64,000 nucleotides of DNA. Origin: an uncultured Acidimicrobiaceae bacterium. Lineage in GTDB: Bacteria > Actinomycetota > Acidimicrobiia > Acidimicrobiales > RAAP-2. Positions 1 through 64,000 of this stretch are shown here, one piece after another (position 1 is the first letter of the stretch; every line of letters begins with the position of its first letter). The position numbers and the translations under genes are program-made. The DNA is taken from contig CAITPI010000134.1 in the NCBI GenBank assembly GCA_903894295.1, forward strand, positions 4,793-68,792, given 5' to 3'. The notes beneath the pieces are model-generated. The model had not been told where the DNA came from. It saw nothing but the letters and a program-made list of their open reading frames with translations, and searched no databases.

Positions 1-356
1 TCCAGTCCGGCCACGAGGGCCGCTCCCTCCCCATCGGTGACGAGCACGTCACAGTCGGTCCGGCGGATGTCATCGGCGAGGGCCTGACCCCGTCGGGTGC
101 TGTTGATCCCGACCACCACCGATCCGGTGAGGGCGGCGGCCTCCAGCCACCACAGATACTCGGGAACGTTGCCCAGCAGGACGCCGACGTGGCGACTTCG
201 CCCCCCGGGAGCCGGCCAGGAGTTGAGCCAGGCGCCGCGGGCCTCGCCGAGCGCCACTGCCTCCCGCCACGACCACTGCTCGTTCCCCGACCGGACGGCA
301 GGACGGTCATCGTCGGCCCGGTCCCAGAGAAGTCCGGCAACGGTCGTCCGGTTCAC
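1..356 (-). CDS. AMP-dependent acyl-CoA synthetase/ligase, N-terminal part (gene runs off the window start)
   Basis: Not in the ORF track because there is no stop in the window. My minus-strand translation from GTG at 356 reads VNRTTVAGLLWDRADDDRPAVRSGNEQWSWREAVALGEARGAWL...HVGVLLGNVPEYLWWLEAAALTGSVVVGINSTRRGQALADDIRRTDCDVLVTDGEG, a typical FadD-type N-terminus. The GTG overlaps the upstream stop (GTGA). Confidence 0.55.
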   Translation of the reverse strand, partial: MNRTTVAGLLWDRADDDRPAVRSGNEQWSWREAVALGEARGAWLNSWPAPGGRSRHVGVLLGNVPEYLWWLEAAALTGSVVVGINSTRRGQALADDIRRTDCDVLVTDGEGAALVAGL

Positions 357-1132
357 GGCCGCTCCTCCCGGTAGAGGCTCTGCAGGGAGGTGCCGATCCG
401 CCCAGCCCGATCCCACAAAGTGGTCTCGGTGGTGCCGATCCCGGGAGTGCCCAATCGGGTGGCTGCCTCAAGGCAGACCCAGGGGCCCTCCGGCGGCCGG
501 AAGAGCGAGACCGTGAGGTCGGTGTTGACGAAGAGGTGCCGGGTGAAGTCGAGCTCCCCCGAAACCCCGTTGGCGAAGTCGGCGGCAGCCACCGCCCGCA
601 CCCAGGGAGAAGGGTCCTCCCCGGGCAGGACCGGGGCGACCAGGGCGAACCACACGACGGCCGGCCCCAACTCGTTGAAGGCCCCCCGGACAAAGCGGAA
701 CTCCACCGCCCCGTTGTGAAAGGCCCGGTAGCCGTCGGTGATGTGCACCGGAGGCACGGGGTTCTCCGGAAACTCCGGTGGTGCCTCCGCCGCCGTCGAC
801 ACTCCGGTCGGGGTCGTCCTGATCCGCACCCCCCGGGCGAGGGCCACCGGGCGACCGTCGGCTTCAATGGTCACATCGGTGACCGAGATCCGTCGTCCGG
901 GCCGCACCGGTTGGATCGAGACGGCGAGCGGCGCCACCGGCACCGAGGTCAACAGTTCGAGGCTGAAGCGCACCATCTGGAGGCCGTCGCCATCGGCGGC
1001 CTGCTCGAGGACCCGGGCCGCCAGGGCGGCCACCGCCCCACCGTGGAGCCCATCGGGCGACCAGGGTCCCCGGGTCAACTCGGTGGGCAGAAACCTCGGC
1101 CCGTCGGGGACAAACAGGGGTTCGGACTCCAT
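353..1132 (-). CDS. thioesterase-like (double hot-dog) family protein
   Basis: ORF 353..1174. I prefer the ATG at 1132 (MESEPLFVPDGPRF...). The size of about 260 aa and the two-halves layout (GLHGGAVAALAARVLE... then a second hot-dog half) fit the acyl-CoA thioesterase-like superfamily. It is coupled to the downstream acyl-CoA ligase gene. Confidence 0.6.
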   Translation of the reverse strand: MESEPLFVPDGPRFLPTELTRGPWSPDGLHGGAVAALAARVLEQAADGDGLQMVRFSLELLTSVPVAPLAVSIQPVRPGRRISVTDVTIEADGRPVALARGVRIRTTPTGVSTAAEAPPEFPENPVPPVHITDGYRAFHNGAVEFRFVRGAFNELGPAVVWFALVAPVLPGEDPSPWVRAVAAADFANGVSGELDFTRHLFVNTDLTVSLFRPPEGPWVCLEAATRLGTPGIGTTETTLWDRAGRIGTSLQSLYREERP

Positions 1133-1212
1133 GGCGCAGACGCTATCCGGGTACCATCTGCGGCGGATCACCACCGAGGTGATTGCGGAGAGACGGAGAG
1201 ACAGGGAAGAAC

Positions 1213-1596
1213 ATGAGCAAGGGAATGTCGGAGATCGACATCAACGCCCCGGCCGACGCCGTGTGGGCCATCGTCAGCGACTTCGGCGGAATCGGCAACT
1301 GGATGCCCGGCATCGAGTCGTGCGTTCTGAAGGACGAACACCGCGTTCTGGAGACCATGGGCATGACCATCACCGAGCGCCTCGTCAGCCAGGACGATGC
1401 CGGCCGGGTGCAGGTCTACTCCATCACCGACGGCGTGCCGGTCGAGTCCCACGAAGCCACCATCACCGTCACTGAGTCCGGTGACGGCAGCCACGTGACC
1501 TGGGAAGTCCAGGCCTCACCGGACGAGATGACCGACCTGATGGTCGGTGTCTACCAGGCCAGCCTGGAGGCCCTGAAGGCCAAAGCCGAGGGTTGA
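1213..1596 (+). CDS. SRPBCC (START/polyketide cyclase-like) family protein
   Basis: ORF 1183..1596, with the start taken at MSKGMSEIDINAPADAVWAIVSDFGGIGNWMPGIESC. That N-terminal pattern (..P..VW..v.DF..i..W.P) is typical of the SRPBCC fold. Confidence 0.7.
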   Translation: MSKGMSEIDINAPADAVWAIVSDFGGIGNWMPGIESCVLKDEHRVLETMGMTITERLVSQDDAGRVQVYSITDGVPVESHEATITVTESGDGSHVTWEVQASPDEMTDLMVGVYQASLEALKAKAEG

Positions 1597-2027
1597 TCCG
1601 CTCCTACCGGGTCGAGGCCCGGAGTCTGGCGCCCATCGAGGCGGTCTGGCCCCTGCTGGGTCAGGCCGCCCGATGGCCCGAATGGTCCTTCCTCGACCGG
1701 GCCGTTCTGGAACGCACCGGTCGGGACGATCCCGACGGTGTCGGCGCCATCCGCCACTTCACCCGGTTCGGGACCGGGTCGAGGGAGGAAGTCCTGGCGT
1801 GGGAACCTCCCGCGCATCTGGCCTACTCGATCCTCTCGGGCTTTCCCGTGAAGAACTACCGCTCCGACATCTGGCTGCGTCAGGGAGCGTGCACCTTCAT
1901 CACCTGGAGCGGGACGTTCGAAGCGAAGGTTCCCGGCACCGGCCGGATCCTCGAGACCGCGCTGCGACTCCTGATGGGTCGTTTCGCCCGGAACGTCGCC
2001 CGCTACGCCGAAGCGTCGAGGACCTGA
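1593..2027 (+). CDS. SRPBCC family protein (second copy)
   Basis: ORF 1593..2027 (the TTG start overlaps the previous stop, TTGA). IEAVWPLLGQAARWPEWS... is the same SRPBCC-type N-terminal signature. Confidence 0.6.
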   Translation: MIRSYRVEARSLAPIEAVWPLLGQAARWPEWSFLDRAVLERTGRDDPDGVGAIRHFTRFGTGSREEVLAWEPPAHLAYSILSGFPVKNYRSDIWLRQGACTFITWSGTFEAKVPGTGRILETALRLLMGRFARNVARYAEASRT

Positions 2028-2302
2028 CGCTCCTCGGCCGTCAGGTCCTCTGCCTTTACCGGTCGAACCAACGCCCAGTGATGGCCCACCGGGCACCGTT
2101 GGTAGCGACGGGTCGGCCCGAGGCGGACCGCCGTGAGTGACGCACCTTCGATCCAACGGGTCCTGAACAGGTGCCCCTTGCTGCACCGGGCGGCCGTCTG
2201 GCCCGGGATGTCGTAGCCCTTCTTCTTCATCACGACATTCGCCACGACCAGCGCCGCCACCACGACAGCCAGGGCAATGACCACCACCACTCCGGTGTTC
2301 AT
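2003..2302 (-). CDS. small membrane-anchored protein with putative C/H zinc-ribbon-like motif
   Basis: Internal ATG at 2302 of ORF 2003..2443, overlapping the upstream stop (ATGA). MNTGVVVVIALAVVVAALVVANVV is a TM helix. It is followed by CSKGH...CPVGHH. Function unknown. Confidence 0.5.
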   Translation of the reverse strand: MNTGVVVVIALAVVVAALVVANVVMKKKGYDIPGQTAARCSKGHLFRTRWIEGASLTAVRLGPTRRYQRCPVGHHWALVRPVKAEDLTAEERQVLDASA

Positions 2303-3606
2303 TGGACCTCCATCAGCCGTCGGGCCCGGGTCTCCACCTGCCGCCGGGCTTCTTCCACGTCCACCGTCAGGCACGATCCGGCCCGGACCACCTGACGACC
2401 GGCCACCCACACGTCGGTGACCAGGCGACCCGATGCCGCCCACACCAGATGTTCGAACAGTTCGTCGTCTTCCAGCCAGGGCACAAAGACCGGATCGTCC
2501 AGATCAAAGGCGATCATGTCGGCGGGCGTTCCGGCCGAAAGCACGCCGAGATCCGGCCGGCCGAGCGCCGCTCCACCGGCCCGGGTGGCGAGATCAAGGG
2601 CCCCGGCGGCCAGGAGGGCACTGGCGTCACGCTCGCGCAACCGGGCCAGAAAGGCGGCCGTCCGCATGTCCTCCCACAGGTCGAGGTCGTTGTTCGACGC
2701 CGGTCCGTCGGTGCCGAGGGCCACGGTGACCCCGGCCGCCAGCAGACCGGTCACCGGCGCCATCCCGGAGGCCAGCTTGGCGTTGGACTGTGGGCAGTGG
2801 GCCACCGCCACGTCGTGACGGGCCAGGCACGAGATGTCGTCGTCATCCAGCCACACACCGTGCGCGGCGAGCACCCGGCCCTCCAGCACGCCGGCCGACT
2901 CCAGGGCCAACGGTTCCGAGGTGCCGTGGTCGGCCAGGAACCCGGTGCACTCCATCTCGGTCTCGGCCAGATGGAGGTGGAACAGCGTGTCACAGCTCCG
3001 GGCCGCCTCGGCGGCGGCGGCGAGTCCTTCCATGGGCACCGAGTAGGGGGCGTGGGCGGCGAAGCCCACGTCGATCCGGCCCGCCTCGCCCTGGCGACGC
3101 CGGTGGAAATCGGTGAAGACGTCGAGCTGGGGTTCCCACCAGGCACCGTCACGACTGCGACCGGGCAGCTGCAACACCCCCGGGGTGATGACCGCCCGGG
3201 TGCCGGCCGCCAGAACGGCATCGGCGATGGCGTCCTCGTGGAAGTACATCTCGCAACTGGTCGTCACGCCGAAGCGCAGCAGTTCGGCGACGGCCAACGT
3301 CATGCCCCAGTAGACGTCCTCCGCCTCGAGGTTGGCCTCTCGGGGCCAGACCACCTCACCCAACCACCGCTCCAGCGGCAAGCCGCCACCGGCACCTCGG
3401 AACAGCGTCATCGGTGAGTGACAGTGCGTGTTGATCAGCCCGGGCAGCAGAGCGCCAGAGACGACGACCTCTTCGGCCACCGTCGCCGACGCCTCGGGTC
3501 CCACGTGGGTGATCACGCCATCGGCCACCTCGACCACCCCGGGTCGCAGGACCACGCCCGGCTCGACGCACGGAACAACGGCGTCCGCCCGGTACCGGAC
3601 GGTCAT
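2299..3606 (-). CDS. amidohydrolase, MtaD-like (5-methylthioadenosine/S-adenosylhomocysteine/5'-deoxyadenosine deaminase family)
   Basis: ORF 2299..3633, start taken at MTVRY (3606). Motifs seen: INTHCHSPMTLFRGAGGGLPLERWL, HLHLAETEME, HGVWL, VAHCPQSNAKLASG and LGTDGPASNNDLD. These match the metal-binding and signature blocks of MTA/SAH deaminases. Confidence 0.8.
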   Translation of the reverse strand: MTVRYRADAVVPCVEPGVVLRPGVVEVADGVITHVGPEASATVAEEVVVSGALLPGLINTHCHSPMTLFRGAGGGLPLERWLGEVVWPREANLEAEDVYWGMTLAVAELLRFGVTTSCEMYFHEDAIADAVLAAGTRAVITPGVLQLPGRSRDGAWWEPQLDVFTDFHRRRQGEAGRIDVGFAAHAPYSVPMEGLAAAAEAARSCDTLFHLHLAETEMECTGFLADHGTSEPLALESAGVLEGRVLAAHGVWLDDDDISCLARHDVAVAHCPQSNAKLASGMAPVTGLLAAGVTVALGTDGPASNNDLDLWEDMRTAAFLARLRERDASALLAAGALDLATRAGGAALGRPDLGVLSAGTPADMIAFDLDDPVFVPWLEDDELFEHLVWAASGRLVTDVWVAGRQVVRAGSCLTVDVEEARRQVETRARRLMEVQ

Positions 3607-3610
3607 CGAC

Positions 3611-4762
3611 TTAGAGGTCGAACTTGACGACACCCCGGATGTTTGAGCCTTCGGCCAGATCGTCGTAGCCGGTCTGGACCTCGTCGAGGGTGTACTCCCG
3701 GGTGATCAGGTCGTCGATCTGCAGCAGACCGGCTTCGTAGAGACGCAGGAGGTTCGGGATCTGCACCCGGGGGCTGGCCGAACCGAACACCGTGCCGAGC
3801 AGGGCCTGGTTGAACATCGAGAAGTTGAAGAGGTTCAACTTGACCTCGTCCTGGTCGAAGGGGGCGATGGCCGTGGCGACCACCCGTCCGTCCTTCGAGG
3901 CCAACGCCATGGCCGGGGCGACCAGATCGCCGGTCAGCACACCCGGCGTCAGGATGACCACATCGGCCATCCGGCCTTCGGTGAGCTCGGGCAGGATGAG
4001 GTTGGCTTCCAGGATGGAGGCCGCACCGTGGGTGGCGCCGATCTTCTTGGCCGACTCGACCTTGAAGGGCAGGGGATCCACCGCAATGATCTGGCGGGCA
4101 CCGGCCAACCGGGCCCCCTGGATGGCGCCGGAGCCCACCCCACCGCACCCGATGACCACGACGGTCTCCCCGGGACGGACGTTGGCCCGGTCCACGGCCG
4201 AGCCGAAGCCGGTCGAGATGCCACAGCTGATCAGGGCGGCGGCCTTCAGGGAGACATGCGGGCTCACCTTGACGAGGGAGGCCTCGTTGGCCAGCACGAA
4301 CTCGGAGAAGGTGCCGAGCTGGGTCATGCGGTTCACGTGCTGCCCGTCCAGGCTGTAGCGCCACTGCATGTCGCTCATCATGGGACCGGCCAGGATCATC
4401 ATGCCGAGGTCGCAGAGGTACTGGCGACCCGAGGCGCACCAGTGGCACCGGCCACAGGCGGGAATGAACGAGGCGGCCACATGGTCACCCACGGCCAGGC
4501 TTTCGACATCGGGACCGACCTCAACCACCACGCCGGCACCCTCGTGGCCACCGATCATCGGGAACATCGAGTCGACGCCGAACACTTCGAGGACTTCCTT
4601 TGGAGCGCTCATGTCGCCGGTCCGAAGGTGCTCATCCGAGTGGCACATGCCGGCATAGGCCATCTGGACCCGAACTTCGTGGGGACCCGGGTCGGCGATG
4701 TCGACCTCTTCCACCTTCCACGGTTCGTTGAGTCCGGTGCACACAGCGGCGCGAGTCTTCAT
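3611..4762 (-). CDS. Zn-dependent alcohol dehydrogenase, NDMA-dependent / mycofactocin-coupled nicotinoprotein type
   Basis: ORF 3611..4762. GMCHSDEH, GHEGAGVVVEVG and CGRCHWCASGRQYLC are MDR Zn-ADH motifs. It lies next to mftR and is translationally coupled to it (ATGA at 4759-4762), the known genomic context of mycofactocin-dependent ADHs. Confidence 0.8.
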   Translation of the reverse strand: MKTRAAVCTGLNEPWKVEEVDIADPGPHEVRVQMAYAGMCHSDEHLRTGDMSAPKEVLEVFGVDSMFPMIGGHEGAGVVVEVGPDVESLAVGDHVAASFIPACGRCHWCASGRQYLCDLGMMILAGPMMSDMQWRYSLDGQHVNRMTQLGTFSEFVLANEASLVKVSPHVSLKAAALISCGISTGFGSAVDRANVRPGETVVVIGCGGVGSGAIQGARLAGARQIIAVDPLPFKVESAKKIGATHGAASILEANLILPELTEGRMADVVILTPGVLTGDLVAPAMALASKDGRVVATAIAPFDQDEVKLNLFNFSMFNQALLGTVFGSASPRVQIPNLLRLYEAGLLQIDDLITREYTLDEVQTGYDDLAEGSNIRGVVKFDL

Positions 4763-5421
4763 GGCGGTTCTCCCCCTTGCAGATACTTGTCCCCGATCCT
4801 AGCCCCGTCGCCACCAAGTGGTTGGCCCTTCAGCCGATCCTCGTCGAATCCGGTGGCGAGCAGGGCCAACGCCTGGTCGACCACCTCGGTCAGATCGCCG
4901 TCATCCCGTCGGGTCCACTCCTCGAACGCCGCCATCGCCGCCCCCAAGGCCGCCCGGGCCAGGGTTTGGGGAGCCAGGTCCGTCGGCCTTCCACCGAGTC
5001 GACGGGCCGCAAACCTCGCCACCACGTCACACCACTCCTCGTAGCGGACCGCCGAGTGGGCCACGAGGGTCGGGACCGAGCGGATCAGGCTCATCCGCAA
5101 GCGCAGGTCCACCAACTGCTCCTCGTTGAACCGGTTGGTCTCGACCACGGCCCGCCGGAGGACCTGCATCAGGCCTTCCTCGTCCGGGGCCTCGGACAAC
5201 AGCCGGTCCAGGCGGGCCAGTTCGGCGTCGAAGGCGCCCCACACGGCGTCGCTCTTGGACTGGTAGTAACGGAAGAAGGTGCGCCGGCTGATACCCACTT
5301 CGGAGGCGATCTCGTCCACCGTGGTCGCTTCGAAGCCCTGTCGGCTGAACAGGGCAAGGGCGGCCCGGGCCACGTCCTCCCGGGAGGTGGCGGGTCGTCG
5401 ACCCCGGGGACTGGACTCCAT
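4759..5421 (-). CDS. mftR: TetR-family regulator, mycofactocin system (MftR)
   Basis: ORF 4759..5469, start taken at MESSPRGRR (5421; the alternative is 5430). The TetR HTH is VDEIASEVGISRRTFFRYYQSKSD. It is divergent from mftA. Confidence 0.8.
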   Translation of the reverse strand: MESSPRGRRPATSREDVARAALALFSRQGFEATTVDEIASEVGISRRTFFRYYQSKSDAVWGAFDAELARLDRLLSEAPDEEGLMQVLRRAVVETNRFNEEQLVDLRLRMSLIRSVPTLVAHSAVRYEEWCDVVARFAARRLGGRPTDLAPQTLARAALGAAMAAFEEWTRRDDGDLTEVVDQALALLATGFDEDRLKGQPLGGDGARIGDKYLQGGEPP

Positions 5422-5430
5422 ACCTGACAT

Positions 5431-5480
5431 TTTGGCATTGAGTGCTATAAATTGAAACAACCAACACACCGGGAGGAACC
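5431..5480. promoter_or_regulatory. mftR-mftA divergent control region
   Basis: This 50-bp intergenic stretch is the most AT-rich sequence nearby: tttggcattgagtgctataaattgaaacaacc. It has a -10-like TATAAAT at about 5446-5452 and an SD-like GGGAGGA at 5471-5477 before the mftA ATG. It is the likely site of an MftR operator, which I did not define. Confidence 0.4.
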
Positions 5481-5594
5481 ATGAGCACTGCCCCAGCCGT
5501 CACCAGCGAAGAAGACGTCGAAGAGACCGAACTCGTCGAAGCGGACCTGTTGGTGGAAGATGTGTCCATCGACGGCATGTGCGGCGTCTACTAA
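5481..5594 (+). CDS. mftA: mycofactocin precursor peptide MftA (37 aa)
   Basis: Absent from the ORF track because it is too short. My translation is MSTAPAVTSEEDVEETELVEADLLVEDVSIDGMCGVY followed by a stop. The C-terminal IDGMCGVY is the canonical MftA core. An SD lies upstream and mftB starts 3 nt after the stop. Confidence 0.95.
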   Translation: MSTAPAVTSEEDVEETELVEADLLVEDVSIDGMCGVY

Positions 5595-5597
5595 GTC

Positions 5598-5894
5598 GTG
5601 GCCATCGCCGTATCCGAGGAGGTCTATGACGGCCGTCGGGCCTGGGCCCTCCACCCGCAGGTCTCCCTGCGGCCGGAGTCCTTTGGCGCGCTGGCCTACC
5701 ACTTTGGAACCCGGCGCCTTTCCTTCCTGAAAAGTCCCGAGTTGCGCGCCGTGGTCGAGCGCCTGGCCGAGACCGGGTGTGGTGACGAGGCGCTCGTCGA
5801 GGTTGGCGTGCCGGAAGCCGAGTGGCCCCGCTACCACCAGGCGCTGGCCACCTTGGCCCGCACCGGCATGATCGTCCGCCGGGATCCGTCGTGA
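5598..5894 (+). CDS. mftB: mycofactocin biosynthesis chaperone MftB (RRE-type peptide-binding protein)
   Basis: ORF 5598..5894 (GTG start), 98 aa, positioned between mftA and mftC. The sequence WALHPQVSLRPESFGALAYHFGTRRLSFLK is typical of MftB. Confidence 0.85.
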   Translation: MAIAVSEEVYDGRRAWALHPQVSLRPESFGALAYHFGTRRLSFLKSPELRAVVERLAETGCGDEALVEVGVPEAEWPRYHQALATLARTGMIVRRDPS

Positions 5895-7066
5895 CGGCCG
5901 TGGTCGGCCGGTTGGCCGACCGGTTCGAACAGGGCCTTGATGCTCCCATCTGCCTGACGTGGGAGTTGACCTATGCCTGCAACCTGGCGTGCACCCACTG
6001 CCTGTCCAGTTCGGGCCGGCGCGACCCCAGGGAACTCACCACCAACGAGTGCATCGCCCTCATCGACGAGTTCGAGCGCATGCAGATCTTCTACGTCAAC
6101 ATCGGCGGCGGCGAGCCCACCATCCGGGCCGACTTCTGGGATCTGCTCGACTACGCCACCTCCCACCACGTCGGCGTGAAGTTCTCCACCAACGGGTCCC
6201 GCATCACCCCGGACCGGGCCCGGCAACTGGCGGCCAACGACTACCTCGACATCCAGATCTCCCTCGACGGGGCGACCGCCGAGGTCAACGATGCCGTGCG
6301 GGGCAACGGCTCCTTCGACGCCGCCATAAAGGCCATGGAGCGGCTGGCCGACGCCGGAATGTCGGGCTTCAAGATCTCGGTGGTGGCCACCCGGCACAAC
6401 GTTGGTCAACTCGACCGGTTCGCCACCCTGGCCGACCGCTACGGCGCCCAGCTTCGGCTCACCCGCCTTCGACCCTCGGGCCGGGGCGCCGACGTCTGGG
6501 ACGACCTGCACCCAACGTCGGTCCAACAGCGGCAGATCTACGACTGGCTGGTCGACCACGGGGACCAGGTCCTCACCGGTGACTCGTTCTTCCATCTCGC
6601 CGGCTACGGCGAGAGCCTCCCGGGACTGAACCTGTGTGGCGCCGGTCGGGTGGTCTGCCTCATCGATCCGGTCGGTGATGTCTACGCCTGTCCGTTTGCC
6701 ATCCACGACGAGTTCCTGGCCGGCAACGTGCGCTCGGATGAAGGCTTCGCCGGGGTGTGGCGGACCTCCTCCTTGTTCTCGTCGCTCAGGGAGCCCCAGA
6801 GCGCCGGAGCGTGCGCCTCGTGTGGGCACTTCGACGCCTGCCGGGGTGGCTGCATGGCCGCCAAGTTCTTCACCGGACTTCCCCTCGATGGGCCCGACCC
6901 CGAATGCGTGCTGGGCCACGGTGAGACCGCCCTCGCTCAGCGCGACGGGGTGGTGCTCCCGAAACCGGCGGTCGACCACTCACGCCAGCCGATCGCCCTC
7001 AGGACCCGTCGGCCGGACCGGTCGTGTGACGAGAGTCCGTTGGCCGGCTTCACTCCTGCCCCCTGA
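5891..7066 (+). CDS. mftC: mycofactocin radical SAM maturase MftC (rSAM/SPASM)
   Basis: This is the frame of ORF 5822..7066. I take the start at GTG 5891, which overlaps the mftB stop (GTGA). It has the CNLACTHC rSAM cluster motif and a C-terminal SPASM region, CGAGRVVCLIDPVGDVYACPF...CASCGHFDACRGGC. Confidence 0.95.
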   Translation: MTAVVGRLADRFEQGLDAPICLTWELTYACNLACTHCLSSSGRRDPRELTTNECIALIDEFERMQIFYVNIGGGEPTIRADFWDLLDYATSHHVGVKFSTNGSRITPDRARQLAANDYLDIQISLDGATAEVNDAVRGNGSFDAAIKAMERLADAGMSGFKISVVATRHNVGQLDRFATLADRYGAQLRLTRLRPSGRGADVWDDLHPTSVQQRQIYDWLVDHGDQVLTGDSFFHLAGYGESLPGLNLCGAGRVVCLIDPVGDVYACPFAIHDEFLAGNVRSDEGFAGVWRTSSLFSSLREPQSAGACASCGHFDACRGGCMAAKFFTGLPLDGPDPECVLGHGETALAQRDGVVLPKPAVDHSRQPIALRTRRPDRSCDESPLAGFTPAP

Positions 7067-7068
7067 CC

Positions 7069-8997
7069 GTGATGACTGTGGCCGAGCGGCGTCTGTTGAC
7101 CGAAACGATCGAACTGGCCGGACGCCAGGCGTCCAGCCGGGTGGTCTTCGGACCCCACGAGACCAATCTCGGCGACGACCGCGCCCTTGGTTCCCGCCAC
7201 GCCGCCTACTACGCCGCCCGGGCGGCCGGCGGGGCCGGCATCATCATCACCGAGACCGCCTCGGTGCACCCCTCGGACTGGCCCTACGAGCGGGCACCCC
7301 GGGCGGACGGGTGTGGACCGGGATGGCAGGCCATCGTCGCCGCCTGCCGCCAGGAGGGCGCCCTCGTGGTGGCCAGCCTCGGGCACGCCGGAGCACAGGG
7401 ATCGAGTGCCTACTCCCAGATGGCGCTGTGGGCCCCGTCCCCGGTGGCCGACGTGGTCAACCGGGAGATGCCCATGGTCATGGAACAGGCCGAGGTCGAC
7501 CAACTGGTGGAGGGTTTCCACACAAGTGCCGTGGTGGCCCGTCAGGCCGACCTCGACGGCATCGAGATCGACATCGGGCCCTACTCCCTGCTGCGCCAGT
7601 TCCACTCGGGACTCACCAACCAACGCAGCGACCGCTACGGCGAGGACCGGCTCCTGCTGACCCGCCAGGTCATCGGCGCCGTCCGGGACGCCCTCGGAGA
7701 CGACCGGATCGTCGCCCTTCGCTTCTGTGCCGACGAGTTGGCACCCTGGGCCGGAATCACCCCGGAGATGGCCGCCGAAGCCCTGGCTTCTCTGGCGCCG
7801 CTGGTCGACATGGTGACGGTGGTCCGGGGTGGTCCGTACTCCACGTCGTCCTACCGTCCCGACGCCCACACGGGGGCAAACTTCAACCGGGAGCTGTGCG
7901 AATCGATGCGATCGGCCGTCGGGGGAACCGCCCTCGTGGCGCTCCAGGGCAGCGTTGTCTCGGTGGCCGACGCCCAGGACGCCCTCGACGGGGGCGTGTG
8001 CGATCTCGTGGAGATGACCCGGGCCCAGATCGCCGACCCGCGGCTGGTGGCCCGGGTCCGTGAGAACCAGGCCGAACGGATCCGACCTTGTGTCCGGTGC
8101 AACCAGGCCTGTCGGGTGCGGGACAACCGGAACCCCATCGTCAGCTGCATCGGCGAGCCCCGCAGCGGACACGAGACCACCGAGGACGAGCCCGAAGAAG
8201 GCGCTCCCCGGACCCGTCGGCCCGTCCGGATCGTCGGATCCGGTGTGGCCGGACTCGAGTGCGCCCGGGTGCTGGCCCTCATGGGCCACACCGTCGAGGT
8301 ACTGGAGGCGGCCCCGGTTCCCGGTGGCACCCTCCGACGGGCCGCCCGGGGTCATGGCCGGGAGAACCTCGGCGCACTGGTCGACTGGCTGCTCGACGAG
8401 TGCGGGCGCCTTGGCGTCACCATCCGCTGTGGGGTGACCGCAACGGCGGACGACCTCGGAGGAGACGTGATCCTGGCCACCGGGTCCCGGCCACAGCCCC
8501 ACCGCCACCCCAACGACGGCACGGTCGCCGTCGTCGACGCCCTTTCCGTCCTGGACGGCGATGAACTCCCCTTTGGGCCGGTACTGGTCCACGATCCGGT
8601 GGGAGGTCCGGTCGGCATCGGGATCGCCGAATGGCTGGCCGGGGAGGGAATCGAGGTGGCCCTGGCCGCCCCCGACCCCATCGCCGGCACCTTGCTGTCG
8701 CTGACCGGAGACCTGGCGGATGCCAACACCCGGCTCCAACAGGCCGGCGTCAAGCGCGAGCTCCGGGTCCGACTGCGTGAACTCGCCGACGGCCAGGCGT
8801 TGCTCGAGGACGTCTGGACCGCCGAACGTCGGCGCATCCCGGTCGCCACGGTCGTGGATGCCTCACACCGCGAGCCGGAAGAAACCCTTTATCTGACCCG
8901 GCCGGGAACCACCCGGATCGGCGACTGTGTCGCACCCCGCTCGGCCCTCGAGGCCGTCCTCGAAGGGCGTCGGGCCGCCATGGCGGTGGAGGCCTGA
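7069..8997 (+). CDS. FadH/OYE-family flavo-iron-sulfur oxidoreductase (mycofactocin-associated type 1)
   Basis: ORF 7069..8997. It has an N-terminal OYE TIM-barrel (AAYYAARAAGGAGIIITE), a CVRCNQACRVRDNRNPIVSC 4Fe-4S motif and a C-terminal Rossmann domain (RIVGSGVAGLECA). The architecture is that of 2,4-dienoyl-CoA reductase. Confidence 0.8.
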   Translation: MMTVAERRLLTETIELAGRQASSRVVFGPHETNLGDDRALGSRHAAYYAARAAGGAGIIITETASVHPSDWPYERAPRADGCGPGWQAIVAACRQEGALVVASLGHAGAQGSSAYSQMALWAPSPVADVVNREMPMVMEQAEVDQLVEGFHTSAVVARQADLDGIEIDIGPYSLLRQFHSGLTNQRSDRYGEDRLLLTRQVIGAVRDALGDDRIVALRFCADELAPWAGITPEMAAEALASLAPLVDMVTVVRGGPYSTSSYRPDAHTGANFNRELCESMRSAVGGTALVALQGSVVSVADAQDALDGGVCDLVEMTRAQIADPRLVARVRENQAERIRPCVRCNQACRVRDNRNPIVSCIGEPRSGHETTEDEPEEGAPRTRRPVRIVGSGVAGLECARVLALMGHTVEVLEAAPVPGGTLRRAARGHGRENLGALVDWLLDECGRLGVTIRCGVTATADDLGGDVILATGSRPQPHRHPNDGTVAVVDALSVLDGDELPFGPVLVHDPVGGPVGIGIAEWLAGEGIEVALAAPDPIAGTLLSLTGDLADANTRLQQAGVKRELRVRLRELADGQALLEDVWTAERRRIPVATVVDASHREPEETLYLTRPGTTRIGDCVAPRSALEAVLEGRRAAMAVEA

Positions 8998-8998
8998 G

Positions 8999-9805
8999 AT
9001 GGGACGACTGGACGGCAAGGTGGCGCTGGTGACCGGAGCAGCCCGGGGCCAGGGACGGAACCACGCCGTGAAGTTGGCCGAGGAGGGCGCCGACATCCTG
9101 GCGATCGACCTCGGCCACGATCTCGATGGACTCGCCTACCCGATGGGAACGGCCGACGATCTGGCCACCACCGCCGCCCTGGTCGAACAGGCCGGACGAC
9201 GATGCCTGAGCGGGCTGGTCGACGTCCGGGACCACGACGGCCTGCGGGCCTTCGTCGACGCCGGCGTTCGAGAACTCGGGCACCTTGACGTGGCGGTGGC
9301 CAACGCAGGGGTCTGTTCGACCCAACGCTTCACCGAGATCACACCGGAGCTTTGGGGCACCGTGATCGGGATCAACCTCACCGGCGTCTTCAACACCTGT
9401 GCGTCGGTTGTCCCCCACCTGGTTGCCGCCGGCGGCGGTTCGCTGGTTCTGATCTCCTCCACGGCCGGTTCGAAGGGACTCCCCTTTGTCACGCCCTACG
9501 TCGCCGCCAAGCACGGCGTGGTCGGCTTGATGCGCTCCCTGGCCAACGAGTTCGCCGAGGCCGGGGTCCGGGTCAACTCGCTGCATCCGACCGGCGTCGA
9601 CACACCCATGCTGGGCGGCATGGCCGGTCTCGCCGGGTACCTGGCCGAGCGTCCGGATCTCGGACCGCTCTTCATGAACGCCTTGCCTGACAACCTGATC
9701 GGCGTGGAGGACGTCACCAACGCCCTCTTGTTTCTCGCCTCGGACGAGTCCCGGGCCGTCACCGGATTGACCCTGGCCGTCGATGCCGGAGCAGGCAACC
9801 GATGA
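8999..9805 (+). CDS. mycofactocin-coupled SDR-family oxidoreductase (nicotinoprotein type)
   Basis: This is the frame of ORF 8927..9805, starting at ATG 8999 (MGRLDGKVALVTGAARGQGR). It has the characteristic insert DLGHDLDGLAYPMGTADDLATT after the first beta-alpha unit and the Y-x3-K motif YVAAKHG. Confidence 0.8.
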   Translation: MGRLDGKVALVTGAARGQGRNHAVKLAEEGADILAIDLGHDLDGLAYPMGTADDLATTAALVEQAGRRCLSGLVDVRDHDGLRAFVDAGVRELGHLDVAVANAGVCSTQRFTEITPELWGTVIGINLTGVFNTCASVVPHLVAAGGGSLVLISSTAGSKGLPFVTPYVAAKHGVVGLMRSLANEFAEAGVRVNSLHPTGVDTPMLGGMAGLAGYLAERPDLGPLFMNALPDNLIGVEDVTNALLFLASDESRAVTGLTLAVDAGAGNR

Positions 9806-11757
9806 ACGGCACCTACCGCCACCTGCTTTCCCCGCTCCGCATCGGACCGCTGACCGTGGAGAACCGGATCGTCTTCTCGGCCCACCTCACCAACTACGCC
9901 AAAAACGGAAAGCCGACCGAGCAGCATGCCGCCTACTACGCCGCCCGGGCGGCCGGTGGGGCCGGCCTCATCATCACCGAGGAGCACTCGACCCATCACA
10001 CCGACTGGCCGTACGAGAAGCTGATCCATGGCTTCCATCCCGAGGTCATCCCCGGCTACCGGCGGATCACCGACGCCGTGCACGCCCACGGCGTGCCGAT
10101 CCTGGCCCAGATCAACCACAACGGCGGCCAGGCCTCCTCGATGTACTCGCGGCTTCCGGTCTGGGCACCGAGTCCCGTGCCCGATCCCCTGTTCCGTGAG
10201 GTCCCCAAAGCCGTCGAGCCCCACGAGATCGCCGAGATCGTTGCCGGCTACGCGCTCGTGGCCCGCCACTGCATGGACGGGGGTTTCGACGGGATCGAGC
10301 TCCAGTGCTCGCACTCCTCCATCGTCCGGGGCTTTCTTTCGCCCGCCACCAACAAGCGCCGGGACCACTACGGCGGCTCCCTCGAGAACCGGGCCCGCCT
10401 GTTGTTGGAGATCGTCGCAGCCGTCCGGGGGGTCATCGGACCACAACGGGCGCTTGGCGTCCGGTTGTGCGGGGACGAACTCATCGAAGGCGGCACCACC
10501 ATCGACGAAGCCGTGGCCGTGGCCCGGATGGTGCAGGCCACCGGCGAAGTCGACTACATCAACACCTCGATCGGCGTGGCGACCGCCACCCTCTTCATGA
10601 TCGAAGCCAGCATGCAGGTCCCCTCGGGCTACTCCTCGTTCATCCCGAGCGCCATCCGGGACGCCGTCGACCTGCCGGTGGTCGGGGTCGGACGGTACAA
10701 GGATCCCCTGGCCGCCGACCGGGCGCTGGCCGAGGGACTGTGCGACCTGGTGGGCGTGGTCCGGGGTCAGATCGCCGATCCGGACTTTGCCGCCAAGGCC
10801 CGTTCCGGCCACACCACCGACATCAGGACCTGCCTGTCCTGCAACCAGGAGTGCGTGGGCCGGATGGGACTGAACCGCTGGCTCGGCTGCATCGAAAATC
10901 CCCGGACCGGGCACGAGGCCGTGGCTTTGCCCGAGCCCACCCGACGGCGGCGGGTGGTCGTCGTGGGCGGTGGACCGGCCGGCATGCAGGCGGCTGTGAC
11001 CGCCGCCGAGCGGGGTCACGAGGTGGTCCTGCTCGAACGGTCCGAGCGCCTCGGCGGTCAGGTCAACACCGCGGCGGCCGTGCCCAGCCGGGCCGAGTTC
11101 TACGACATCGCCCGCAACCTCATGGTGGCCACCCGCCGGGAAGGCGTCGACGTCCGACTGGCCACGGAGGCCACGCCCGAACTCCTCGCAACCCTTCAGG
11201 CCGACGTGATCATCCTGGCCACCGGGGCCCGGCCCCAACGGCCGTGGTGGGCCGGCGACTTCGAACAGGTCGTCGACGTGCGGGACGTTCTCGAAGGACG
11301 GGCCGAGGTGACCGGCGACGTCGTGGTCATCGACGAACTGGGGTTCCACCACGCCACCTCGGTCGCCGAGTTCCTGGCGGCCCGGGGATGTCGGGTCGAG
11401 GTGGCCACCAACGGCATGGTGGTCGGGCAGGATCTGGGCATCACCCTCGACCTCGAGATCTGGAACATGAAGGCCCACCACGCCGGGATCACCCAGTCGG
11501 TTGATCTCGTGCCCATGGGGATCACCGCCACCGACGAGGGTCGCCTGCAGTTGAACCTGCAGCACCACCCCACCGGCCAGGACGTCGTCCGCACCGCCGA
11601 CTGGGTGGTCTGCGCCGTCCACCAACAGGCCGATGACGACCTCTGGCACCAGTTGAAGGACGGAGGGGTCCCTCTCCGTCGGATCGGTGACTGCCTGGCT
11701 CCCCGCCGGGCCAATGCCGCCGTGATCGAGGGTCAACGGGCGGCGGTGGCGCTGTGA
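9802..11757 (+). CDS. FadH/OYE-family flavo-iron-sulfur oxidoreductase (mycofactocin-associated type 2)
   Basis: ORF 9802..11757 (ATGA overlap). It has the same architecture as 7069..8997: AAYYAARAAGGAGLIITEE, CLSCNQECVGRMGLNRWLGC and VVVVGGGPAGMQAA. Confidence 0.8.
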   Translation: MNGTYRHLLSPLRIGPLTVENRIVFSAHLTNYAKNGKPTEQHAAYYAARAAGGAGLIITEEHSTHHTDWPYEKLIHGFHPEVIPGYRRITDAVHAHGVPILAQINHNGGQASSMYSRLPVWAPSPVPDPLFREVPKAVEPHEIAEIVAGYALVARHCMDGGFDGIELQCSHSSIVRGFLSPATNKRRDHYGGSLENRARLLLEIVAAVRGVIGPQRALGVRLCGDELIEGGTTIDEAVAVARMVQATGEVDYINTSIGVATATLFMIEASMQVPSGYSSFIPSAIRDAVDLPVVGVGRYKDPLAADRALAEGLCDLVGVVRGQIADPDFAAKARSGHTTDIRTCLSCNQECVGRMGLNRWLGCIENPRTGHEAVALPEPTRRRRVVVVGGGPAGMQAAVTAAERGHEVVLLERSERLGGQVNTAAAVPSRAEFYDIARNLMVATRREGVDVRLATEATPELLATLQADVIILATGARPQRPWWAGDFEQVVDVRDVLEGRAEVTGDVVVIDELGFHHATSVAEFLAARGCRVEVATNGMVVGQDLGITLDLEIWNMKAHHAGITQSVDLVPMGITATDEGRLQLNLQHHPTGQDVVRTADWVVCAVHQQADDDLWHQLKDGGVPLRRIGDCLAPRRANAAVIEGQRAAVAL

Positions 11758-12659
11758 GCCGTCGGGCGGTCGTTCCGGTCCGGGATGGTCGGCTCCCCAA
11801 GGGAGCCGCCGACGCCGTGGCGCTGGCCGACGGAGAGGTGATCCTGGTCGGCGAGGGAACCCGGGACGCCGCCGAAGTGCTCTTGGCCCGGACCACCTGG
11901 TGTCTGGAAGCCGCCTTTGCTCCCGGTCGTCTGGCCGCCGGACTGGCTCCCCATCTGGACGACGTCGACGTCGTCATCGTGCCGGCGTCCCTCGACGGGC
12001 GGGATCTGGCCCCGCGCCTCGCGGCCCAAATGGACCGTCCGCTGTGGGCCCGGGCCACCGAACTCGACGACCACCAGGCCCTTCTGGCCCGGATCGACGA
12101 CCGGGTCGTCGTCCCGGTCCGCCTGGACGGACCGTGTGTCGTTACCGTGCTCCTCCAGGGTCGCGCCTACACCGGGAGTGGCGGTCCCGTCCACGAACTC
12201 TTGCCCGTCGCCGACACCGGGCTGGAGGCCAGCCAACTCTCGGTGTCCGAGCCCGACGTCCGGGATCTGGCCGAGGCGCCCCGGGTGTTGGCCGGAGGCG
12301 CCGGACTGGTCCAGGGTCTCGATGACCACGAGGCGCGCCAGGTCTTCGCCCTGCTGGAACGGGTCGGCGAGGCGCTCGGGGCCGCCATGGGCGCCACCCG
12401 GGTCGCCACCGATGCCGGTTGGGTCTCCTACGACCGCCAGATCGGCACGACCGGCGTGGTGATCGATCCCGACCTCTATGTCGCCTTCGGTATTTCCGGC
12501 GCCGCCCAACACGTGGACGGCCTCGGCACCCCGAAGCACATCGTCAGCATCAACCTGGACGCTTCCTGTCCCATGACCGCCCGGTCCGACCTCGGACTGG
12601 TCTCCGATGCGAGGGCGCTCCTCGTCGCCCTCGCCCAACGACTGGGGGTGGAATCGTGA
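11754..12659 (+). CDS. electron transfer flavoprotein alpha subunit (EtfA/FixB-like)
   Basis: ORF 11754..12659 (GTGA overlap). The C-terminal FAD-binding signature is IGTTGVVIDPDLYVAFGISGAAQHVDGL. Confidence 0.75.
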   Translation: MSRRAVVPVRDGRLPKGAADAVALADGEVILVGEGTRDAAEVLLARTTWCLEAAFAPGRLAAGLAPHLDDVDVVIVPASLDGRDLAPRLAAQMDRPLWARATELDDHQALLARIDDRVVVPVRLDGPCVVTVLLQGRAYTGSGGPVHELLPVADTGLEASQLSVSEPDVRDLAEAPRVLAGGAGLVQGLDDHEARQVFALLERVGEALGAAMGATRVATDAGWVSYDRQIGTTGVVIDPDLYVAFGISGAAQHVDGLGTPKHIVSINLDASCPMTARSDLGLVSDARALLVALAQRLGVES

Positions 12660-13957
12660 CCAGCTACGACGCCATTGTGGTGGGCGCCGGTCCGGCCGGA
12701 GCCAGCGCCGCCCTCGCCCTGGCCCGGGCCGGTCGACGGGTCGTGATGGTCGAGCGGGGCCTGTTTCCCGGAGCCAAGAACGTCTACGGCGGGGTCATCT
12801 ACGGGCGGGTCCTCGACGACATCATCCCGGCCTGGTGGGAAGAGGTTCCCTTCGACCGCTGGGTGGTTCGCCGCTCGACGATGGTGATGACACCGAACCA
12901 GTCCCTGTCCATCGACTACCGCACCGACGCCTGGGCCGACGCCCCCTACAACGGCATGACGGCCACCCGGTCCCGCTTCGACGCATGGCTGGCCGGCCGC
13001 GCCGTAGCCGAAGGCGCCACCCTGGTGACCTCCACCGTGGCCACCGGCCTCATCCGGGACCAACGCGGTGCCGTTGTGGGCGTGCGGACCGACCGCGACG
13101 GGGCCGAGCTTCTGGCACCGGTGGTCGTCGCCGCCGACGGCGTGAACTCCTTCCTTGCCAAGGAGGCCGGGCTCCTCCCGAAGGCCGATGCGGCCCACCA
13201 CACCCTTGGGGTGAAAGAAGTCCTGAAACTCCCCACCGAGGTCATCAACGACCGCTTCGGGGTCAGCAACCACCAGGGAGTGGACATCGAGATGCTGGGC
13301 TGCACCGGCGAGGTTCCCGGAGGCGGATTCCTCTACACCAACACCGACTCGGTCAGCATCGGTGTCGTGCTTTCGCTTCCGCAGCTGGCGGCTTCGGGCC
13401 GGCGCCCGGAGTCGTTCATTGCCGACCTGAAGGAGCACCCGTCCATCGCCCCGCTGCTGCGTGGCGCCACCCTTGGCGAGTATTCGGCCCATCTCATCCC
13501 CGAAGGGGGCTTCCACGTCATGCCCAAACTGGCCGTCGACGGGATGGTGCTGACCGGCGATGCCGCCGGGATGACCCTGGCCGCCGGCATCTGGCTGGAA
13601 GGCGTCAACTTCGCCATCGGCTCCGGCTGGACGGCCGGGCAGGCCATCGACCGGGCATTGGCCACCGGGGACGTCTCGGCATCCGGCCTCGCTTCCTACC
13701 GCTCGGACCTCGAGGAGTCCTTCGTCCTGGCTGACCACCGACGTCTCCGCCGGGCCCCCGGCCTCGTGCTGTCCGAACGGGTCCAGCAGCGCTACCCGGG
13801 ACTCGTCTGTGACCTGGCCGAGAGCTTCTTCACCGTGACCAACCCGACACCCAAGGCGGGCGGACGCAAGTGGCTGCAGGCGGCAACGAAAAAACATGGC
13901 GTGCGCCTGCGCCACCTGGTCCGTGACGGCTGGGAAGGAATGAGGACGTTCGGATGA
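12656..13957 (+). CDS. FAD-dependent ETF:quinone oxidoreductase-like protein (FixC-like)
   Basis: This is the frame of ORF 12419..13957, starting at GTG 12656 (GTGA overlap). It has the YDAIVVGAGPAGASAALALARAG dinucleotide fold and GFLYTN...HLIPEGG, which are typical of FixC. Confidence 0.8.
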   Translation: MTSYDAIVVGAGPAGASAALALARAGRRVVMVERGLFPGAKNVYGGVIYGRVLDDIIPAWWEEVPFDRWVVRRSTMVMTPNQSLSIDYRTDAWADAPYNGMTATRSRFDAWLAGRAVAEGATLVTSTVATGLIRDQRGAVVGVRTDRDGAELLAPVVVAADGVNSFLAKEAGLLPKADAAHHTLGVKEVLKLPTEVINDRFGVSNHQGVDIEMLGCTGEVPGGGFLYTNTDSVSIGVVLSLPQLAASGRRPESFIADLKEHPSIAPLLRGATLGEYSAHLIPEGGFHVMPKLAVDGMVLTGDAAGMTLAAGIWLEGVNFAIGSGWTAGQAIDRALATGDVSASGLASYRSDLEESFVLADHRRLRRAPGLVLSERVQQRYPGLVCDLAESFFTVTNPTPKAGGRKWLQAATKKHGVRLRHLVRDGWEGMRTFG

Positions 13958-14250
13958 ACAACCGCTGGCAGGGAGTTTCCTTCACCGACCGACTCGCCAC
14001 GGTCGACTACCGGGTCGGCGAACGGGCCCACATCGTCGTGGACTCCGACGTCTGTCGGTCCTGCACCACCAAGGCCTGCGTCACGGCCTGCCCGGCCAAC
14101 CTGTTCGCCCCCACCGCCGAGGGCGGCATCCTGTTCAACTACGAGGACTGCTTCGAGTGCGGCACCTGTTACATGGTCTGCAACAACGATGGAGCGATCA
14201 CCTGGACCTACCCGGACGGCGGATTTGGCGTCGTCTTCCACCGGGGCTGA
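13954..14250 (+). CDS. FixX-like ferredoxin
   Basis: ORF 13954..14250 (ATGA overlap), 98 aa. CRSCTTKACVTACPANLF...CFECGTCYMVC matches the FixX ferredoxin-like protein pattern. Confidence 0.8.
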   Translation: MNNRWQGVSFTDRLATVDYRVGERAHIVVDSDVCRSCTTKACVTACPANLFAPTAEGGILFNYEDCFECGTCYMVCNNDGAITWTYPDGGFGVVFHRG

Positions 14251-14252
14251 CC

Positions 14253-15041
14253 ATGATCGGCGTCGTGCTCACCATCTCCGACCTGCACCCATCGGTCGAT
14301 CCGTTGACCGGAGCGGTTCACGACGATTCCTTCGGCTTCGGCCTGACCGCCGCCGACGGGTGTGCCCTCGAGACGGCCTTGCGGCTGGCCGAGGCGACCT
14401 CGACTCCTCTGGAGGTCGTCGCCATCGCACCCGACGCGGCCGGAAATGTGCTGGGGGAAGTTGCGGCCTTCGGGGTGGCAACCACCCGGATCGAAGTCTC
14501 CGCCCTGGTCGTCGACGAGCGGGCCCTGGCCGCCCAGGTCGCCGGGCTGCTCGCCGGAGCCACCCTGGTGCTCACCGGTTGGACCGACACCGGGGCCCTG
14601 CCCGCCTTTCTGGCCCACGAACTCGGCGCCGCCCAGGGGCTGGGCCTGCTCACCCTGGAGGCCCGGGGGGAGCGTCTGGTTGGCGTGCGACGGCTCGATG
14701 GTGGCTGGCGGGAGGAGCTGGACCTGCCGACGCCATCGGTGTGTTCGATGGAAGGCGGGTCGCTCCGCTTGCGCCGCGCTCCGCTGTCCGGAGCCCTCAG
14801 CCCCTCGCCGGTTCGGGTCATCCCCGGTCCGGCCGAACCCACCGGGGTGGGTTCACCGCGGCCGTTCCGGCCATCGGCCCGACCCCTTCCGGCTCCCGCC
14901 GGGAGTCAACACGAGCGGTTGCTGGCCCTGACCGGGGCGATGGAAGAGCACGAACCTCCGGTGGCAATGGGTCCGCTTCCGCCCGTCGAGGGAGCCGGGG
15001 AGCTTCTCGGATTCCTGGCCCGACAGGGCTATCTGAGCTGA
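14253..15041 (+). CDS. electron transfer flavoprotein beta subunit-like (EtfB/FixA-like), divergent
   Basis: This is the frame of ORF 14157..15041, starting at ATG 14253. MIGVVLTISDLHPSVDPLTG...ADGCALETALRLAE...LVLTGWTDTG..PAFLAHELG follows the EtfB layout. The C-terminal third is Pro-rich and looks divergent. Confidence 0.6.
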   Translation: MIGVVLTISDLHPSVDPLTGAVHDDSFGFGLTAADGCALETALRLAEATSTPLEVVAIAPDAAGNVLGEVAAFGVATTRIEVSALVVDERALAAQVAGLLAGATLVLTGWTDTGALPAFLAHELGAAQGLGLLTLEARGERLVGVRRLDGGWREELDLPTPSVCSMEGGSLRLRRAPLSGALSPSPVRVIPGPAEPTGVGSPRPFRPSARPLPAPAGSQHERLLALTGAMEEHEPPVAMGPLPPVEGAGELLGFLARQGYLS

Positions 15042-15739
15042 TGCCCACGCTCGCCGGCATGACCTGGAGCGAACTGGCCAGCCGACCGGTCGTCCTCGTA
15101 CCCGTTGGAGCCACCGAGCAGCACGGACCCCATCTCCCCCTTTCGACCGACACCGACATCGCCCTCGCCCTGGCCCAACGGGCCGCCCTGGCCCGACCAG
15201 CCTGTGTCGTCGCTCCTCCAGTGGCCTATGGGTCAAGCGGCGAGCACCAGGGCTTTCCCGGCACGTTGTCCATCGGGCTCGAGGCCATCCGGATGGTGTT
15301 GGTGGAGCTCGTCCGGTCCGCATCCTCCTTTGCCACCGCCACCGTCCTGGTCTCCACGCACGGAGGCAACCGGGCGGCCCTCGACGAGGTCCGCCGGACG
15401 CTTGGGAACGAAGGCCACCGTTTTGCCATCTTCACCCCGACCTGGCGAGGTGACGCCCACGCCGGGCGACTCGAGACCAGTCTCATGCTGGCCATCTCGC
15501 CCGGCCGGGTGCGGCGCCCACTGGCCCAACCGGGAAACACCACCGCCCTGGCGGAACTGCTGCCCCGGCTCCGGGCCGAAGGGGTGCGGGCCGCCAGTCC
15601 CAGTGGCGTCCTCGGTGATCCGACCGGCGCCAGCGGCGGGGAAGGTGAGGAACTTCTCGCCACTGCGCTCGATGAGCTACTCCTCGTCGTGGACGAGTTC
15701 GCCCAACGAAAGGAACCGACATGTCCCGAGTTGCTGTAG
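15041..15739 (+). CDS. mftE: mycofactocin peptidase MftE (creatininase-fold)
   Basis: This is the frame of ORF 14189..15739, but the real start is at ATG 15041 (TGATG junction). VLVPVGATEQHGPHLPLSTDTDIA, GSSGEHQGFPGTLS, STHGGN and HAGRLETS are creatinine amidohydrolase-family motifs. Confidence 0.85.
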   Translation: MPTLAGMTWSELASRPVVLVPVGATEQHGPHLPLSTDTDIALALAQRAALARPACVVAPPVAYGSSGEHQGFPGTLSIGLEAIRMVLVELVRSASSFATATVLVSTHGGNRAALDEVRRTLGNEGHRFAIFTPTWRGDAHAGRLETSLMLAISPGRVRRPLAQPGNTTALAELLPRLRAEGVRAASPSGVLGDPTGASGGEGEELLATALDELLLVVDEFAQRKEPTCPELL

Positions 15740-16503
15740 TGACCGGGGCGGCCCGGGGCATCGGTGCCGCCACGGTCCGCCGCATGGTGGCCGATGACTG
15801 GCTGGTGGTGGCGGTCGACCGGGGATCGGACGATCCTCGTCTGCCCTATCCACTCGGCACTGCCGAGGAGTTGGCCGCGGTGGCCGAGGCCGGTGGCGAC
15901 CGGGTGATCGCCATGCTCGCCGACACCACCGACCCCGACGGCCTGGCCGCTGCGGTGGCCCGGGCCGAGTCCGAGTTCGGGGGCCTCGATGCCATGGTGG
16001 CCGCCGCCGGCGTGATCGCCGGAGGGGTCCCACTGTGGGAGATGCCCGACCACGAGATCGCTTCCGTGCTCGGCGTCAACCTCGGAGGGGTCATCAACGC
16101 CGCCCGGGTCTCCATACCGGCCCTGCTGCGCCAACCCTCCCCCCGCTCCGGCCGGTTTCTGGCCGTGGCGTCCGCCGCCGCCTCCCGGGGCCTCCCCATG
16201 CTGGCCGCCTACGGAGCGGCCAAAGCCGGCGTCGCCGGCCTGATCCGGGGACTGGCCGTCGAACTGGGCAACTCCGGAGTGACGGCCAACGCCGTCTCCC
16301 CCGGTTCCACCGACACCGCGCTCCTGGAGGAGAGCGCCCGCATCTACGGCCTCGAATCGACCGCCGCGTTCACCCACCACCAGCCGATCGGTCGCCTGCT
16401 GGGAGCCGACGAGGTGGCGGCGGCCATCGTCTGGCTGGCCGGTAATGATTCGAGCGGCCTGACCGGGGCCGTCGTTCCCGTCGACGGCGGGCTGGCCCTG
16501 TGA
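15721..16503 (+). CDS. mycofactocin-coupled SDR-family oxidoreductase (second copy)
   Basis: ORF 15721..16503. It has VAVVTGAARGIGAA, the insert DRGSDDPRLPYPLGTAEELAAV and YGAAKAG. It lies between mftE and mftF. Confidence 0.8.
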   Translation: MSRVAVVTGAARGIGAATVRRMVADDWLVVAVDRGSDDPRLPYPLGTAEELAAVAEAGGDRVIAMLADTTDPDGLAAAVARAESEFGGLDAMVAAAGVIAGGVPLWEMPDHEIASVLGVNLGGVINAARVSIPALLRQPSPRSGRFLAVASAAASRGLPMLAAYGAAKAGVAGLIRGLAVELGNSGVTANAVSPGSTDTALLEESARIYGLESTAAFTHHQPIGRLLGADEVAAAIVWLAGNDSSGLTGAVVPVDGGLAL

Positions 16504-17825
16504 GCCCTCGTCAGCTCCGGCTGACGATCGATCCATCCGTCCGCCGATTCGGCACCACCCTCCTCGGCGGTCAACCCACCCGCCTGATGAAACTCTCGCC
16601 GGCCGGCCTGTCGGTCCTCGACGACCTCCAACGGGGCTGTCCACCCACCCCGGGGGCCACCGCGCTGTTCCACCGGTTGGTCACGGCCGGACTCGCCCAT
16701 CCGAGAGGCGAAGGAACCGGAACCCTCACGGTGGTCATTCCGGTCCACAACCGGCCCGACGAGCTCGAAGCGTGTCTGGATGCCCTCGGGACCCGGTGGC
16801 CGGTCGTCGTCGTCGACGATGCATCCGAACATCCACCGGAACGACGACCTGGTATCCGTCATCTCCGACTGGACGTGAACTCCGGGCCGGGCGCGGCCCG
16901 CAACGCCGGGGCGGCGTTGTGTGGGACCGAGTTCATCGCCTTCGTGGACAGCGACGTCACCATCTCCGGCGACGACCTCGCCGGGTTGCTGAGTTGCATG
17001 GACGATCCCGAGGTGGTCGCCACCGCACCCCGGATCAGACCGTTGGCGACCGGACGGACCAACTGGCTGTCACGCTTCGCCGACGGACACTCGGACCTCG
17101 ATCTCGGCGCCCTGGAGAGCGAGGTCGGACCGGGCAAACGGGTCACCTACGTGCCTTCGGCGGTGCTGGTCATCCGCCGGGATGCCTTGGATGACGGCTT
17201 CGACGAGGACCTGCGGGTCGGCGAAGACGTCGACCTCGTCTGGCGGCTGGTGGCCGCCGGGGGCAGGATCCGCTACAACCCCGGCGTGGTGGCGAGGCAC
17301 CGGGAACCGACAAGTTGGGCCCGTTGGTTCAGGCGGCGCTACTCGTATGGAACCTCGGCCGGACCCCTGGCCGTGCGACACCCATCCGGGCCCCTCCGCC
17401 CGACCTTCTCCCGGTGGCCGACGCTGTCCGTCATCGGGCTGCTCTCGGCCCGCCGGTCCACGACCCTGGTCGGTGCCGCCGCCGCCGGGTGGACGGTCAC
17501 GAGGGCCACAAGGACCCTCCGCCCGAAGGGGATCCCGGGACCGGATGCCGCCCGGATGGGCGTGGCCGGGATGGGCTGGACGTTGGTTGGCCTGCTCTCC
17601 TGGGCACTGACGGCATTCGTTCCCCTCGCACTGCTCCGCCGGAAGCGCCGGTGGCTGGTCGTCCTGCCGGCTCTCGTTGCGTGGTGGAACAGGAAGCCCG
17701 AACTCGACCCCGTGCGTTGGGTGGCGGCCAGTCTCGTCGACGATGTCGCCTATGGTGCCGGGGTTTGGGCCGGCTGCCTGAAGGCCCGGACCCTGGCACC
17801 CCTCCTCCCCCGCTGGACCAACTGA
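16500..17825 (+). CDS. mftF: mycofactocin system glycosyltransferase MftF (GT2)
   Basis: ORF 16500..17825 (GTGA overlap). It has an N-terminal PqqD-like segment, a GT2 core (VVIPVHNRPDELEACL...VVVVDDAS...FVDSD) and C-terminal TM helices. Confidence 0.8.
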   Translation: MSPRQLRLTIDPSVRRFGTTLLGGQPTRLMKLSPAGLSVLDDLQRGCPPTPGATALFHRLVTAGLAHPRGEGTGTLTVVIPVHNRPDELEACLDALGTRWPVVVVDDASEHPPERRPGIRHLRLDVNSGPGAARNAGAALCGTEFIAFVDSDVTISGDDLAGLLSCMDDPEVVATAPRIRPLATGRTNWLSRFADGHSDLDLGALESEVGPGKRVTYVPSAVLVIRRDALDDGFDEDLRVGEDVDLVWRLVAAGGRIRYNPGVVARHREPTSWARWFRRRYSYGTSAGPLAVRHPSGPLRPTFSRWPTLSVIGLLSARRSTTLVGAAAAGWTVTRATRTLRPKGIPGPDAARMGVAGMGWTLVGLLSWALTAFVPLALLRRKRRWLVVLPALVAWWNRKPELDPVRWVAASLVDDVAYGAGVWAGCLKARTLAPLLPRWTN

Positions 17826-17898
17826 GCTCCCCCGCTGGACCAACTGAGCTCCCCCGCTGGACCAACTGAGCTCCCCCGCTGGACCAACCGAGCTCCCG
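17805..17898. repeat. 22-bp tandem direct repeat, about 4.3 copies (CTCCCCCGCTGGACCAACTGAG)
   Basis: Copies lie at 17805-17826, 17827-17848, 17849-17870 and 17871-17892 (one T>C change), with a partial copy to 17898. The first copy holds the mftF stop codon (17823-17825). Confidence 0.9.
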
Positions 17899-17954
17899 GA
17901 ACGGTCCACTTCGGGCGATTTGACTGCCCTGGGCCACCTGTGGTCTATACTCTT

Positions 17955-18197
17955 CCTTCAACCAATCCGGACGGAAGATTTTCCCACTTCCGGACCGAAG
18001 CGACCGAAAAGCGAGGCCTGCTCACCACCGACAACCTTCTGGGCATATCGAACCGATAACCGACTGCACACCCTACGGCGTAAAGCCAGGACGAACGAAG
18101 CCTTCCCGCTCGCCGTCCGGGGCCCGAATGCAAAAGTCGGAGCCCGCCGACACCAATCAGAGGAAGGCGCTTCAAGCGCCCTACGAAGGGAGGTGCT
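17955..18197 (+). promoter_or_regulatory. long 5' leader of rpf; candidate ydaO/c-di-AMP-type riboswitch
   Basis: There is about 300 nt without an ORF and with lower GC upstream of the rpf gene. AAUCCGGACGGAAG (17964..) and GGGCAUAUCGAACCGAUAACCGACUGCACACCCUACGG (to about 18078) resemble, from memory, the conserved AAUCC/ACGGxGGA and GGGAUACC...CCCGACAGCUAAC-CUCG blocks of ydaO RNAs. Downstream hairpins, for example GGCGC-uucaa-GCGCC at about 18166-18180, lie next to the SD GGGAGG. No covariance search was possible. Confidence 0.35.
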
Positions 18198-18881
18198 ATG
18201 CGGACCCGCATTGCACTCGCGGCGATCGTTCCGGTCGCTCTCAGTTCCATTACCCTGTTGTCTCCCGTTGCCGCTTCCACGCTGGCATCGGGACCGAGCA
18301 CACAGCCCCACCGGTCATCGTCGTTCAATGGCCTGAATCCCGGATTTGCCTACGAAGGCTGGTCGCCCCACATGGTGGGACTCGTCCAGGACTTCGTCAG
18401 TGGCCGCAAGGCTGCCTCGCTGACGGCATATTCACCGACACCGAAGGCCCGACCCGTGGCGCATCCCGCCAAGGCGAAGGTAGCCCCGGCCCATCCGGCC
18501 GTCGCTCCTTCGGTGGCGATCCAACCGGTGGTCGCCGTGACCCCGGCCGTCATCCATCCGGTGGCCGCAGCCCCCAAGGCCGCGGCCCCGGTCGCTGTCG
18601 CCACTCCGCCGACCACGGCCCCGACTGGGATCGTCGATACCGTGACGCCCACCCAACGGGCTGAGTGGAGTCGGGTCGCCATGTGCGAAGAGGGTGGCAA
18701 CTGGCACGTCAACGGTTCCCGCTTCAGCGGAGGACTCGGCATCTCCCGGGCCAACTGGGTCGCCTACGGCGGCCTGCAGTATGCCCCCTACGGTGCGGCG
18801 GCCACGCCGGACGAGCAGATCATGGTGGCCGAACGGATCCAGGCCAATCCGCCTGACCAGTACGGCTGCTCCTCCTGGTAA
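18198..18881 (+). CDS. rpf: resuscitation-promoting factor (Rpf) family secreted transglycosylase-like protein
   Basis: ORF 18198..18881. It has a signal peptide, an Ala/Pro-rich linker and the C-terminal Rpf domain, WSRVAMCEEGGNWHVNGSRFSGGLGISRANWVAYGG...DEQIMVAERIQ. Confidence 0.85.
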   Translation: MRTRIALAAIVPVALSSITLLSPVAASTLASGPSTQPHRSSSFNGLNPGFAYEGWSPHMVGLVQDFVSGRKAASLTAYSPTPKARPVAHPAKAKVAPAHPAVAPSVAIQPVVAVTPAVIHPVAAAPKAAAPVAVATPPTTAPTGIVDTVTPTQRAEWSRVAMCEEGGNWHVNGSRFSGGLGISRANWVAYGGLQYAPYGAAATPDEQIMVAERIQANPPDQYGCSSW

Positions 18882-18898
18882 GGAGCGTCTCTGCCAAC

Positions 18899-18936
18899 GC
18901 AAAACGCCCGGCCTTTCGGCCGGGCGTTTTGCTTTT
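18899..18936. terminator. bidirectional intrinsic terminator between convergent rpf and csp
   Basis: The sequence gcAAAACGCCCGGCC-tttc-GGCCGGGCGTTTTgctttt forms a 9-bp GC stem flanked by an A-tract and a T-tract. It can therefore terminate transcription from either strand. Confidence 0.8.
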
Positions 18937-18955
18937 GGTGGGCCGGAGCCCCGGT

Positions 18956-19159
18956 TCAGATCTTGCGAACCTGGCTGGCCTGCAGACCCTTCTGACCCTG
19001 CTTGGTCTCGAACTCCACCCGCTGGCCTTCGGCCAGATCGCGGAAGCCCTCCATCTGGATCTCCGACTGGTGGACGAAGAGATCGTCTCCGCCACCATCA
19101 GGAGTGATGAATCCGAAACCTTTTTCGGCGTTGAACCACTTCACTGCACCTACACCCAT
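18956..19159 (-). CDS. csp: cold-shock protein (CspA family)
   Basis: Internal ATG at 19159 of ORF 18956..19579. [34 protein letters not shown]... carries the RNP1 and RNP2 motifs. It is 67 aa, and a long upstream leader is plausible. Confidence 0.95.
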
Positions 19160-19364
19160 AACTGAGTCTCCTTGAAATTCACGCACGAAAAAGCAGGATC
19201 CAAAAGATGAAGCCCTACTGACACCAGCCCGCGTGATTGGGCCGGCAACAGTCCAGCCTAGGGGCAAACGGGCTTCTCTGCTTGGCGACGCCACTTTTGG
19301 ACAAAAACGGGGCTCCAGAAGTCCATGTCCGCCGGGGGTCCTCCCCCGTCCCCGGACCCGCTCG

Positions 19365-19595
19365 TCAGACTGGGCGGGGCTTGCGTTCGAGGACGATGGC
19401 CCGCCGGGGACACTCGGAGACGGCCTTGCGGGCCAGGGCAACCAGCTGCCCGGAGACGGGTTCGGGATCCACCATGGGATAGCCCCACTCGTCGAGGGTG
19501 ATCCGTTCCGGGAACATCTCGGCGCAGAACCCGAAGGCGTCACAGGCCACGGGATCGATGCGCAGGGCGTACTCTTCACGGCGCTGGGCGCTCAT
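19365..19595 (-). CDS. small ferredoxin (single-cluster type)
   Basis: ORF 19365..19595, 76 aa. [18 protein letters not shown]...CPRRAI fits small actinobacterial ferredoxins. Its start overlaps the upstream stop (ATGA). Confidence 0.65.
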
Positions 19596-20821
19596 CGGGG
19601 CGTCCTCATGACCGACGGCGAGCGGTGGGCCGCGCAGGGTCGGCCGGCCCCATGTCGGGCCACATCGGCGGAGAAGACGTCGAGTCCCGTGCGGATCATC
19701 CGCACCACGCCGTCGGGATGACCACAGGCGCCCCGCCGTTCGACCTGCTCGAGGTGCCGGACCATCCGCCGGGACCAGGCGTTTCCGACCCGACCGGACC
19801 AGAGCTGGTCCAGGTCGTCAGCCAGGGCGGGAAGGCCGAACACGCAAGGTCCACACTGGCCTGCCCCCTGGCCGGCCATGTAGCGGGCAACCCTCGCCAT
19901 CTCGGCGATGCCACAGCTGTCAGGACCAAGGGCCACCACCATGCCGACGCCGTGGCTCACGCCCACCCCTCGCAGCGAAGCCGGAGCGTAGGGAACATCA
20001 AGGTGCTCCCGGCCCAGCCACCCACCGCCATAACCGCCGATGAGCATGCCCTCGACCCCGGTCGTGCCACCGGCCAACTCCAGCAGCGAGCGGATCGGGG
20101 TGCCCATCGGGGCCTCGATCACCCCGGGTGTCCTCACCGCACCGGCGATGGTGAACAACGAGGTTCCCGGCGACTCTGCGGTGCCGAGCGAGCGGAACCA
20201 GTTGGCGCCGTAGCGGGCCACCAGTGCCACCTGGGCCATCGTTTCGGCGTTCTGCACCAGCACCGACTGTCGGCCGATCCGAAGGGGCGTCGACTTGTCC
20301 ATGCGGAACATCGGCCGGGCATCTCCATCTTCGAGCCAGTGGACCAGCGAGGACTCCTCACCGGTGATGTAGCGGGCCGGAAGGCGTTCAAGGGTCGCCA
20401 TGGTCCTGGGCCGTTCGCCCAACGCCCGCTCCAGTGCCTCGAATGGTCCGTTCTGGTCCTCGGCCACGCAGATGCGGATCGACGATGCCCCCAGAACCCG
20501 GGCCGCCAGTTCGGCACCATCGAGCACCAGATGGGGGGAGAACGTCACGAGGACCCGGTCCTTCCCGCTCATCGGCTCGCCTTCCATGACGTTCACCACC
20601 ACCACGGCCCGGCCCTTGGCCTTGCGGACCGACTCCCACTTCCGCCACGTCGGGAATCCACCACCACCCCGGCCGGTGAGACCCGAGGCCTGCAACTCGC
20701 TCCAGAGATCGTCGTTCGTTCGTTCCGGCAACGGACCGTAGGTCTGGACGTGGGAGGCCAGACCGGGATCGCCGGCCACCAGCAGGCGGGGCTCAAAGGT
20801 CGTGGGACTCACCACCGTCAT
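19592..20821 (-). CDS. NuoF-like NAD(P)H-binding flavo-iron-sulfur protein
   Basis: This is the frame of ORF 19592..21529, but the start is at ATG 20821 (ATGA overlap). It has GLTGRGGGGFPTWRKW, MEGEPMSGKDR and a C-terminal GQCGPCVFG...GACGHPDG region. These are NuoF 51-kDa-type FMN/NADH and 4Fe-4S blocks. Confidence 0.75.
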   Translation of the reverse strand: MTVVSPTTFEPRLLVAGDPGLASHVQTYGPLPERTNDDLWSELQASGLTGRGGGGFPTWRKWESVRKAKGRAVVVVNVMEGEPMSGKDRVLVTFSPHLVLDGAELAARVLGASSIRICVAEDQNGPFEALERALGERPRTMATLERLPARYITGEESSLVHWLEDGDARPMFRMDKSTPLRIGRQSVLVQNAETMAQVALVARYGANWFRSLGTAESPGTSLFTIAGAVRTPGVIEAPMGTPIRSLLELAGGTTGVEGMLIGGYGGGWLGREHLDVPYAPASLRGVGVSHGVGMVVALGPDSCGIAEMARVARYMAGQGAGQCGPCVFGLPALADDLDQLWSGRVGNAWSRRMVRHLEQVERRGACGHPDGVVRMIRTGLDVFSADVARHGAGRPCAAHRSPSVMRTPR

Positions 20822-21456
20822 CGCCGACCGCTCAGCAACGAAGTTGAACCGGTGCTCCGGCCGGGAGCCGGAATGCCCCGCGGGGCGTGGGTCCGGGCTG
20901 CCACCCGGGCCGCCCGGTCGACCTGGCGAAGGTGGCTGACCCACCGCCAGAGGAAAGCGATTCCCACGGCCAGCACGCAGGCGACCACGAAGAGGTCCAT
21001 CCAGCCCTGGGCCACGTCGGTTCCGATGACGACGGAGTGGAGGACGGCGACCGGCCAACATCCGTAACTCAACCAGTGCACGGTCCGCCAGGCCCGGGCG
21101 CTCATGCGCTGACGGAAGGCACTCGACAGGGCCACAGCGAGCAGCATGTCGAACGCCACCGTGCCGATGCCGGTGGCCAGTGGTCGGTAGTGGGAAGTCA
21201 GGGGAACCACCACACCAAGCAGTCCGATATGGACATAGGTGTCCAACACGGCGGAGAGGATGTGGATCCCGAGGAACGCCATCGTGAAGATCGTCAGTCG
21301 CTTGTGGAGTTCGGCCGTGACGAAGGCCGGCGTGCGCCGCGTACTGGCCCGGGCCGTGGTCAGGAGACCGAGAACCACCACGAGGGACAGAAGCCCGAGC
21401 GAGACCACGCCGCTCGCCCGCATCACATACCAGATCATCTTTGACGAGGTGATCAT
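20818..21456 (-). CDS. ferric-reductase-like (MsrQ-like) transmembrane heme-b protein
   Basis: ORF 20818..21498, start taken at ATG 21456 (ATGA overlap). It has about 6 TM helices with conserved His residues in helices (FLGIHILSAV, VHWLSYG, VLHSVV), typical of the ferric reductase TM domain. Confidence 0.65.
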   Translation of the reverse strand: MITSSKMIWYVMRASGVVSLGLLSLVVVLGLLTTARASTRRTPAFVTAELHKRLTIFTMAFLGIHILSAVLDTYVHIGLLGVVVPLTSHYRPLATGIGTVAFDMLLAVALSSAFRQRMSARAWRTVHWLSYGCWPVAVLHSVVIGTDVAQGWMDLFVVACVLAVGIAFLWRWVSHLRQVDRAARVAARTHAPRGIPAPGRSTGSTSLLSGRR

Positions 21457-22394
21457 GCTGCCACCTCCTCCGCCACCACCGACGGGGAACCGGGCCAACT
21501 CCCCACGGTGACGACGGCACCGTCCGCACCCTGCAGCCGGGCGGCCACTCCGTGGCCGGCCAGGTGTCCGGGGGCGTCCGGCCCCCAGATGACCGCCGCC
21601 GTGCTCAGGGCATTGGCCACAAGGCAGGTGGGGGCGGCAACCGAAACCAGCGACCAGGTGGTCGCCGCCGGCCGGCCCGTGGCCGGATCAACGATGTGGT
21701 GGACGCGCTCTCCGCCGGTGTGCCAGACCCGGGTCGTCGTGCCCGAGGTGGCGACCGCTCCATGATCAAGTCCGATGACCTGGGCCACGTCCGCCTTCGG
21801 TGTCGAGCAGTGCATCCCGATCCCGATCGGCCAACCACCGACCGGAGCCGGGCCGGCCAGCGCGATGTCGCCACCCAGGTTGACCAGAACCCCACAGCCC
21901 AGCAACCGGAAGATCTCCGAGGCAGCCCGGTCGGCGGCGAACGCCTTGGCCGAGGCCCCGAGATCGACGTGAACCCCTTCGGGAATGGCAACCTGCCCCT
22001 CCCGGAGGCCGATCCGCCACCATCCCGGTGCGGGCACGGGTTCGATGGCCTCGTCGGCCGGCGAAAGGGTCTCGAAGTCGGCGTCGTAGCCGAGGGCGAC
22101 CAGCGAGCCACCGACGGTGGGATCGACCGTTCCTCCGGTCAATTCGGCGACCTCGACGGCCGCCCGCAACAACTCTCCGAGCAACGGAGATGCGGCCATC
22201 CACCGTCCGGCCGATCCCTGCTCGATCCGGGCGAGCTCCGAGTCATTTCGGAACCGGCTGCAGGTCCGGTCCAGTTCGTCGATCTGGAGGTGGAGAACCC
22301 GCTCCGCTTCGTCGGCGACGGCCGGGTCGGTGACAACCACAGAGACCGTTGTTCCAATGGCCCGAAAGGACCGATCTGCTGTCACCGAGGTCAT
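21453..22394 (-). CDS. apbE: FAD:protein FMN transferase (ApbE)
   Basis: ORF 21453..22394. FRAIGTTVSVVV, RFRNDSELARI, GGTVDPTVG, VDLGASAKAFAAD, LVNLGGDI and ATSGTTTR are ApbE-family blocks. No obvious signal peptide or lipobox is present. Confidence 0.8.
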   Translation of the reverse strand: MTSVTADRSFRAIGTTVSVVVTDPAVADEAERVLHLQIDELDRTCSRFRNDSELARIEQGSAGRWMAASPLLGELLRAAVEVAELTGGTVDPTVGGSLVALGYDADFETLSPADEAIEPVPAPGWWRIGLREGQVAIPEGVHVDLGASAKAFAADRAASEIFRLLGCGVLVNLGGDIALAGPAPVGGWPIGIGMHCSTPKADVAQVIGLDHGAVATSGTTTRVWHTGGERVHHIVDPATGRPAATTWSLVSVAAPTCLVANALSTAAVIWGPDAPGHLAGHGVAARLQGADGAVVTVGSWPGSPSVVAEEVAA

Positions 22395-22759
22395 GATTGA
22401 CCCGAGACACTCGAAGGCGACTGCGGGGACGGGGTCGGCGCGACGTAGGGGGAGGACGTCCCCGAGTTGTAGGACGGTGCGGTGCCCGAGTTGGCGGAGG
22501 GCGTGGCGCCCGAGTTGTACGACGGTGCGGTGCCCGAGTTGGCGGAAGGCGTGGCGCCCGAGTTGGACGTCGACTGCGTGGCCGGGTGGGTGGTGGCGCT
22601 GGAGGCTGCCTCACCGGCCATCATCACTCCGACGCCGACGAATCCCACCACAGAGGCCACTCCGACCACCTTGGTGGCCATCCCGATCGTTTCCATTGCA
22701 CGATCCCGGCGACCCAACTCGTGGTTCCTCCGGGATGAATCGTTTGCTCCTCGGCTCAT
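22391..22759 (-). CDS. small membrane-anchored Ser/Thr/Pro-rich repeat protein with tandem NSGAT motifs
   Basis: This is the frame of ORF 22391..23089, start taken at ATG 22759 (AGGAG lies about 10 nt upstream). It has a basic N-terminus, the TM helix VVGVASVVGFVGVGVMMAG, and then NSGATPSANSGTAPSY x2 followed by NSGTSSPY. Its stop overlaps the apbE start (ATGA). Confidence 0.5.
   Translation of the reverse strand: MSRGANDSSRRNHELGRRDRAMETIGMATKVVGVASVVGFVGVGVMMAGEAASSATTHPATQSTSNSGATPSANSGTAPSYNSGATPSANSGTAPSYNSGTSSPYVAPTPSPQSPSSVSGQS
22461..22572. repeat. 48-bp tandem duplication (24-bp sub-period) inside the small repeat-protein gene
   Basis: 22461-22508 and 22509-22556 differ at 2 positions, and a partial third unit follows. 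The duplication encodes the NSGATPSANSGTAPSY modules. Confidence 0.85.
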
Positions 22760-22902
22760 GGTGACCGCACTCCTGTCGTATCTGGTCGAACTGCCGCCGG
22801 TTCGTGGCGGTTGAGTCACCAATGATAAGGGGCGGGAAGGACCAAATTCCGCTGGATCCGCTAAGGATTTCCTAAGAAGACGGGCGCCGGGGAGTGGCCC
22901 GG

Positions 22903-24057
22903 TCAGACGATGGCCACCCGGAAGAAGGCCACGGACAGACCGACCGCCACCCAGGACGAGATGGCCACCAGCACGAGTTGGACCGGGATTGGCAACCGCC
23001 GAAGCAGCACAACGCAAGGCAACAGCAGGGCTTCGGACCGGTACCGACTGAGTTCGGGACCCTGCAGGAGAGGGACGATCCAGAAGCACACGGTGTAGAT
23101 GGCGACGATGATCGAGAGCCGGTCCCGCACCGTGTAGGCCACGCCCACCGCCAGAACCACAAGTACCAGCACCAGGACCTCCTGGGCCTGGGCGGCGTGC
23201 ACCTGGTAGCCCTTGTTGAGGCTCACATACTTGTCCGGACTCACGAAACCGATGAACGGGGCCAGGAACTCGGTGACCGGATTATGGATGCCGTTCCCGT
23301 ACTTGGCCTGATCAAGGAAGAAAGCCTGCCAGTTTCCCGCCCACCACCAAAAGCCGGCCAGGAGGGCCAGGAACCCCGCAAGGGCTACCCCGGCACTCTC
23401 CATCGTGTGTTTGGCCCGGTTCCAGATCGAACTGCCCCAGTCCGTCAACGGCGCCGCGGCCGCCAGCACCGGGATGAGAACGAACCCGGTGGCGTACGAC
23501 CAGGAAGCGGCGGCGGCGGCCAGACCGGCCAGCAGGTAGCGACGCCGGTCGAGCGCGAGGATCGCCAACAGGGCAAAAAGCACCACCATCGAGATGGGAA
23601 ACACTGCATAGAAGTAGACGAGGCCCGGAAATGACGCCGCGAGTGCCAACGCCGTCAGGTGGCCGATCCTCAGTTCGGGTCCGATCAGGGTCCAGGCGGT
23701 GAGCAGCACGAAGTAGGAGAGGATCGCCGACACGACAACACCCGCGGCAAAGATCGAAAGTCCGCAGCGATGGAGCAACTCCATGGTCCAGGGATACAAC
23801 GGCATCCATCCGGTCGTCCCGCACCAGCTGCCCGGAGGCCATGCCTCCTTGGCCGGGCAGCGGAAGAAGGTGTAGCCGTGTTCGGCGATCGAGGCGTAGA
23901 GCCCCGAGTCGTAGCGGGCCCACGTCCAGCCTGAGAACAGGTGGTTGGCGACCTGGGCCCGCCGGGCGCCGAGAACGAGCAGGGCATACGAGTAGAAGAG
24001 CGCCAGAAGCGGTGGCGCGAACCTGACCGGCCAGAAGATCTTCTGTCTTTCAACCAC
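22903..24057 (-). CDS. GT-C fold integral membrane glycosyl/mannosyltransferase (PIG-V-like)
   Basis: This is the lower part of ORF 22903..25101. It has about 9-10 TM helices. WARYDSGLYASIAEHGY and WMPLYPW resemble the WD..WY..IA..GY / FFPLYP signature of the PIG-V-type mannosyltransferase family. The start is uncertain; I chose GTG 24057. Confidence 0.55.
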   Translation of the reverse strand: MVERQKIFWPVRFAPPLLALFYSYALLVLGARRAQVANHLFSGWTWARYDSGLYASIAEHGYTFFRCPAKEAWPPGSWCGTTGWMPLYPWTMELLHRCGLSIFAAGVVVSAILSYFVLLTAWTLIGPELRIGHLTALALAASFPGLVYFYAVFPISMVVLFALLAILALDRRRYLLAGLAAAAASWSYATGFVLIPVLAAAAPLTDWGSSIWNRAKHTMESAGVALAGFLALLAGFWWWAGNWQAFFLDQAKYGNGIHNPVTEFLAPFIGFVSPDKYVSLNKGYQVHAAQAQEVLVLVLVVLAVGVAYTVRDRLSIIVAIYTVCFWIVPLLQGPELSRYRSEALLLPCVVLLRRLPIPVQLVLVAISSWVAVGLSVAFFRVAIV

Positions 24058-24171
24058 GGCCGACCCAACCTCTGCCAGCTCTGCTGCTGCCGGTTCCACG
24101 TCCCGCAAGGCCACGTCTTCCTCCACCACCCGACAAGTCTCCCAGACCGGGCTTCCGATAGCCTGTTCTCC

Positions 24172-25506
24172 GTGGACAACGAACCGATCAAACAGCAGCG
24201 GAACCTCGTCACCGAACTTCCGGGACCGAACTCCCGGGCCCTCGAAGCCAGGCGCTCGGCTGCCGTGGCCACCGGGGTCAGTTCGATGTTTCCGGTCTAC
24301 ATCGAGCGGGGCGAAGGGGCCATTCTGGTCGACGTCGACGGGAACTCCCTGATCGACCTCGGTTCGGGCATCGCCGTAGTCAGCGTCGGCCATGGGGCAC
24401 CCGAACTGGTCGAAGCCGTCTCGGAGCAGATCGCACGTTTTGCCCACACCTGCTTCATGGTGACGCCCTATGAGGGCTACGTGGCGGTGGCCGAGGCGTT
24501 GAACCGCCTGACGCCCGGCGATCACGAAAAGAGGAGTGCGCTCTTCAACTCGGGGGCCGAGGCCGTCGAGAACGCCGTGAAGATCGCCCGCCACGTCACC
24601 GGTCGGCAGGCCGTCGTGGTGTTCGACCACGCCTACCACGGGCGGACCAACCTGACGATGGCCCTGACGGCCAAAAATGCCCCCTACAAGGACCGGTTCG
24701 GACCGTTTGCCCCCGAGATCTACCGGGTCCCCATGTCCTATCCGTTCCGGGACACCGAAGGCATGACCGGCGCCGAGGCGGCCGCCCGGGCCATTGAGCA
24801 GATCGAGCGCCTGGTCGGCGCCCACCAGGTGGCCACCGTGCTGATCGAGCCCATCCAGGGAGAAGGCGGTTTTGTCGTTCCGGCCGACGGGTTCCTCCCC
24901 GCCATCGCCGAATGGTGCCGGAACAATGGCGTCCTCTTCACCGCCGACGAGATCCAGACCGGGTTCTGTCGCACCGGCGACTGGTTTGCCTGCAACCACG
25001 AAGGGGTTGTCCCGGACCTCATCACGACGGCCAAGGCCATGGCCGGTGGCATGCCACTGGCCGCCGTCACCGGTCGGGCCGAGATCATGGATCACGTCCA
25101 TGCCAGTGGACTTGGTGGGACCTACGGTGGCAATCCGTCGGCCTGCGCCGCCGCCCTCGCCTCCATCGCCATCATGGAGTCACAGGACCTGGCCGGCGCC
25201 GCCCGGAAGATCGGGGCCACCATCCAGGCGCGGCTCGGAGCCATCAACTCGCCGCGGCTCGGAGACCTCCGGGGTCGGGGCGCCATGATGGCAATCGAGA
25301 TCGTCGAGGCCGACGGCAGGTCGCCGGACGCCGCAGCCGCCAAGCGGATCGTGGGCGCCTGTCATCAGGCGGGTGTGGTCACCCTCTCGTGTGGCAGCTA
25401 CGGGAACGTCGTGCGCCTCCTGCCACCGCTGGTGATTGCCGAGGAGCTACTCGGGGAGGGTCTGGACGTCCTCGTGGGAGCGATCGAACAGGAACTCGCT
25501 TCCTGA
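24172..25506 (+). CDS. gabT: 4-aminobutyrate aminotransferase (class III PLP aminotransferase)
   Basis: This is the frame of ORF 23941..25506, with the start at GTG 24172 (VDNEPIKQQRNLVTELPGPNS). It has DGNSLIDLGSGIAVVSVGH, EPIQGEGGF, FTADEIQTGFCRTG, TTAKAMAGG and GGTYGGNP. Confidence 0.8.
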   Translation: MDNEPIKQQRNLVTELPGPNSRALEARRSAAVATGVSSMFPVYIERGEGAILVDVDGNSLIDLGSGIAVVSVGHGAPELVEAVSEQIARFAHTCFMVTPYEGYVAVAEALNRLTPGDHEKRSALFNSGAEAVENAVKIARHVTGRQAVVVFDHAYHGRTNLTMALTAKNAPYKDRFGPFAPEIYRVPMSYPFRDTEGMTGAEAAARAIEQIERLVGAHQVATVLIEPIQGEGGFVVPADGFLPAIAEWCRNNGVLFTADEIQTGFCRTGDWFACNHEGVVPDLITTAKAMAGGMPLAAVTGRAEIMDHVHASGLGGTYGGNPSACAAALASIAIMESQDLAGAARKIGATIQARLGAINSPRLGDLRGRGAMMAIEIVEADGRSPDAAAAKRIVGACHQAGVVTLSCGSYGNVVRLLPPLVIAEELLGEGLDVLVGAIEQELAS

Positions 25507-26013
25507 CGGTCTCATCGTCGCCAGCCCGGCATCGAGCGCCAGGGCTTCCCGGGCCGTCGCCCACCGGAGGTCGTCGATCTCCTGGCGGTTGACCTCGGAC
25601 AGGGACCGTTCGGCCGCCGACCGGATCTCTCTGGCCGATGCCACCAGATCGGCGACCTGACGAACGGTTTCCGTTGACGGATTGGCGTCGGTACGGAGCG
25701 TCGGGTCGAGACGCACGGCCGCCCGCTCGAGTTGTTGGCCGAGCAGCGGAAGGTCGGCCAGGGGAACCTGATGCTGCATCGCCGTCGTCAGGGCCGCGTG
25801 GGCACCGTTGACCTCCCGCCAAAGTTCCTGGTGCAGTGGGTGTCGAGGCGCTTTCGATCCGGCCAGGGAGGAGGCCGCCACCACGAGACCGTGGGTCCGC
25901 AACGCCGTCCAGCTGCGGTGGATCTTGCGCCAGATCACGAACGCCAGGACGATGAGGCCGACCAGCACCATGGTGCCCATGACCAGCACAACGACCAGTA
26001 GATCCCGAACCAT
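25447..26013 (-). CDS. hypothetical membrane-anchored protein
   Basis: ORF 25447..26115, start at MVRDLLVVVLVMGTMVLVGLIVLAFVIW (26013). It has one TM helix followed by a helical soluble part. I recognise no family. The 3' end overlaps gabT by 60 nt. Confidence 0.35.
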   Translation of the reverse strand: MVRDLLVVVLVMGTMVLVGLIVLAFVIWRKIHRSWTALRTHGLVVAASSLAGSKAPRHPLHQELWREVNGAHAALTTAMQHQVPLADLPLLGQQLERAAVRLDPTLRTDANPSTETVRQVADLVASAREIRSAAERSLSEVNRQEIDDLRWATAREALALDAGLATMRPSGSEFLFDRSHEDVQTLPE

Positions 26014-26048
26014 GGTCGACACTTTACGACCGAACGCCGGGCTGCGCC

Positions 26049-26858
26049 CTACGCGAGCAGCGTCCCGGAGATGGCGTCCAGATCGTCCGACCCGAGGCCG
26101 GCGTGAAGCGCCCATTGCCGGGCTCCCCCGTACCGTTCGGCCAGACCGTCCAGGAATCCCTCGATCGATGCGGCCCGCACGCTGAACCTCACGGCGGGAA
26201 TGGCCGCCATCGCCTGGGCGTAACGTTCGGTGCGGAACCGGGCCATGATGTGCTCCATCCGGCTCTCGGTGATCAGGTAGTCGGCGACGATCTCGTCCCG
26301 GGCGATCCCGAGGATCTCCATCACCAGCGCCGCAAGGATACCGGTGCGGTCCTTGCCGGCGGCACAGTGGAAGACCAAGGGATAGGAGCCTTCGCGGGCC
26401 AGCAGCCGCAGCGCCTGGACCAGCCCGTCGCCACCCACCTCGAGATACCAGAGGTACCGGAGCGCCAGGTCGTCGCCGGTCTCCTCGGGAGCTCCGACCG
26501 ACTCTCCCGTCCCGCCCTCCTGGATCACCGGAAGATGGAAGAACGCGACATCTTCCTGCTCGAGGGGACCCCGTCCGGTGCGGAGCAACTCCCGCTCGGT
26601 GCGCAGGTCGATCACGGTGCGCAGTCCGAGATCGGCCAGAAGCGCCACGTCGGTGGCGGTGAGGTCGTGCAGGGCGTCACTGCGGAACAGGGTCCGCTCC
26701 CGGATCACCCGGCCAGATGCCGTCCGGTAGCCACCGAGGTCGCGGAAGTTGAAAGATCCTTCGAGGGGAACCAGTCGGTCGTTTTCCACCTCTTCATCTT
26801 GGCCGATTCCGAACGGCCCGGGAAACGGCCACGGTAACCTTGGGGAACCCGCCGCCAT
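26049..26858 (-). CDS. protein tyrosine/serine phosphatase (Y_phosphatase3-type)
   Basis: This is the lower part of ORF 26049..28262. It has NFRDLGG and the catalytic loop HCAAGKDRTG. The start is ATG 26858 or GTG 26789. Confidence 0.75.
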   Translation of the reverse strand: MAAGSPRLPWPFPGPFGIGQDEEVENDRLVPLEGSFNFRDLGGYRTASGRVIRERTLFRSDALHDLTATDVALLADLGLRTVIDLRTERELLRTGRGPLEQEDVAFFHLPVIQEGGTGESVGAPEETGDDLALRYLWYLEVGGDGLVQALRLLAREGSYPLVFHCAAGKDRTGILAALVMEILGIARDEIVADYLITESRMEHIMARFRTERYAQAMAAIPAVRFSVRAASIEGFLDGLAERYGGARQWALHAGLGSDDLDAISGTLLA

Positions 26859-26879
26859 CCCGCCAAGGAGATCTCCCCC

Positions 26880-29096
26880 GTGAAGGCCCTCGCCACCTGG
26901 TGCGTCCGCCACCGCATTCTTGTTGTTGTCCTCTGGTTCCTCGCCCTCGTCGGGGCCGAGCTGGCGTCCGGTGTGGTCGGCACCGCCTACAGCAACTCCT
27001 TCTCGGTGCCGGACACCCCCTCGGCGCGTGCCCAGAACCTTCTCCAGTCGTCGGCACCCAGCCAGTCCGGTGACCGCGAGCAGATCGTCTTCCACACGAC
27101 CGGCGGGACTTCGGTCTTCGATCCCTCGGTCAAGCAGTCCATCACCGCCATGCTCGACCAGGTGGCGACGCTGCCCCATGTGACGGGCTACATCAGTCCC
27201 TACTCGCCGCTCGGCGTCCACCAGGTGAACGCCAACCAGACCACCGCATTCGCCACGGTCATCTTCGACGTCCAGGCCAACGCCGAATCGACGGCCAATG
27301 CCCAAACCTTCGTCAAGACGGCAACCGCCCCGGCCACGCCCAGCCTCCAGGTGGCCGTGGCCGGCCAGATCGCCGCCCAGGCGGCCAAACCGTCGTTCGG
27401 CGGGATGGGTCTCGGCATCATCCTGGCGGCCGTGGTGCTTTTCCTCGTCTTCCGGTCGGTCTTCGCCATGGCGTTGCCACTGGCCTCGGCCCTCGCCTCG
27501 CTCGGTACCGGCATCGGCATCATCGGACTGTTGAGCAACGTCATCAAGATGCCGGTGTTCTCCATCGAACTTGTCGGCCTGATCGGGCTTGGGGTCGGCG
27601 TCGACTACGCCCTCTTCATCCTCACCCGTCACCGGCAGGGCCTGATCGCCGGCATGTCGATGGAGGACTCCGTCGTCAACGCCGTCAACACATCGGGACG
27701 GGCCGTCCTCTTCGCCGGCATCATTGTCTGCATCGCCCTGCTGGGCATGTTCGCCCTCGGCGTGGCGTTCCTCTACGGCCTGGCCATCGCCGCCACCATC
27801 GGCGTGGCCTTCACCATGTTTGCCGCCCTGACCCTGCTGCCGGCCCTGCTCGGGTTCATCGGGCCACGGGTCCTCTCCCGCAAGCAACGCAAGTCCCTCG
27901 CCACCTCCGGGCCGCAGATTGTCGGCAAGACCACGTCCGGCTTCTGGCCGAAGTGGGCGGACTTCATCAGTGCCCGTTCGGTCGTTCCGGCACTGATTGC
28001 CCTGGCCATCGTCCTCGTGGCCACCGTTCCCTTCTTCTCCATGCGCCTCGGCATCTCCGACCAGGGCAACGACCCCAAGGGCACCACGACCCGCACGGCC
28101 TATGACCTTCTGGCCCAGGGATTCGGGCCGGGAACGAACGGCCCTCTCGAGGTGGTGGCCGTCCACGCCGGCCTGGTGCCGCCGGGAACCCTGACCGCCT
28201 TGACGAATGCCATCGGCCGTCAACCGGGAGTGGCCAGCGTCGTGCCACCGGTGGTCTTCCACGCCAAGGACGGCAAGCAGGTCGCCCTGATCACCGTCTA
28301 CCCGACAACGTCACCCCAGTCCTCGGCGACCACCAACCTGATCGGAGAACTCCGCACCAGCACGGTTCCCACCGTGGTGGAGGGAACCCACACCACCGTG
28401 TACATCGGCGGAACCACCGCCTTCTTCACCGACTTCGCCAACGTCCTGACCCAGAAGCTTCCGTTGTTCATCGGTCTCGTGGTCCTGGTGTCCTTCCTGC
28501 TGCTGGCGGTGGTCTTTCGAAGCATCGTCATCCCGATCACCGCGGCGGTCATGAACCTGCTCTCCATCGGGGCGGCCTTCGGGATCCTCACTGCCGTCTA
28601 CCAGTGGGGCTGGCTGGGCAGCCTCTTCCAGGTCGGAGGACCCGGGCCGATCGAGGCGTTCCTTCCGGTCATGATGTTCGCCATCCTCTTCGGCCTCTCG
28701 ATGGACTACGAGGTGTTCCTCATCACCCGCATCCACGAGGAGTACCAGAAGACCCGCGACAACCGTCAGGCCGTGCGGGACGGACTGGCCACCACCGGCA
28801 AGACCATCACCGCCGCCGCCCTCATCATGATCCTGGTGTTCGGCGCCTTCATTCTGGGCAGCCTGCGTCCGATCCGCGAGTTCGGTCTCGGGCTCGCCGG
28901 TGGCATCTTCATGGACGCCTTCCTGATCCGCATGGCCCTGGTACCGGCCACCATGTTCCTGCTGGGCCGGTCCAACTGGTGGTTCCCGCAGTGGCTGGAC
29001 CGCATCCTTCCCAGCGTGGTGGTCGAACCCGAATCCGACGACGAGATAGGACCTTCGGCCCTGTCCGAACCCGAACTCGTGGGACAGGGTGTGTAG
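26880..29096 (+). CDS. MMPL-family (RND superfamily) membrane transporter
   Basis: ORF 26880..29096, 738 aa. It has two 6-TM bundles with intervening soluble domains. GVGVDYALFILTRHR and LSMDYEVFLITRI are MMPL signatures. Confidence 0.85.
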   Translation: MKALATWCVRHRILVVVLWFLALVGAELASGVVGTAYSNSFSVPDTPSARAQNLLQSSAPSQSGDREQIVFHTTGGTSVFDPSVKQSITAMLDQVATLPHVTGYISPYSPLGVHQVNANQTTAFATVIFDVQANAESTANAQTFVKTATAPATPSLQVAVAGQIAAQAAKPSFGGMGLGIILAAVVLFLVFRSVFAMALPLASALASLGTGIGIIGLLSNVIKMPVFSIELVGLIGLGVGVDYALFILTRHRQGLIAGMSMEDSVVNAVNTSGRAVLFAGIIVCIALLGMFALGVAFLYGLAIAATIGVAFTMFAALTLLPALLGFIGPRVLSRKQRKSLATSGPQIVGKTTSGFWPKWADFISARSVVPALIALAIVLVATVPFFSMRLGISDQGNDPKGTTTRTAYDLLAQGFGPGTNGPLEVVAVHAGLVPPGTLTALTNAIGRQPGVASVVPPVVFHAKDGKQVALITVYPTTSPQSSATTNLIGELRTSTVPTVVEGTHTTVYIGGTTAFFTDFANVLTQKLPLFIGLVVLVSFLLLAVVFRSIVIPITAAVMNLLSIGAAFGILTAVYQWGWLGSLFQVGGPGPIEAFLPVMMFAILFGLSMDYEVFLITRIHEEYQKTRDNRQAVRDGLATTGKTITAAALIMILVFGAFILGSLRPIREFGLGLAGGIFMDAFLIRMALVPATMFLLGRSNWWFPQWLDRILPSVVVEPESDDEIGPSALSEPELVGQGV

Positions 29097-29180
29097 TAGG
29101 AACTTTGCCCCGCCAGCCGGAACACCCCCGTCCGGCCGGTCGGGAAACTCCCGAAGGGCAAGATTCCTCACAGGTACCCC

Positions 29181-29645
29181 TCAACCCCCCGGGCCCACAC
29201 CGGGGGGTTGACGCGTCATGGGGACGTGGGGAATACCGTCCTCCAGAAACTCTTCACCCGAGCGGACAAAGCCAAAGGTGCCGTACCAGTCCGCCAGATG
29301 GGACTGGGCCGAAAGGACGAAGGTCCGGTCCTGGTGGCCGGCGATCACCCACCGGATCAACCCGCCGGCCAGGCCCTGTCCCCGGGCCCGCTCCCGGGTG
29401 CAGACCCGTCCGATCCGGATCGAGTTGCCTTCGGGAAACCAGCGCAGGTAGGCCAGGACCCCGTCGCCGGTGAAGACGTGGCGGGTCCCGGGGAGGGCGT
29501 CGATCCCGTCCACGTCGGGATAGGCGCACTCCTGTTCGACGACGAACACGTCGCACCGCAGCCGGTAGATGGCATGGAGCTCACCCGGTGACAGCTCGTC
29601 GAGCGTCCGTTGGCAGACGACATCCATGCGCCCAGTCTGCTGCAT
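29181..29645 (-). CDS. GNAT acetyltransferase (ElaA-like)
   Basis: This is the lower part of ORF 29181..30260, with the start at MQQTGRMDVV (29645) or at 27. LHAIYRLRCDVFVVEQECAYPDVDG...RIGRVCTRERARGQGLAGGLI fits the ElaA family. Confidence 0.7.
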   Translation of the reverse strand: MQQTGRMDVVCQRTLDELSPGELHAIYRLRCDVFVVEQECAYPDVDGIDALPGTRHVFTGDGVLAYLRWFPEGNSIRIGRVCTRERARGQGLAGGLIRWVIAGHQDRTFVLSAQSHLADWYGTFGFVRSGEEFLEDGIPHVPMTRQPPGVGPGG

Positions 29646-29681
29646 GGACGACGTCGGGAGATCATTCGATAATCTAACTAT

Positions 29682-30125
29682 GTGAGAAACGAAGTAACCG
29701 GGGACGAGTGCGCCACCCTTGGACGCACGGTGGCATGGTTGGCCAAACAGGTGGAGGTCGGCATCGCGGCGGCCGACCTCACACTCCCCCAGTACCGGAT
29801 CCTCGGTCTGCTGGACGGGAACTCGGCCGTTTCCTCCGACCTGGCGGCCCAGTTGGCCGTTCGCCCACCCACCGTGACCGCCGTCGTCGACGGCCTCGTC
29901 GCCCGTGGGCTCATTGAACGACGGCACGACGAGACCGACCGCCGCCGGGTCGACCACGCCCTGACCCCGGCCGGGGCCACCGTGCTCCGGGAGGCCGACG
30001 CCGCCGTCCACGAACGCCTGCACGAGATCTCCGGGATCCTCCCGGATCCCGCCGACCGGCACGCCGCCTTCACAGGACTCGCCGCCTGGCGGCGGGCCCT
30101 CAGACTGCGGATCGGAGCGAAGTGA
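29682..30125 (+). CDS. MarR-family transcriptional regulator
   Basis: ORF 29682..30125 (GTG start). LPQYRILGLL...LAAQLAVRPPTVTAVVDGLVARGLIERRHDETDRRRV is a MarR winged helix. It is coupled to the downstream ABC genes (GTGA). Confidence 0.85.
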   Translation: MRNEVTGDECATLGRTVAWLAKQVEVGIAAADLTLPQYRILGLLDGNSAVSSDLAAQLAVRPPTVTAVVDGLVARGLIERRHDETDRRRVDHALTPAGATVLREADAAVHERLHEISGILPDPADRHAAFTGLAAWRRALRLRIGAK

Positions 30126-31930
30126 CCGCACACGCACCCCTGACCATCGAAGCCCGTTCCGAGGCCCCGGCGGCCACCATCGATCCCGACCGGTCGTTGT
30201 CCTGGATCCGCCGGGCGCTCCCGGTGATGAGGGCCCACCAGAAGGTGTTCGGAACCTCACTGGTGTTGTCGTTCCTCGGACTCGTGGTGGCGGTCCAGAT
30301 TCCCAACCTCCTCAACAAGGCCATCACCAACTCCCTGCAGCACCACAGCGTCGCCCTGAGTTCCTACGTCTGGTGGACCGTGGGACTCGGGATCGCCGGC
30401 CTTGTCCTCGGCTACGTCGCCCGCATGCTCCTCTACCGCACCGCCTACGACATCGAGTACGACCTGCGGAACATCATCTACGAGCACCTGACCCGGATGT
30501 CGTTCTCCTTCTATGACCGGGTGCAGTCCGGCCAGCTGATCTCCCGGGCCAACTCGGACATCCGGTCGGTCCAGATGTACATGACCTTCGCACCGCTGAT
30601 CCTGGTGCAGTGCTCGATGGCGGTGATCGCCTTCATCTTCATGCTCACCATCAACGTCCCCCTGGCCTTTGTGGCCATGTTGACCATGCCCTTCGTCTAC
30701 TTCGCCGGCGTCAGGATGCGCCAGTCGATGTTTCCCGTCTCGTGGATCATCCAGGCCCGACTGGCCGAGGTCGCCACCATCGTGGACGAGAACGTCAATG
30801 GCGTCCGGGTCGTCAAGTCGTTTGCCGCCGAGGAGCAGCAACTCCGCTCCCTGGCCGATGCGGCCGAACGGGTGCAGTGGGGCTACATCAAAGATGCCGA
30901 CCTCCGGGCCCGGTTCACGCCCTTGGTGCAGAACCTGCCCCAGGTCGGACTGGTCCTCGTGCTGCTCTTCGGTGGCTACATGATCGTCCACGGCCATCTC
31001 GGGATCGGCGCCATCGTGGCCTTCAACGCCTATCTGCTGATGCTGCAGGCGCCCTTCATGATGCTCGGCATGCTGATCATGATGGGCCAGCGGGCCGCCG
31101 CCTCGGCCGAGCGGATCTACGAAATCCTCGACGAGACGCCCACCGTCGTGGATGCCGATGACGCCATCAGCCTCACCGACTGTCGGGGGGACGTCCGGTT
31201 CTCCCACGTGGACTTCGCCTACCAGGAAGACGCTGAAACGCTGGTGCTGGCCGACTTCAACCTGCACCTCGCACCCGGGGAGACCGTCGCCCTGGTCGGT
31301 CGGACCGGTTCCGGGAAGTCGACGGTGGCCCGCCTGTTGACCCGCTTCTACGACGTTCGCCACGGATCGGTCGAGATCGACGGCCACGACGTCCGGTCAC
31401 TCCGTCAGGACAGCCTGCGGGACAACATCGGCGTGGTTCTCGACGAGCCGTTCCTCTTTTCGGTCTCGGTCCGCGACAACATCGCCTACGGGAAGCCCGG
31501 GGCGTCCCGGGCCGACATCGAAGCGGCGGCCCGGGCCGCCGGGGCCTATGAGTTCATCGAGAAACTGCCCCAGGGCTACGACACGGTGGTGGGTGAACGG
31601 GGTTACACCCTCTCGGGAGGCCAGCGGCAACGGATCGCCATCGCCCGGACGCTCTTGCTCAATCCTCCGATCCTGGTCCTCGACGACGCCACAAGCGCCA
31701 TCGACGTCCAGGTCGAACAGATGATCCACGCCAGCCTCAAGAAGCAGATGGAGGGACGCACCACGCTGATCGTGGCCCACCGGTTGTCGACCATCTCGCT
31801 CGCCGACCGGGTCGTGTTGCTCGACAACCAGCGCATCGTCGGCGATGGCACCCACGCCGAACTGTTGGCGACCACGCCGCTCTATGCCGAGATCCTGGCC
31901 CAGGCTGAAGCGCTCGAGGTGGCACCATGA
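30122..31930 (+). CDS. ABC exporter, fused permease/ATPase (heterodimer subunit 1)
   Basis: ORF 30122..31930. It has 6 TM helices plus an NBD with Walker A GRTGSGKST, the signature LSGGQRQR and Walker B ILVLDDATS. Confidence 0.9.
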   Translation: MTAHAPLTIEARSEAPAATIDPDRSLSWIRRALPVMRAHQKVFGTSLVLSFLGLVVAVQIPNLLNKAITNSLQHHSVALSSYVWWTVGLGIAGLVLGYVARMLLYRTAYDIEYDLRNIIYEHLTRMSFSFYDRVQSGQLISRANSDIRSVQMYMTFAPLILVQCSMAVIAFIFMLTINVPLAFVAMLTMPFVYFAGVRMRQSMFPVSWIIQARLAEVATIVDENVNGVRVVKSFAAEEQQLRSLADAAERVQWGYIKDADLRARFTPLVQNLPQVGLVLVLLFGGYMIVHGHLGIGAIVAFNAYLLMLQAPFMMLGMLIMMGQRAAASAERIYEILDETPTVVDADDAISLTDCRGDVRFSHVDFAYQEDAETLVLADFNLHLAPGETVALVGRTGSGKSTVARLLTRFYDVRHGSVEIDGHDVRSLRQDSLRDNIGVVLDEPFLFSVSVRDNIAYGKPGASRADIEAAARAAGAYEFIEKLPQGYDTVVGERGYTLSGGQRQRIAIARTLLLNPPILVLDDATSAIDVQVEQMIHASLKKQMEGRTTLIVAHRLSTISLADRVVLLDNQRIVGDGTHAELLATTPLYAEILAQAEALEVAP

Positions 31931-33873
31931 CGTGGGGAGGTGGTTTCGGAGGCGGACCGGGCGGTGCGCCCGGAGGCTTCGGTCGGCCCTCGGCCCCCGG
32001 CTTGCCGTTCGCCGGCATCCCGTCCGAGCTGCAGTCCGGGGTGGACCGGCTCCTCAAATCCGAGCCCGAGCAGGTTCCCTCCGAACTCCACTTCGCCCAG
32101 CGGGCCGACGAGGGCGAGTTGCGTCGGATGTCGCTCTGGACTCTCCTCGCCAAGTATCCGGGCATGCTCGCCCTCTCGGCCCTCCTCATCGTCGTCATCT
32201 CGGTGGTCGGCCAACTCGGGCCGAAACTCACCGAGATCGCCATCAACGACGGCATGTCACCGGGCCACCTCCACTTCTCGGTGGTGGTCTGGATGGCCGC
32301 CGCCTACCTGGTCTGTGTGGCCGTCACCGCCGTGGCCCAGAGCTTCCAGGTCATGGTCAGCGGCCGCATCGCCGCCTGGGTGATGAACGACCTCCGGGTG
32401 AAGGTCTTCGCCCACCTGCAACGCCTCTCGCTCTCCTTCTTCACCGAGGAGAAGGCCGGCGTCATCATGAGCCGGATGACCAGCGACATCGAGAACCTGC
32501 AGCAGCTCCTCCAGGACGGGCTCTCCCAGCTGGCCATCCAGGGCCTCACCATGATCGTCATCTCGGTGATCCTCTTCACCACCAACGTCACGTTGGCCGC
32601 CATCACCCTGCTGCTCATCGTCCCGGCCCTGGTCGGGGCCTCCATCTGGTTCACCCGGGCTTCCGAACAGGGTTATGAACGGGTCCGCGACGGGATCGCC
32701 AACGTGCTGGCCGACCTGTCGGAGAGCCTGCACGGGGTACGCATCGTGACGGCCCACAACCGTCAGCGCCACAACGTCGTGCACCACCGCAACGTGGTGC
32801 ACGACTACCGCACGGCCAACAACTACACCGGACGGGTGAACGCCATCTACGGGCCGGGCACCCAGGCGCTCGGGATCCTGGGCCAGGCCGTCCTGCTCGG
32901 CATCGGCGGGGAGATGGTGCTGCACCACACCCTGAGCCTCGGCGCCCTGACGGCGTTCTTCCTCTACCTGAACCGCTTCTTCCAGCCCATCCAGTTGCTG
33001 GTCCAGCAGTACAACACCTACCAGCAGGGCCAGTCGTCGATCATCAAGCTCCGGGGTCTGGTGGACACCGACCCCGAAGTGATGGAGAGCCCGAACGCCG
33101 AGGTGCTGCCCGAGATCAATGGAGCCATCGGTTTCGAACACCTCTCCTTCGGCTACCGACCGGGCCGGTTGGTGCTGGAAGACATCAACCTCGTCATCGC
33201 ACCGGGTGAAACGATCGCCTTCGTGGGACCCACCGGGGCCGGCAAGTCCACCCTGGCCAAGCTGGTCACCCGCTTCTACGACCCCACCGACGGCCGGGTC
33301 ACCATCGACGGCCACGACCTGCGGGACGTCACCATGTTCTCGCTGCGCAGCCAACTCGGCGTGGTGCCCCAGGAGCCCTTCCTCTTTGCCGGAACGATCG
33401 GGGACAACATCGCCTTCGCCCGCCCGGAATCCACCGACGACGAGATCTGGGAGGCCGTGGAGCGGGTCGGCCTGACCGACGTGATCGAACGCATGCCCCA
33501 CGGCCTCAAGACTCCCGTGCACGAGCGGGGGCAGACCCTCTCGTCCGGTGAACGCCAGCTGATCGCCCTGGCCCGGGCCTTCCTGGCCCATCCCCGGGTC
33601 CTGGTCCTCGACGAGGCAACGTCAAACCTCGACCTGCAGTCGGAGACCAAGATCGAAGCTGCCCTCGACGTGCTGCTCGAGAACCGGACGGCCATCCTCA
33701 TCGCCCACCGCCTCTCCACCGCCATGCGGGCCGACCGGATTGCCGTCGTCGACCACGGCCGAATCATCGAAGTCGGCCACCACGACGACCTGGTCCAAAA
33801 AGGTGGCCGCTACGCCGACATGTACGCCACCTGGATCCAGCAGCTCGCCCAGTCCGACAGCCACCCGGACTGA
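31927..33873 (+). CDS. ABC exporter, fused permease/ATPase (heterodimer subunit 2)
   Basis: ORF 31927..33873 (ATGA overlap). It has GPTGAGKST, LSSGERQL and VLVLDEATS, with a Gly/Pro-rich N-terminal tail. Confidence 0.9.
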   Translation: MTWGGGFGGGPGGAPGGFGRPSAPGLPFAGIPSELQSGVDRLLKSEPEQVPSELHFAQRADEGELRRMSLWTLLAKYPGMLALSALLIVVISVVGQLGPKLTEIAINDGMSPGHLHFSVVVWMAAAYLVCVAVTAVAQSFQVMVSGRIAAWVMNDLRVKVFAHLQRLSLSFFTEEKAGVIMSRMTSDIENLQQLLQDGLSQLAIQGLTMIVISVILFTTNVTLAAITLLLIVPALVGASIWFTRASEQGYERVRDGIANVLADLSESLHGVRIVTAHNRQRHNVVHHRNVVHDYRTANNYTGRVNAIYGPGTQALGILGQAVLLGIGGEMVLHHTLSLGALTAFFLYLNRFFQPIQLLVQQYNTYQQGQSSIIKLRGLVDTDPEVMESPNAEVLPEINGAIGFEHLSFGYRPGRLVLEDINLVIAPGETIAFVGPTGAGKSTLAKLVTRFYDPTDGRVTIDGHDLRDVTMFSLRSQLGVVPQEPFLFAGTIGDNIAFARPESTDDEIWEAVERVGLTDVIERMPHGLKTPVHERGQTLSSGERQLIALARAFLAHPRVLVLDEATSNLDLQSETKIEAALDVLLENRTAILIAHRLSTAMRADRIAVVDHGRIIEVGHHDDLVQKGGRYADMYATWIQQLAQSDSHPD

Positions 33874-33958
33874 CCGGGGTCCGGGCCGACCTACGGCCCT
33901 CGAAGCCCGGCGGCGGTGGGCACGTCGTGGGCCACAGGTCGTGACAACATGTCCGTCC

Positions 33959-35524
33959 ATGGCCTACATCATCGAGAAGATCGTCCAGCGCAAGGGCGAC
34001 GACGTGGCGCTGGTGGACGAGCGGGGATCGACCACCTGGCGGGCGTTCAACGACCGGGTCAACCAGACGATCCATGCCTTCCGGGCGGCCGGAATGCGCA
34101 CCGGTGACGTCGTGGCCCTGATGACCCAGAACCGCCGCGAGTACTTCGAGGTCATGGTGGCCGCCATGCACAACGGTCTCGTCGTGGTCCCGGTCAACTG
34201 GCACTGGGTGGGGACGGAGTTGGCCTACGTGCTGGAAGACTCCGGGGCCAGGGCGCTCGTGGTGGAGGACCACTACCTCCCGGTCGCCGTCGAGGCGTGC
34301 CAGGGCCTCGAGGGGTGTCCGCTCCGCTGGGTCATCGCTTCCGACTCCGGTCTGCCCGCAACCTTCGAGTCCTTCGAGTCGGTTCTGGCCCGCCAATCCA
34401 CTGAAGAGCCGACGGACCAGTCCGGCGGTGGACCGATGTTCTACACCTCGGGCACCACCGGATTCCCCAAAGGCGTGCGTTCAGGGATCTCGGCCACCGG
34501 AGGGGACCTCGCGCTGGTCGAACTGGTGGCCCAGAGCGCCATGGGCCTGCTCGGCATCCCGACCGATGGGGTCAGCCTGCTCGAAGGCCCCGCCTACCAC
34601 TCGGCCCAGTGGGCCTTCTCGGTCTTTCCGCTGCTGGGCAGCGCCAGCACCGTGGTGATGCGCCGCCAGTTCGATCCAGCCGAACTGCTGGAACTCATCG
34701 ACCGCCATCAGGTCACCAACCTCCACCTGGTGCCGACCCAGTTCGTCCGGCTGTTGAAACTTCCCCAAGAGACCCAGGCGGCCTTCGACGGATCATCGCT
34801 CGTCAACGTGGTCCATGGTGCCGCCCCGTGCCCGCCACCGACCAAGGCCCGGATGATCGACTGGTGGGGACCGGTGATCAGCGAGTACTACGGCGGGACC
34901 GAGGGTGGCTTTCTCACCTACGTCACCAGCCCGGAGTGGCTGGAGCGGCCGGGTACCCTCGGCCGTTCGACGGCGACGTGTGAACTCATGATCATCAACG
35001 ACGATGGCCAGCCATCTCCGGTGGGCGTATCCGGCCAGATCTACTTCAAAAGCACCGTGGGGGCCGATTTCGAGTACCACAACGCTCCGGAGAAGACCGA
35101 GGTGGCGCACCTCGCCCCCGGCGTCGGCACCCTGGGCGACATCGGCTACCTGGACGAAGACGGCTACCTGTTCCTCTCCGACCGCAAGATCGACATGATC
35201 ATCTCGGGCGGCGTCAACATCTATCCAGCGGAGATCGAAGGCGTCCTGACCTCCCATCCGGCCGTCGAGGACGCGGCGGTCTTCGGCATTCCGAACGACG
35301 ACATGGGTGAAGAGGTCAAGGCCGTCGTGCAGCTGACCGGCGGACGTGAGCCATCCGTTGCCCTGGCCGACGAGTTGATCACTTTTGTCCGCCAGTCACT
35401 CGCCGGCTACAAGGCCCCCCGGACCATCGACTTCTCCGACTCCCTGCCCCGGCACGAAACCGGGAAACTCTACAAGCGGCTCCTACGGGATCCCTACTGG
35501 GCGGGAACGGGCCGGAGCATCTGA
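33959..35524 (+). CDS. acyl-CoA synthetase (AMP-forming)
   Basis: This is the frame of ORF 33740..35524, starting at ATG 33959. It has the AMP-binding motifs YTSGTTGFPKGV, YYGGTEG, GDIGYLDEDGYLFLSDRK and GKLYKR. Confidence 0.85.
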   Translation: MAYIIEKIVQRKGDDVALVDERGSTTWRAFNDRVNQTIHAFRAAGMRTGDVVALMTQNRREYFEVMVAAMHNGLVVVPVNWHWVGTELAYVLEDSGARALVVEDHYLPVAVEACQGLEGCPLRWVIASDSGLPATFESFESVLARQSTEEPTDQSGGGPMFYTSGTTGFPKGVRSGISATGGDLALVELVAQSAMGLLGIPTDGVSLLEGPAYHSAQWAFSVFPLLGSASTVVMRRQFDPAELLELIDRHQVTNLHLVPTQFVRLLKLPQETQAAFDGSSLVNVVHGAAPCPPPTKARMIDWWGPVISEYYGGTEGGFLTYVTSPEWLERPGTLGRSTATCELMIINDDGQPSPVGVSGQIYFKSTVGADFEYHNAPEKTEVAHLAPGVGTLGDIGYLDEDGYLFLSDRKIDMIISGGVNIYPAEIEGVLTSHPAVEDAAVFGIPNDDMGEEVKAVVQLTGGREPSVALADELITFVRQSLAGYKAPRTIDFSDSLPRHETGKLYKRLLRDPYWAGTGRSI

Positions 35525-35543
35525 GCCATCCGGGTCGAACCGA

Positions 35544-36941
35544 TCAGGCCGGAACGACCGGGATGGTGGACAGCCCGGCGGCGAAGCGGGCATCGCTGAC
35601 CGCCTCGTCCTGCATCTGTCCGCTCAGGTAGGAGTCGTAGGCGGCGAGGTCGAAGTGACCATGACCGCACAGGGCCGTGAGGATCACCTTCTCTTCGCCG
35701 GTCTCCTTGCAGGCCAGCGCTTCCCGCACCGCCGCCGCGATGGCGTGGGTGGGCTCGGGGGCCGGGAGGATCCCTTCGGTCCGGACGAACTGCATGGCCG
35801 CCGCGAAGCACTCCATCTGGGGAATGGCGATGGCCTCCATCAGGCCCAGTTCGTAGATGTGGGAGATCAGCGGCGCCATGCCGTGGTAGCGGAGCCCACC
35901 GGCGTGGATGGGATCGGGCATGAACTGGTGGCCGAGCGTGTGCATCTTCATCAATGGGGTCATCCCCGCCGTGTCGCCGAAGTCGTAGGCGTAGACGCCC
36001 CGGGTGAGCGACGGGCACGAGGCCGGCTCAACCGCCCGGATCACCGGATTCATGTTGCCGGCCATCTTCTCCCGAAGGAACGGGAACGCCAGGCCACCGA
36101 AGTTGGAGCCACCACCGGTGCAGCCGACCAGGAGGTCCGGGGCCTTCTCGCCGGCCTTCGCCAGCTGCAGGAGGGCCTCTTCACCGATGATCGTCTGGTG
36201 CATCAGGACATGGTTCAGCACCGAGCCGAGGGCGTACCGGGTCTCGGGATCGGGTGCGGCCACCTCCACCGCTTCGGAAATCGCGATGCCCAACGAGCCC
36301 GGGCTGTTCGGATCGGCGGCCAGGATGGCCCGTCCGGCCTCGGTCAGTTCGCTCGGCGAGCGGTGCACCTTGCCGCCGAACGCCTCCATCATGAGCCGGC
36401 GGTAGGGCTTCTGGTCGTAGGAGGCACCCACCTGCCAGACCTCACACTCAAGGCCGAACAGGGCGCAGGCGAACGACAGGGCGGTCCCCCACTGGCCGGC
36501 TCCGGTCTCCGTGGTCAGGCGCTTCACGCCGGCCTTGGCGTTGTAGTACGCCTGCGGCACCGCGGTGTTGGGCTTGTGGGAGCCGGCCGGCGAGACCCCT
36601 TCGTACTTGTAGTAGATCCGGGCCGGGGTATCGAGCAACTGCTCCAGACGATGGGCCCGGAAGAGCGGGCTCGGACGCCACTGGCGGTAGACGTCGAGCA
36701 CCGCGCCGGGGATGTCGATGTAGCGGTCCTGGCTCACCTCCTGGAGAATCAGGTCCATCGGGAAGAGCGGGGCAAAGTCTTCGGGACCGGCCGGCTCGAG
36801 CGTGCCGGGATGCAGGGCCGGCGGAGGCGGCGAGGGCAGGTCGGGGACGATGTTGTACCACGCCGTGGGCATCTCGCTCTCGTCCAGGACGATCTTGTGC
36901 TGGTTGACGGTTTCGTTGATCACGACGTCTCCTTGGTCCAA
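35544..36941 (-). CDS. TrpB2-type tryptophan synthase beta-like PLP enzyme
   Basis: ORF 35544..36941. It has PTAWYN...LIYYKYEG-type blocks ([21 protein letters not shown]), [11 protein letters not shown] and GLRYHG, typical of the stand-alone TrpB2 clade. Confidence 0.8.
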
Positions 36942-36974
36942 ACCGATGGACAGAAGTTAGCCACTTTGGCGGGT

Positions 36975-38792
36975 TCAGGCACGTTGTTCGCTCCCCCACA
37001 GCCGTTCCCCGAGACCTGAAGCCCGGGGGGCCCGATGTTCGATGGCCTTCTCCAGCACCTCCCGGGAAGCCACGACGGTGAGTCGGCGCCGGGCCCGGGT
37101 GATCGCGGTGTACAGCAACTCCTGGGTGAGCACCCGGGAATCAACCCGGGGAAGCGAGACCACCACGTGGTCGAACTCCGATCCCTGGCTCTTGTGGATC
37201 GTCATGGCGTACCAGTCCTCGACGTCGGCGAGCCGTGACGTACCGACCAGACACTCCCCGTCGGCCTCGGGGAAGGCCACCGCAAGGCCTCCGTCCGGGG
37301 TCGCCACCGTGACGCCCACGTCCCCGTTGAAGACCCGGTTGCCGGGGTCGTTGCCCGTCACAAGAACCGGTCGGCCGGCAAACCACTGTGGCTGGAGACC
37401 GGATCGGGCGACGTCCGGTTTCACCATCTCCTTGATCCGCTCGCTCCACTCCCGAACTCCCCCCGGTCCCATCCGGGTGGCGGCCAGTACCTTGACGCTC
37501 GAGGCGGCCTCGATTGCCTCCGCCGCCTCGCCGGCCCGGGCTGCCTCCACCATCAACCGTGCCGCCGCAAGAAGTTCGGCGTCGATCAGCCCGGTTGCCG
37601 TTTCGTCGCCCGGCTCGATCCACACCAGGTCATCGGATGGATTCTCGAGCACCGCCAGGGCCGCGCCGGCGTCTCCCGCCCGCACGGCTTCCGCCAGGCG
37701 GAAGATCCCGGAGTCGTCGGCGAACCGGTGGGTCGCGGTGAGGACCGTCACCCGATCCCGCAGCGGCCCTTCCCACCGGTCATCGGACTCGAGAAGGCGT
37801 GCCGCGGTGGCCCGGCCGGCGGGACCCACGATGTCGTCCATCACGGTGCCGGCTTCAATGCTGGTGAGTTGGAACGGATCACCGACGAGCACCAGGTCTG
37901 CCTCGGCCGGAAGGGCGTCGAGCAACCGGGCCATCAACGGCAGGGCAACCATCGAGGTTTCGTCCACCACCACGAGGTCGACGTTCAACGGATTTCGTCG
38001 GTCGTGATGGACGTGCACCCCCCGACGGGAACCCAGCAGGCGGTGGATGGTGGAGGGTTCGAGCGCCGCCAATCTTTCCGCCAGTGGGCGGTCGACCACG
38101 CCGGACTCCTGCAGCTGGACCACGGCGCTCCGCACCGCTTCGCCCATCCGGCTGGCCGCCTTCCCCGTCGGAGCCACCAGCGCCACGTCGAGGTCGTGTC
38201 CTTCCTCCTGGGCGCGTCGCAGGGCCGCCACCAGAATGCGGGCCACCGTGTGGGTCTTGCCGGTGCCCGGCCCGCCGGCGATGACCGAAAGCCCGTCGGT
38301 CAGGGCCCGGCGGGCGGCGGCCCGTTGCTCGTGGTGTTCGGGTTCGAAGAGCTCTCCAAGAAGTTCGTCGACCCCGTCGGTGACGCCACGGCTGGCCGCC
38401 CGGGTGGCCAGTTCGTCCGCCACCCGGGTCTCATGGACCCAGTATCGGTGGAGATAGAGGCGGTTGTGGTCGAGGACGAGTGGCCGGAGGGGCACCCGAT
38501 GGGCCTCGGACGGTGTGGCCACCAGGCCCGTCGGGAAGAGCAGGGCCTGCCACTCCTCCGGCGGGCGGGCGGAGGTCTCCGGAGAGTCGTCGAGGCGGAG
38601 ACAGACACTGCCGAGACGCGGCGCCCGGGCTGCCAGCGCCATGACCCACAGGGCATCATCGGTGAGACCGGGCGCCAGACGCTTCATGAGCGCCGCAAAC
38701 TGGATGTCGAACGCATCGAAAACGCCTGGCCCGCCCATGGTGCCAAGGATCCGCACCGCGGCCGGAACATGGGGCGCCTCCAACTTCCTCAC
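36975..38792 (-). CDS. recD: exodeoxyribonuclease V alpha subunit
   Basis: ORF 36975..38792 (GTGA overlap with recB). It has the SF1 helicase Walker A IAGGPGTGKTHT, VVVDETSMV, and a C-terminal AMTIHKSQGSEFD...YTAITRAR. Confidence 0.85.
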   Translation of the reverse strand: MRKLEAPHVPAAVRILGTMGGPGVFDAFDIQFAALMKRLAPGLTDDALWVMALAARAPRLGSVCLRLDDSPETSARPPEEWQALLFPTGLVATPSEAHRVPLRPLVLDHNRLYLHRYWVHETRVADELATRAASRGVTDGVDELLGELFEPEHHEQRAAARRALTDGLSVIAGGPGTGKTHTVARILVAALRRAQEEGHDLDVALVAPTGKAASRMGEAVRSAVVQLQESGVVDRPLAERLAALEPSTIHRLLGSRRGVHVHHDRRNPLNVDLVVVDETSMVALPLMARLLDALPAEADLVLVGDPFQLTSIEAGTVMDDIVGPAGRATAARLLESDDRWEGPLRDRVTVLTATHRFADDSGIFRLAEAVRAGDAGAALAVLENPSDDLVWIEPGDETATGLIDAELLAAARLMVEAARAGEAAEAIEAASSVKVLAATRMGPGGVREWSERIKEMVKPDVARSGLQPQWFAGRPVLVTGNDPGNRVFNGDVGVTVATPDGGLAVAFPEADGECLVGTSRLADVEDWYAMTIHKSQGSEFDHVVVSLPRVDSRVLTQELLYTAITRARRRLTVVASREVLEKAIEHRAPRASGLGERLWGSEQRA

Positions 38793-41700
38793 TCCTCCCC
38801 TCCTTCCAGCAGGTCACTGAGTTGGACCACAAGTCCCGGGGGAATCGCCCAGTGGAAGACACCTTCACCATTGGGTGTGTCCGGCCCGCCCATGCCCCGG
38901 AGGTACAGGTACAGGGCACCGCCGAGTTGGCGCTCGGGTTGGTAGGCAGGATCCCGCCAACGGAGATAGCGGTGCAGGGCTATCGAGTAGATCAGGGCCT
39001 GGAGCGGGTAGTCGTGTTCCTCCATCGAACGGGCCATCGCCGCCCGGTCGTAATCGCCGGACCTGACCGCACTCCGGGCCCGGTTGAGCCGGTTGCTCTT
39101 GTAGTCGGCGACAAGATAGACCCATGAGCCGTCATTGCGCCTTCGCCTCAGCACGAGGTCGATGCTTCCGTTCAGGTGTCCCGCCAACACCACATTCCGG
39201 TCCCCCCGAGCCAGGTGGCGGGCCCATTCCCGGAACGGATCATCGGCGTCAAGACCGTCGGCAACCACGGTGGCCAGACGGGACAGGTTGGCCGGAGACC
39301 CGTCTCCGGCCAGGGTGAGTTCGAACCTGACCTCGTTGAGTCGGTCGGCCCAGGTGAACGCCGTCAGCGCCCGGTCGCCAGCGGGTGGGCCAAGCGGCGT
39401 CCGGAGAGCCTGCACGAGTCCCTCCTGCAGAAGCTGTGCTCCGGTCTTCGTGGACGCCGAACCGGGCCACCCGCCGTCCAGATCCAGATTGTCGCCTTGT
39501 TCGTCGATGCGGGCCCTCACCTCGGCGTCGAGGTCGTCGGCCGAAAAGTCGATGTGCTCGAGGACGGCGTGAACCGTCTCGCCGAACTCCGGGCCGGCCG
39601 GCAGAAGGGCGAGGGCCGACTGCGGTCCCTGGGTGGCATCCGCGTCCGGTCCGTTCTCCCGGTCGACCACTTCGCCCTCGGTCCGCTCGTCTCCGGCCCG
39701 CAACACTTCGGCGTGATCGTCGTCACCCGTGAGGGCCGAGAACGACCAGCGAAACGACGTCCGGTCCGGACTGACCGTGAACCGCCTGACTTCCAGTGTG
39801 CGGCCATCACCTGGTCCGCCCACCGACGGGCCCTCGTCCGGTGGTTGCCAGGGATCGGTCGGCACCTCCGGCGGTGGCGCCACTTCGGTGACGGCAACCG
39901 GATCGCCCAGGCGTTCGGCCAGCCACGACACCACCCGGTCGTTCTGCGGCGAACCTACCTTCGGAATGGTCATCACTCCTGCATCGACCGCGCCCGTCTC
40001 GGGATCCCGGCCAAAGAGCAGGTGGTTCAGCGCTGACGAACCCGAGTCCCGGGTGGCTCCCCACCAGACCGCCACGTGCACCTGCGCCCGGGTCATCGCC
40101 ACATACAGCAAGCGCATCTGTTCGCCCAGATAACGGACCCTGGCCTGGTTGGCGCGATGTTTCACCTCCTTGACCGGACAGGCTTCCGGCCAACGGTCCT
40201 TCTTCTCGGAGGGCCACACGTCCAGCATCACTTCGCCGGTCTCCGGGTCGACAAAGACCTTCGGAACCTTCCCGCTGCTGAACTTCCACAGGGTGGGAAC
40301 CATCACCACCGGAAACTCCAGACCCTTGGATCCGAAGACGGTCATGATCTGCACTGCCTCGGTGTCGGACTCCACCCGTCGACTCACCACGTCCGAAGAC
40401 TGGTCCCCGTCGCCCTCTTCCCCCCCGGCTGGCTCCTTCTCGAGGAGCGCCAGCAGTCCGGCCGGCTTCAGCCGACCCCCGGGCACTTCGGCGTGGAGGA
40501 ACTCGGTGAGATGCTCGAGATCGGTCAGGTTCCGGTCGCCCCGGGCCCGGGCCAACACGTACTCGGTCACCCTGGACTCACGGGCGATGATCTCGAAGGC
40601 CTGGGCGACCGGATGGTCGACGAAGAGCTGGGCCCAGACCGCCAGTTGGTCCTGCACCTGCTGGATGTCGGCGTCACTGGCGGCATCCAGTGCTTCGGCA
40701 CTGCGTCCGAAGAACCAACCGAGGGCCGCCATGCGCGCCCGAACCCGGTCCGAAGGCCGTTCCAACGCCAGCAGCAACGCCCTCATCTGGAACGCGGCGT
40801 CCGATGCCAGCACGCTGCCCGGCCGGGACGTGACGGCCGGAATTCCCTGGAAGACGAGCGCCTGCTGGATCTCGGCCGCTTCCGCCCTCGTCAGGGTCAG
40901 GACCGCCACATCCGACGGGTGGAGCCGGCTTCCGCCGTGACTCTCCCCACCTTCGGCCACCCGGCCGTGATCCAGCAGATGACGAACGTGGCCCACCACA
41001 TCGGCCACCACGTAGCGCTCCACGTCAGAGGCGTAGAGATGGCCGTTGTTCGACGTCTTGAGATCCGGATCGACGACCACCCGCACGGAAAGCGGGGGCA
41101 GGGCCGCGCCTTCGTCGGTGGTCAGTCGAAGTTCTTCATTGGCCGGTGCCGCGTCGACCGACGTGAACGGAATCCGCCGGTCACCGAAGATCGAACCCCG
41201 CATCAGGACCTCGAGGGCCGCCAGGAGTTCGCCCGACGAGCGCCAGTTGGTCTGGAGCATCAGCAAATCCGATGGTTCGGTTGCGTCGAGGGCCGTCAGG
41301 TAGGTGTCGATGTCGGCTCCCCGGAAGCTGTAGATGGCCTGCTTGGCGTCACCAACCGTCACCAGCGTGTGGTCACCGGCGTCCTGACCGAACAAGTGGT
41401 TGAAGATCTCCCACTGGGCCTGGTCGGTATCCTGGAACTCGTCGATGAGGGCCACCTTGTACCGATTCCGGACCACCGCTACCGCCTGGGCTCCTTCCGG
41501 CTCCTTCAGCACCCGGGCGACGTCATCCAGCAGGTCGGAGAAGTTGACCGTGCCATCGAGGTCCCGTCGCTCCTTCATCAGATTCCGCGCCCGTTTCACG
41601 AGGGTGGCCATCAGTTGCGCCTCGGGTGACGCACGGTTCCCTGACCGGGGGGCGATCCCGAGGTAGGGGCGCTGGGTCAGGGTCCGGACCTCGCCGGCCA

Positions 41701-42295
41701 GTTTCGAAGGTGTCGGAAGTGATGCCCCCGGGCTGGTTGACTCCACCGACTCGGTGGCCAGTACGTCCGAGGTGATCTCGTCGATGATCTCGTTGCTGTT
41801 CTCCACCAGCGTGGCCTCGGGGTCCAGTCCACTCCCGGCTCCGAGCGAGCTGCGGATCTGGCGGGCAAAGCCGTGGATGGTCGTGATGGTCATGGCATCG
41901 AAATCGGCCACCGCATCCCTCAGGAGGGTGCTTCGGAGGCGCACGTCATCGGGATCACCCTGACGGAGGAATCCGACCAGGGAGTCGCCACTCTCCGGCC
42001 CATCGTCGGTCGCCAAAGCACCGGCTGAAAGCTCCAGTAGATCGGCCACTTCGATCAGGCGCTGGCGGATCCGCGACCGCAGTTCGTTGGTCGCTGCCCT
42101 CGTGAACGTCACCACCAACAGTTGATCGGCCGTTACGTGGCCCTCGGCCACGTAACGGACTACGAGGGACGACAGGGCATGGGTCTTTCCGGTCCCGGCA
42201 CTGGCCTCGATGAACAGCCGGCCGGTCAGATCCGGGACGAGGGGGGCGGTGACATCGAACACCTTGACTGCGTCGCCACGCTCCGGCGTACCCAT
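38789..42295 (-). CDS. recB: exodeoxyribonuclease V beta subunit (UvrD-type helicase plus PD-(D/E)xK nuclease)
   Basis: ORF 38789..42298, with the ATG at 42295 preferred. It has ASAGTGKTH, FTRAATNELR, LIDEFQDTD and TIHGFA. The C-terminal nuclease block is GSIDLV...ADYKSN. Confidence 0.85.
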   Translation of the reverse strand: MGTPERGDAVKVFDVTAPLVPDLTGRLFIEASAGTGKTHALSSLVVRYVAEGHVTADQLLVVTFTRAATNELRSRIRQRLIEVADLLELSAGALATDDGPESGDSLVGFLRQGDPDDVRLRSTLLRDAVADFDAMTITTIHGFARQIRSSLGAGSGLDPEATLVENSNEIIDEITSDVLATESVESTSPGASLPTPSKLAGEVRTLTQRPYLGIAPRSGNRASPEAQLMATLVKRARNLMKERRDLDGTVNFSDLLDDVARVLKEPEGAQAVAVVRNRYKVALIDEFQDTDQAQWEIFNHLFGQDAGDHTLVTVGDAKQAIYSFRGADIDTYLTALDATEPSDLLMLQTNWRSSGELLAALEVLMRGSIFGDRRIPFTSVDAAPANEELRLTTDEGAALPPLSVRVVVDPDLKTSNNGHLYASDVERYVVADVVGHVRHLLDHGRVAEGGESHGGSRLHPSDVAVLTLTRAEAAEIQQALVFQGIPAVTSRPGSVLASDAAFQMRALLLALERPSDRVRARMAALGWFFGRSAEALDAASDADIQQVQDQLAVWAQLFVDHPVAQAFEIIARESRVTEYVLARARGDRNLTDLEHLTEFLHAEVPGGRLKPAGLLALLEKEPAGGEEGDGDQSSDVVSRRVESDTEAVQIMTVFGSKGLEFPVVMVPTLWKFSSGKVPKVFVDPETGEVMLDVWPSEKKDRWPEACPVKEVKHRANQARVRYLGEQMRLLYVAMTRAQVHVAVWWGATRDSGSSALNHLLFGRDPETGAVDAGVMTIPKVGSPQNDRVVSWLAERLGDPVAVTEVAPPPEVPTDPWQPPDEGPSVGGPGDGRTLEVRRFTVSPDRTSFRWSFSALTGDDDHAEVLRAGDERTEGEVVDRENGPDADATQGPQSALALLPAGPEFGETVHAVLEHIDFSADDLDAEVRARIDEQGDNLDLDGGWPGSASTKTGAQLLQEGLVQALRTPLGPPAGDRALTAFTWADRLNEVRFELTLAGDGSPANLSRLATVVADGLDADDPFREWARHLARGDRNVVLAGHLNGSIDLVLRRRRNDGSWVYLVADYKSNRLNRARSAVRSGDYDRAAMARSMEEHDYPLQALIYSIALHRYLRWRDPAYQPERQLGGALYLYLRGMGGPDTPNGEGVFHWAIPPGLVVQLSDLLEGGEE

Positions 42296-45200
42296 CAACC
42301 CGCACCGCCGGAAACATCAGGGTCGGATGGCGGAGCCGGGGTCGGGACGGGAGACAGGTCCTGGGCAACTCCGTCGAAACCGTTGAACGCGCCCCAGATG
42401 GCGTTGGCCACATGATCCATGTAACCCGGTTGGCCCGGATCGCCCGGATCGCCCGAGGGAACCGGCCGCCGCCTCATGTCCAACAGGTCGGTCGAGGCGA
42501 AGGCGAGTTCCATCCCCGGACCGTTGCGCTCACCGACCTGCGATCCTCCGCCGTTCCAATCACCTTCCATGGCTTGGTCGGCGACGAGGGCCCACGAGGT
42601 CTTCGGGAAGAAAGGCACCGGCTCGCGCAGTCCTTGTCGATACCAACCGACCATGTTCTCCAGTGCCTCCCGGGCCGTTTCCCGACACCGGTCAGGCCCT
42701 TCATCTTCCGTCGTGAAGGCATACGACGTCGCAGCAAACTTTGAGTTGGCGTCTTCGTGTCGGCCGATGACCGTCGTGGACCAGGTCGAAGAGGGATCGT
42801 CGGCCACAAGCGCCACGAACGAGAGCCAGGCGCCCAGTTTGTTCTTGGGCCGCAACCTGGAAAAGGTCGGAACGATGCAGTGCCGGCCATCCGGTCCCGA
42901 AACCTCGACCGATCCCACGACCCGGGTCCCGTCGGCCAGTTCGACGTCGACCCGTTGGGCCACCACCCGTGCCGCGTCATAGCCGAGGCGGTCGGCCTCG
43001 CCCACAATGGCGTCCACAGTGGCCGTGAACGTTCCCTTCAGCTCACGGCCCAGGCGACCCGGAGGGAGCGAACCGAGTGCCTGCTCATGCTCCCACCACT
43101 CCTCGGTGCTCCGGCCGTGCAGCCGGGCCTCGAGGAGACGTTGACCGACCTTCCACTTTTCCAGTCCGGTCGGGGCCACCGGGAGAAGCCCGGTCAGGGG
43201 TTCGCTTTCCTGTGGAAGCCTCACCCCAAGTCGGTGCCGGAAGAACCAAGCCACCGGATTACGCAGGAACGACTGCAACTCGTCAAGCTCGATGACGTTG
43301 CTTTTGTCCGGAGGCAGGGGCTCTCCCACTAGATCTTCCGGCCACACCTTGGAGTTCCGACGGGCTTCGGCTCCCCGTTGGTCACGGCGGCTGAAACTCC
43401 ACACCTTCCCGCCCGGTCCTTCTTCGGGCAGGAAGTTGGAGCGGGCGTAGGCCTGGCGGGGGTGGACGCGCTCCAGGCGACGACGCACCGTTGAAGGATC
43501 ATCCGCCTCAACAAGAGACGAGCAGGCATCGAACAACTCCGAAGGGATCACCGCCTGGGGAACTTCCTGGTTGGTCCGAACGTCCCGACCGTCCCGCACA
43601 ACGACCAGGACGTCACGGGCCGACAACACCGCAGCCAGACAGTTGGCCCGCAAGGACGCCCGGGGGTCGGGATCGCCGAACAGCGGTGTGGCGGCGACCA
43701 GATCATCTCCGGATCCCGAGGAAACGGCGAGAGAGGCCTCGTCCATGCCGAGGAGACAGACGACCCGGAACGGGACCCACGGCAGGGACTTGAGCGACGT
43801 GACCGTCACCCCACCCCGAAAGAACCCGAATCCACCGAACTGGCCGTCGAGTCGCTCGTTCACCAGCTTCACCACATCGACGAAGCTGGCCGGCGGGGCC
43901 GCCGGCTCGAAGCTGGCGGCGGAACGGATGGAAGCAAACAGTTCGTCGACCGCCTGCCCGCTGTTGGCCCTGGCTTCACCGGTTCCGATGACGGCCCCGA
44001 CCAGGGCAGACAGGGAGTCGATCCACTCGTCGACGGGATGATCCTGTTCGGCAAACTGCACGAACTCCGCCAGGCGGCCGATGGCTTCGGCGATCCGGCC
44101 GGCCATCTCGACGTCGGACCCCTCAATTCCGAAGGGGGCGATGCCGCCCACGGTCACGTGGTCTCCGTCCATGACCGCCGCCCCCATCAGGAGCCGGTCG
44201 AGACCGAACGCCCACGAGTTCGCCCGCAACTGTTCCGCCAGGCCGAAGCGCTTCCGGTGGTGGCCATCGAGGCCCCACCGGACCTCGAGTTCACGGGCCC
44301 ACTCGACCACTGTGGCCAGGTCGTCGTCCGACAGTTCCAACTCTCGACTGACCGGGGGTAGCGCCAGGAACTCGAGCAAGGCGTTCACGTCGAAGCGGCT
44401 TCCGAGGAGACCGAGGAGGGCCGAGATCGCCGCCATGACCGGGTCTTCGTCTTTCACGTCCTGGTCGTTGATCCGGTAGCGCAACGCCGGTGCGTCGTCC
44501 TCCTCGGCGTCGGGGGTCGTCACGGCGAACCGGGTGCCTGGGGCTGTCGACCCCCAGACCGCTTCGATCACCGGGGCGAAACGCCTGATGTCCGGCGTGA
44601 CGACCAGGATGTCGTCTTCCCGCAGCGCTCCGTCTGAATCCTGGAGCAGGTGGAGAATGACGTCGCGGATCACCTCGGCCTGTCGGGTGGCACCGAAGCA
44701 GGTGTGGAACTGGACCGAGTGGTCATCCGGCTTGAGGGGGAAATCGGCCTTCAGGGAACGACGGTCCTCCAGGTCGGTCTGGAGTCTCTTCAACAACGTG
44801 GAGGGCCCGCTTCCAACCTCGGGAGGCAGCCACGCGGTGGCCTGGCCGGGTGTCGAGTCGGCCAGAAGCAGGCCGGTCTCCCGGCTCTGTCGGCCCCAGG
44901 AACGAAGGAGCGGCGGCTCAATGTGGGACGACCACTCCTCCTGTGTGCGAAGCCGACGGCCTCCGGCGGGAAGGGGAGCCCACTCGTGGAACTTCTCCCC
45001 GCTGATCCGGGTCGGAGCAACCAGGAAGAAGTGCACGTCAGGTCTTAGTGCTTCAGCCAGTTCAAGGAACTGTCCGCTGGGAATGGTCTCGAACCCGAAG
45101 AACACGAGGCGCTCCGGAAGCTCGGGTTCAACGCGACCCGAGCGAAGATCGCCGACCAACCTGGGCCACAGTTCGGGCGGGCTCTCCTGGCCGAGGCGCT

Positions 45201-45768
45201 GGCGGGCCAGGCGCCACAGATGGGCCTGCCATCGGAACTCGGCGGGCAGCCTGTTCCCGACCCCGTCAACTTCGCGCCCGTCATGCCAGGACCTGATCAT
45301 CCCGGGCCGGCGCTGGTGATACCCGTCGAACAGGTCGGCCACCCGCCGGGCCCGGGCGTAGCGGGAGTCCGACGTAGAACGACGGAGGAAAGGAGCGAGA
45401 AGCGGATCATCGGACCGCTCTTCGGCGAGGGCCATGAGGGACCAGGCCAGCCGCTCGATGGCCCATCGGTCCTCCACTTCTTCTCCCCGGGCCGAGGCGA
45501 TCACCGTCTGACGCAGTGAACCGGCGAAGTTCTTGTTGACGTTGGCGACGATCCCGTCCCGCCGACCTTCCGTCGCCCCAAGCACCCGGGCCAACTCCAG
45601 AAAGAGCCATCGTCGGATCCCCTCGGAAGGCACCGCCAACCACTCCGGCGCAAAGACATCGGAAGGCGGCTCGGCCCAGAGTTTCCCCAACCGTCCCGCC
45701 AGGGCGGAAATGTCGGTTGAGGCATGGATCCGCAGCACGAATGGCACCCTAGCCAAGCGGTGGCACAT
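42295..45768 (-). CDS. recC: exodeoxyribonuclease V gamma subunit
   Basis: ORF 42295..45915, with the start probably at ATG 45768 (the exact start is uncertain). Its size of about 1150 aa, its position upstream of and coupled to recB-recD, and its degenerate helicase-like layout fit RecC. Confidence 0.75.
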   Translation of the reverse strand: MCHRLARVPFVLRIHASTDISALAGRLGKLWAEPPSDVFAPEWLAVPSEGIRRWLFLELARVLGATEGRRDGIVANVNKNFAGSLRQTVIASARGEEVEDRWAIERLAWSLMALAEERSDDPLLAPFLRRSTSDSRYARARRVADLFDGYHQRRPGMIRSWHDGREVDGVGNRLPAEFRWQAHLWRLARQRLGQESPPELWPRLVGDLRSGRVEPELPERLVFFGFETIPSGQFLELAEALRPDVHFFLVAPTRISGEKFHEWAPLPAGGRRLRTQEEWSSHIEPPLLRSWGRQSRETGLLLADSTPGQATAWLPPEVGSGPSTLLKRLQTDLEDRRSLKADFPLKPDDHSVQFHTCFGATRQAEVIRDVILHLLQDSDGALREDDILVVTPDIRRFAPVIEAVWGSTAPGTRFAVTTPDAEEDDAPALRYRINDQDVKDEDPVMAAISALLGLLGSRFDVNALLEFLALPPVSRELELSDDDLATVVEWARELEVRWGLDGHHRKRFGLAEQLRANSWAFGLDRLLMGAAVMDGDHVTVGGIAPFGIEGSDVEMAGRIAEAIGRLAEFVQFAEQDHPVDEWIDSLSALVGAVIGTGEARANSGQAVDELFASIRSAASFEPAAPPASFVDVVKLVNERLDGQFGGFGFFRGGVTVTSLKSLPWVPFRVVCLLGMDEASLAVSSGSGDDLVAATPLFGDPDPRASLRANCLAAVLSARDVLVVVRDGRDVRTNQEVPQAVIPSELFDACSSLVEADDPSTVRRRLERVHPRQAYARSNFLPEEGPGGKVWSFSRRDQRGAEARRNSKVWPEDLVGEPLPPDKSNVIELDELQSFLRNPVAWFFRHRLGVRLPQESEPLTGLLPVAPTGLEKWKVGQRLLEARLHGRSTEEWWEHEQALGSLPPGRLGRELKGTFTATVDAIVGEADRLGYDAARVVAQRVDVELADGTRVVGSVEVSGPDGRHCIVPTFSRLRPKNKLGAWLSFVALVADDPSSTWSTTVIGRHEDANSKFAATSYAFTTEDEGPDRCRETAREALENMVGWYRQGLREPVPFFPKTSWALVADQAMEGDWNGGGSQVGERNGPGMELAFASTDLLDMRRRPVPSGDPGDPGQPGYMDHVANAIWGAFNGFDGVAQDLSPVPTPAPPSDPDVSGGAG

Positions 45769-45876
45769 CCTCCCGGCATCGTTGCCCCGGGCCCGGTGGT
45801 CGCGTCCGTCCCCGATTCCGGCCCCCACCGGGAGGGACCGCCGTTGCGCAACGCTCCTGTCGTATGGTTTTCGGCA

Positions 45877-46989
45877 ATGACCTCTTGTCGGCAGGTTCCC
45901 GCGCGCCGGACGCATCGTTGTGGCCCAGGTTCCCTGGCGCTGGTGCCACTGGCCATGGCGTCGGTGATTCTGGGCGGCTGCGGGGCATCGTCCCTGATCG
46001 GCTCGGCGGCGACCACGACAACCCCGGCGGCACCGTCATCCCCGTCGACCACGGTGCCCACCAACGGAGAGATCGCCGTGGCCTTTCCCGTCGTGGCCTG
46101 CACCACCCCCTCGGGCGCTCCGGCCAACACCACGGGATGGAAACCAACGGTGCTGCTGGCACCGATTCCCACCTCCCTGGTGGGCAAGGTCGCCTTCTAC
46201 ACCGACGGCACCCACACCGTTCTGGGCCCGGTGGGCTGGTCCTGCACCCAGACCATCAACAATTCCGCTGCCAACGCGGCCTCTGGCACCAGTGGAGCCA
46301 CCGGCTCGAGTGGGACCACCTCGGCCACGCCGACGGCCACCACGGCCACGGTAGGAAGCGTCGGGGCGCTCGGACTGGTGGTGTACCCGTCCACCGATCC
46401 TTCTCCGCCCACGGCCGGCGTGCCCGCTCCGGGAACGGAGGGAGTGTTTGCCGAGTTCGACACCACCGGTACCTCGGCGGGGGTCGGGATGGTCTGCCCG
46501 TTCTTCTCGGTGGCCTCGTTCCAGAAGTACGAGGCCCACTGCCCGACCTCGCCACCAACCGGGGAGGCAGAAGCGAACCCGACCCCGGACATCGCTTCGG
46601 TGAAGGATGCGGCCGGCGCCATCGGCAGCCTGGCGGCTTCCGGGGGTCGTCAGGCCGTGACTGGGTCGATCCTCTTCCCCCAGATCACCCCCAACGTCAC
46701 CGAAGGCCTCGCGGTCCACGTCGCCGTGGAGGTCTGCAGTCTGGTCGATGCCTCCCTCTGCCCCACCGTCCTCTCGGACTTTGACGTGCGGGAGTTCCCG
46801 ACGCCCCAGTCGGCCTACTCCCAGACCTACTCGGGTTCCGGCAGTTACTCCTCGGGTTCGTCCTACGGAGGCACGACCTACGCACCCTCGAACGGGAACT
46901 CGGGAACCTCGGCCACCGATCCGACCACCACCACGACACCGGCGACGGCGACTACCCATCCGGCAAGCACCACGACGACCGCTGGCTGA
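45877..46989 (+). CDS. putative lipoprotein, Ser/Thr-rich, unknown function
   Basis: This is the frame of ORF 45724..46989, with the start at ATG 45877. It has a signal peptide with the lipobox LGGC, and low-complexity T/S/P segments flank a Cys-containing globular part. Confidence 0.5.
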   Translation: MTSCRQVPARRTHRCGPGSLALVPLAMASVILGGCGASSLIGSAATTTTPAAPSSPSTTVPTNGEIAVAFPVVACTTPSGAPANTTGWKPTVLLAPIPTSLVGKVAFYTDGTHTVLGPVGWSCTQTINNSAANAASGTSGATGSSGTTSATPTATTATVGSVGALGLVVYPSTDPSPPTAGVPAPGTEGVFAEFDTTGTSAGVGMVCPFFSVASFQKYEAHCPTSPPTGEAEANPTPDIASVKDAAGAIGSLAASGGRQAVTGSILFPQITPNVTEGLAVHVAVEVCSLVDASLCPTVLSDFDVREFPTPQSAYSQTYSGSGSYSSGSSYGGTTYAPSNGNSGTSATDPTTTTTPATATTHPASTTTTAG

Positions 46990-47161
46990 AACGATTTCAC
47001 CGCGTTGTCGTTAGAAGTGATCTAAGGTCGCGCGCAGAGCAGAGGAACGTTGCCGGGCCGCAGGTGCGACAACGTTTGAGGGGCATGTTCATCGCAAGTG
47101 GGCCGTCGACGCTTCATCCGTCCGGAAGAAGCGTCGGGGTACGAGAGGTGAGGGTGCAGGC

Positions 47162-49075
47162 ATGGATCATGGCGTCGCGTCGGATACGGACGGACCGCGG
47201 GTTGACAACGGACCGCAAACCGTCAGAGCCGGAGAGTTCGTGGATCGTCGCCGGCGGACCCACCTGAAGCCCGCCTCGGGAGCACTGGCATCGCTCCATC
47301 GCCAAGGAGTGGCCGGGCGGGACACGTCGGATGTGGAAGCCCACCGCGAGCGCAAGCGGGCCGCCAAACTGACCAGACTGGCTGTCGTTCTCGGAATCAT
47401 CGCCCTCGTACTGGCCGGAAAGGACCTGCTGGCTCCCCACGCCACATGGCCCGTTCCCCACCTTCCGCCCTCCCTGCAGCCCCTCCTGCCGGCCATGGCC
47501 CTGATCGTGGTGCTCGTGCTGGTCATGGTGGTCCCGATGATGGGTGCCGGACGGTCGCCTCACGTGCTCTACCGGCCGGAGGAGATCAACGTCCGGTTGG
47601 AGGACGTCCGGGGTTCGGACGGACTGGTCGAGGAAGTGACCAAAACCCTCAACCTGTTCCTCTCCCATCAGGCCTTCGCCGACCAGATGGGTGGCACGCC
47701 CCGCAAGGGAGTGCTCTTCGAGGGCCCACCGGGCACCGGCAAGACCTACATGGCCAAAGCCATGGCAGCCGAGGCCGGCGTGCCGTTCCTCTTCGTCTCG
47801 TCATCGGCGTTCCAGTCGATGTTCTACGGACAGACCAACCGCAAGATCCGGGCCTACTTCAAGGCCCTGCGCACCTATGCCCGGCGAGACGGTGGCGCCA
47901 TCGGCTTCATCGAGGAACTTGATGCCATCGGCGGAGCACGCGGCCAGGGTGGCCAGCACGGCGAAGGGGTTCCCGGAGTGGTCAACGAACTCCTGGTGCA
48001 ACTCCAGTCGTTCGACCAGACCCCACGCTCCGCCCGCATCAAGGGCATGGCGATCGATTTCCTCAACGGCTGGCTGCCCAGCCACCGTCATCTGAAGAAA
48101 CCAGCGGTCGCTACGGCCAACATCCTGATCATCGGAGCAACCAACCGGGCCGGCGATCTCGATCCCGCCCTGCTCCGACCCGGGCGCTTCGACCGCACCA
48201 TCTACTTCGGGCTCCCGAGCCGACCGGGCCGACGCGACATCATCGCCTACTACCTCGCCAAGAAGGCCCACGAAGATGAAGTTGGGGACGACGAGCGCCT
48301 CGACACCCTGGCGGCCATGACGGCGGGATACTCACCCGTCATGATCGAGCACCTGATGGACGAGGCGCTGGTTTGGGCCCTTCGTCGGGGGGCGGACCGG
48401 TTCTCCTGGAACGACCTGCTGCACGCCAAGATGACCGAAGAGATCGGATTGGCCCAGCCGGTGGACTACACCGAGGCCGAGCAGCGCACCATCGCCACCC
48501 ACGAGGCAGGACATGCCACCGTGGCGTGGCTGGTTGGAAAGGGGCGCAAGCTGGAGATCCTGACGATCATCAAGCGCAAGGAGGCGCTTGGTCTCCTGAG
48601 TCACAGCGAGACCGAGGAACGGTTCACCAAGACCAAGTCGGAGATCCGGGCCCTGATGGACATCGCCTTCGGCGGCATGGTGGCCGAAGAACTCTTTTTC
48701 GGTGAGGCCTCGTCAGGAGTGGCCGGTGACCTCCAGGCCGCCACCACCACTGCATGTCAGATGGTTGGCCAACTCGGCATGGGCGACTCGCTCATCTCGG
48801 CCGCAGCACTCGAGTACCCGTCCGGCGGCATCGTGTCCAAGGTGCTCGGCACCGACAGCGGCCGGGAAGAGGTCGAACGGCTGCTCGGTGAGTCGAAGGC
48901 ATCCGTCGAGCGGATGCTCGAGGCCAACCGGTCGGTGGTCGAGGCCCTGCGTGATGCTCTCCTCAGCCGCCACGAGCTGATCGGGGACGAGATCCTTGAG
49001 GTCATCCGCCAGGCGGTGGCAGGCCAGCCTGATCTGGCCGCCAACGCCATCAACGGCATCCGTCTAGACGACTGA
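47162..49075 (+). CDS. FtsH-like AAA+ zinc metalloprotease paralogue
   Basis: ORF 47162..49075. It has two TM helices, Walker A GPPGTGKT, Walker B IGFIEELD, sensor IIGATNR...RPGRFDR and the M41 zinc motif HEAGHA. Confidence 0.8.
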   Translation: MDHGVASDTDGPRVDNGPQTVRAGEFVDRRRRTHLKPASGALASLHRQGVAGRDTSDVEAHRERKRAAKLTRLAVVLGIIALVLAGKDLLAPHATWPVPHLPPSLQPLLPAMALIVVLVLVMVVPMMGAGRSPHVLYRPEEINVRLEDVRGSDGLVEEVTKTLNLFLSHQAFADQMGGTPRKGVLFEGPPGTGKTYMAKAMAAEAGVPFLFVSSSAFQSMFYGQTNRKIRAYFKALRTYARRDGGAIGFIEELDAIGGARGQGGQHGEGVPGVVNELLVQLQSFDQTPRSARIKGMAIDFLNGWLPSHRHLKKPAVATANILIIGATNRAGDLDPALLRPGRFDRTIYFGLPSRPGRRDIIAYYLAKKAHEDEVGDDERLDTLAAMTAGYSPVMIEHLMDEALVWALRRGADRFSWNDLLHAKMTEEIGLAQPVDYTEAEQRTIATHEAGHATVAWLVGKGRKLEILTIIKRKEALGLLSHSETEERFTKTKSEIRALMDIAFGGMVAEELFFGEASSGVAGDLQAATTTACQMVGQLGMGDSLISAAALEYPSGGIVSKVLGTDSGREEVERLLGESKASVERMLEANRSVVEALRDALLSRHELIGDEILEVIRQAVAGQPDLAANAINGIRLDD

Positions 49076-50066
49076 GTCTCCCCGCTGAGGCTTCGGGCGG
49101 GGCTTCGGACTGAAGCGCTCCGGAGACTCCGACCGGAGATGAGTCCTCGGGGTTCCCCGTTGTCGGGCAATGTCCGGAATCGCCCCAGGATAGGACTCCC
49201 GCGAGGAAACCGGGAACGCCGCCGACCCAGGATTCGCCCCGCGCTGCCGTAAGAGAGCTGCCGGGGAAGGACCTGGCTGGTCCCCGGGGCTGGCATCGAT
49301 GGAAGACCGCATCAATGAACAACGCCAGGAACCCGGGAACAAGCCGGAGCGGTCACCGGCGCCGAAACACCTGCGTAACCCCAGCCGGACGGCCGGTCGC
49401 CTGGGACCCCACGTCGTTGTTACCCGGCGTGCCCGCATCAAGACCAGACCGGGCTCATCGCACAACGTCAGATCCAGAGTCAGATCCAGGGACAGAACCA
49501 GACCGGGTCGAAACCAACTGACGGGACCGACGGGCCTCTCCCCGCAACCCGGGGAGAACCGCTTCACCCAGCGACCAAAACCACTCTGCGACCGCTCCTG
49601 ACCGCAACGGCGGCCGGTGGCAACACCGGCAACAAGGAGCGGCCGTCGGAATACCCAACGAATCGACTCCGTGGAGGGCCCATCTGCACGCTGCAACAGC
49701 TCCGGACAGCTACCCCTTGCCACCGCAGACGCCACCCGGCACCAGGGTCTCCGGGCAGACGAAGCGGAAGACCGCAGCAGACCAGGAACCGCCCCCGTCG
49801 GATCATTCGGGGAGTGCCCGACGGGGAACCGTTAATGGACATGGTCCGGCGACGACCGGACCACGCATCAGGGCCAGCGGCAAGATCTGCCTCATGGGCC
49901 TCCGACTGGCGGGTCCAAACACCACCAGGCCCCGAAGTTCCCATCATTGTCCGTATCAGACGGGCATGGCGCCCGGCGAACGGTGATGACGTGCCGTTGA
50001 CCGGTGCACGCGGTAGGGAACGAATTGCCGAGACACCTCGGCGAGAGAATCACGGATGCACCGGGA

Positions 50067-50103
50067 CAAAAAGAGTGCGCACCCCAAAAGGGGTGCGCAC
50101 TCT
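50067..50103 (-). terminator. intrinsic terminator of the secreted-protein operon
   Basis: On the minus strand the sequence is AGAGTGCGCACCCC-uuuu-GGGGTGCGCACTCT followed by TTTTT. The stem is 14 bp and perfect, and it lies about 25 nt after the stop at 50128. Confidence 0.8.
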
Positions 50104-50127
50104 TTCACATCGCAATCGGTTGGTTGA

Positions 50128-51918
50128 TCAGCTGATCATGGGTACGACGACCTGCTGGAACCGGGAGCTCGACGAACTGTAGTTGCCGTCCGACGAGTAG
50201 CTCACCGTTACCCGGTAGAGCGTCGTGACTCCACCCTCAGCCGTCAGCGTTCCGGCCGGCAGGTAACAGGTCGTGACGCCCTGGTCCGTGATCCCGTTGT
50301 TGAGGGCCTGGTAATTGCCGTCCTGACAGGTGAACGATGCGCCAGACGGGTCCGTGATCGTCCAGGTCATCGCTCCGGTCGGCGGACCCACCAGCGTCGA
50401 GCCGCCGGCTCCGCCGCTGGCATCCCGCACCGTAAGCGACGCCGTCAAGCCGATCCCCGTGCCGTCCATGGCCGGAGCACTCGTCGAGGAGACCGAGATC
50501 TGGGTCGGCGTCTTGCCCACGAGAAACAGGCGGTTCGGAGCCGTCGCCGGCAGGTAGTTGCCGTCACCGAGGTAGTTGGCGTAGTAGCGGTAGTACCCGG
50601 CATACTCACCGCCACCCACGGTGAAGGTGGCGGTTCCGGTCGAATCCAGCGTCGCCGTACCACCCTGGCAGCCGTACTGGTTGTTGTTCCCGCACACCGA
50701 GAACTCGACCACACCGGAGGGAGTCGGCCCGCTTCCCGCCGCCGGGGTGACGACCGCCGTGATCGGGAACGAAGCGCCCGCCGTCAACCCCTTGGGAACC
50801 GAGACCGAGATGTTTGAGCCGGTCTGGCCGGTCTCTTCATACAGTGTGCCGGTGCTGGCGGCGTAGTTGGGGTCGCTCAGCGTCGCCGTGACGGTGTAGT
50901 ACACGAGCGACGGGAGTCCGGCCGCGATGGTGCAGGTGGCCGAGCCGTTGGCAAACGTGTTGGTCCCGCCGTCACAAGGAAGGGACTGCCGGGGGTTGCC
51001 GCCGGCCGGAACGATGGAGAACGTCACGTTCCCGGCGGGTACGCCGGTCCCCCCGTCGCTTCCCGAAGACGATGCCAACGCCGTGAACGACACCGCCGTG
51101 TTGGGCTGCAGGGCGCAGATGTCTCCACTGCAGTTGTTCGGTGACGCCGTCACGGCAACCGAGGTGGCCGCCTGGGAGGTGATCTGCCTCACGGAACTGG
51201 CGCTGGTGGCGAAGTTGGGGTCCCCTCCGTAGCTCACGCCCACGATGACCGGCGAGTTGGCTGCCAGCAGCCCGGCCGAGACCGAGCAGGTGGCCTGCCC
51301 GCTGCCGTTGACGGCAATGACGTTGCTGCCTCCGTCACAGGTCACGCCGGTGAATGTCTCCGCTCCGGTCAGGGCACCGACGCCCGGTGCCACCACCGAT
51401 GTGCTGGCCGTGAAGGAAACCCCTTCACCGGTCTTCGAAGGGTTGGCCGAGGACGTCAAGGTGGTGGTGGACCTGGCCGGGTTGACCACCTGGTTGGACG
51501 TTCCCGTGCTGGACCGGTACTGGCCATCGACAGTGTCGACGTACGTCGCCGAAACCACACCGGCCTGGGCGGGCGTCAACCCGCCACTTACGGCACAGGA
51601 GACCGTGTTCGACCCGTTCAGGGCGAACACGTTGCTCCCGCCGTCGCACGTCACGCCCGAGACCGTCACCTGTCCGTAGGTGGGCACGGCGATCGACGAT
51701 GGCCGGGCAATCACCGAGATGGAGTAACTGAGGGGCGCTCCGGTGACGGTACTGTGGGCCGACGACGTCACCGTGGTCAGCGTCTTGTAGGGGGCCGACG
51801 TCACCGCACCGGCCGGCAGGGCCAGGAAGCCACCGACCAGCGCTGCGGCGGCCACCGAAGCCCCGATCCACCGGGCGCTGTTTCCAAACAGGTTCTTTTT
51901 CACCGTTCCACTCCTCAT
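50128..51918 (-). CDS. secreted protein with multiple bacterial Ig-like repeats
   Basis: ORF 50128..52005, with the start at ATG 51918 (ATGA overlap). It has a signal peptide ARWIGASVAAAALVGGFLALPAGA. This is followed by about 6 repeats of roughly 90 aa, each with a Cys pair (for example TGVTCDGGSNVIAVNGSGQATCSVSAGL). Confidence 0.7.
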   Translation of the reverse strand: MRSGTVKKNLFGNSARWIGASVAAAALVGGFLALPAGAVTSAPYKTLTTVTSSAHSTVTGAPLSYSISVIARPSSIAVPTYGQVTVSGVTCDGGSNVFALNGSNTVSCAVSGGLTPAQAGVVSATYVDTVDGQYRSSTGTSNQVVNPARSTTTLTSSANPSKTGEGVSFTASTSVVAPGVGALTGAETFTGVTCDGGSNVIAVNGSGQATCSVSAGLLAANSPVIVGVSYGGDPNFATSASSVRQITSQAATSVAVTASPNNCSGDICALQPNTAVSFTALASSSGSDGGTGVPAGNVTFSIVPAGGNPRQSLPCDGGTNTFANGSATCTIAAGLPSLVYYTVTATLSDPNYAASTGTLYEETGQTGSNISVSVPKGLTAGASFPITAVVTPAAGSGPTPSGVVEFSVCGNNNQYGCQGGTATLDSTGTATFTVGGGEYAGYYRYYANYLGDGNYLPATAPNRLFLVGKTPTQISVSSTSAPAMDGTGIGLTASLTVRDASGGAGGSTLVGPPTGAMTWTITDPSGASFTCQDGNYQALNNGITDQGVTTCYLPAGTLTAEGGVTTLYRVTVSYSSDGNYSSSSSRFQQVVVPMIS

Positions 51919-52565
51919 GATGCCGCTCCGGTCACCGTTACCGTGCCGGACAGGGAACCCGTCCCGAAGGTAAAGCCCTTCAGGCCGGTTGATCCGGCTC
52001 CACATTTCGAACCCAGGGCCGAGTTCGTCAACTTGGACAGCAGGTTGGCGAAGGTCACGCTGCTTCCGCTGCCCGAGAACGAACCCGAACTGATCGCCGT
52101 GGGCAGGTCCACACTCACGAGGTTCTCGTTCGAGCCACTCAGGTTGGTGAAGTTGTTGGCTCCGGCGATCGTGACGGCCGAAGGCATTACCGGGCCCGCA
52201 CTGCCGCTCCAGCGGATCAGTCCGGTCACCGTCGGCAGGACCCCTTCATTCAGGAACGAACCACAGGTCAGTGGAAGCGCCGTGGACGTCGCTGCCGTCG
52301 CCGACAGGGAGCCTCCCGAAACCGGGGCGCTGCCCGAACAGTTCTTCAGCGAGACCTTGATCGACATCGTCGTCACGACTCCCGCATTGGTCAGACTCGG
52401 CGAGAACAGGTATTTGCCAATGGCCTGACACGTCGTCGTTCCGCCAGCCGACACCGCCGCCGCCGACTGGACCGCCCCGGCGGATCCCGCCATGGCGCCC
52501 AGAGCCAGTATCGGCGTTGCTCCGAGAGCGACCGCCCCCAGTCCCTTCAAGAATCGTTTCACCAC
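51915..52565 (-). CDS. secreted Ser/Gly/Thr-rich protein, unknown function
   Basis: ORF 51915..52565. It has the signal peptide MVKRFLKGLGAVALGATPILALGAMAGSAGA and a beta-rich, Cys-containing mature part. It is first in the operon with the Ig-like repeat protein. Confidence 0.5.
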   Translation of the reverse strand: MVKRFLKGLGAVALGATPILALGAMAGSAGAVQSAAAVSAGGTTTCQAIGKYLFSPSLTNAGVVTTMSIKVSLKNCSGSAPVSGGSLSATAATSTALPLTCGSFLNEGVLPTVTGLIRWSGSAGPVMPSAVTIAGANNFTNLSGSNENLVSVDLPTAISSGSFSGSGSSVTFANLLSKLTNSALGSKCGAGSTGLKGFTFGTGSLSGTVTVTGAAS

Positions 52566-52792
52566 TCACAACCTTTCTGCCTCGGTCCGCCGCCTCGGCG
52601 ATCTTCCATGGTCAGGCCAACGCACGCTCGCTGCACCTTCAAGTCATCGGTCAAGCCATCGGTCGCCTGTTCCGCAGAGCGGAGTACCACACGTCCAACC
52701 ACTTCTGCAATGAAACCACAGATCGCAACCGCGTGATTCACCAAAATTGATGATTCGTCCCGGGTTGTCCCCAAATCTGAGGGGTCGCCCAG

Positions 52793-53950
52793 CTACCAGA
52801 GGGCGTTCCAGTCAGGCGCCGAGAGCCACCCCACCGGAGCGAAGTCCCCTGACCGCTCGACCACGACCTTCTCGATATCGATCCAGGTCGGCTGCGTCAG
52901 TCCGGCCCGCCGCCAATGGGTCAGGGGAACCGCCCGCCAGTCACGGCTCTTCACACCCCCGGCCGAGTACCCGGCGCGGACCAGCAGGTGGGCTGGGGAT
53001 CCGGCCACCACAACGCACGGACGGACCTTGCCACCACCGGTCGGCGCCTCGGGATCGTCGGCGTCGAACGGTATGAAGCACAGCACAATGGCCGACATCC
53101 ACGGATCGTCCGGGTCGAATCCGTCGAGTTCGACCGGTGAGAGCTGCGGCCGGCGGGCGTCGGGCGAGACCTTCCGGCTGACATGCACCAACTCCCGGTC
53201 GGAGTCAGGAGCCTCGACGACGGCCTGGCCGTGTTCCAACCGCTCCTTCTTGCGGCTGGCCCGCAGTTGCTCGGCGGCCTTCCGGGCAACTTCCTGCTGG
53301 CGCTTGCGTTCGGCCGCTTCCCTCTGCCGGCGAGCCTTGCGGGCCGTCCTGACCTCGTCGGCAGCCCCGGACTCGGCGATGATGGGTTGGTCGCTCCCGC
53401 CACTTCGACGTTCCTGGCCGCCATCCCGTTCGAGTCCAACAAGGCCATAACGCTCGTCGGTTGTCACCAGATCGAAACACAGGTCGGACGCCTCCATGTC
53501 CTCGGAGGCCACGTGGGCCAGCATGACGGCGATCACACGGTCGCTGAACTCTTCGCGCACCACGTCGAGCGCCTCCACCAGTTGTTCCCGGGTCGGGTCG
53601 TCCGCGTGGTCGCCTAGGGTCTCGATGGTCCGGGCCAGGCAGCCGTCGGCAATGCCGAGAGCCACGAAGGGCAGGACGGGCCGGTACTGCGGTCTTCCGA
53701 GCGCCTGCTGCGGATCCTTCTGCTTGCGCAGGGCGTTCAATCCGTTGATGATGGCTGCCGGCAAAGGGGCAACCGGTCCGGAGATGACTCCGAGACCCTG
53801 TCGGACCTCGTCGGTCGTCGTTCCTTCCACCGCCAGACGGAGGACCTCGAAACGCTCTTCCTCGGTGATCTCCGGGCGGTCTTCCTCCCCCGTCACGCCG
53901 TCATCCGGGGCAGAACCCGGACGTTCCCCAGCCACGTCGGCTGTCTCCAC
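52793..53950 (-). CDS. hypothetical multidomain protein with PemK/MazF-like C-terminal domain
   Basis: ORF 52793..53950. It has an acidic N-terminal helical domain and a Lys/Arg-rich coiled linker (RTARKARRQREAAERKRQQEVARKAAEQLRASRKKER). The C-terminal approximately 110 aa (AIVLCFIPFDADDP....GKVRPCVVVA..HLLVRAGYS......VPLTHWRRAGLTQPTWIDIEKVVV) resembles the PemK/MazF pattern. Confidence 0.45.
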   Translation of the reverse strand: METADVAGERPGSAPDDGVTGEEDRPEITEEERFEVLRLAVEGTTTDEVRQGLGVISGPVAPLPAAIINGLNALRKQKDPQQALGRPQYRPVLPFVALGIADGCLARTIETLGDHADDPTREQLVEALDVVREEFSDRVIAVMLAHVASEDMEASDLCFDLVTTDERYGLVGLERDGGQERRSGGSDQPIIAESGAADEVRTARKARRQREAAERKRQQEVARKAAEQLRASRKKERLEHGQAVVEAPDSDRELVHVSRKVSPDARRPQLSPVELDGFDPDDPWMSAIVLCFIPFDADDPEAPTGGGKVRPCVVVAGSPAHLLVRAGYSAGGVKSRDWRAVPLTHWRRAGLTQPTWIDIEKVVVERSGDFAPVGWLSAPDWNALW

Positions 53951-54203
53951 TTGTCACTCCTTGCTCCACGTTGCCACGAGCACGCTTCCCGTTCGGGACC
54001 TGCGCAGTCCTTCATCTTCGCAGACCGCAGACCGCCCGGTGCCGCCGCGGTCGGCGAACGCCCGGACCCCCGGCCGCCTTTGACGGCGCCCGGGGACGAC
54101 CACCCCTTCATAACCTGCCGTGGCTGACGGATGGGATGCCACACCCTCCGGTAGAATGGAGGCAGACAGACAAGACCGTTCCTACGATCAGGAGGCTTGA
54201 AGA

Positions 54204-54542
54204 ATGACGAACGCCGACGAGACGACGAGCCACGAAGACCAGCCGGTCAAGTTGGATCAGGGAACTGCCGATGACGTCCGCGTGACTCCTGGTGACCAAC
54301 TCCGCGCCCTGCCCCTCGAAGCCCAGGAACGGGGCACCCGCTTCGTTTCCGCTCAGGCCATGCAGGCCCGCCTCTTCTCCGTCTACGACGCCGCCGCTGC
54401 GGCCGAAGAAGCGCTGGCCCTGGTGCAGGAGCAGCTCACGCTGACGCTTGACCGCAGCTACTACGACGCCGAGGAGATCGAGCGGATGGCCGCCCAACTC
54501 GATGCACTGCTGCCGGCGAGGGACCTCGTCGCCGAGGGCTGA
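54204..54542 (+). CDS. small acidic hypothetical protein
   Basis: ORF 54204..54542 with a good SD (CAGGAGG about 8 nt upstream). It looks helical and I recognise no family. Confidence 0.4.
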   Translation: MTNADETTSHEDQPVKLDQGTADDVRVTPGDQLRALPLEAQERGTRFVSAQAMQARLFSVYDAAAAAEEALALVQEQLTLTLDRSYYDAEEIERMAAQLDALLPARDLVAEG

Positions 54543-54584
54543 GCCCTCATCCTCCGACCGGTCCTTGCGTCCGGTCGTCCTGCC

Positions 54585-55634
54585 TCAGCCGATCATCGCC
54601 TTGACCTGGCCGATCAGTTCGGCCGCCGTCTGGTCCCCTTGGGGAACCGGCGCCACCTGCAGGTGGGTGACTCCCGCCTCCTTGAAGGCGGCGATGCGTT
54701 CGGCGACATAACCCGCCGGCCCGCACAAAGACGTCAACTCGAGCAGTTCGTCGGGCACGAGCGCTTCGGCCTCCTGCTTCTTGCCGCTCAGGTAGAGATC
54801 CTGGATCTCGGTCGCTTCCTTTTCGAAGCCGTAGCGACAGGCGACGTCGTTGTAGAAGTTCTTGCCCTTGGCCCCCATGCCACCGACATAGAGCGCCACC
54901 ATCGACCGGGAAAGGTTCCGCAACGCGGTGATCTCCGGCCCTTCTCCGATGGCCAGCAGTCCACCCATGGTGACCTGCAACTCCCCAAGGGCCGGATCCC
55001 GCCTGGCCTTGCCCTCCGCCAACGCCGAACCCCAGACTTCATGGGCCCGCTCGGGAATGAACAGCATCGGAATCCAGCCGTTGGCCACTTCGGCCGTCAA
55101 CGCCACGTTCTTCTCGCCCAGGGACGCCACCCAGATCGGGATCGATGGCCGGACCGGCCGGCCGATGATCTTGAGGGCTTTGCCGAGGCCCGTACCCTCC
55201 CCCGGTGGAAGCGGCATGTTGTAGTAGGTGCCGTGATGCTCGAGGGGGGCCTCCCGGGCCCACACCTTCCGGCAGACGTCGATGATCTCCCGGGTCCGGG
55301 CCAGCGGGGCGGTGAAGGGAACCCCGTGCCAACCTTCGATGACCTGGGGGCCCGACGAGCCAAGACCGAGGTGGAACCGGCCGTCAGACAGCAGGTCGAT
55401 CCCGGCGGCGGTCATGGCGATGAGCGTGGGCGTCCGGGTGTAGATGGGCAGGATGGCCGAGCCGATCTCAACCTTCTCGGTGAGCGCCGCCAGGTAACCC
55501 ATCAGACTGGGACTGTCCATCCCGTACGCCTCGGCGACCCACACAAGGTCGAGACCGGCCTTTTCCATCTCGGAAACTTCCTGGGCGGCCTTCTTGAAGC
55601 CGCCGGCATAGCTGAGCATGGTGCTGATTTTCAT
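54585..55634 (-). CDS. LLM-class (luciferase-like) F420-dependent oxidoreductase
   Basis: This is the frame of ORF 54585..55745, with the start at MKISTMLSY (55634; AGGAG upstream). VWVAEAYGMDS, GLGSSGPQVIEGWHG and WIPMLF are typical of F420-dependent LLM enzymes. Confidence 0.8.
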   Translation of the reverse strand: MKISTMLSYAGGFKKAAQEVSEMEKAGLDLVWVAEAYGMDSPSLMGYLAALTEKVEIGSAILPIYTRTPTLIAMTAAGIDLLSDGRFHLGLGSSGPQVIEGWHGVPFTAPLARTREIIDVCRKVWAREAPLEHHGTYYNMPLPPGEGTGLGKALKIIGRPVRPSIPIWVASLGEKNVALTAEVANGWIPMLFIPERAHEVWGSALAEGKARRDPALGELQVTMGGLLAIGEGPEITALRNLSRSMVALYVGGMGAKGKNFYNDVACRYGFEKEATEIQDLYLSGKKQEAEALVPDELLELTSLCGPAGYVAERIAAFKEAGVTHLQVAPVPQGDQTAAELIGQVKAMIG

Positions 55635-55722
55635 GACTTCTCCTTCAGGATGGACACTCGGCGTAGATCGTGACGAAAGTTTGGCGACTCCCGGATGGGA
55701 GCCGATGGCCCGTTGCTTCGGC

Positions 55723-56535
55723 CTACTGCTCCCACAGCCGGACACTCATGGACTGGCTGGCCACGGCCAACAGCGTCCCACGTTCCGACCACAAAAAGAC
55801 GTTCCCTTCGGCGTGACCACCGACGACGGAGTGGATCCGGTTCTCACACAGCACCCACTCGGTGGTCTCGAGCTGAACGACCCGCAACGTGTTGTCGAGG
55901 CTTCGGGACATGACCGACCGACCCACCGACTGCGAGACCGCCCCGGTCAGGTAGTCGGCGAAGATGGCCAACGTGGCAGCCGAAGGATCGAGATGGCCGG
56001 GGACCTTGGCCCACAGGGCACTGGACGGCAACGGGGCAAAGGCGGCGCCCGAACGCAACTCTTCGAAGGTCCGGCCATGGGCCAGGCGCACGTCGATCCG
56101 GTCAAAGATCGACGGCAGGTCATAGTCGGGCAGGCGCCGGGGCGGGCACTCCTCCGGACGGGGCACGTCCGGGGGATCGACCCAGACCTGGTCCACGTCG
56201 AGGGTCCCCGGGGATCCGACAGCCGCGTTGACCGTCAGGATCTCCTTGTCGTCGCTCCGGACCACCACCCGGGCCTGAGACACCCGCTTGCCGGCGGCCG
56301 CCACCAGCACATCGAGGTCCAGCACCGCCCCGGTTGGAGCGAAGGACAGATACTGGGCAGTCGCCCACACCGTCTGGCGCCCGGTGGCGGCCTCGAGGGC
56401 GGCCAGTCCGGCTCCCAGGCCACAGCCTCCGAAGAGGAAGTGGCCGGGCGTCGTCAGTTCCGGCACGACCTCCATCCGCCAGTGATGGTCGTCGTCCATC
56501 GATTCCAGGCCAAAGAAGTGCAGGGCGTCGGTCAT
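55723..56535 (-). CDS. acyl-CoA thioesterase II-like (double hot-dog)
   Basis: This is the frame of ORF 55723..56664, with the start at MTDALHFFGLE (56535). LFGGCGLGAGLAALE...VSQARVVV...LDNTLRV fits the TesB-like layout. Confidence 0.7.
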   Translation of the reverse strand: MTDALHFFGLESMDDDHHWRMEVVPELTTPGHFLFGGCGLGAGLAALEAATGRQTVWATAQYLSFAPTGAVLDLDVLVAAAGKRVSQARVVVRSDDKEILTVNAAVGSPGTLDVDQVWVDPPDVPRPEECPPRRLPDYDLPSIFDRIDVRLAHGRTFEELRSGAAFAPLPSSALWAKVPGHLDPSAATLAIFADYLTGAVSQSVGRSVMSRSLDNTLRVVQLETTEWVLCENRIHSVVGGHAEGNVFLWSERGTLLAVASQSMSVRLWEQ

Positions 56536-56554
56536 GGTGCCGGTGGCCGGAAGA

Positions 56555-57751
56555 TCAGCTGCGGGGAACGTCGGACCAGGGCAGGGCCTTGTCCACCCGA
56601 ACGTCACCGGGCAGGCCGAGAATCCGCTCGCCGAGGATGTTGCGTTGAATCTCGGACGTGCCACCTTCGATGGAGTTGGCCCGGGACCGGAGGAACATCT
56701 TCCGGGACGAACCCGGCGGGCCGACGAGACCCAGCCCTTCGGCCCGCTTCATGGTGAAGTCGTAGCCGACCAGACCGGCCGGGCCCAACAGGTCGACGCA
56801 GAGTTCGAAGATCTTCTTGTTGTTCTCGGCAAACATCAGTTTGGCGATCGAGCCTTCCGGACCCGGATTGCCGGCCTTGCGGTTCTGGCTGGCCCGCATG
56901 TTGGTCAGGCGCAGCACTTCCGCCTCCACCCACAGGCGCATGATCCGGTCCCGGTCCACGGCGGTCTGCTCCGGGCATTCCTCCTGCCAGATCCGGATGG
57001 CCTCGGCGATGGCACCCGAGCCCCGGGGCGGGGCCCCGCCCCCACCGCCGATGGTGGTCCGCTCGTTGGACAAGGTGGTCATGGCCACCCGCCAGCCTTC
57101 CCCGACGTCGCCGATGCGGTCGGCATCGGGTACCCGGACTTCGGTGAGGTAGACCTCGTTGAACTCGGCCTCACCGGTCATCTGGCGCAGGGGACGAACC
57201 TCCACGCCCGGAGCGTGCATGTCGAGGGCAAAGTAGGTCAGTCCCTTGTGCTTCGGCGCCGATGGGTCGGTCCGGGCAACCAGCATGCCCCGGTCGGCGA
57301 TGTGGGCCAGCGTGTTCCACACCTTCTGTCCGGTGATGACCCACTCGTCACCATCCCGGACCGCCCGGGTGGCCAGTCCGGCCAGATCGGACCCGGAGCC
57401 CGGCTCGCTGAACAGCTGACACCAGGCTTCTTCTCCGGTGAAGGTCCGACGGAGCAGGCGTTGCCTGAGCTCGTCCGAACCGTGGGTGACCACGGTCGGG
57501 CCGGCCATCGTCAGTCCGAAGAACTCCCGGGAGCCCATCGGTGCGGCGCCGGCGGCCGAAAGGGGCCGGTCGATCAGGCGCTGCAGGTTGGGGGGAAGGC
57601 CGAGACCACCCGAACCTTCCGGAAAGGAAATCCAGGCCAAACCCAGATCAAACTGCCGGCCACGGAACTCGGCCACCGGCGTGGATTTCGGGTCCATCTC
57701 GGCCAGAAGCTGGGCCACGAGGCCCTCGACCAGTGTGGTGTGATCATCCAT
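56555..57751 (-). CDS. acyl-CoA dehydrogenase
   Basis: This is the frame of ORF 56555..58045, with the start at MDDHTTLVEG (57751). It has CQLFSEPGSGSDLAG, GQKVWNT and IEGGTSEIQRNILGERILGLP. Confidence 0.85.
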   Translation of the reverse strand: MDDHTTLVEGLVAQLLAEMDPKSTPVAEFRGRQFDLGLAWISFPEGSGGLGLPPNLQRLIDRPLSAAGAAPMGSREFFGLTMAGPTVVTHGSDELRQRLLRRTFTGEEAWCQLFSEPGSGSDLAGLATRAVRDGDEWVITGQKVWNTLAHIADRGMLVARTDPSAPKHKGLTYFALDMHAPGVEVRPLRQMTGEAEFNEVYLTEVRVPDADRIGDVGEGWRVAMTTLSNERTTIGGGGGAPPRGSGAIAEAIRIWQEECPEQTAVDRDRIMRLWVEAEVLRLTNMRASQNRKAGNPGPEGSIAKLMFAENNKKIFELCVDLLGPAGLVGYDFTMKRAEGLGLVGPPGSSRKMFLRSRANSIEGGTSEIQRNILGERILGLPGDVRVDKALPWSDVPRS

Positions 57752-57806
57752 GCCCCGAGGGTAGCGCCTCCCGGCGGCACCAAGGACTCCTCCCGACTCC
57801 GACGGT

Positions 57807-58430
57807 TCAGGGTTGCAGGCGCATCCGGGACCAGCCATCGGGCGTTCGGTCATAGACCAGACGGTCGTGGAGCCGGAACTCTCCGTCCTGCCAGAACTCG
57901 AAGTGTTCGGGCGTGACCCGCCATCCTCCCCAGTGCGCCGGTCGGGGAATCGTCTGTCCGGCGAAACGGGCTTCCACCTCGGCGACCTGTCGATCGAAGG
58001 TCGCCCGGTCCTCGATCGGCCGGGACTGGGCCGAGGCGACGGCACCGACCTGGCTCACCCTCGGCCGGGAGGCAAAGTAGGCATCGGACTCCTCCCGGGA
58101 GGTCTTCGTCACCGGGCCCTCGATGCGGACCTGGCGGCCGAGGGGTTCCCAGTAGAACATGAGGGCCGCCACGGGCCGTTCGGCCAACTCCTTCGACTTG
58201 CGGCCCTCGTAGTTGGTGAAGAACACGAACCCGTCGTCGTCCCATCCCTTGAGCAGCACCATCCGCGACGATGGCCTCCCTTCCGGTCCGACGGTGGCGA
58301 GGGCCATGGCCTCCGGGCTGGGCAAGGCCTCCTCGGCGGCGGCATACCAGCGGCCGAACTCGACGAAAGGGTCCTGGTCGGCGCTGGCTTCATCCCAGTT
58401 GGGCTCCCGCCCGGTTCCCGAATCCTCCAT
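57807..58430 (-). CDS. pdxH: pyridoxamine 5'-phosphate oxidase
   Basis: ORF 57807..58430. It has RMVLLKGWDDDGFVFFTNYEGRKSKEL, RQVRIEGPV, YFASRPRVSQVGAVAS and HWGGWRV...EFWQ. Confidence 0.9.
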   Translation of the reverse strand: MEDSGTGREPNWDEASADQDPFVEFGRWYAAAEEALPSPEAMALATVGPEGRPSSRMVLLKGWDDDGFVFFTNYEGRKSKELAERPVAALMFYWEPLGRQVRIEGPVTKTSREESDAYFASRPRVSQVGAVASAQSRPIEDRATFDRQVAEVEARFAGQTIPRPAHWGGWRVTPEHFEFWQDGEFRLHDRLVYDRTPDGWSRMRLQP

Positions 58431-58553
58431 GCCCGGACCTTAGCGATCCGGGCCGGTGGACACGACGGGAACCAGGGCCAGATGCCACTCCCGAGACGGT
58501 AGCGTCGATGCCATGACGCGGACAGGGACCTTCTCCGGCGAAAGTGGACGACC

Positions 58554-59750
58554 GTGATCGATGTCGACGCCGAACGGGCGGCCACTCCCGGTTGTTCGGT
58601 AGGCATCCACCTGAACAGTGCCGGCGCCTCCCTCCCCCGCCAGGCCACGGTGGACACGGTGGTCGCCCATCTCCAACGCGAAAGCCGGCACGGCGGCTAC
58701 GAGGCCGCCCAGCAGGTAGAGGCCGAGCTCCTCGGTGTGCGTGAGGTGGCAGGCGCCCTGCTCGGCGCCCATCCGGGCGAGATCGCCATCACCGGATCGG
58801 ACACCGAAGGCTGGACCCGGGCCATCTGGGGGTTCGCCCTGTGCGGCGGATTCGAAAAGGGCAAACGGATCCTCGTCGACCGGCTCTGTTACGACAGCCA
58901 CTACATCGGCCTGCTGCGGGTGGCGGAAGCGGTGGAAGCCACCATCGACGTGGTTCCCAGCGAACCGGACGGGACCATCGACCTCGGGGCGCTCGAGTTG
59001 GCATTGGCGTTCGACAACGTGGCCCTCGTGGCCGCCACCCATGTCGGCACCCACCGCGGGCTGGTCAACCCGGTCGGCGAGATCGGCTTCTCCTGTCGTC
59101 GGGCCGGCGTGCCGTTCTTCCTCGATGCCTGCCAGAGCGTCGGACAGCTCCCGGTCGACGTGGGTGAGATCGGCTGTGATGTCCTGACCGCCACCGGGCG
59201 GAAGTGGTTGCGGGCTCCCCGGGGCACCGGGCTGCTCTATGTGCACAACGACCTGGCCCGCCGGCTGCGACCCCTTGGCACCGACGGTCGGTCCTCGGAA
59301 TGGATCGACCGCACCGACTACCGCTTTGCGACCGGCGCCGACCGGTTCATGGAGTTTGAGGCCCCGGTGGCCAACATCCTTGGCCTCGGCGAGGCGATCA
59401 GCCACGCCCTCGACCTCGGCGTGGCCGCCATCGCCGAACGGGTACAGGAGTTGGCCGAATATCTCCGGACCAGCCTGTCCACCCTGGAGGGACTGACGGT
59501 CCATGACGGTGGAACGGTCCGGTCCGGCATCGTGACGTTCTCCATCGAGGGCACCGGATCCGACGACATCGCCCGCCGGTGCGGCCTCTCGGGCATCAGC
59601 GTGTGGACCTCACAGCTGTCGGCCGCCCTGCTCGATGCCAGCCCGCTGCGGCCCGAAGTGGTGGTCCGGGCATCGCCTCACTACTTCAACACCCACGCCG
59701 AACTCGACCGGCTCGCCGACGTCCTCTCGGACATTTCCACCGGCACCTGA
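58554..59750 (+). CDS. class V aminotransferase / cysteine-desulfurase-like PLP enzyme
   Basis: ORF 58554..59750. It has LNSAGASLP, FLDACQSVGQLPVDV and TATGRKWLRAPRGTGLLYV (PLP lysine block). Confidence 0.75.
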   Translation: MIDVDAERAATPGCSVGIHLNSAGASLPRQATVDTVVAHLQRESRHGGYEAAQQVEAELLGVREVAGALLGAHPGEIAITGSDTEGWTRAIWGFALCGGFEKGKRILVDRLCYDSHYIGLLRVAEAVEATIDVVPSEPDGTIDLGALELALAFDNVALVAATHVGTHRGLVNPVGEIGFSCRRAGVPFFLDACQSVGQLPVDVGEIGCDVLTATGRKWLRAPRGTGLLYVHNDLARRLRPLGTDGRSSEWIDRTDYRFATGADRFMEFEAPVANILGLGEAISHALDLGVAAIAERVQELAEYLRTSLSTLEGLTVHDGGTVRSGIVTFSIEGTGSDDIARRCGLSGISVWTSQLSAALLDASPLRPEVVVRASPHYFNTHAELDRLADVLSDISTGT

Positions 59751-59782
59751 CGCCGGCCCGGCCGACTGGCGACCGGGGTCCG

Positions 59783-60604
59783 TCAGGCTTCGATCGTCAT
59801 CAGGTCTTCGGCCACCACAATGTCGCCGGAAAAGTGCGTAGCGGCAATGTCCACCCACTCGTCGGCTGCTCCCGGCTGGGGCGCCGGCACCATGTGGGTC
59901 ATCACCAGTTTCCTGACCCCGGCCCGCTGGGCGGTCGAGGCCGCCTGGGCGATGTCGGAGTGGTAGTCCAGGATGTCCTGGAACCTCGGCATGGGAACCG
60001 ACTCGACCACCGTGCGGTGAATCACCGTCTGGACGTAAACGTCGGCTCCCTGACACAGCCGGTCCAGTCCCTCGCAGGGAACAGTGTCACCGGCGATCAC
60101 CACCACCTGCCCGTCGGCTTCGATGCGGTAGCCCACGGTCGGATGCACCGGTGCATGGTCGGTGGGGGCGGCCAGGATCCGCACCCCGCCGGCGTTGTAG
60201 ACCTCGCCGTCTTCCACTTCGGTGACCTCCACCGGGGGCTGCCAGTTCAGGTCGGCGTGGTGGGCGAGGCGGTAGGAGATGTCGGTGTCCAACATGGCCA
60301 GGGTCTTCTCCACCAGTCCGGCCGTGCCGACCGGCCCGACCACCGGAAGCGGGTTCTCCAACGGGGACATGGCCCAACGCATGGTGATGATGTCGTTCAG
60401 GTCGGTGGTGTGGTCGCTGTGCAGGTGGGTCAGGAACACGACGGCAAAGGCCGCCGGGCCGGAAAAGGTGCCGGCCGCCCGCATCAGGACGCCACGACCA
60501 CAGTCGAAGAGATAGTCCCGGCCGCCGGCCCGGACCAGGGTGGCGGGACCGGCCCGGTTCGGATCAGGAATCGGACTTCCGGTGCCAAGCGTGACGACCT
60601 GCAT
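59783..60604 (-). CDS. MBL-fold metallo-hydrolase (RNase Z/ElaC-like)
   Basis: ORF 59783..60604. It has LGTGSPIP, the THLHSDH motif, GDT and a C-terminal H. Confidence 0.8.
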   Translation of the reverse strand: MQVVTLGTGSPIPDPNRAGPATLVRAGGRDYLFDCGRGVLMRAAGTFSGPAAFAVVFLTHLHSDHTTDLNDIITMRWAMSPLENPLPVVGPVGTAGLVEKTLAMLDTDISYRLAHHADLNWQPPVEVTEVEDGEVYNAGGVRILAAPTDHAPVHPTVGYRIEADGQVVVIAGDTVPCEGLDRLCQGADVYVQTVIHRTVVESVPMPRFQDILDYHSDIAQAASTAQRAGVRKLVMTHMVPAPQPGAADEWVDIAATHFSGDIVVAEDLMTIEA

Positions 60605-60751
60605 ACTGCTGCCTCCTGAAGTTCACTGGTGACCAGATGGTAGGACAATCTGTCAGTTGGTGTGTCACTTGATGACCGGCCGACCGGATGAACGTCTGGT
60701 CCCGCCCGTCGGTTCCCGGGCCAAAGGAAGGGCCGAAGTCCGAAGCGCCAG

Positions 60752-61429
60752 CTAGCGGATGTCGCCCAGTGGGATCTCCGGGTCATGATCCGGCAGGGGA
60801 ACCCGGACCAACGAGGCCAGGTTGGGAATGCTCCACGAGAGAACCGGGCCCGTGAGCGCCACGAAGAGCACCGTGACCACATTGATCGGACCCCGCAGGA
60901 CGAGGGCCAGAGCGAGCAGCACCACCTCGATTCCCCACCGGGCCCGGTGCAGGCGGAAACCCTTGGCGACCAGCGAGAGCATCAGTTCCTCGAGACATCC
61001 CGCGCCGATGCCCGACAGCACAAAACTGGTCAGACCCAGGTAGAGGGCCGCGAGGGACAGTGCCGCCTCCACTCCCCGACCGGGCAACCCGCTCACCCGG
61101 GGCAGGACAGCAACGCCGACGTCGATCATGAGTCCGAGAAAGAACACCAGGGCCACGGTGCCGATCTTCGGCCGCCGTCCGAGCAGCCAGGCCAGGAGGA
61201 GCACAAGGCTGGCGTTGATCCACGAGCACTGGCCGACCGCAAGTCCGATGTGGGCGCCGATGCCGGCGTTCACGGCATCGAACGGATCGGTGCCGAGGCG
61301 CGCCTGCAACAGGCCGCCGATCCCAAGTCCGGCGATCGAAAAGCCGACGGCATAGAGGGTGAACCGACGGAAGCGGATTCCAGACGGAACACGGGCACCC
61401 ATGAACCCGTCCGGTCGCTCGTCACCCAT
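60752..61429 (-). CDS. YczE-like integral membrane protein
   Basis: ORF 60752..61495, with the start at MGDERP (61429). It has about 6 TM helices, and GLGIGGLLQARLGTDPFDAVNAGI resembles the YczE/YitT-type N-terminus. Confidence 0.5.
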   Translation of the reverse strand: MGDERPDGFMGARVPSGIRFRRFTLYAVGFSIAGLGIGGLLQARLGTDPFDAVNAGIGAHIGLAVGQCSWINASLVLLLAWLLGRRPKIGTVALVFFLGLMIDVGVAVLPRVSGLPGRGVEAALSLAALYLGLTSFVLSGIGAGCLEELMLSLVAKGFRLHRARWGIEVVLLALALVLRGPINVVTVLFVALTGPVLSWSIPNLASLVRVPLPDHDPEIPLGDIR

Positions 61430-61688
61430 TGTCACAACGCTACCGGCCAACCACCGTCCTTCAGTAACTTCCCCTGCTCCTGGCGGCGGTCGCATGTCGT
61501 TGGCCCTGGACCCACCGCCTCCGTGTCCCGGTTCCCTGGCGCACGTGTCCCGGGCCTTGTGGTGCAGTCACGCCTGCCCGGTTGGCGTGACCGATTCAAC
61601 CGAGCCGAGTGGGGGTCAGACGGCCCGGCGACCGTCGACGGTTCGGGTCGTTCTGGCGCCGTGGGGCCACGTTCCCTACATTGGACGG

Positions 61689-62468
61689 ATGATCCTGGAG
61701 AACAAGACCGTCATCGTCACCGGAGTCGGAGGTGGGCTGGGCCGGGAATGCGCAGCCAGCGCCCTGCGCGACGGCGCCAACGTCGTCCTGGCCGCCCGCA
61801 CCGAAGAGTCACTGGCGTCCATCGCCTCCGAGCTCGATCCCACCGGCGAGCGGGTGGCGACCAAGGTGACCGACATCACCGACGATGCGTCGTGCAACGC
61901 CCTCAGCGAGTTCGCCGTCGAGCGCTTTGGCACCATTGACGCCCTCGTGCAGGTGGCGGCGTTCGAGAACGCCTGGGGCGGACTCCACAACACCAAGTTC
62001 GAAGATTGGCGCTCGGCGTTCGACACCAACGTGCTCGGCGCCCTCAACGTGCTCCGGCCGGTCGTCAACGTCATGAAGGAGAACGGTGGCGGCTCGGTGG
62101 TGCTGATCGGCTCGCAGTCGATGTTCCAGCCCCAGATGCCCCAAGGGGGCTATGCGGCTTCCAAGTCGGCCCTCTTGTCGGCCATGTACTACCTGGCCGA
62201 CGAGTTCGGACCCGACAACATCCGCTTCAACATGGTGATTCCGTCCTGGATGTGGGGACCACCGGTCGAGATGCTGGTGAACTGGCGTTCCACCAACGAA
62301 GAGCGGTCCAGGGAAGACGTGCTGAACGACATCGTCGGCAAGTTCCCGTTGCGCCGGATGACCGAGGACGGCGAGGTGGCCGACGTCGTCGCCTTCTTCG
62401 CCTCGGACCATGCCAAGGCCGTCACCGGCCAGTATCTCCTCGTCAACTCGGGCGAGATGTTCCGATGA
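61689..62468 (+). CDS. SDR-family oxidoreductase
   Basis: This is the frame of ORF 61359..62468, with the start at ATG 61689 (MILENKTVIVTGVGGGLGRE). It has YAASKSAL. Confidence 0.8.
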   Translation: MILENKTVIVTGVGGGLGRECAASALRDGANVVLAARTEESLASIASELDPTGERVATKVTDITDDASCNALSEFAVERFGTIDALVQVAAFENAWGGLHNTKFEDWRSAFDTNVLGALNVLRPVVNVMKENGGGSVVLIGSQSMFQPQMPQGGYAASKSALLSAMYYLADEFGPDNIRFNMVIPSWMWGPPVEMLVNWRSTNEERSREDVLNDIVGKFPLRRMTEDGEVADVVAFFASDHAKAVTGQYLLVNSGEMFR

Positions 62469-63541
62469 GCGCCCCCAGGCGGGTCGTGGTCTTCGGCACC
62501 GGATTTGTCGGAAAGATGGTGATACCCGAGATCCTCAGGCATCCGGGCTTCGAACTGGCCGGGGTCGGTGTGGCCAACCCTGACAAGGTGGGCGTCGACG
62601 TCGGTGACATCTGCGGGATCGCACCCATCGGCCTGAAGGCGACCGACGATCTCGAGGCCCTGGTGGCCCTCGCCCCCGATGCACTCGTCCACTACGGCCC
62701 GACGGCCGCCGAGGCGGCGGTGAACATCCGCGACATCTCGACCTTTCTGCGGGCCGGCATCGATGTCTGTTCCACCGCCATGACGCCATGGGTCTGGCCG
62801 GCGATGGCCCAGAACCCTCCCGCCTGGATCGACCCCATCACCGAGGCGTGCGAGGCCGGAGGAGCGTCCTGCTTCACGACCGGGATCGACCCCGGATTCG
62901 CCAACGACCTCTTCCCGCTTACGTTGATGGGGCTGTGCAGCGAGGTCCGTCAGGTGCGGGCCCTCGAGATCCTCGACTACATCAACTACACCGGCGACTA
63001 CGAAGTGGAGATGGGCATCGGACGTCCGCCCGAGTTCGATGCCATGCTCCAGCATCCCGGAATCCTGATCATGGCCTGGGGGGCCACCGTGCCGATGATG
63101 GCGCACGCCGTCGGGGTCGAGCTCGACGAGATCACCACCACCTGGGAGAAGTGGGTGACCCCGGTTCCCATTGCCACCGCCAAGGGCCAGATCGAAGCCG
63201 GTCATGTGGCCGCCATCCGGTTCACCATCAACGGAATGCTGAACGGAGAAGCGCGGATCTGCCTGGAGCACGTCAACCGGGTCGGACAGGACAGCGCACC
63301 GGAGTGGCCCCGGGGCAACCAGAACGACGTCTACCGGGTGGTCATCGAGGGAACGCCGTCGATCGTTCAGGAAACCGCCTTCCGGTTCACCGACGGAAGT
63401 GGTCGGGATGCGGCCACGGCGGGCTGTCTGGCCACCGGCCTGCGCGCCCTCAATGCCGTCCCCGCCGTGAACGACCTCCCGCCGGGCTGGGTGACCGCCC
63501 TCGACCTTCCCCTCGTCCCCGGAGTGGGAACCATCCGCTAG
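62465..63541 (+). CDS. NAD(P)-binding DapB-N-like / amine-dehydrogenase-family protein
   Basis: This is the frame of ORF 62006..63541, with the start at ATG 62465 (ATGA overlap). RVVVFGTGFVGKMV is a Rossmann motif. The overall layout resembles dihydrodipicolinate-reductase-like amine dehydrogenases. Confidence 0.6.
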   Translation: MSAPRRVVVFGTGFVGKMVIPEILRHPGFELAGVGVANPDKVGVDVGDICGIAPIGLKATDDLEALVALAPDALVHYGPTAAEAAVNIRDISTFLRAGIDVCSTAMTPWVWPAMAQNPPAWIDPITEACEAGGASCFTTGIDPGFANDLFPLTLMGLCSEVRQVRALEILDYINYTGDYEVEMGIGRPPEFDAMLQHPGILIMAWGATVPMMAHAVGVELDEITTTWEKWVTPVPIATAKGQIEAGHVAAIRFTINGMLNGEARICLEHVNRVGQDSAPEWPRGNQNDVYRVVIEGTPSIVQETAFRFTDGSGRDAATAGCLATGLRALNAVPAVNDLPPGWVTALDLPLVPGVGTIR

Positions 63542-63652
63542 GAACCGATCCGGAGAGGCAAAGCCGCCGGGCCGACAATGCCACCGGCACGGCCATCGAC
63601 CCGCCTCCCGGCCATCTGTCCACGAACCTCGCCGACCACCATGAGGAGTTCC

Positions 63653-64000
63653 ATGACCCCCGAAGATCTTGTTGAGATCGAACTGATCAAGCGACTGAAG
63701 TACCGCTACCTGCGCAGCATCGACCAGAAGCTCTGGGACGAACTCGAGTCCTGTTTCATCCCCGGGGCCACCGCCCGCTATGGAGGTGGACGCTACGAGT
63801 TCGCAGGACGGGACGACATCATGGAGTTCTGCCGTACGTCGATGGGCGCCACCACGTTCCTGAGCAGCCACCGGTGCCATCATCCCGAGATCGACCTCGT
63901 CGGCTCCGACGAGGCCACCGGCACCTGGGCGCTTGAAGACACGGTGATCCTGACCGACTTCGGGCTCAACATCCAGGGTGCCGCCTTCTACGAAGACCGC
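63653..64000 (+). CDS. SnoaL-like / NTF2-fold protein (3' end outside window)
   Basis: Not in the ORF track because there is no stop in the window. My translation is MTPEDLVEIELIKRLKYRYLRSIDQKLWDELESCF...FLSSHRCHHPEIDL...GTWALEDTV. A GAGGAG SD lies upstream. Confidence 0.6.
   Translation, partial: MTPEDLVEIELIKRLKYRYLRSIDQKLWDELESCFIPGATARYGGGRYEFAGRDDIMEFCRTSMGATTFLSSHRCHHPEIDLVGSDEATGTWALEDTVILTDFGLNIQGAAFYEDR

Follow-up and report, generated by a model that had tools for sequence, protein, structure and literature searches.

What do flavoprotein and ETF genes do inside a mycofactocin operon that has neither mftD nor mftG? The question is raised by positions 5481–17825 of the 64-kb stretch of DNA analysed here (the window), which gene content and junctions mark as a full mycofactocin operon, probably transcribed as one unit, whose alternative layout is widespread. 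The absence of mftD and mftG is the most informative feature of this operon, and was missed in the original prediction, which had seen mycofactocin genes split by a seven-gene block.

Gene content and junctions of the operon

Genes were identified using NCBIfam models with curated cut-offs, Pfam domains and PDB matches. For each of the 13 operon genes that has a specific NCBIfam model, the score exceeds the curated cut-off, and by these scores the original gene calls are correct. The operon, on the plus strand throughout, opens with mftA (5481–5594; TIGR03969, 45 bits, cut-off 25), whose 37-residue precursor peptide ends in IDGMCGVY as read from the translated sequence, followed by the genes of the peptide chaperone MftB (5598–5894; TIGR03967, 108 bits) and the radical SAM/SPASM maturase MftC (5891–7066; TIGR03962, 647 bits). 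At its far end lie mftE (15041–15739; TIGR03964, 273 bits), encoding the peptidase that releases AHDP, a mycofactocin-coupled SDR gene, SDR2 (15721–16503; TIGR04504, 342 bits), and the glycosyltransferase gene mftF (16500–17825; TIGR03965, 373 bits). A biosynthetic cluster is thus present, with a CGVY-ending MftA, MftB, MftC, MftE and MftF all above cut-off.

The module between mftC and mftE begins with OYE1 (7069–8997; TIGR03996, 851 bits, cut-off 628), SDR1, a mycofactocin-coupled nicotinoprotein SDR (8999–9805; TIGR03971, 344 bits; NF009467, 295 bits), and OYE2 (9802–11757; TIGR03997, 983 bits, cut-off 793); the two OYE proteins belong to TIGR03996 and TIGR03997 both by scores above cut-off and by position beside mft genes. 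These are followed by etfA, for a mycofactocin-associated ETF alpha subunit (11754–12659; NF038209, 369 bits; PF00766), fixC, for the flavoprotein subunit of an ETF:quinone oxidoreductase (12656–13957; PRK10015/PRK10157, ∼315 bits, below their cut-offs), fixX, for its ferredoxin-like Fe-S subunit (13954–14250; PRK15449, E = 4e-15, below cut-off; Fer4 domains), and etfB, for an ETF beta subunit (14253–15041; TIGR04503, 223 bits, cut-off 200; PF01012, 30.7 bits). The module occupies the usual mftD slot, and the operon is mftD-less rather than split.

Direct reading of the sequence places GTGA or ATGA overlaps at 5891, 9802, 11754, 12656, 13954 and 16500, a TGATG junction at 15041 where mftE starts within the etfB stop, and a 19-nt overlap of mftE and SDR2 at 15721, the other operon junctions being gaps of 1–3 nt; every junction therefore reads as in the original prediction, which had taken the 13 genes to be coupled. 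That prediction had also asked whether separate promoters or terminators lie inside the block. A scan of 3400–19000 returned no internal promoter signal above chance, and the five terminator-like sites inside the operon compare with 5.3 expected by shuffling, so this test did not refute the prediction. The single sigma-70-like match in the scanned interval (5424–5453, plus strand; CTGACA-18-TAAATT, 9/12 matches) sits in the AT-rich mftR-mftA spacer and is a candidate promoter by consensus match alone.

Transcribed divergently from the operon, the TetR-family regulator gene mftR (4759–5469, minus strand; TIGR03968, 239 bits, cut-off 225) probably starts inside the called ORF, since residue 22 is the first that TIGR03968 matches. 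The same strand carries, downstream of mftR, a gene for an NDMA-dependent-type Zn alcohol dehydrogenase (3611–4762, minus strand; TIGR03989, 496 bits, cut-off 440) with 75–86% identity to its positional counterparts in Acidimicrobiales loci. To our knowledge, this nicotinoprotein family co-occurs only with mycofactocin.

Compared with the canonical mycobacterial system (mftR, mftA-F, mftG), the locus has mftR, mftA, mftB, mftC, mftE and mftF in the same relative order, and likewise has nicotinoprotein SDR and alcohol dehydrogenase partner genes near the mft genes. Unlike canonical clusters (L083, L084), it lacks mftD in the mftC–mftE interval and mftG behind mftF, and its six to seven redox genes are absent from those clusters and from a third (L081). 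The mftE-SDR2-mftF arrangement is also found in canonical clusters; SDR2 occurs in 22 of 80 mftD loci and is common between mftE and mftF of mftD-type clusters.

Conservation of the module and exclusion of mftD and mftG

The module was compared across 80 related loci from species-representative genomes. OYE1 is present in 61/61 loci and directly preceded by mftC in 53 of 59, OYE2 lies directly upstream of etfA in all 68 evaluable loci, etfA is followed by fixC-fixX-etfB in 69/70, and mftE/SDR2/mftF lie downstream in 53 of 61. The conserved core is therefore six genes (OYE1, OYE2, etfA, fixC, fixX and etfB), which are essentially invariant. SDR1, present between the OYE genes in 16/55 module loci and absent from 39/55, is an accessory gene found mainly in Acidimicrobiales-type loci and in an mftD-containing OYE variant. 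The seven-gene block of the original prediction thus has six conserved genes.

Module order and tight spacing recur in Acidimicrobiales, Frankiales, Pseudonocardiaceae, Streptosporangiaceae, Streptomyces and others at 45–80% protein identity, and the Saccharopolyspora and Amycolatopsis loci examined here carry the module. Such recurrence, together with the start/stop overlaps that tie the block to both mftC-side and mftE-side genes, argues against the module being a neighbour fixed by chance or horizontal co-transfer, with no tie to mycofactocin and with mftD and mftG encoded elsewhere. Solitary mftD loci do exist, two of 59 evaluable loci (L015, L067) carry the block without any mft gene in the fetched flanks, and in one (L064) OYE1-OYE2-etfA is joined to a molybdenum hydroxylase in place of fixCX-etfB, all of which would suit a chance association. 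Against this, the curated family models are themselves built on the association of module and mycofactocin, and we regard a chance neighbour as most improbable. The link between block and mft genes drawn in the original prediction holds up, with just those two blocks, mft-free in the fetched flanks, as exceptions; a block common without mft genes would have refuted the prediction, and this test did not do so.

MftD (TIGR03966) is an FMN-dependent AHDP deaminase that makes the redox-active keto-amide. No ORF with the SNHGG motif and no tblastn match to three real MftD sequences could be found in the 64-kb window, and neither mftD nor any of three MftG subfamilies occurs there or in any of the 80 module loci. 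Conversely, etfA, etfB, fixC and fixX are absent from all 80 mftD-containing metagenome loci (691 kb). Among plasmids bearing mftC, four have mftD without ETF genes, six have ETF genes without mftD and none has both, with both types occurring within Streptomyces. The ETF module and mftD/mftG are thus mutually exclusive at the level of locus and replicon. An argument against extending this exclusivity to whole genomes is that some mftD genes stand by themselves, over 10 kb away from any other mft gene (L103, L119, L121 and L166-L168); MftD is found in some Acidimicrobiales, Amycolatopsis and Streptosporangiaceae.

MftD was found not to be universal among mycofactocin species (Haft 2011), and mycofactocin clusters of Saccharopolyspora lack mftD (PMC11162802); S. 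erythraea nevertheless makes both oxidised and reduced methylmycofactocin (PMC9679996). MftG is absent from ∼25% of genomes with mftC, and its substitute has been termed an open question (PMC11778925). The genera tabulated there as lacking MftG include Saccharopolyspora, most Amycolatopsis and Frankia; the match with our module loci is at the genus level, the species being different ones.

A third layout combines elements of both types. In L098 the order is mftC-mftD-OYE1-SDR-OYE2-...-mftE-mftF-mftG, and there, as in L101, mftD, OYE1, SDR1, OYE2 and mftG occur together with no ETF genes. The L098 variant has the same OYE1-SDR1-OYE2 trio, in order and motifs, as the operon described here, yet keeps mftD and mftG and lacks etfA, fixC, fixX and etfB. 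The gi numbering in Table 4 of Haft 2011 suggests that Rhodococcus jostii RHA1 has this layout. This variant, unknown to the original prediction, complicates any simple account of OYE proteins standing in for MftD or MftG: as L098 has both enzymes beside the OYE pair, the pair by itself does not replace MftD or MftG.

The OYE proteins and a candidate electron acceptor

Both OYE proteins are three-domain Fe-S flavoproteins and paralogues of each other; OYE1, with Pfam domain Oxidored_FMN and a Rossmann domain, has the FMN/[4Fe-4S]/dinucleotide make-up of the DCR/NCR/TMADH class. The closest PDB entry to OYE1 is 1ps9 (140 bits), and those closest to OYE2 are NCR (6qkg, 289 bits) and DCR (1ps9, 266 bits). 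Across 61 OYE1 sequences the CxxCxxxC...C motif and the first GxGxxG are kept, and a Gly motif is lacking in the second Rossmann domain. OYE2 has an FAD/ADP fold and a 4Fe-4S motif like those of DCR, shows CLSCNQECVGRMGLNRWLGC and GGGPAG, and carries 'DELGFHH' at the place of the GxGxxG NADPH motif (GCGGIG) of DCR, reading VVVIDELGFHHA where DCR reads VAIIGCGGIG. This non-glycine loop is kept in 70 OYE2 and 61 OYE1 sequences, those of the window included, and the OYE proteins of the ETF-less L098 variant also lack the NAD(P)H glycine loop. An assignment of OYE1 or OYE2 as an NADPH-dependent DCR of FadH type was rejected, the GxGxxG loop of the second Rossmann domain being missing.

Without this motif, OYE1 and OYE2 would need a protein redox partner. 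The class to which they belong also takes in 2,4-dienoyl-CoA reductase and 2-naphthoyl-CoA reductase, together with two ETF-dependent enzymes, trimethylamine dehydrogenase and histamine dehydrogenase, which share the three-domain FMN/[4Fe-4S]/dinucleotide architecture and make no use of NAD(P)H. Members of this enzyme class are documented with ETF as acceptor, trimethylamine and histamine dehydrogenase among them (PMC6502838), and ETF genes adjoin OYE2 here in 68/68 loci. A dedicated EtfAB may therefore serve as partner, although OYE2 scores 178–182 bits against these dehydrogenases and 266–289 bits against DCR and NCR; the closer similarity of both OYE proteins to reductases than to ETF-reducing amine dehydrogenases is an argument against the mechanism proposed below.

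The same similarity favours a catabolic role, in which OYE1 and OYE2 would reduce or dehydrogenate some metabolite as catabolic ene-reductases or dehydrogenases, in one pathway with mycofactocin-dependent SDRs; an enone, an enoyl- or dienoyl-CoA, a terpenoid or a steroid-like compound are examples of such a metabolite. EtfAB-FixCX would then just couple the OYE proteins to the quinone pool, mycofactocin being the cofactor of neighbouring enzymes and not a substrate. The closest solved relatives, DCR and NCR, are substrate reductases, and outside the mycofactocin families BaiCD and bilirubin reductase give the strongest NCBIfam matches. Both the window and L098 have an SDR gene between the OYE genes, suggesting a pathway of the alcohol-to-enone-to-saturated-ketone type, and L098 has the OYE pair together with mftD and mftG. 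SDR1 is missing, however, from the majority of module loci (39/55), no CoA ligase, hydratase or transporter gene is conserved alongside the block in these loci, and in several actinobacterial orders the block lies within the biosynthetic operon, between mftC and mftE. As a catabolic role would also leave the exclusivity with mftD/mftG without explanation, we consider it unlikely.

EtfAB, FixCX and a putative route to menaquinone

EtfA (NF038209, PF00766) and EtfB (TIGR04503 and PF01012, both just above cut-off) make up an ETF alpha/beta pair. The FAD domain of EtfA is conserved, with 1efp as closest PDB entry (104 bits). EtfB is highly divergent: its PDB matches are weak (W3A1 ETF beta subunit, E = 0.009), and its loop in the alignment to the AMP/FAD-binding segment is four residues shorter; this divergence is a further point against the mechanism. 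Among solved structures, FixC is nearest to the T. maritima EtfABCX subunit that acts as ETF:menaquinone oxidoreductase (7koe_C, 242 bits); it scores 62 bits to 2gmh and has an ETFQO_UQ-bd domain at E = 4e-5. With this quinone-binding domain and the Fer4 domains of FixX, FixCX is of the ETF:quinone oxidoreductase type.

The same four subunits make up EtfABCX/FixABCX (T. maritima 7KOE, FixABCX of nitrogen fixers, E. coli fixABCX and ydiQRST). The module differs in its gene order, etfA-fixC-fixX-etfB, in an EtfB barely recognisable as an ETF beta subunit, and in being always joined to the OYE pair. Could EtfAB-FixCX nonetheless bifurcate electrons from NADH or mycofactocinol to menaquinone and a low-potential acceptor, the latter feeding the radical SAM clusters of MftC or NCR-like OYE reductases? 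MftC requires a low-potential reductant, and the nearest solved homologue of FixC is part of a bifurcating EtfABCX. Bifurcating ETFs have a second FAD and an NADH site in EtfB; the EtfB of the window, on the other hand, matches bifurcating EtfB proteins without significance (E = 0.08–0.26), the best full-length alignment of EtfA is to the Paracoccus ETF, which does not bifurcate, and across module loci the block has no conserved ferredoxin or flavodoxin gene. Biosynthetic flux would hardly justify a dedicated bifurcating complex, which would again leave the mftD/mftG exclusivity unexplained, and we judge bifurcation very unlikely.

In our putative mechanism, reduced mycofactocin (mycofactocinol) is most likely the molecule oxidised at the OYE flavin, and EtfAB would be re-oxidised by FixCX acting as an ETF:menaquinone oxidoreductase. 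The chain would return cofactor electrons to the respiratory chain, the task of MftG in mycobacteria, and one of the two OYE proteins may, in addition, turn AHDP into premycofactocin by oxidative deamination, which is the task of MftD. It is quite possible, if short of probable, that OYE1/OYE2-EtfAB-FixCX passes electrons from mycofactocinol to menaquinone in a layout without mftD and mftG; redox partners, substrates and direction of electron flow are all inferred from sequence. Electron disposal to quinone, a reading already offered in the original prediction and partly supported here, fits the lack of the NAD(P)H glycine motif in OYE1 and OYE2, the kinship of FixC with EtfABCX and the mutual exclusivity with mftD/mftG. 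It would also be thermodynamically favoured, with −255 mV for mycofactocinol (cited in PMC11778925) and −74 mV for menaquinone (PMC10734219). Against it, L098 and L101 have the OYE pair beside mftD and mftG, so that the pair can work without a dedicated ETF.

The role we propose is that of MftG, a GMC flavoprotein mycofactocinol dehydrogenase that feeds respiration (PMC11778925). No locus examined has both the ETF module and MftG, whose protein families are unrelated, and, unlike MftG, the module would act by a multi-component route through ETF and an ETF:quinone oxidoreductase. If this is true, the module is probably a respiratory outlet for mycofactocin electrons in clusters lacking mftD and mftG. 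The original prediction had called such a branch undescribed. This is right only in part, for curated models of the gene association exist (TIGR03996/7, NF038209, TIGR04503), NCBIfam and PGAP label the module proteins as mycofactocin-associated, and mftD-less Saccharopolyspora clusters carrying TIGR03997 were noted in 2024 (PMC11162802).

The operon and its inserted module

Thirteen co-directional genes occupy 5481–17825 of the window (GC ~65–70%), as established from the ORF list and direct reading of the sequence, which confirms the observation of a mycofactocin operon carrying an inserted OYE/SDR/ETF/Fix module between mftC and mftE. Every operon gene having a dedicated model passes the curated NCBIfam cut-off: MftA (C-terminus IDGMCGVY), MftB, MftC (647 bits), OYE1 (‘mycofactocin system FadH/OYE family oxidoreductase 1’, 7069–8997, 851 bits), OYE2 (‘mycofactocin system FadH/OYE family oxidoreductase 2’, 9802–11757, 983 bits), EtfA (‘mycofactocin-associated ETF alpha’, 369 bits), EtfB (‘mycofactocin-associated ETF beta’, 223 bits), MftE and MftF, together with a TIGR03971 SDR (SDR1) between the two OYE genes and a TIGR04504 SDR (SDR2) between mftE and mftF. 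FixC and FixX lack a mycofactocin-specific model, yet give clear FixC and FixX matches. Divergent from the operon is mftR (4759–5469), and a mycofactocin-type Zn alcohol dehydrogenase (TIGR03989) lies on the minus strand at 3611–4762.

The junctions listed in the original prediction, short gaps or start/stop overlaps throughout, all agree with our direct reading, and the proposal that the genes form a single coupled unit is not contradicted by terminator-like sites, which are no commoner within the operon than in shuffled sequence. A consensus scan placed one promoter-like site in the mftR–mftA spacer, while the first strong terminator (18899–18932) lies past the gene that follows mftF.

Conservation of the layout and its relation to mftD and mftG

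A scan of one genome per species with an alignment of EtfA relatives returned ~510 stretches encoding such a relative, the best 80 of which were fetched and searched with the window proteins by tblastn. These come from Acidimicrobiales, Frankiales, Mycobacteriales MAGs, Saccharopolyspora, Amycolatopsis and other Pseudonocardiaceae, as well as Streptosporangiaceae, Streptomyces, Nocardiopsis and Dermatophilaceae. Among these best 80 of ~510, etfA is immediately preceded by OYE2 in all 68 loci that could be evaluated, OYE2 has OYE1 on its upstream side in 61 of 61, and fixC, fixX and etfB follow etfA in 69 of 70; at the borders of the block, mftC immediately precedes OYE1 in 53 of 59, and etfB has mftE, SDR2 or mftF on its downstream side in 53 of 61. 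Several of the seeming gaps in the layout trace to frameshifts in long-read MAGs and are not true absences. The block is bound to the mft genes, as had been anticipated, since only two loci (L015 and L067) carry it without an mft gene in their flanks; mere co-localisation, with which those two would be compatible, seems scarcely credible beside the border counts.

An SDR gene between the two OYE genes is found in only 16 of 55 loci, mostly Acidimicrobiales, and the window is Acidimicrobiales-like by the presence of SDR1 and by the identity of its alcohol dehydrogenase and MftR. No relative of its EtfA exceeds 57% identity save a 99% identical fragment, found in ENA on a 4.2-kb metagenome contig whose genes keep this order, and an exact look-up of OYE2 found no identical sequence on record. 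In RefSeq, a Streptomyces plasmid already has this layout annotated under these names. The gene association itself being already curated and partly published, the locus counts as a new, fairly divergent representative of a known but biochemically unexplored cluster type. In one Acidimicrobiia MAG (L064, 10830–16437), OYE1-OYE2-etfA is followed by genes for a three-subunit molybdenum hydroxylase and a family III CoA-transferase in place of fixC-fixX-etfB, with mftC and mftB 2 kb upstream on the opposite strand.

In canonical clusters, such as those on plasmids of Tsukamurella, M. chubuense and Streptomyces sp. NBC_00080, mftC and mftE flank mftD, and mftG is often close by. Searches with real MftD sequences from those plasmid records (SNHGG motif present, as a positive control) and with MftG queries from three subfamilies found neither gene in the 64-kb window nor, one relic in L060 excepted, in the 80 module loci with flanks of up to 10 kb each side. 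In the reverse test, metagenome contigs scanned with the MftD alignment yielded 80 mftD loci (691 kb), in which etfA, etfB, fixC and fixX had no match at all. Plasmids gave a similar division: of twelve with mftC, four carry mftD without the mft-ETF genes, six, all from Streptomyces, carry the ETF module without mftD, and none carries both; in the two haloarchaeal ones neither gene was seen among the matches listed. No close MftG was found on the ETF-type plasmids, a test that is insensitive because the MftG subfamilies are divergent.

It should be noted that mftD can stand alone beside an SDR gene, with all other mft genes over 10 kb away. It is therefore not always part of the cluster, absence from the flanks is no proof of absence from the genome, and the exclusivity applies at the level of loci and plasmids. 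Such solitary SDR–mftD pairs occur in four fetched loci (L121, L166, L167 and L168; mftD at ~9000–11200 in each) within a conserved synteny of WS/DGAT, zf-UBP, EAL-GAF, Zn-ADH and DoxX genes, including in an Acidimicrobiales MAG. The relic in L060 (13629–15465), adjoining the ETF-type cluster, consists of 72 residues of mftD together with an mftF truncated at its 5' end and a C-terminal piece of mftC, seemingly what is left of a canonical cluster after decay; a related MAG, L051, has an intact second mftC–mftF pair.

A third layout was found in two of the 80 mftD loci, L098 (cluster at 8400–20200 of metagenome contig Ga0208247_10008) and L101: mftM and mftR, both reversed, then mftB, mftC, mftD, OYE1, SDR1, OYE2, a mobile-element-like ORF, mftE, mftF and mftG, with no ETF/FixCX genes. 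Its OYE proteins are bona fide family members (TIGR03996, 1190 bits; TIGR03997, 1006 bits) and its GMC protein is MftG (TIGR03970, 775 bits). The gi numbers tabulated in Haft 2011 (Table 4) hint at the same order in Rhodococcus jostii RHA1. It follows from this gene content that the part mutually exclusive with MftD and MftG is ETF/FixCX and not the OYE pair, which is evidently able to work without a dedicated ETF. The idea that OYE1 and OYE2 simply replace MftD and MftG is weakened by these same loci. The L098 ORF between OYE2 and mftE (15957–16481), considered as a small redox substitute for ETF, has no NCBIfam match at E ≤ 1e-20 and, from our reading of its translation, looks like a mobile-element fragment.

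Flavoprotein features and the putative electron route

OYE2 aligns end to end with 2-naphthoyl-CoA reductase (NCR, 289 bits) and 2,4-dienoyl-CoA reductase (abbreviated DCR; 266 bits) and more weakly with histamine and trimethylamine dehydrogenases (~180 bits); OYE1 gives the same ranking at lower scores. This enzyme class includes members with ETF as electron acceptor via the Fe-S cluster (NCR structure paper, PMC6502838). Both proteins retain the [4Fe-4S] motif CxxCxxxC...C as well as the first GxGxxG...GG fold, but at the DCR NADPH loop (GCGGIG) OYE2 has DELGFHH and OYE1 DPVGGPVG-type sequences. This departure from DCR is conserved in 61–70 sequences per family (window proteins counted) and extends to the ETF-less variant; ETF-less and ETF-linked OYE proteins do not differ at the NAD(P)H loop, the glycine motif being missing in both. 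Conserved in OYE1 and OYE2 (residues ~66–73 of each, after the second barrel strand) is an S/T-x-H-x-x-D-W-P-Y-E segment, with DRPYE in place of DWPYE in the L098 OYE2; the segment is missing from the aligned DCR and NCR. At the sequence level, this common D(W/R)PYE segment hints at related substrates for the two proteins. A substrate-catabolic OYE/SDR pathway would fit the kinship with DCR and NCR, but with the patchy occurrence of SDR1 we think it unlikely.

EtfA has a conserved FAD domain and its best full-length alignment is to the non-bifurcating Paracoccus ETF; EtfB is recognisable only by its own family model and a marginal Pfam match, with no PDB match better than E = 0.009. For FixC, the nearest solved relative is its counterpart in the menaquinone-reducing T. 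maritima EtfABCX (242 bits), and pig ETF-QO was also matched. A FixABCX-like bifurcating supply of low-potential electrons would share this FixC kinship, and given the EtfA alignment appears distinctly improbable.

On the simplest reading, electrons would enter at a small-molecule site on the OYE flavoproteins and pass via Fe-S (and FAD) to EtfAB, and from there through FixCX to menaquinone, forming a self-contained chain embedded in the cofactor's own operon. With potentials of −255 mV for premycofactocin (cited in PMC11778925) and −74 mV for menaquinone (PMC10734219), mycofactocinol to quinone is the downhill direction, and the module therefore most likely re-oxidises mycofactocinol. That the chain to menaquinone has this MftG-like role is our overall reading, held tentatively at a little below an even chance; counting against it are the coexistence of the OYE pair with MftD and MftG in L098 and the distance at which mftD can sit from other mft genes, its absence being seen at locus level. 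The original interpretation, which would wire reduced mycofactocin either to the quinone pool or to enoyl/dienoyl reduction, is partly supported, the quinone branch being the one we retain.

One OYE protein may also carry out the oxidative deamination of AHDP, the mycofactocin precursor and MftD substrate, which resembles trimethylamine/histamine dehydrogenase chemistry; replacement of MftD by an OYE protein is conceivable but doubtful, and we are similarly sceptical that the block takes the place of MftD and MftG together in an O2-independent way. Very unlikely, taken as a whole, is a bifurcating or confurcating machine in which mycofactocinol (about −255 mV) would be a mid-potential donor whose electrons are split by the divergent EtfAB, one branch running through FixCX to menaquinone (−74 mV) and the other to the NCR-like OYE1/OYE2 for low-potential reduction beyond NAD(P)H.

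Alcohol metabolism in mycobacteria needs mycofactocin. The route of its electrons into respiration became clear only in 2025, through re-oxidation of mycofactocinol by MftG (Graca et al. 2025, PMC11778925); the same paper found ~25% of mftC genomes without MftG, among them Saccharopolyspora (five species), most Amycolatopsis and Frankia in its table, and called the replacement an open question. The present layout, found in ~500 stretches of species-representative genomes, is a concrete and testable candidate for such an MftG-less route, made up of two OYE-type Fe-S flavoproteins, an ETF dedicated to them and the corresponding ETF:menaquinone oxidoreductase, and the locus turns this recently stated question into specific experiments. 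Among the papers covered by a text search, none mentions both mycofactocin and an electron transfer flavoprotein (ETF).

Haft 2011 had already stated that not every mycofactocin species has MftD, and 17 Saccharopolyspora mft clusters have been described without the mftD profile and with a TIGR03997 protein, ETF being unmentioned (BGCFlow paper 2024, PMC11162802). MMFT-2, MMFT-2H2 and MMFT-3 were detected in S. erythraea and MMFT-8H2 in A. methanolica (Ellerhorst et al. 2022, PMC9679996). The layout also hints at what may be a second, MftD-independent means of forming the redox-active keto-amide, which would explain mature mycofactocin in Saccharopolyspora erythraea despite its mftD-less cluster. 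For genome mining, antiSMASH mislabels such clusters as ranthipeptide because mftD is missing (BGCFlow paper 2024, PMC11162802).

Other features of the window

A 22-bp unit (CTCCCCCGCTGGACCAACTGAG) is repeated in 4.2 tandem copies at 98% identity (17805–17897), beginning in the last codons of mftF and taking in its TGA stop, so that gain or loss of copies would change the C-terminus of MftF or the 3' UTR. Beyond it lie an Rpf-like (resuscitation-promoting factor) gene (18198–18881), whose 370-nt upstream leader has no Rfam match, and the region's only strong intrinsic terminator (15-bp stem, 18899–18932). An Rfam scan of the window gave no match, including at a 94-nt tRNA-Met (CAT) called by ARAGORN at 60122–60215, which is unusually long, sits inside an opposite-strand high-GC3 ORF (59783–60622) and may be a false call. 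On the minus strand, a 386-aa ORF with coding-like GC3 (52793–53953) matches nothing in NCBIfam at E ≤ 1e-10 or in Pfam at E ≤ 0.001. Also on the minus strand, 19592–23089 encodes a 645-aa protein with a NuoF-like FMN/4Fe-4S/SLBB C-terminal half and an N-terminal segment of ~270 residues without assignment, followed by an ApbE FAD:protein FMN transferase and a 232-aa ORF without family match, and may be another redox module.

Follow-up and report, generated by a model that had tools for sequence, protein, structure and literature searches.

A five-gene electron-transfer operon common in Acidimicrobiales pairs ApbE with a fold-less small membrane protein that may be a target for flavin attachment

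Flavinylation gene clusters that combine an MsrQ-like heme protein with a NuoF-like protein have already been catalogued as a class of 31 clusters, typical of Actinobacteria (Meheust et al., 2021, eLife; PMC8238504). The operon described here resembles this class in that a PF01794 heme membrane protein stands beside apbE and the cytosolic entry point for NAD(P)H is a NuoF-like PF10589 protein. In contrast to the catalogued clusters, it lacks an FMN_bind gene and has a fold-less small protein in the place of the substrate; its ApbE, predicted to be cytosolic, carries Asn where an Asp normally binds Mg. A second point of comparison is the engineered flavin-tag (Tong et al., 2021, as summarized in the review PMC12052999), a short domain-less motif that is flavinylated by ApbE, best at a terminus; the family motif reported here likewise lies at, or no more than three residues from, the C-terminus. 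The tag is the canonical D-x-x-[ST]-G-A-[ST], whereas our candidate motif has Q or G for A, has no Asp, and would be carried on a membrane-anchored tail predicted to be disordered.

In Gram-positive Listeria, the ApbE-like FmnB flavinylates proteins that hand electrons to extracellular acceptors. The likeness lies in a surface-tethered, covalently flavinylated protein that serves acceptors outside the cell, flavinylation being only proposed in our case. Unlike our system, that of Listeria works with flavin import and trafficking by way of an ECF transporter, and its FmnB is extracytosolic. The Listeria substrate PplA has folded FMN_bind domains and its input runs via Ndh2 and quinone, whereas here the folded flavin domain is absent and input would come through a NuoF-like protein, a ferredoxin and b-hemes. 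The ApbE of Klebsiella pneumoniae is, like ours, free of a signal peptide and is active in the cytoplasm, but it acts on a soluble fumarate reductase of the cytoplasm, which has the canonical motif in an FMN_bind domain; no canonical cytoplasmic target is encoded near our locus. Finally, we compared DUF4266, found in ApbE/DUF3570/DsbD clusters, with those relatives of our small protein (clade 2) that end in a conserved Cys-x4-S-G-x3-Cys loop. DUF4266 is a separate family with a separate motif, and it accompanies a proven folded substrate, DUF3570. We found no paper in the literature describing a natural flavinylation substrate of the kind considered here.

The window analysed is a stretch of 64,000 nucleotides from an uncultured Acidimicrobiaceae bacterium. 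Its relevant features are as follows:

19365-22759, minus strand: operon of five genes, read from 22759 to 19365, confirmed from the sequence
22391-22759, minus strand: small membrane protein gene, 122 aa; open reading frame with AGGAG 10 nt 5' of the ATG
22673-22708, minus strand: predicted cytoplasmic juxtamembrane motif, residues 18-29, RDRAMETIGMAT, from family conservation
22461-22569, minus strand: 48-bp tandem repeat, 2.3 copies, encoding NSGATPSANSGTAPSY twice (TRF, period 48, 95% matches)
22394-22408, minus strand: C-terminal motif VSGQS, residues 118-122, candidate flavinylation-like site, from family conservation
21453-22394, minus strand: ApbE-family protein, 313 aa (maximal ORF), PF02424 at 178.7 bits
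20818-21456, minus strand: MsrQ-like/ferric-reductase-domain membrane protein, 212 aa, PF01794 at 29.0 bits against a GA of 28
19592-20821, minus strand: NuoF-like NAD(P)H-binding flavo-iron-sulfur protein, 409 aa, PF01512, PF10531 and PF10589
19365-19595, minus strand: single-cluster ferredoxin, 76 aa, Fer4_15 at 35.3 bits

All four gene junctions are ATGA overlaps on the minus strand (22394-22391, 21456-21453, 20821-20818 and 19595-19592), as an earlier reading made from the sequence only had reported. The products are, in order, a 122-aa protein with a basic N-terminus, a transmembrane helix and a low-complexity tail, an ApbE, a four-histidine ferric-reductase-like protein, a NuoF-like protein and a three-Cys ferredoxin; Pfam domains bear out the earlier assignments for ApbE, Ferric_reduct, the NuoF-like protein and the ferredoxin. 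The MsrQ-like protein carries two heme-ligand His pairs, H51/H65 (HX13H) and H127/H140 (HX12H), and all four His are invariant in 78-79 of 79 relatives and present in 67/67 clade-2 proteins. Within the NuoF-like protein (Complex1_51K, SLBB and NADH_4Fe-4S domains), GRGGxGFP, NAMEGEP, GEESAL and five Cys are invariant in relatives. Assignment as a complex I subunit was rejected, because its TIGR01959 score of 173.5 falls short of the cut-off of 558.65. In P0078 the MsrQ-like and NuoF-like proteins are naturally fused in frame. The ferredoxin has the pattern C18-x5-C24 ... C62-P, with C18 and C24 in 79/79 relatives and C62 in 76/79, the remaining three being alignment gaps. These conserved FMN/NADH motifs, Cys and heme His fit the gene set and electron path of the earlier reading, and from them we judge with considerable confidence that the operon would be a self-contained module that takes electrons from NAD(P)H in the cytosol and exports them through the membrane. 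NAD(P)H would reduce the FMN of the NuoF-like protein, as its conserved cofactor motifs suggest, and electrons would then pass to the Fe-S cluster of the same protein, to the three-Cys ferredoxin, and into the 212-aa MsrQ-like protein, reaching its inner b-heme before its outer one.

The arrangement recurs widely. The same gene order is kept at about 155 related loci found in MAGs of Acidimicrobiales and in metagenomes from peat or soil; of 80 genome loci nearly all retain apbE-msrQ-nuoF-fdx, as do 48 complete metagenome loci. In about 140 loci the small-protein gene adjoins apbE and is translationally coupled to it, an ORF of the same design standing beside apbE at about 70 loci from genomes and 70 from metagenomes. 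The spacing at the junction differs among loci (-4, -1, +2 and +7 nt), and the small-protein gene stays in the cluster even under the altered order apbE-pep-msrQ (L048 and L080), where it lies 3' of apbE. An FMN_bind gene was found at none of the roughly 155 related loci, and neither an FMN_bind gene nor a D-x-x-[ST]-G-A-[ST] ORF was found within 5-7 kb on either side of any locus. The slot beside apbE in relatives is taken by the same kind of fold-less small protein, and adjacency and coupling in about 140 loci, together with the missing FMN_bind gene, point to the small protein as the ApbE partner.

The small-protein gene is predicted on the source contig by a public gene caller, and of the 75 genome loci that could be tested about 70 have an ORF of the same design adjoining apbE, so we consider the gene real. 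Its product matched no Pfam or NCBIfam model; that FMN_bind would not match had been anticipated. The basic N-terminus, single hydrophobic helix and low-complexity tail with NSGATPSA twice were all as originally read, the tail being disordered, rich in Ser/Thr/Pro and terminated by VSGQS. In a single-sequence AF2 model, residues 4-51 form a helix and pLDDT is below 50 for residues 60-110. The protein is predicted to cross the membrane once, with its N-terminus in the cytoplasm and its tail outside. A search of 1.84 billion proteins yielded a family of 99 representative clusters. Conserved in the small protein are an RDRx[LMF]xRVRRxT motif, a membrane-spanning helix, a disordered Ser/Thr-rich tail and a C-terminal motif. 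The juxtamembrane motif, with consensus R-D-R-x-[LMF]-x-R-V-R-[RHN]-x-T, is the most conserved family feature in both clades: among 61 clade-1 sequences R is kept in 59, D in 51, both Arg of R-V-R in 61 and T in 55, and clade 2 has T/S in 53/55. The window's own protein keeps RDRAM and the Thr and lacks RVRR.

The C-terminal consensus is T-[VT]-S-G-Q-[ST]-stop, the final codon overlapping the apbE start. Fifty of 67 peptides end in SGQ[ST] and 8/67 in SGG[ST]x1-3, and sister-clade C-termini are SGG[TS]SR or a Cys-PSG-Cys loop. Among intact clade-1b proteins from an independent library (n=22), 21 end in SGG[TS] and one in SGATS (P0298). S or T stands two residues after the motif Gly in 59/59 clade-1 sequences, while the residue before this acceptor varies (Q, G, A or T), with SGAS/SGAT at orthologous internal sites (L005 and L020). 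Clade 2 has V (22), T (19) or Q (6) at the acceptor position, so only Ser-Gly is universal; the motif Gly is itself replaced by Arg or Ser in 5/67 peptides. Conservation over the final 8 residues amounts to 2.5-4.1 bits per position, compared with 0.7-2.6 at other coupled gene ends. Internal SGQ[ST] occurs 7 times against 0.4 expected, a count reached in 0/1000 shuffles, and since the internal copies use different Ser codons (TCC, TCT, TCA, AGC), the motif appears to be selected at the protein level. It is also retained in L048 and L080, where the msrQ-like gene lies downstream, and is thus independent of the apbE junction. Part of the terminal conservation is nucleotide-level, reflecting the apbE ribosome-binding site, because the terminal Ser codon is TCG in 47/50 and there is a GGG bias.

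The co-encoded ApbE retains active-site Ser217 and His233, but at the place of the Mg-binding Vc Asp285 and Tp Asp284 it has Asn261 (codon 21612-21614), whereas PDB homologs, matching at 1e-31 to 1e-16, have Asp in A-D-x-x-x-T. Asn occupies this position in 151/153 relatives (76/78 plus 75/75 in clade 2), and Thr265 is kept in 77/78. Only three active-site residues are conserved among ApbEs, this Asp being one of them, and Tp D284A abolished both activities. The earlier caveat that the enzyme has no obvious signal peptide was upheld and reaches further: neither signal peptide nor anchor was found in any of about 135 relatives, nor an N-terminal hydrophobic stretch in 59. The enzyme is predicted to be cytosolic; cytosolic ApbEs exist. 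The missing signal peptide and the Asn argue against simple extracytosolic flavinylation. A domain-less substrate is nonetheless biochemically plausible, since a tag of 7 residues is enough for ApbE, which works best on termini (review PMC12052999); in the ApbE motif, Asp-to-Ala has a minor effect and Ala-to-Val leaves about 50% flavinylation.

Following the sequence-only reading, flavin would sit on the two NSGAT repeats; repeat number would tune its load. NSGAT fits the core [ST]GA[ST] and, as that reading stated, is its only occurrence in the operon (a regex over the five proteins finds residues 67 and 83 alone, SGAT lying at 67-70 and 83-86); a few relatives also have canonical internal copies (L001 STGAT, L014 SSGAT, L020 TSGAS, L056 NSGAS and TSGAT). 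Yet the window's pair stems from one recent 48-bp duplication, so its copies are not independent. In relatives, [ST]GA[ST] is present in just 12/67 peptides (18% of tails, attributable to composition alone), the 14 observed copies are at chance level (13.1 +/- 3.5 by shuffling), and positions are not orthologous from genome to genome. We regard NSGAT as an improbable site and take the C-terminal T[VT]SG[QG][ST] as the conserved flavinylation candidate; in relatives the SGAT repeats proved unconserved, an outcome that the sequence-only reading had itself named as counting against it, and a normal FMN_bind protein was absent from their operons. It is very improbable that the ORF encodes an anchor and linker for ApbE, joined by recoding at the stop/start overlap, or is spurious, its end conserved as the apbE ribosome-binding site. 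The basic N-terminus, helix and Ser/Thr linker do match the usual design of anchored actinobacterial exoproteins, ApbE's missing signal peptide would be accounted for, and there is hardly any variation in the junction CAG-(T/A)C(A/G)-TGA, a G-run lying 5 nt 5' of the start. But the junction lacks a slippery sequence, its geometry and even gene order vary as described, and database fusions are all out-of-frame caller or assembly artefacts; internal motif copies, the conserved N-terminal amino acids and the Cys loop of clade 2 are features of the protein, and comparable peptide conservation is absent at other coupled junctions.

A more serious alternative, though one we still consider unlikely, is that the small protein is not flavinylated and serves the heme complex as a structural, docking or regulatory subunit, with the tail as a glycosylated spacer or cell-wall-binding element. 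The Asn-variant ApbE-like protein would then be otherwise employed in the cytoplasm: it might bind or handle flavin on behalf of the NuoF-like protein, flavinylate another target, or flavinylate the conserved cytoplasmic Thr in RVRRxT of the small protein. This would suit the replaced Mg ligand, the shared cytoplasmic location of ApbE and the strongly conserved RDR..RVRRxT, the lack of a conserved clade-2 acceptor at the canonical register, and the ribosome-binding-site share of the terminal conservation. RVRRxT, however, is unlike any known ApbE motif, lies within the helix in the AF2 model and is incomplete in the window's own protein; no other conserved SG-type S/T was found in the NuoF-like, ferredoxin or heme proteins, and S-G-[QGA]-[ST] conservation and its internal copies are left unexplained.

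We tentatively favour, at somewhat below even confidence, an MsrQ-like electron-export module in which the small protein replaces the FMN_bind substrate and is flavinylated at SG[QGA][ST]. Terminal conservation, the clade-1 S/T acceptor and the internal SGQ[ST] excess favour it; a tail motif predicted outside with an ApbE lacking a signal peptide, the Asn in place of the Mg ligand, the non-conservative Gln for Ala, the lost Gly, the clade-2 V/T/Q and the partial nucleotide-level constraint count against it. The operon of the earlier reading is confirmed, its electron path and fold-less partner are supported, and NSGAT as the site is not. In the favoured reading, the basic N-terminal helix would lie on the cytoplasmic face and a 45-100-residue disordered Ser/Thr-rich tail outside, filling the place of the FMN_bind-domain protein of other MsrQ-like/ApbE clusters. 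The ApbE-family enzyme would put FMN on the last Ser/Thr of S-G-[Q/G/A]-[S/T], at or near the C-terminus (Ser122 of VSGQS in the window), the NSGAT copies being optional extra sites at most. Because ApbE is cytosolic by prediction, the unfolded tail would have to be modified before export, a step we regard as speculative. The flavin on its flexible tether would take electrons at the outer heme and deliver them to external acceptors. A five-gene operon for electron transfer from NAD(P)H across the membrane is common in Acidimicrobiales, and its previously undescribed small protein, which has no fold of its own, may receive a covalently bound flavin at the conserved motif near its C-terminus.

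The operon consists of five minus-strand ORFs running from position 22759 to 19365, which encode a small protein (122 aa), an ApbE-like protein (313 aa), an MsrQ-like heme protein (212 aa), a NuoF-like protein (409 aa) and a ferredoxin (76 aa). The sequence-only reading had described this arrangement correctly, including the ATGA found at all four junctions, the kinds of gene product, the two NSGAT copies and the single helix with a low-complexity tail in the first product. The features of the region, in window positions, are as follows:

22903–24114, minus strand: 403-aa multi-pass membrane protein, same strand as the operon, 144 bp upstream of the small gene
19365–22759, minus strand: five-gene operon
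22394–22391, minus strand: ATGA junction, small gene and apbE
21456–21453, minus strand: ATGA junction, apbE and heme protein gene
20821–20818, minus strand: ATGA junction, heme protein and NuoF-like genes
19595–19592, minus strand: ATGA junction, NuoF-like and ferredoxin genes
18956–19159, minus strand: cold-shock gene (CSD), just downstream of the operon
18899–19246, minus strand: cspA thermoregulator match over the cold-shock gene, both leader and coding sequence (Rfam, E=1.5e-14; sub-threshold at 62.5 bits where the gathering score is 78)
18198–18881, plus strand: Rpf-like transglycosylase (PF06737) with its own Ala/Pro-rich linker, an ordinary actinobacterial envelope gene
16500–17825, plus strand: family-2 glycosyltransferase, likewise an ordinary actinobacterial envelope gene

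Promoter, terminator and Rfam scans revealed no regulatory element and no FMN riboswitch in the operon. The 403-aa membrane protein has no Pfam match at E<=0.1, shows a GT-C/PIG-V-like 'YDSGLYASIAEHGY' stretch by eye and is not a conserved neighbour among relatives.

A profile of the NuoF-like protein was scanned against one genome per GTDB species and returned at least 545 encoding stretches, of which the 80 best all belong to Acidimicrobiales, Acidimicrobiaceae or unclassified actinobacterial MAGs. Nearly all of these 80 loci keep the order apbE, msrQ-like, nuoF-like, fdx (tblastn). An identical copy of the window's NuoF-like protein is encoded on a 90-kb ENA metagenome scaffold, and its closest relatives are just 57% identical to it. 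A second scan, this time of metagenome contigs and with the ApbE from the most distant of the best 80 loci as query, yielded 80 further loci from bog, peat and soil, 48 of them complete and with identical gene order. Clustering of flanking ORFs revealed no further conserved partner gene, and flanking synteny was limited to cold-shock and Rpf genes at about 40 loci (for conservation of the cold-shock gene next to the operon, about 40 of 81). The operon is a self-contained unit. Local variations were also observed. Two related loci have the altered order apbE, small protein, msrQ-like, with the small-protein ORF between apbE and the heme gene and a cytochrome-b-like membrane protein of about 600 aa just upstream of apbE (L048, 4773–6747; L080, 4455–6378). 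At six loci (L030, L038, L041, L063, L066 and L080) a gap of about 600 nt without a conserved ORF separates the msrQ-like and nuoF-like genes and may encode a Pro/Arg-rich extension at the C-terminus of the heme protein.

The electron-transfer parts are recognizable by domain and by cofactor motif. The heme protein matches Ferric_reduct (PF01794) at 29.0 bits against a cut-off of 28, weak yet above threshold, and its histidine pairs H51/H65 (HX13H) and H127/H140 (HX12H) are conserved across 79–81 relatives. Both pairs are also present in 67/67 heme proteins of clade 2, the sister clade whose small proteins end in a Cys loop; these spacings are the signature of two-heme ferric-reductase domains. 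Across the same 79–81 relatives, the NuoF-like protein (PF01512, PF10531 and PF10589) retains GRGGxGFP, NAMEGEP, GEESAL and five cysteines, and the ferredoxin (Fer4_15) retains three cysteines in the pattern C-x5-C ... C-P. The NuoF-like protein was rejected as the 51-kDa NuoF of complex I, given a TIGR01959 score of 173.5, far under the equivalog cut-off of 558.65 (NCBIfam), and neighbours that are apbE, msrQ-like and fdx genes with no nuo operon. On a 609-kb ENA contig, the heme protein and the NuoF-like protein occur naturally as one in-frame fusion (P0078, 662 aa), which argues for physical contact between the two and places the C-terminus of the heme protein in the cytoplasm. Electrons would pass from NAD(P)H to FMN, the Fe-S centre, the ferredoxin, the inner heme and finally the outer heme. 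This predicted path is well supported because the cofactor motifs are conserved and the P0078 fusion exists, and as far as the membrane hemes it is the path that the sequence-only reading had proposed.

The small protein represents a real, undescribed family. Of 75 testable genome loci, about 70 have an ORF of its design immediately upstream of apbE, as do 70 metagenome loci. As had been expected, a search for FMN_bind gave no match for the window protein, which has no Pfam or NCBIfam match of any kind, and none for ten diverse members, which match no Pfam family at E<=1; a folded FMN_bind, NqrB/RnfD, DUF2271, DUF3570, Flavodoxin_4 or FMN_red domain is absent from the small protein (Pfam/NCBIfam; AF2). 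In the single-sequence AlphaFold model of the window protein, a helix spans residues 4–51 and the tail has pLDDT <50. Members share a common layout: on the cytoplasmic side a basic motif, R-D-R-x-[LMF]-x-R-V-R-[RHN]-x-T, which both clades conserve more strongly than any other feature, then a membrane-spanning helix rich in Ala, Gly and Val, a tail of 45–101 residues (T 32%, S 25%, A 14%, G 8%, P 8%) and a conserved C-terminal end. From charge bias the tail is predicted to lie outside the membrane, a placement with which the cysteine pair of clade 2 agrees. A histidine follows the helix within 20 residues, as AHS or EHPG, in 52/67 peptides of clade 1 (small proteins ending SGQ[ST] or SGG[ST]); this region corresponds to window residues ~53–60 and reads 'TTAHS' or 'KEHPGAS' in relatives. 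A signal-peptidase-like A-x-S site and contact with the outer heme face are two possible readings of it. One locus (L082) has PMT_2 and GT2 genes close to the operon, a proximity that may be relevant should the Ser/Thr-rich tail be O-glycosylated.

An HMM search of 1.84 billion representative proteins recovered 99 small-protein clusters, mostly of 70–170 residues, and a profile of the peptide N-terminus matched only five short proteins in a collection of 5.8 billion; the small gene is rarely called. At L082 an opposite-strand ORF (7960–8307, minus strand) was called in its place, and in several database proteins (P0128, P0258, P0260, P0261 and others) frameshifted run-through ORFs join it to apbE. 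The small gene is often missed or mis-called by gene finders, so the family is nearly invisible in protein databases. Long matches were examined as natural fusions of the peptide to ApbE or FMN_bind (P0128, P0129, P0146, P0195, P0210, P0247, P0258, P0260, P0261, P0271, P0273, P0294 and P0306); none was genuine, the matches being out-of-frame upstream extensions or frameshifted or chimeric assemblies.

The assignment of the second product to the ApbE family is clear by score (PF02424, 178.7 bits against a gathering threshold of 25.6; solved ApbE structures in the PDB at 8e-31 to 8e-16). Ser217 (Vc Ser241) is found in 74/78 relatives and His233 (Vc His257) in 75/78, and the active-site spacing of 16 and 28 residues is the same as in Vc. 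The Mg-ligand Asp (Vc Asp285, Tp Asp284, Lm Asp301) is one of three conserved ApbE active-site residues and a first-sphere Mg ligand, and its Ala mutant in Tp is inactive, with both activities lost. In the window protein this position aligns with Asn261; Asn is likewise present in 76/78 relatives and 75/75 clade-2 relatives, and the PDB homologs have Asp. The second Mg ligand, a Thr (Tp T288), is retained in 77/78 relatives. Given that this Thr, the Ser and the His are kept, the site is under selection but altered.

A signal peptide or lipobox is usual, though not universal, in ApbE proteins. None was found at the N-terminus of the window protein, of 59 relatives or in clade 2, which bears out across relatives a caveat already raised in the sequence-only reading. 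The ORF is maximal at 313 aa with no upstream extension possible, the segment before the first conserved strand is short and non-hydrophobic in the 59 relatives (median 25 aa, maximal Kyte-Doolittle(15) <=1.17), and clade-2 proteins begin directly at this strand; on these grounds the ApbE protein is predicted to be cytosolic.

The NSGAT repeat of the small protein had been proposed as the site at which ApbE attaches FMN, with conservation among relatives as its test. The SGAT copies at residues 67 and 83 are indeed the sole [ST]GA[ST] in the five operon proteins, and both lie inside one 48-bp tandem repeat (22461–22569, 2.3 copies, 95% match). Such motifs occur in the tails of only 12/67 relatives, with a total of 14 against a shuffle expectation of 13.1 +/- 3.5, which is chance frequency, and in 6/70 clade-2 peptides. 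NSGAT is not a conserved feature of the small protein, and the test set for it in advance goes against the repeat.

Conservation resides at the C-terminal end instead. SGQ[ST] terminates 50/67 peptides (VSGQS in the window), SGG[ST] followed by 1–3 residues terminates 8/67 and S[RS]QS 5/67; in an independent sample of the SGG clade, 21/22 intact members end [TV][TVS]SGG[TS]S(R) and one ends SGATS. The last eight residues carry 2.5–4.1 bits per position, against 0.7–2.6 bits for the C-termini of the ApbE, heme and NuoF-like proteins, though these are equally coupled to a downstream gene. A nucleotide-level component in this conservation is real: the terminal Ser codon is TCG in 47/50 and the Gly is enriched for GGG, giving a G-run 5 nt before the apbE start. 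A ribosome-binding site as the sole cause was rejected on two grounds, that the other three coupled junctions have no conserved peptide ends and that internal copies of the motif use differing Ser codons (TCC, TCT, TCA or AGC). Seven internal SGQ[ST] were seen against 0.4 expected, a number reached in 0/1000 shuffles, and orthologous internal sites show Ala or Thr in the place of Gln (TVSGAS, TTSGAS, TVSGTT). From the terminal, internal and SGG-clade variants we derive S-G-[Q/G/A]-[S/T] as the clade-1 motif, close to the ApbE motif [S/T]-G-A-[S/T]. Ser or Thr occupies the acceptor position, two after Gly, in 59/59 clade-1 sequences with no upstream Asp, the same absence that had been cautioned about for NSGAT. 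Clade-2 peptides end PVTTTT[VT]-C-x-[TS]-[TS]-P-S-G-x-[VTQ]-[TIS]-C-x, sharing Ser-Gly alone with clade 1, and their acceptor position is V, T or Q. This loop (L083–L162, e.g., L094, L117 and L141, as well as L056, L068, L074 and L076) may form a disulfide-closed hairpin and departs from the putative flavinylation-like register.

Within clade 1, we give roughly even chances to modification of the small protein by ApbE at its terminal S-G-x-[S/T]. A 2025 review (PMC12052999) reports that seven residues suffice for ApbE, with best results at protein termini, that loss of the motif Asp is tolerated and that about half of the activity is left after motif Gly-to-Ala or Ala-to-Val changes. Several observations speak against simple flavinylation: the predicted cytosolic ApbE and the tail predicted outside, the Asn at the Mg-ligand position, the clade-2 acceptor that is often Val or Gln, the lack of genuine peptide–ApbE fusions, and an unsupported Tat route. 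Regarding the latter, a Tat-exported precursor was rejected since RR.[FGAVML][LITMVF] precedes the hydrophobic region in only 3/67 peptides, and RR varies to RH or RN among some relatives and is missing from the window protein, with Thr fixed at RR+2. In the main rival, the small protein is an unmodified subunit, or one modified at the cytoplasmic Thr, and the ApbE-like protein has another cytosolic role.

Any flavinylation of the tail by this ApbE would have to precede export of the unfolded tail. The full model built on this, a 'flavin on a string', is one we consider unlikely as a whole. According to it, the peptide is fold-less, membrane-anchored and mucin-like, and the cytosolic Asn-variant ApbE would place FMN on its C-terminal Ser/Thr while it is still inside the cell. 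Being unfolded, the modified peptide could then be threaded through Sec, and FAD export would not be needed. The tail would then act as a covalently tethered flavin shuttle on a stalk reaching up to ~25 nm outside the Gram-positive cell, be reduced by the outer b-heme of the MsrQ-like protein and in turn reduce Fe(III), humics or O2.

ApbE-dependent flavinylation is a main bacterial means of wiring redox chemistry outside the cytoplasm, and to our knowledge all proven ApbE substrates to date are folded domains cradling the flavin. Meheust et al. 2021 (PMC8238504) described 31 'MsrQ-like' clusters with a NuoF-like protein. The present operon resembles these systems in its PF01794 protein clustered with apbE, its four invariant heme-ligand histidines and its cytosolic NAD(P)H module, a NuoF-like protein with PF10589. 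It differs in having no FMN-binding-domain gene, an ApbE without signal peptide, and a small protein with only a signal-anchor-like helix. No FMN_bind gene was found within 5–7 kb of the related loci. We regard it as established that the operon belongs to a variant of the MsrQ-like/NuoF-like cluster that is widespread in Acidimicrobiales and has no FMN_bind gene within that distance. Its hallmarks are an Asn-variant ApbE located in the cytosol and a small single-pass protein that is conserved and carries a disordered tail. In the literature searched we found no description of a fold-less ApbE substrate or of such a system in Acidimicrobiia.

In this soil- and peat-abundant lineage, the MsrQ-like/NuoF-like module has dropped its folded FMN_bind partner, and the ApbE that it retains lacks an export signal and has a changed metal site. 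The predicted extracellular part of the small protein conserves nothing except a flavinylation-like motif, which sits at the tip of the disordered tail. Surveys of annotated proteins will not see this gene, which is routinely missed or mis-called. If the tail tip is not flavinylated, the cytosolic Asn-variant ApbE would have some other role in a very widespread operon. If it is, the substrate rules of ApbE would widen, the engineered flavin-tag would have a counterpart in nature, and tethered-shuttle extracellular electron transfer would exist in monoderm Actinobacteria. Under the full model, if true, the small protein would be the first substrate of ApbE to lack a flavin-binding fold, and hundreds of soil and peat Acidimicrobiales would possess a new way to wire electrons through the cell wall.
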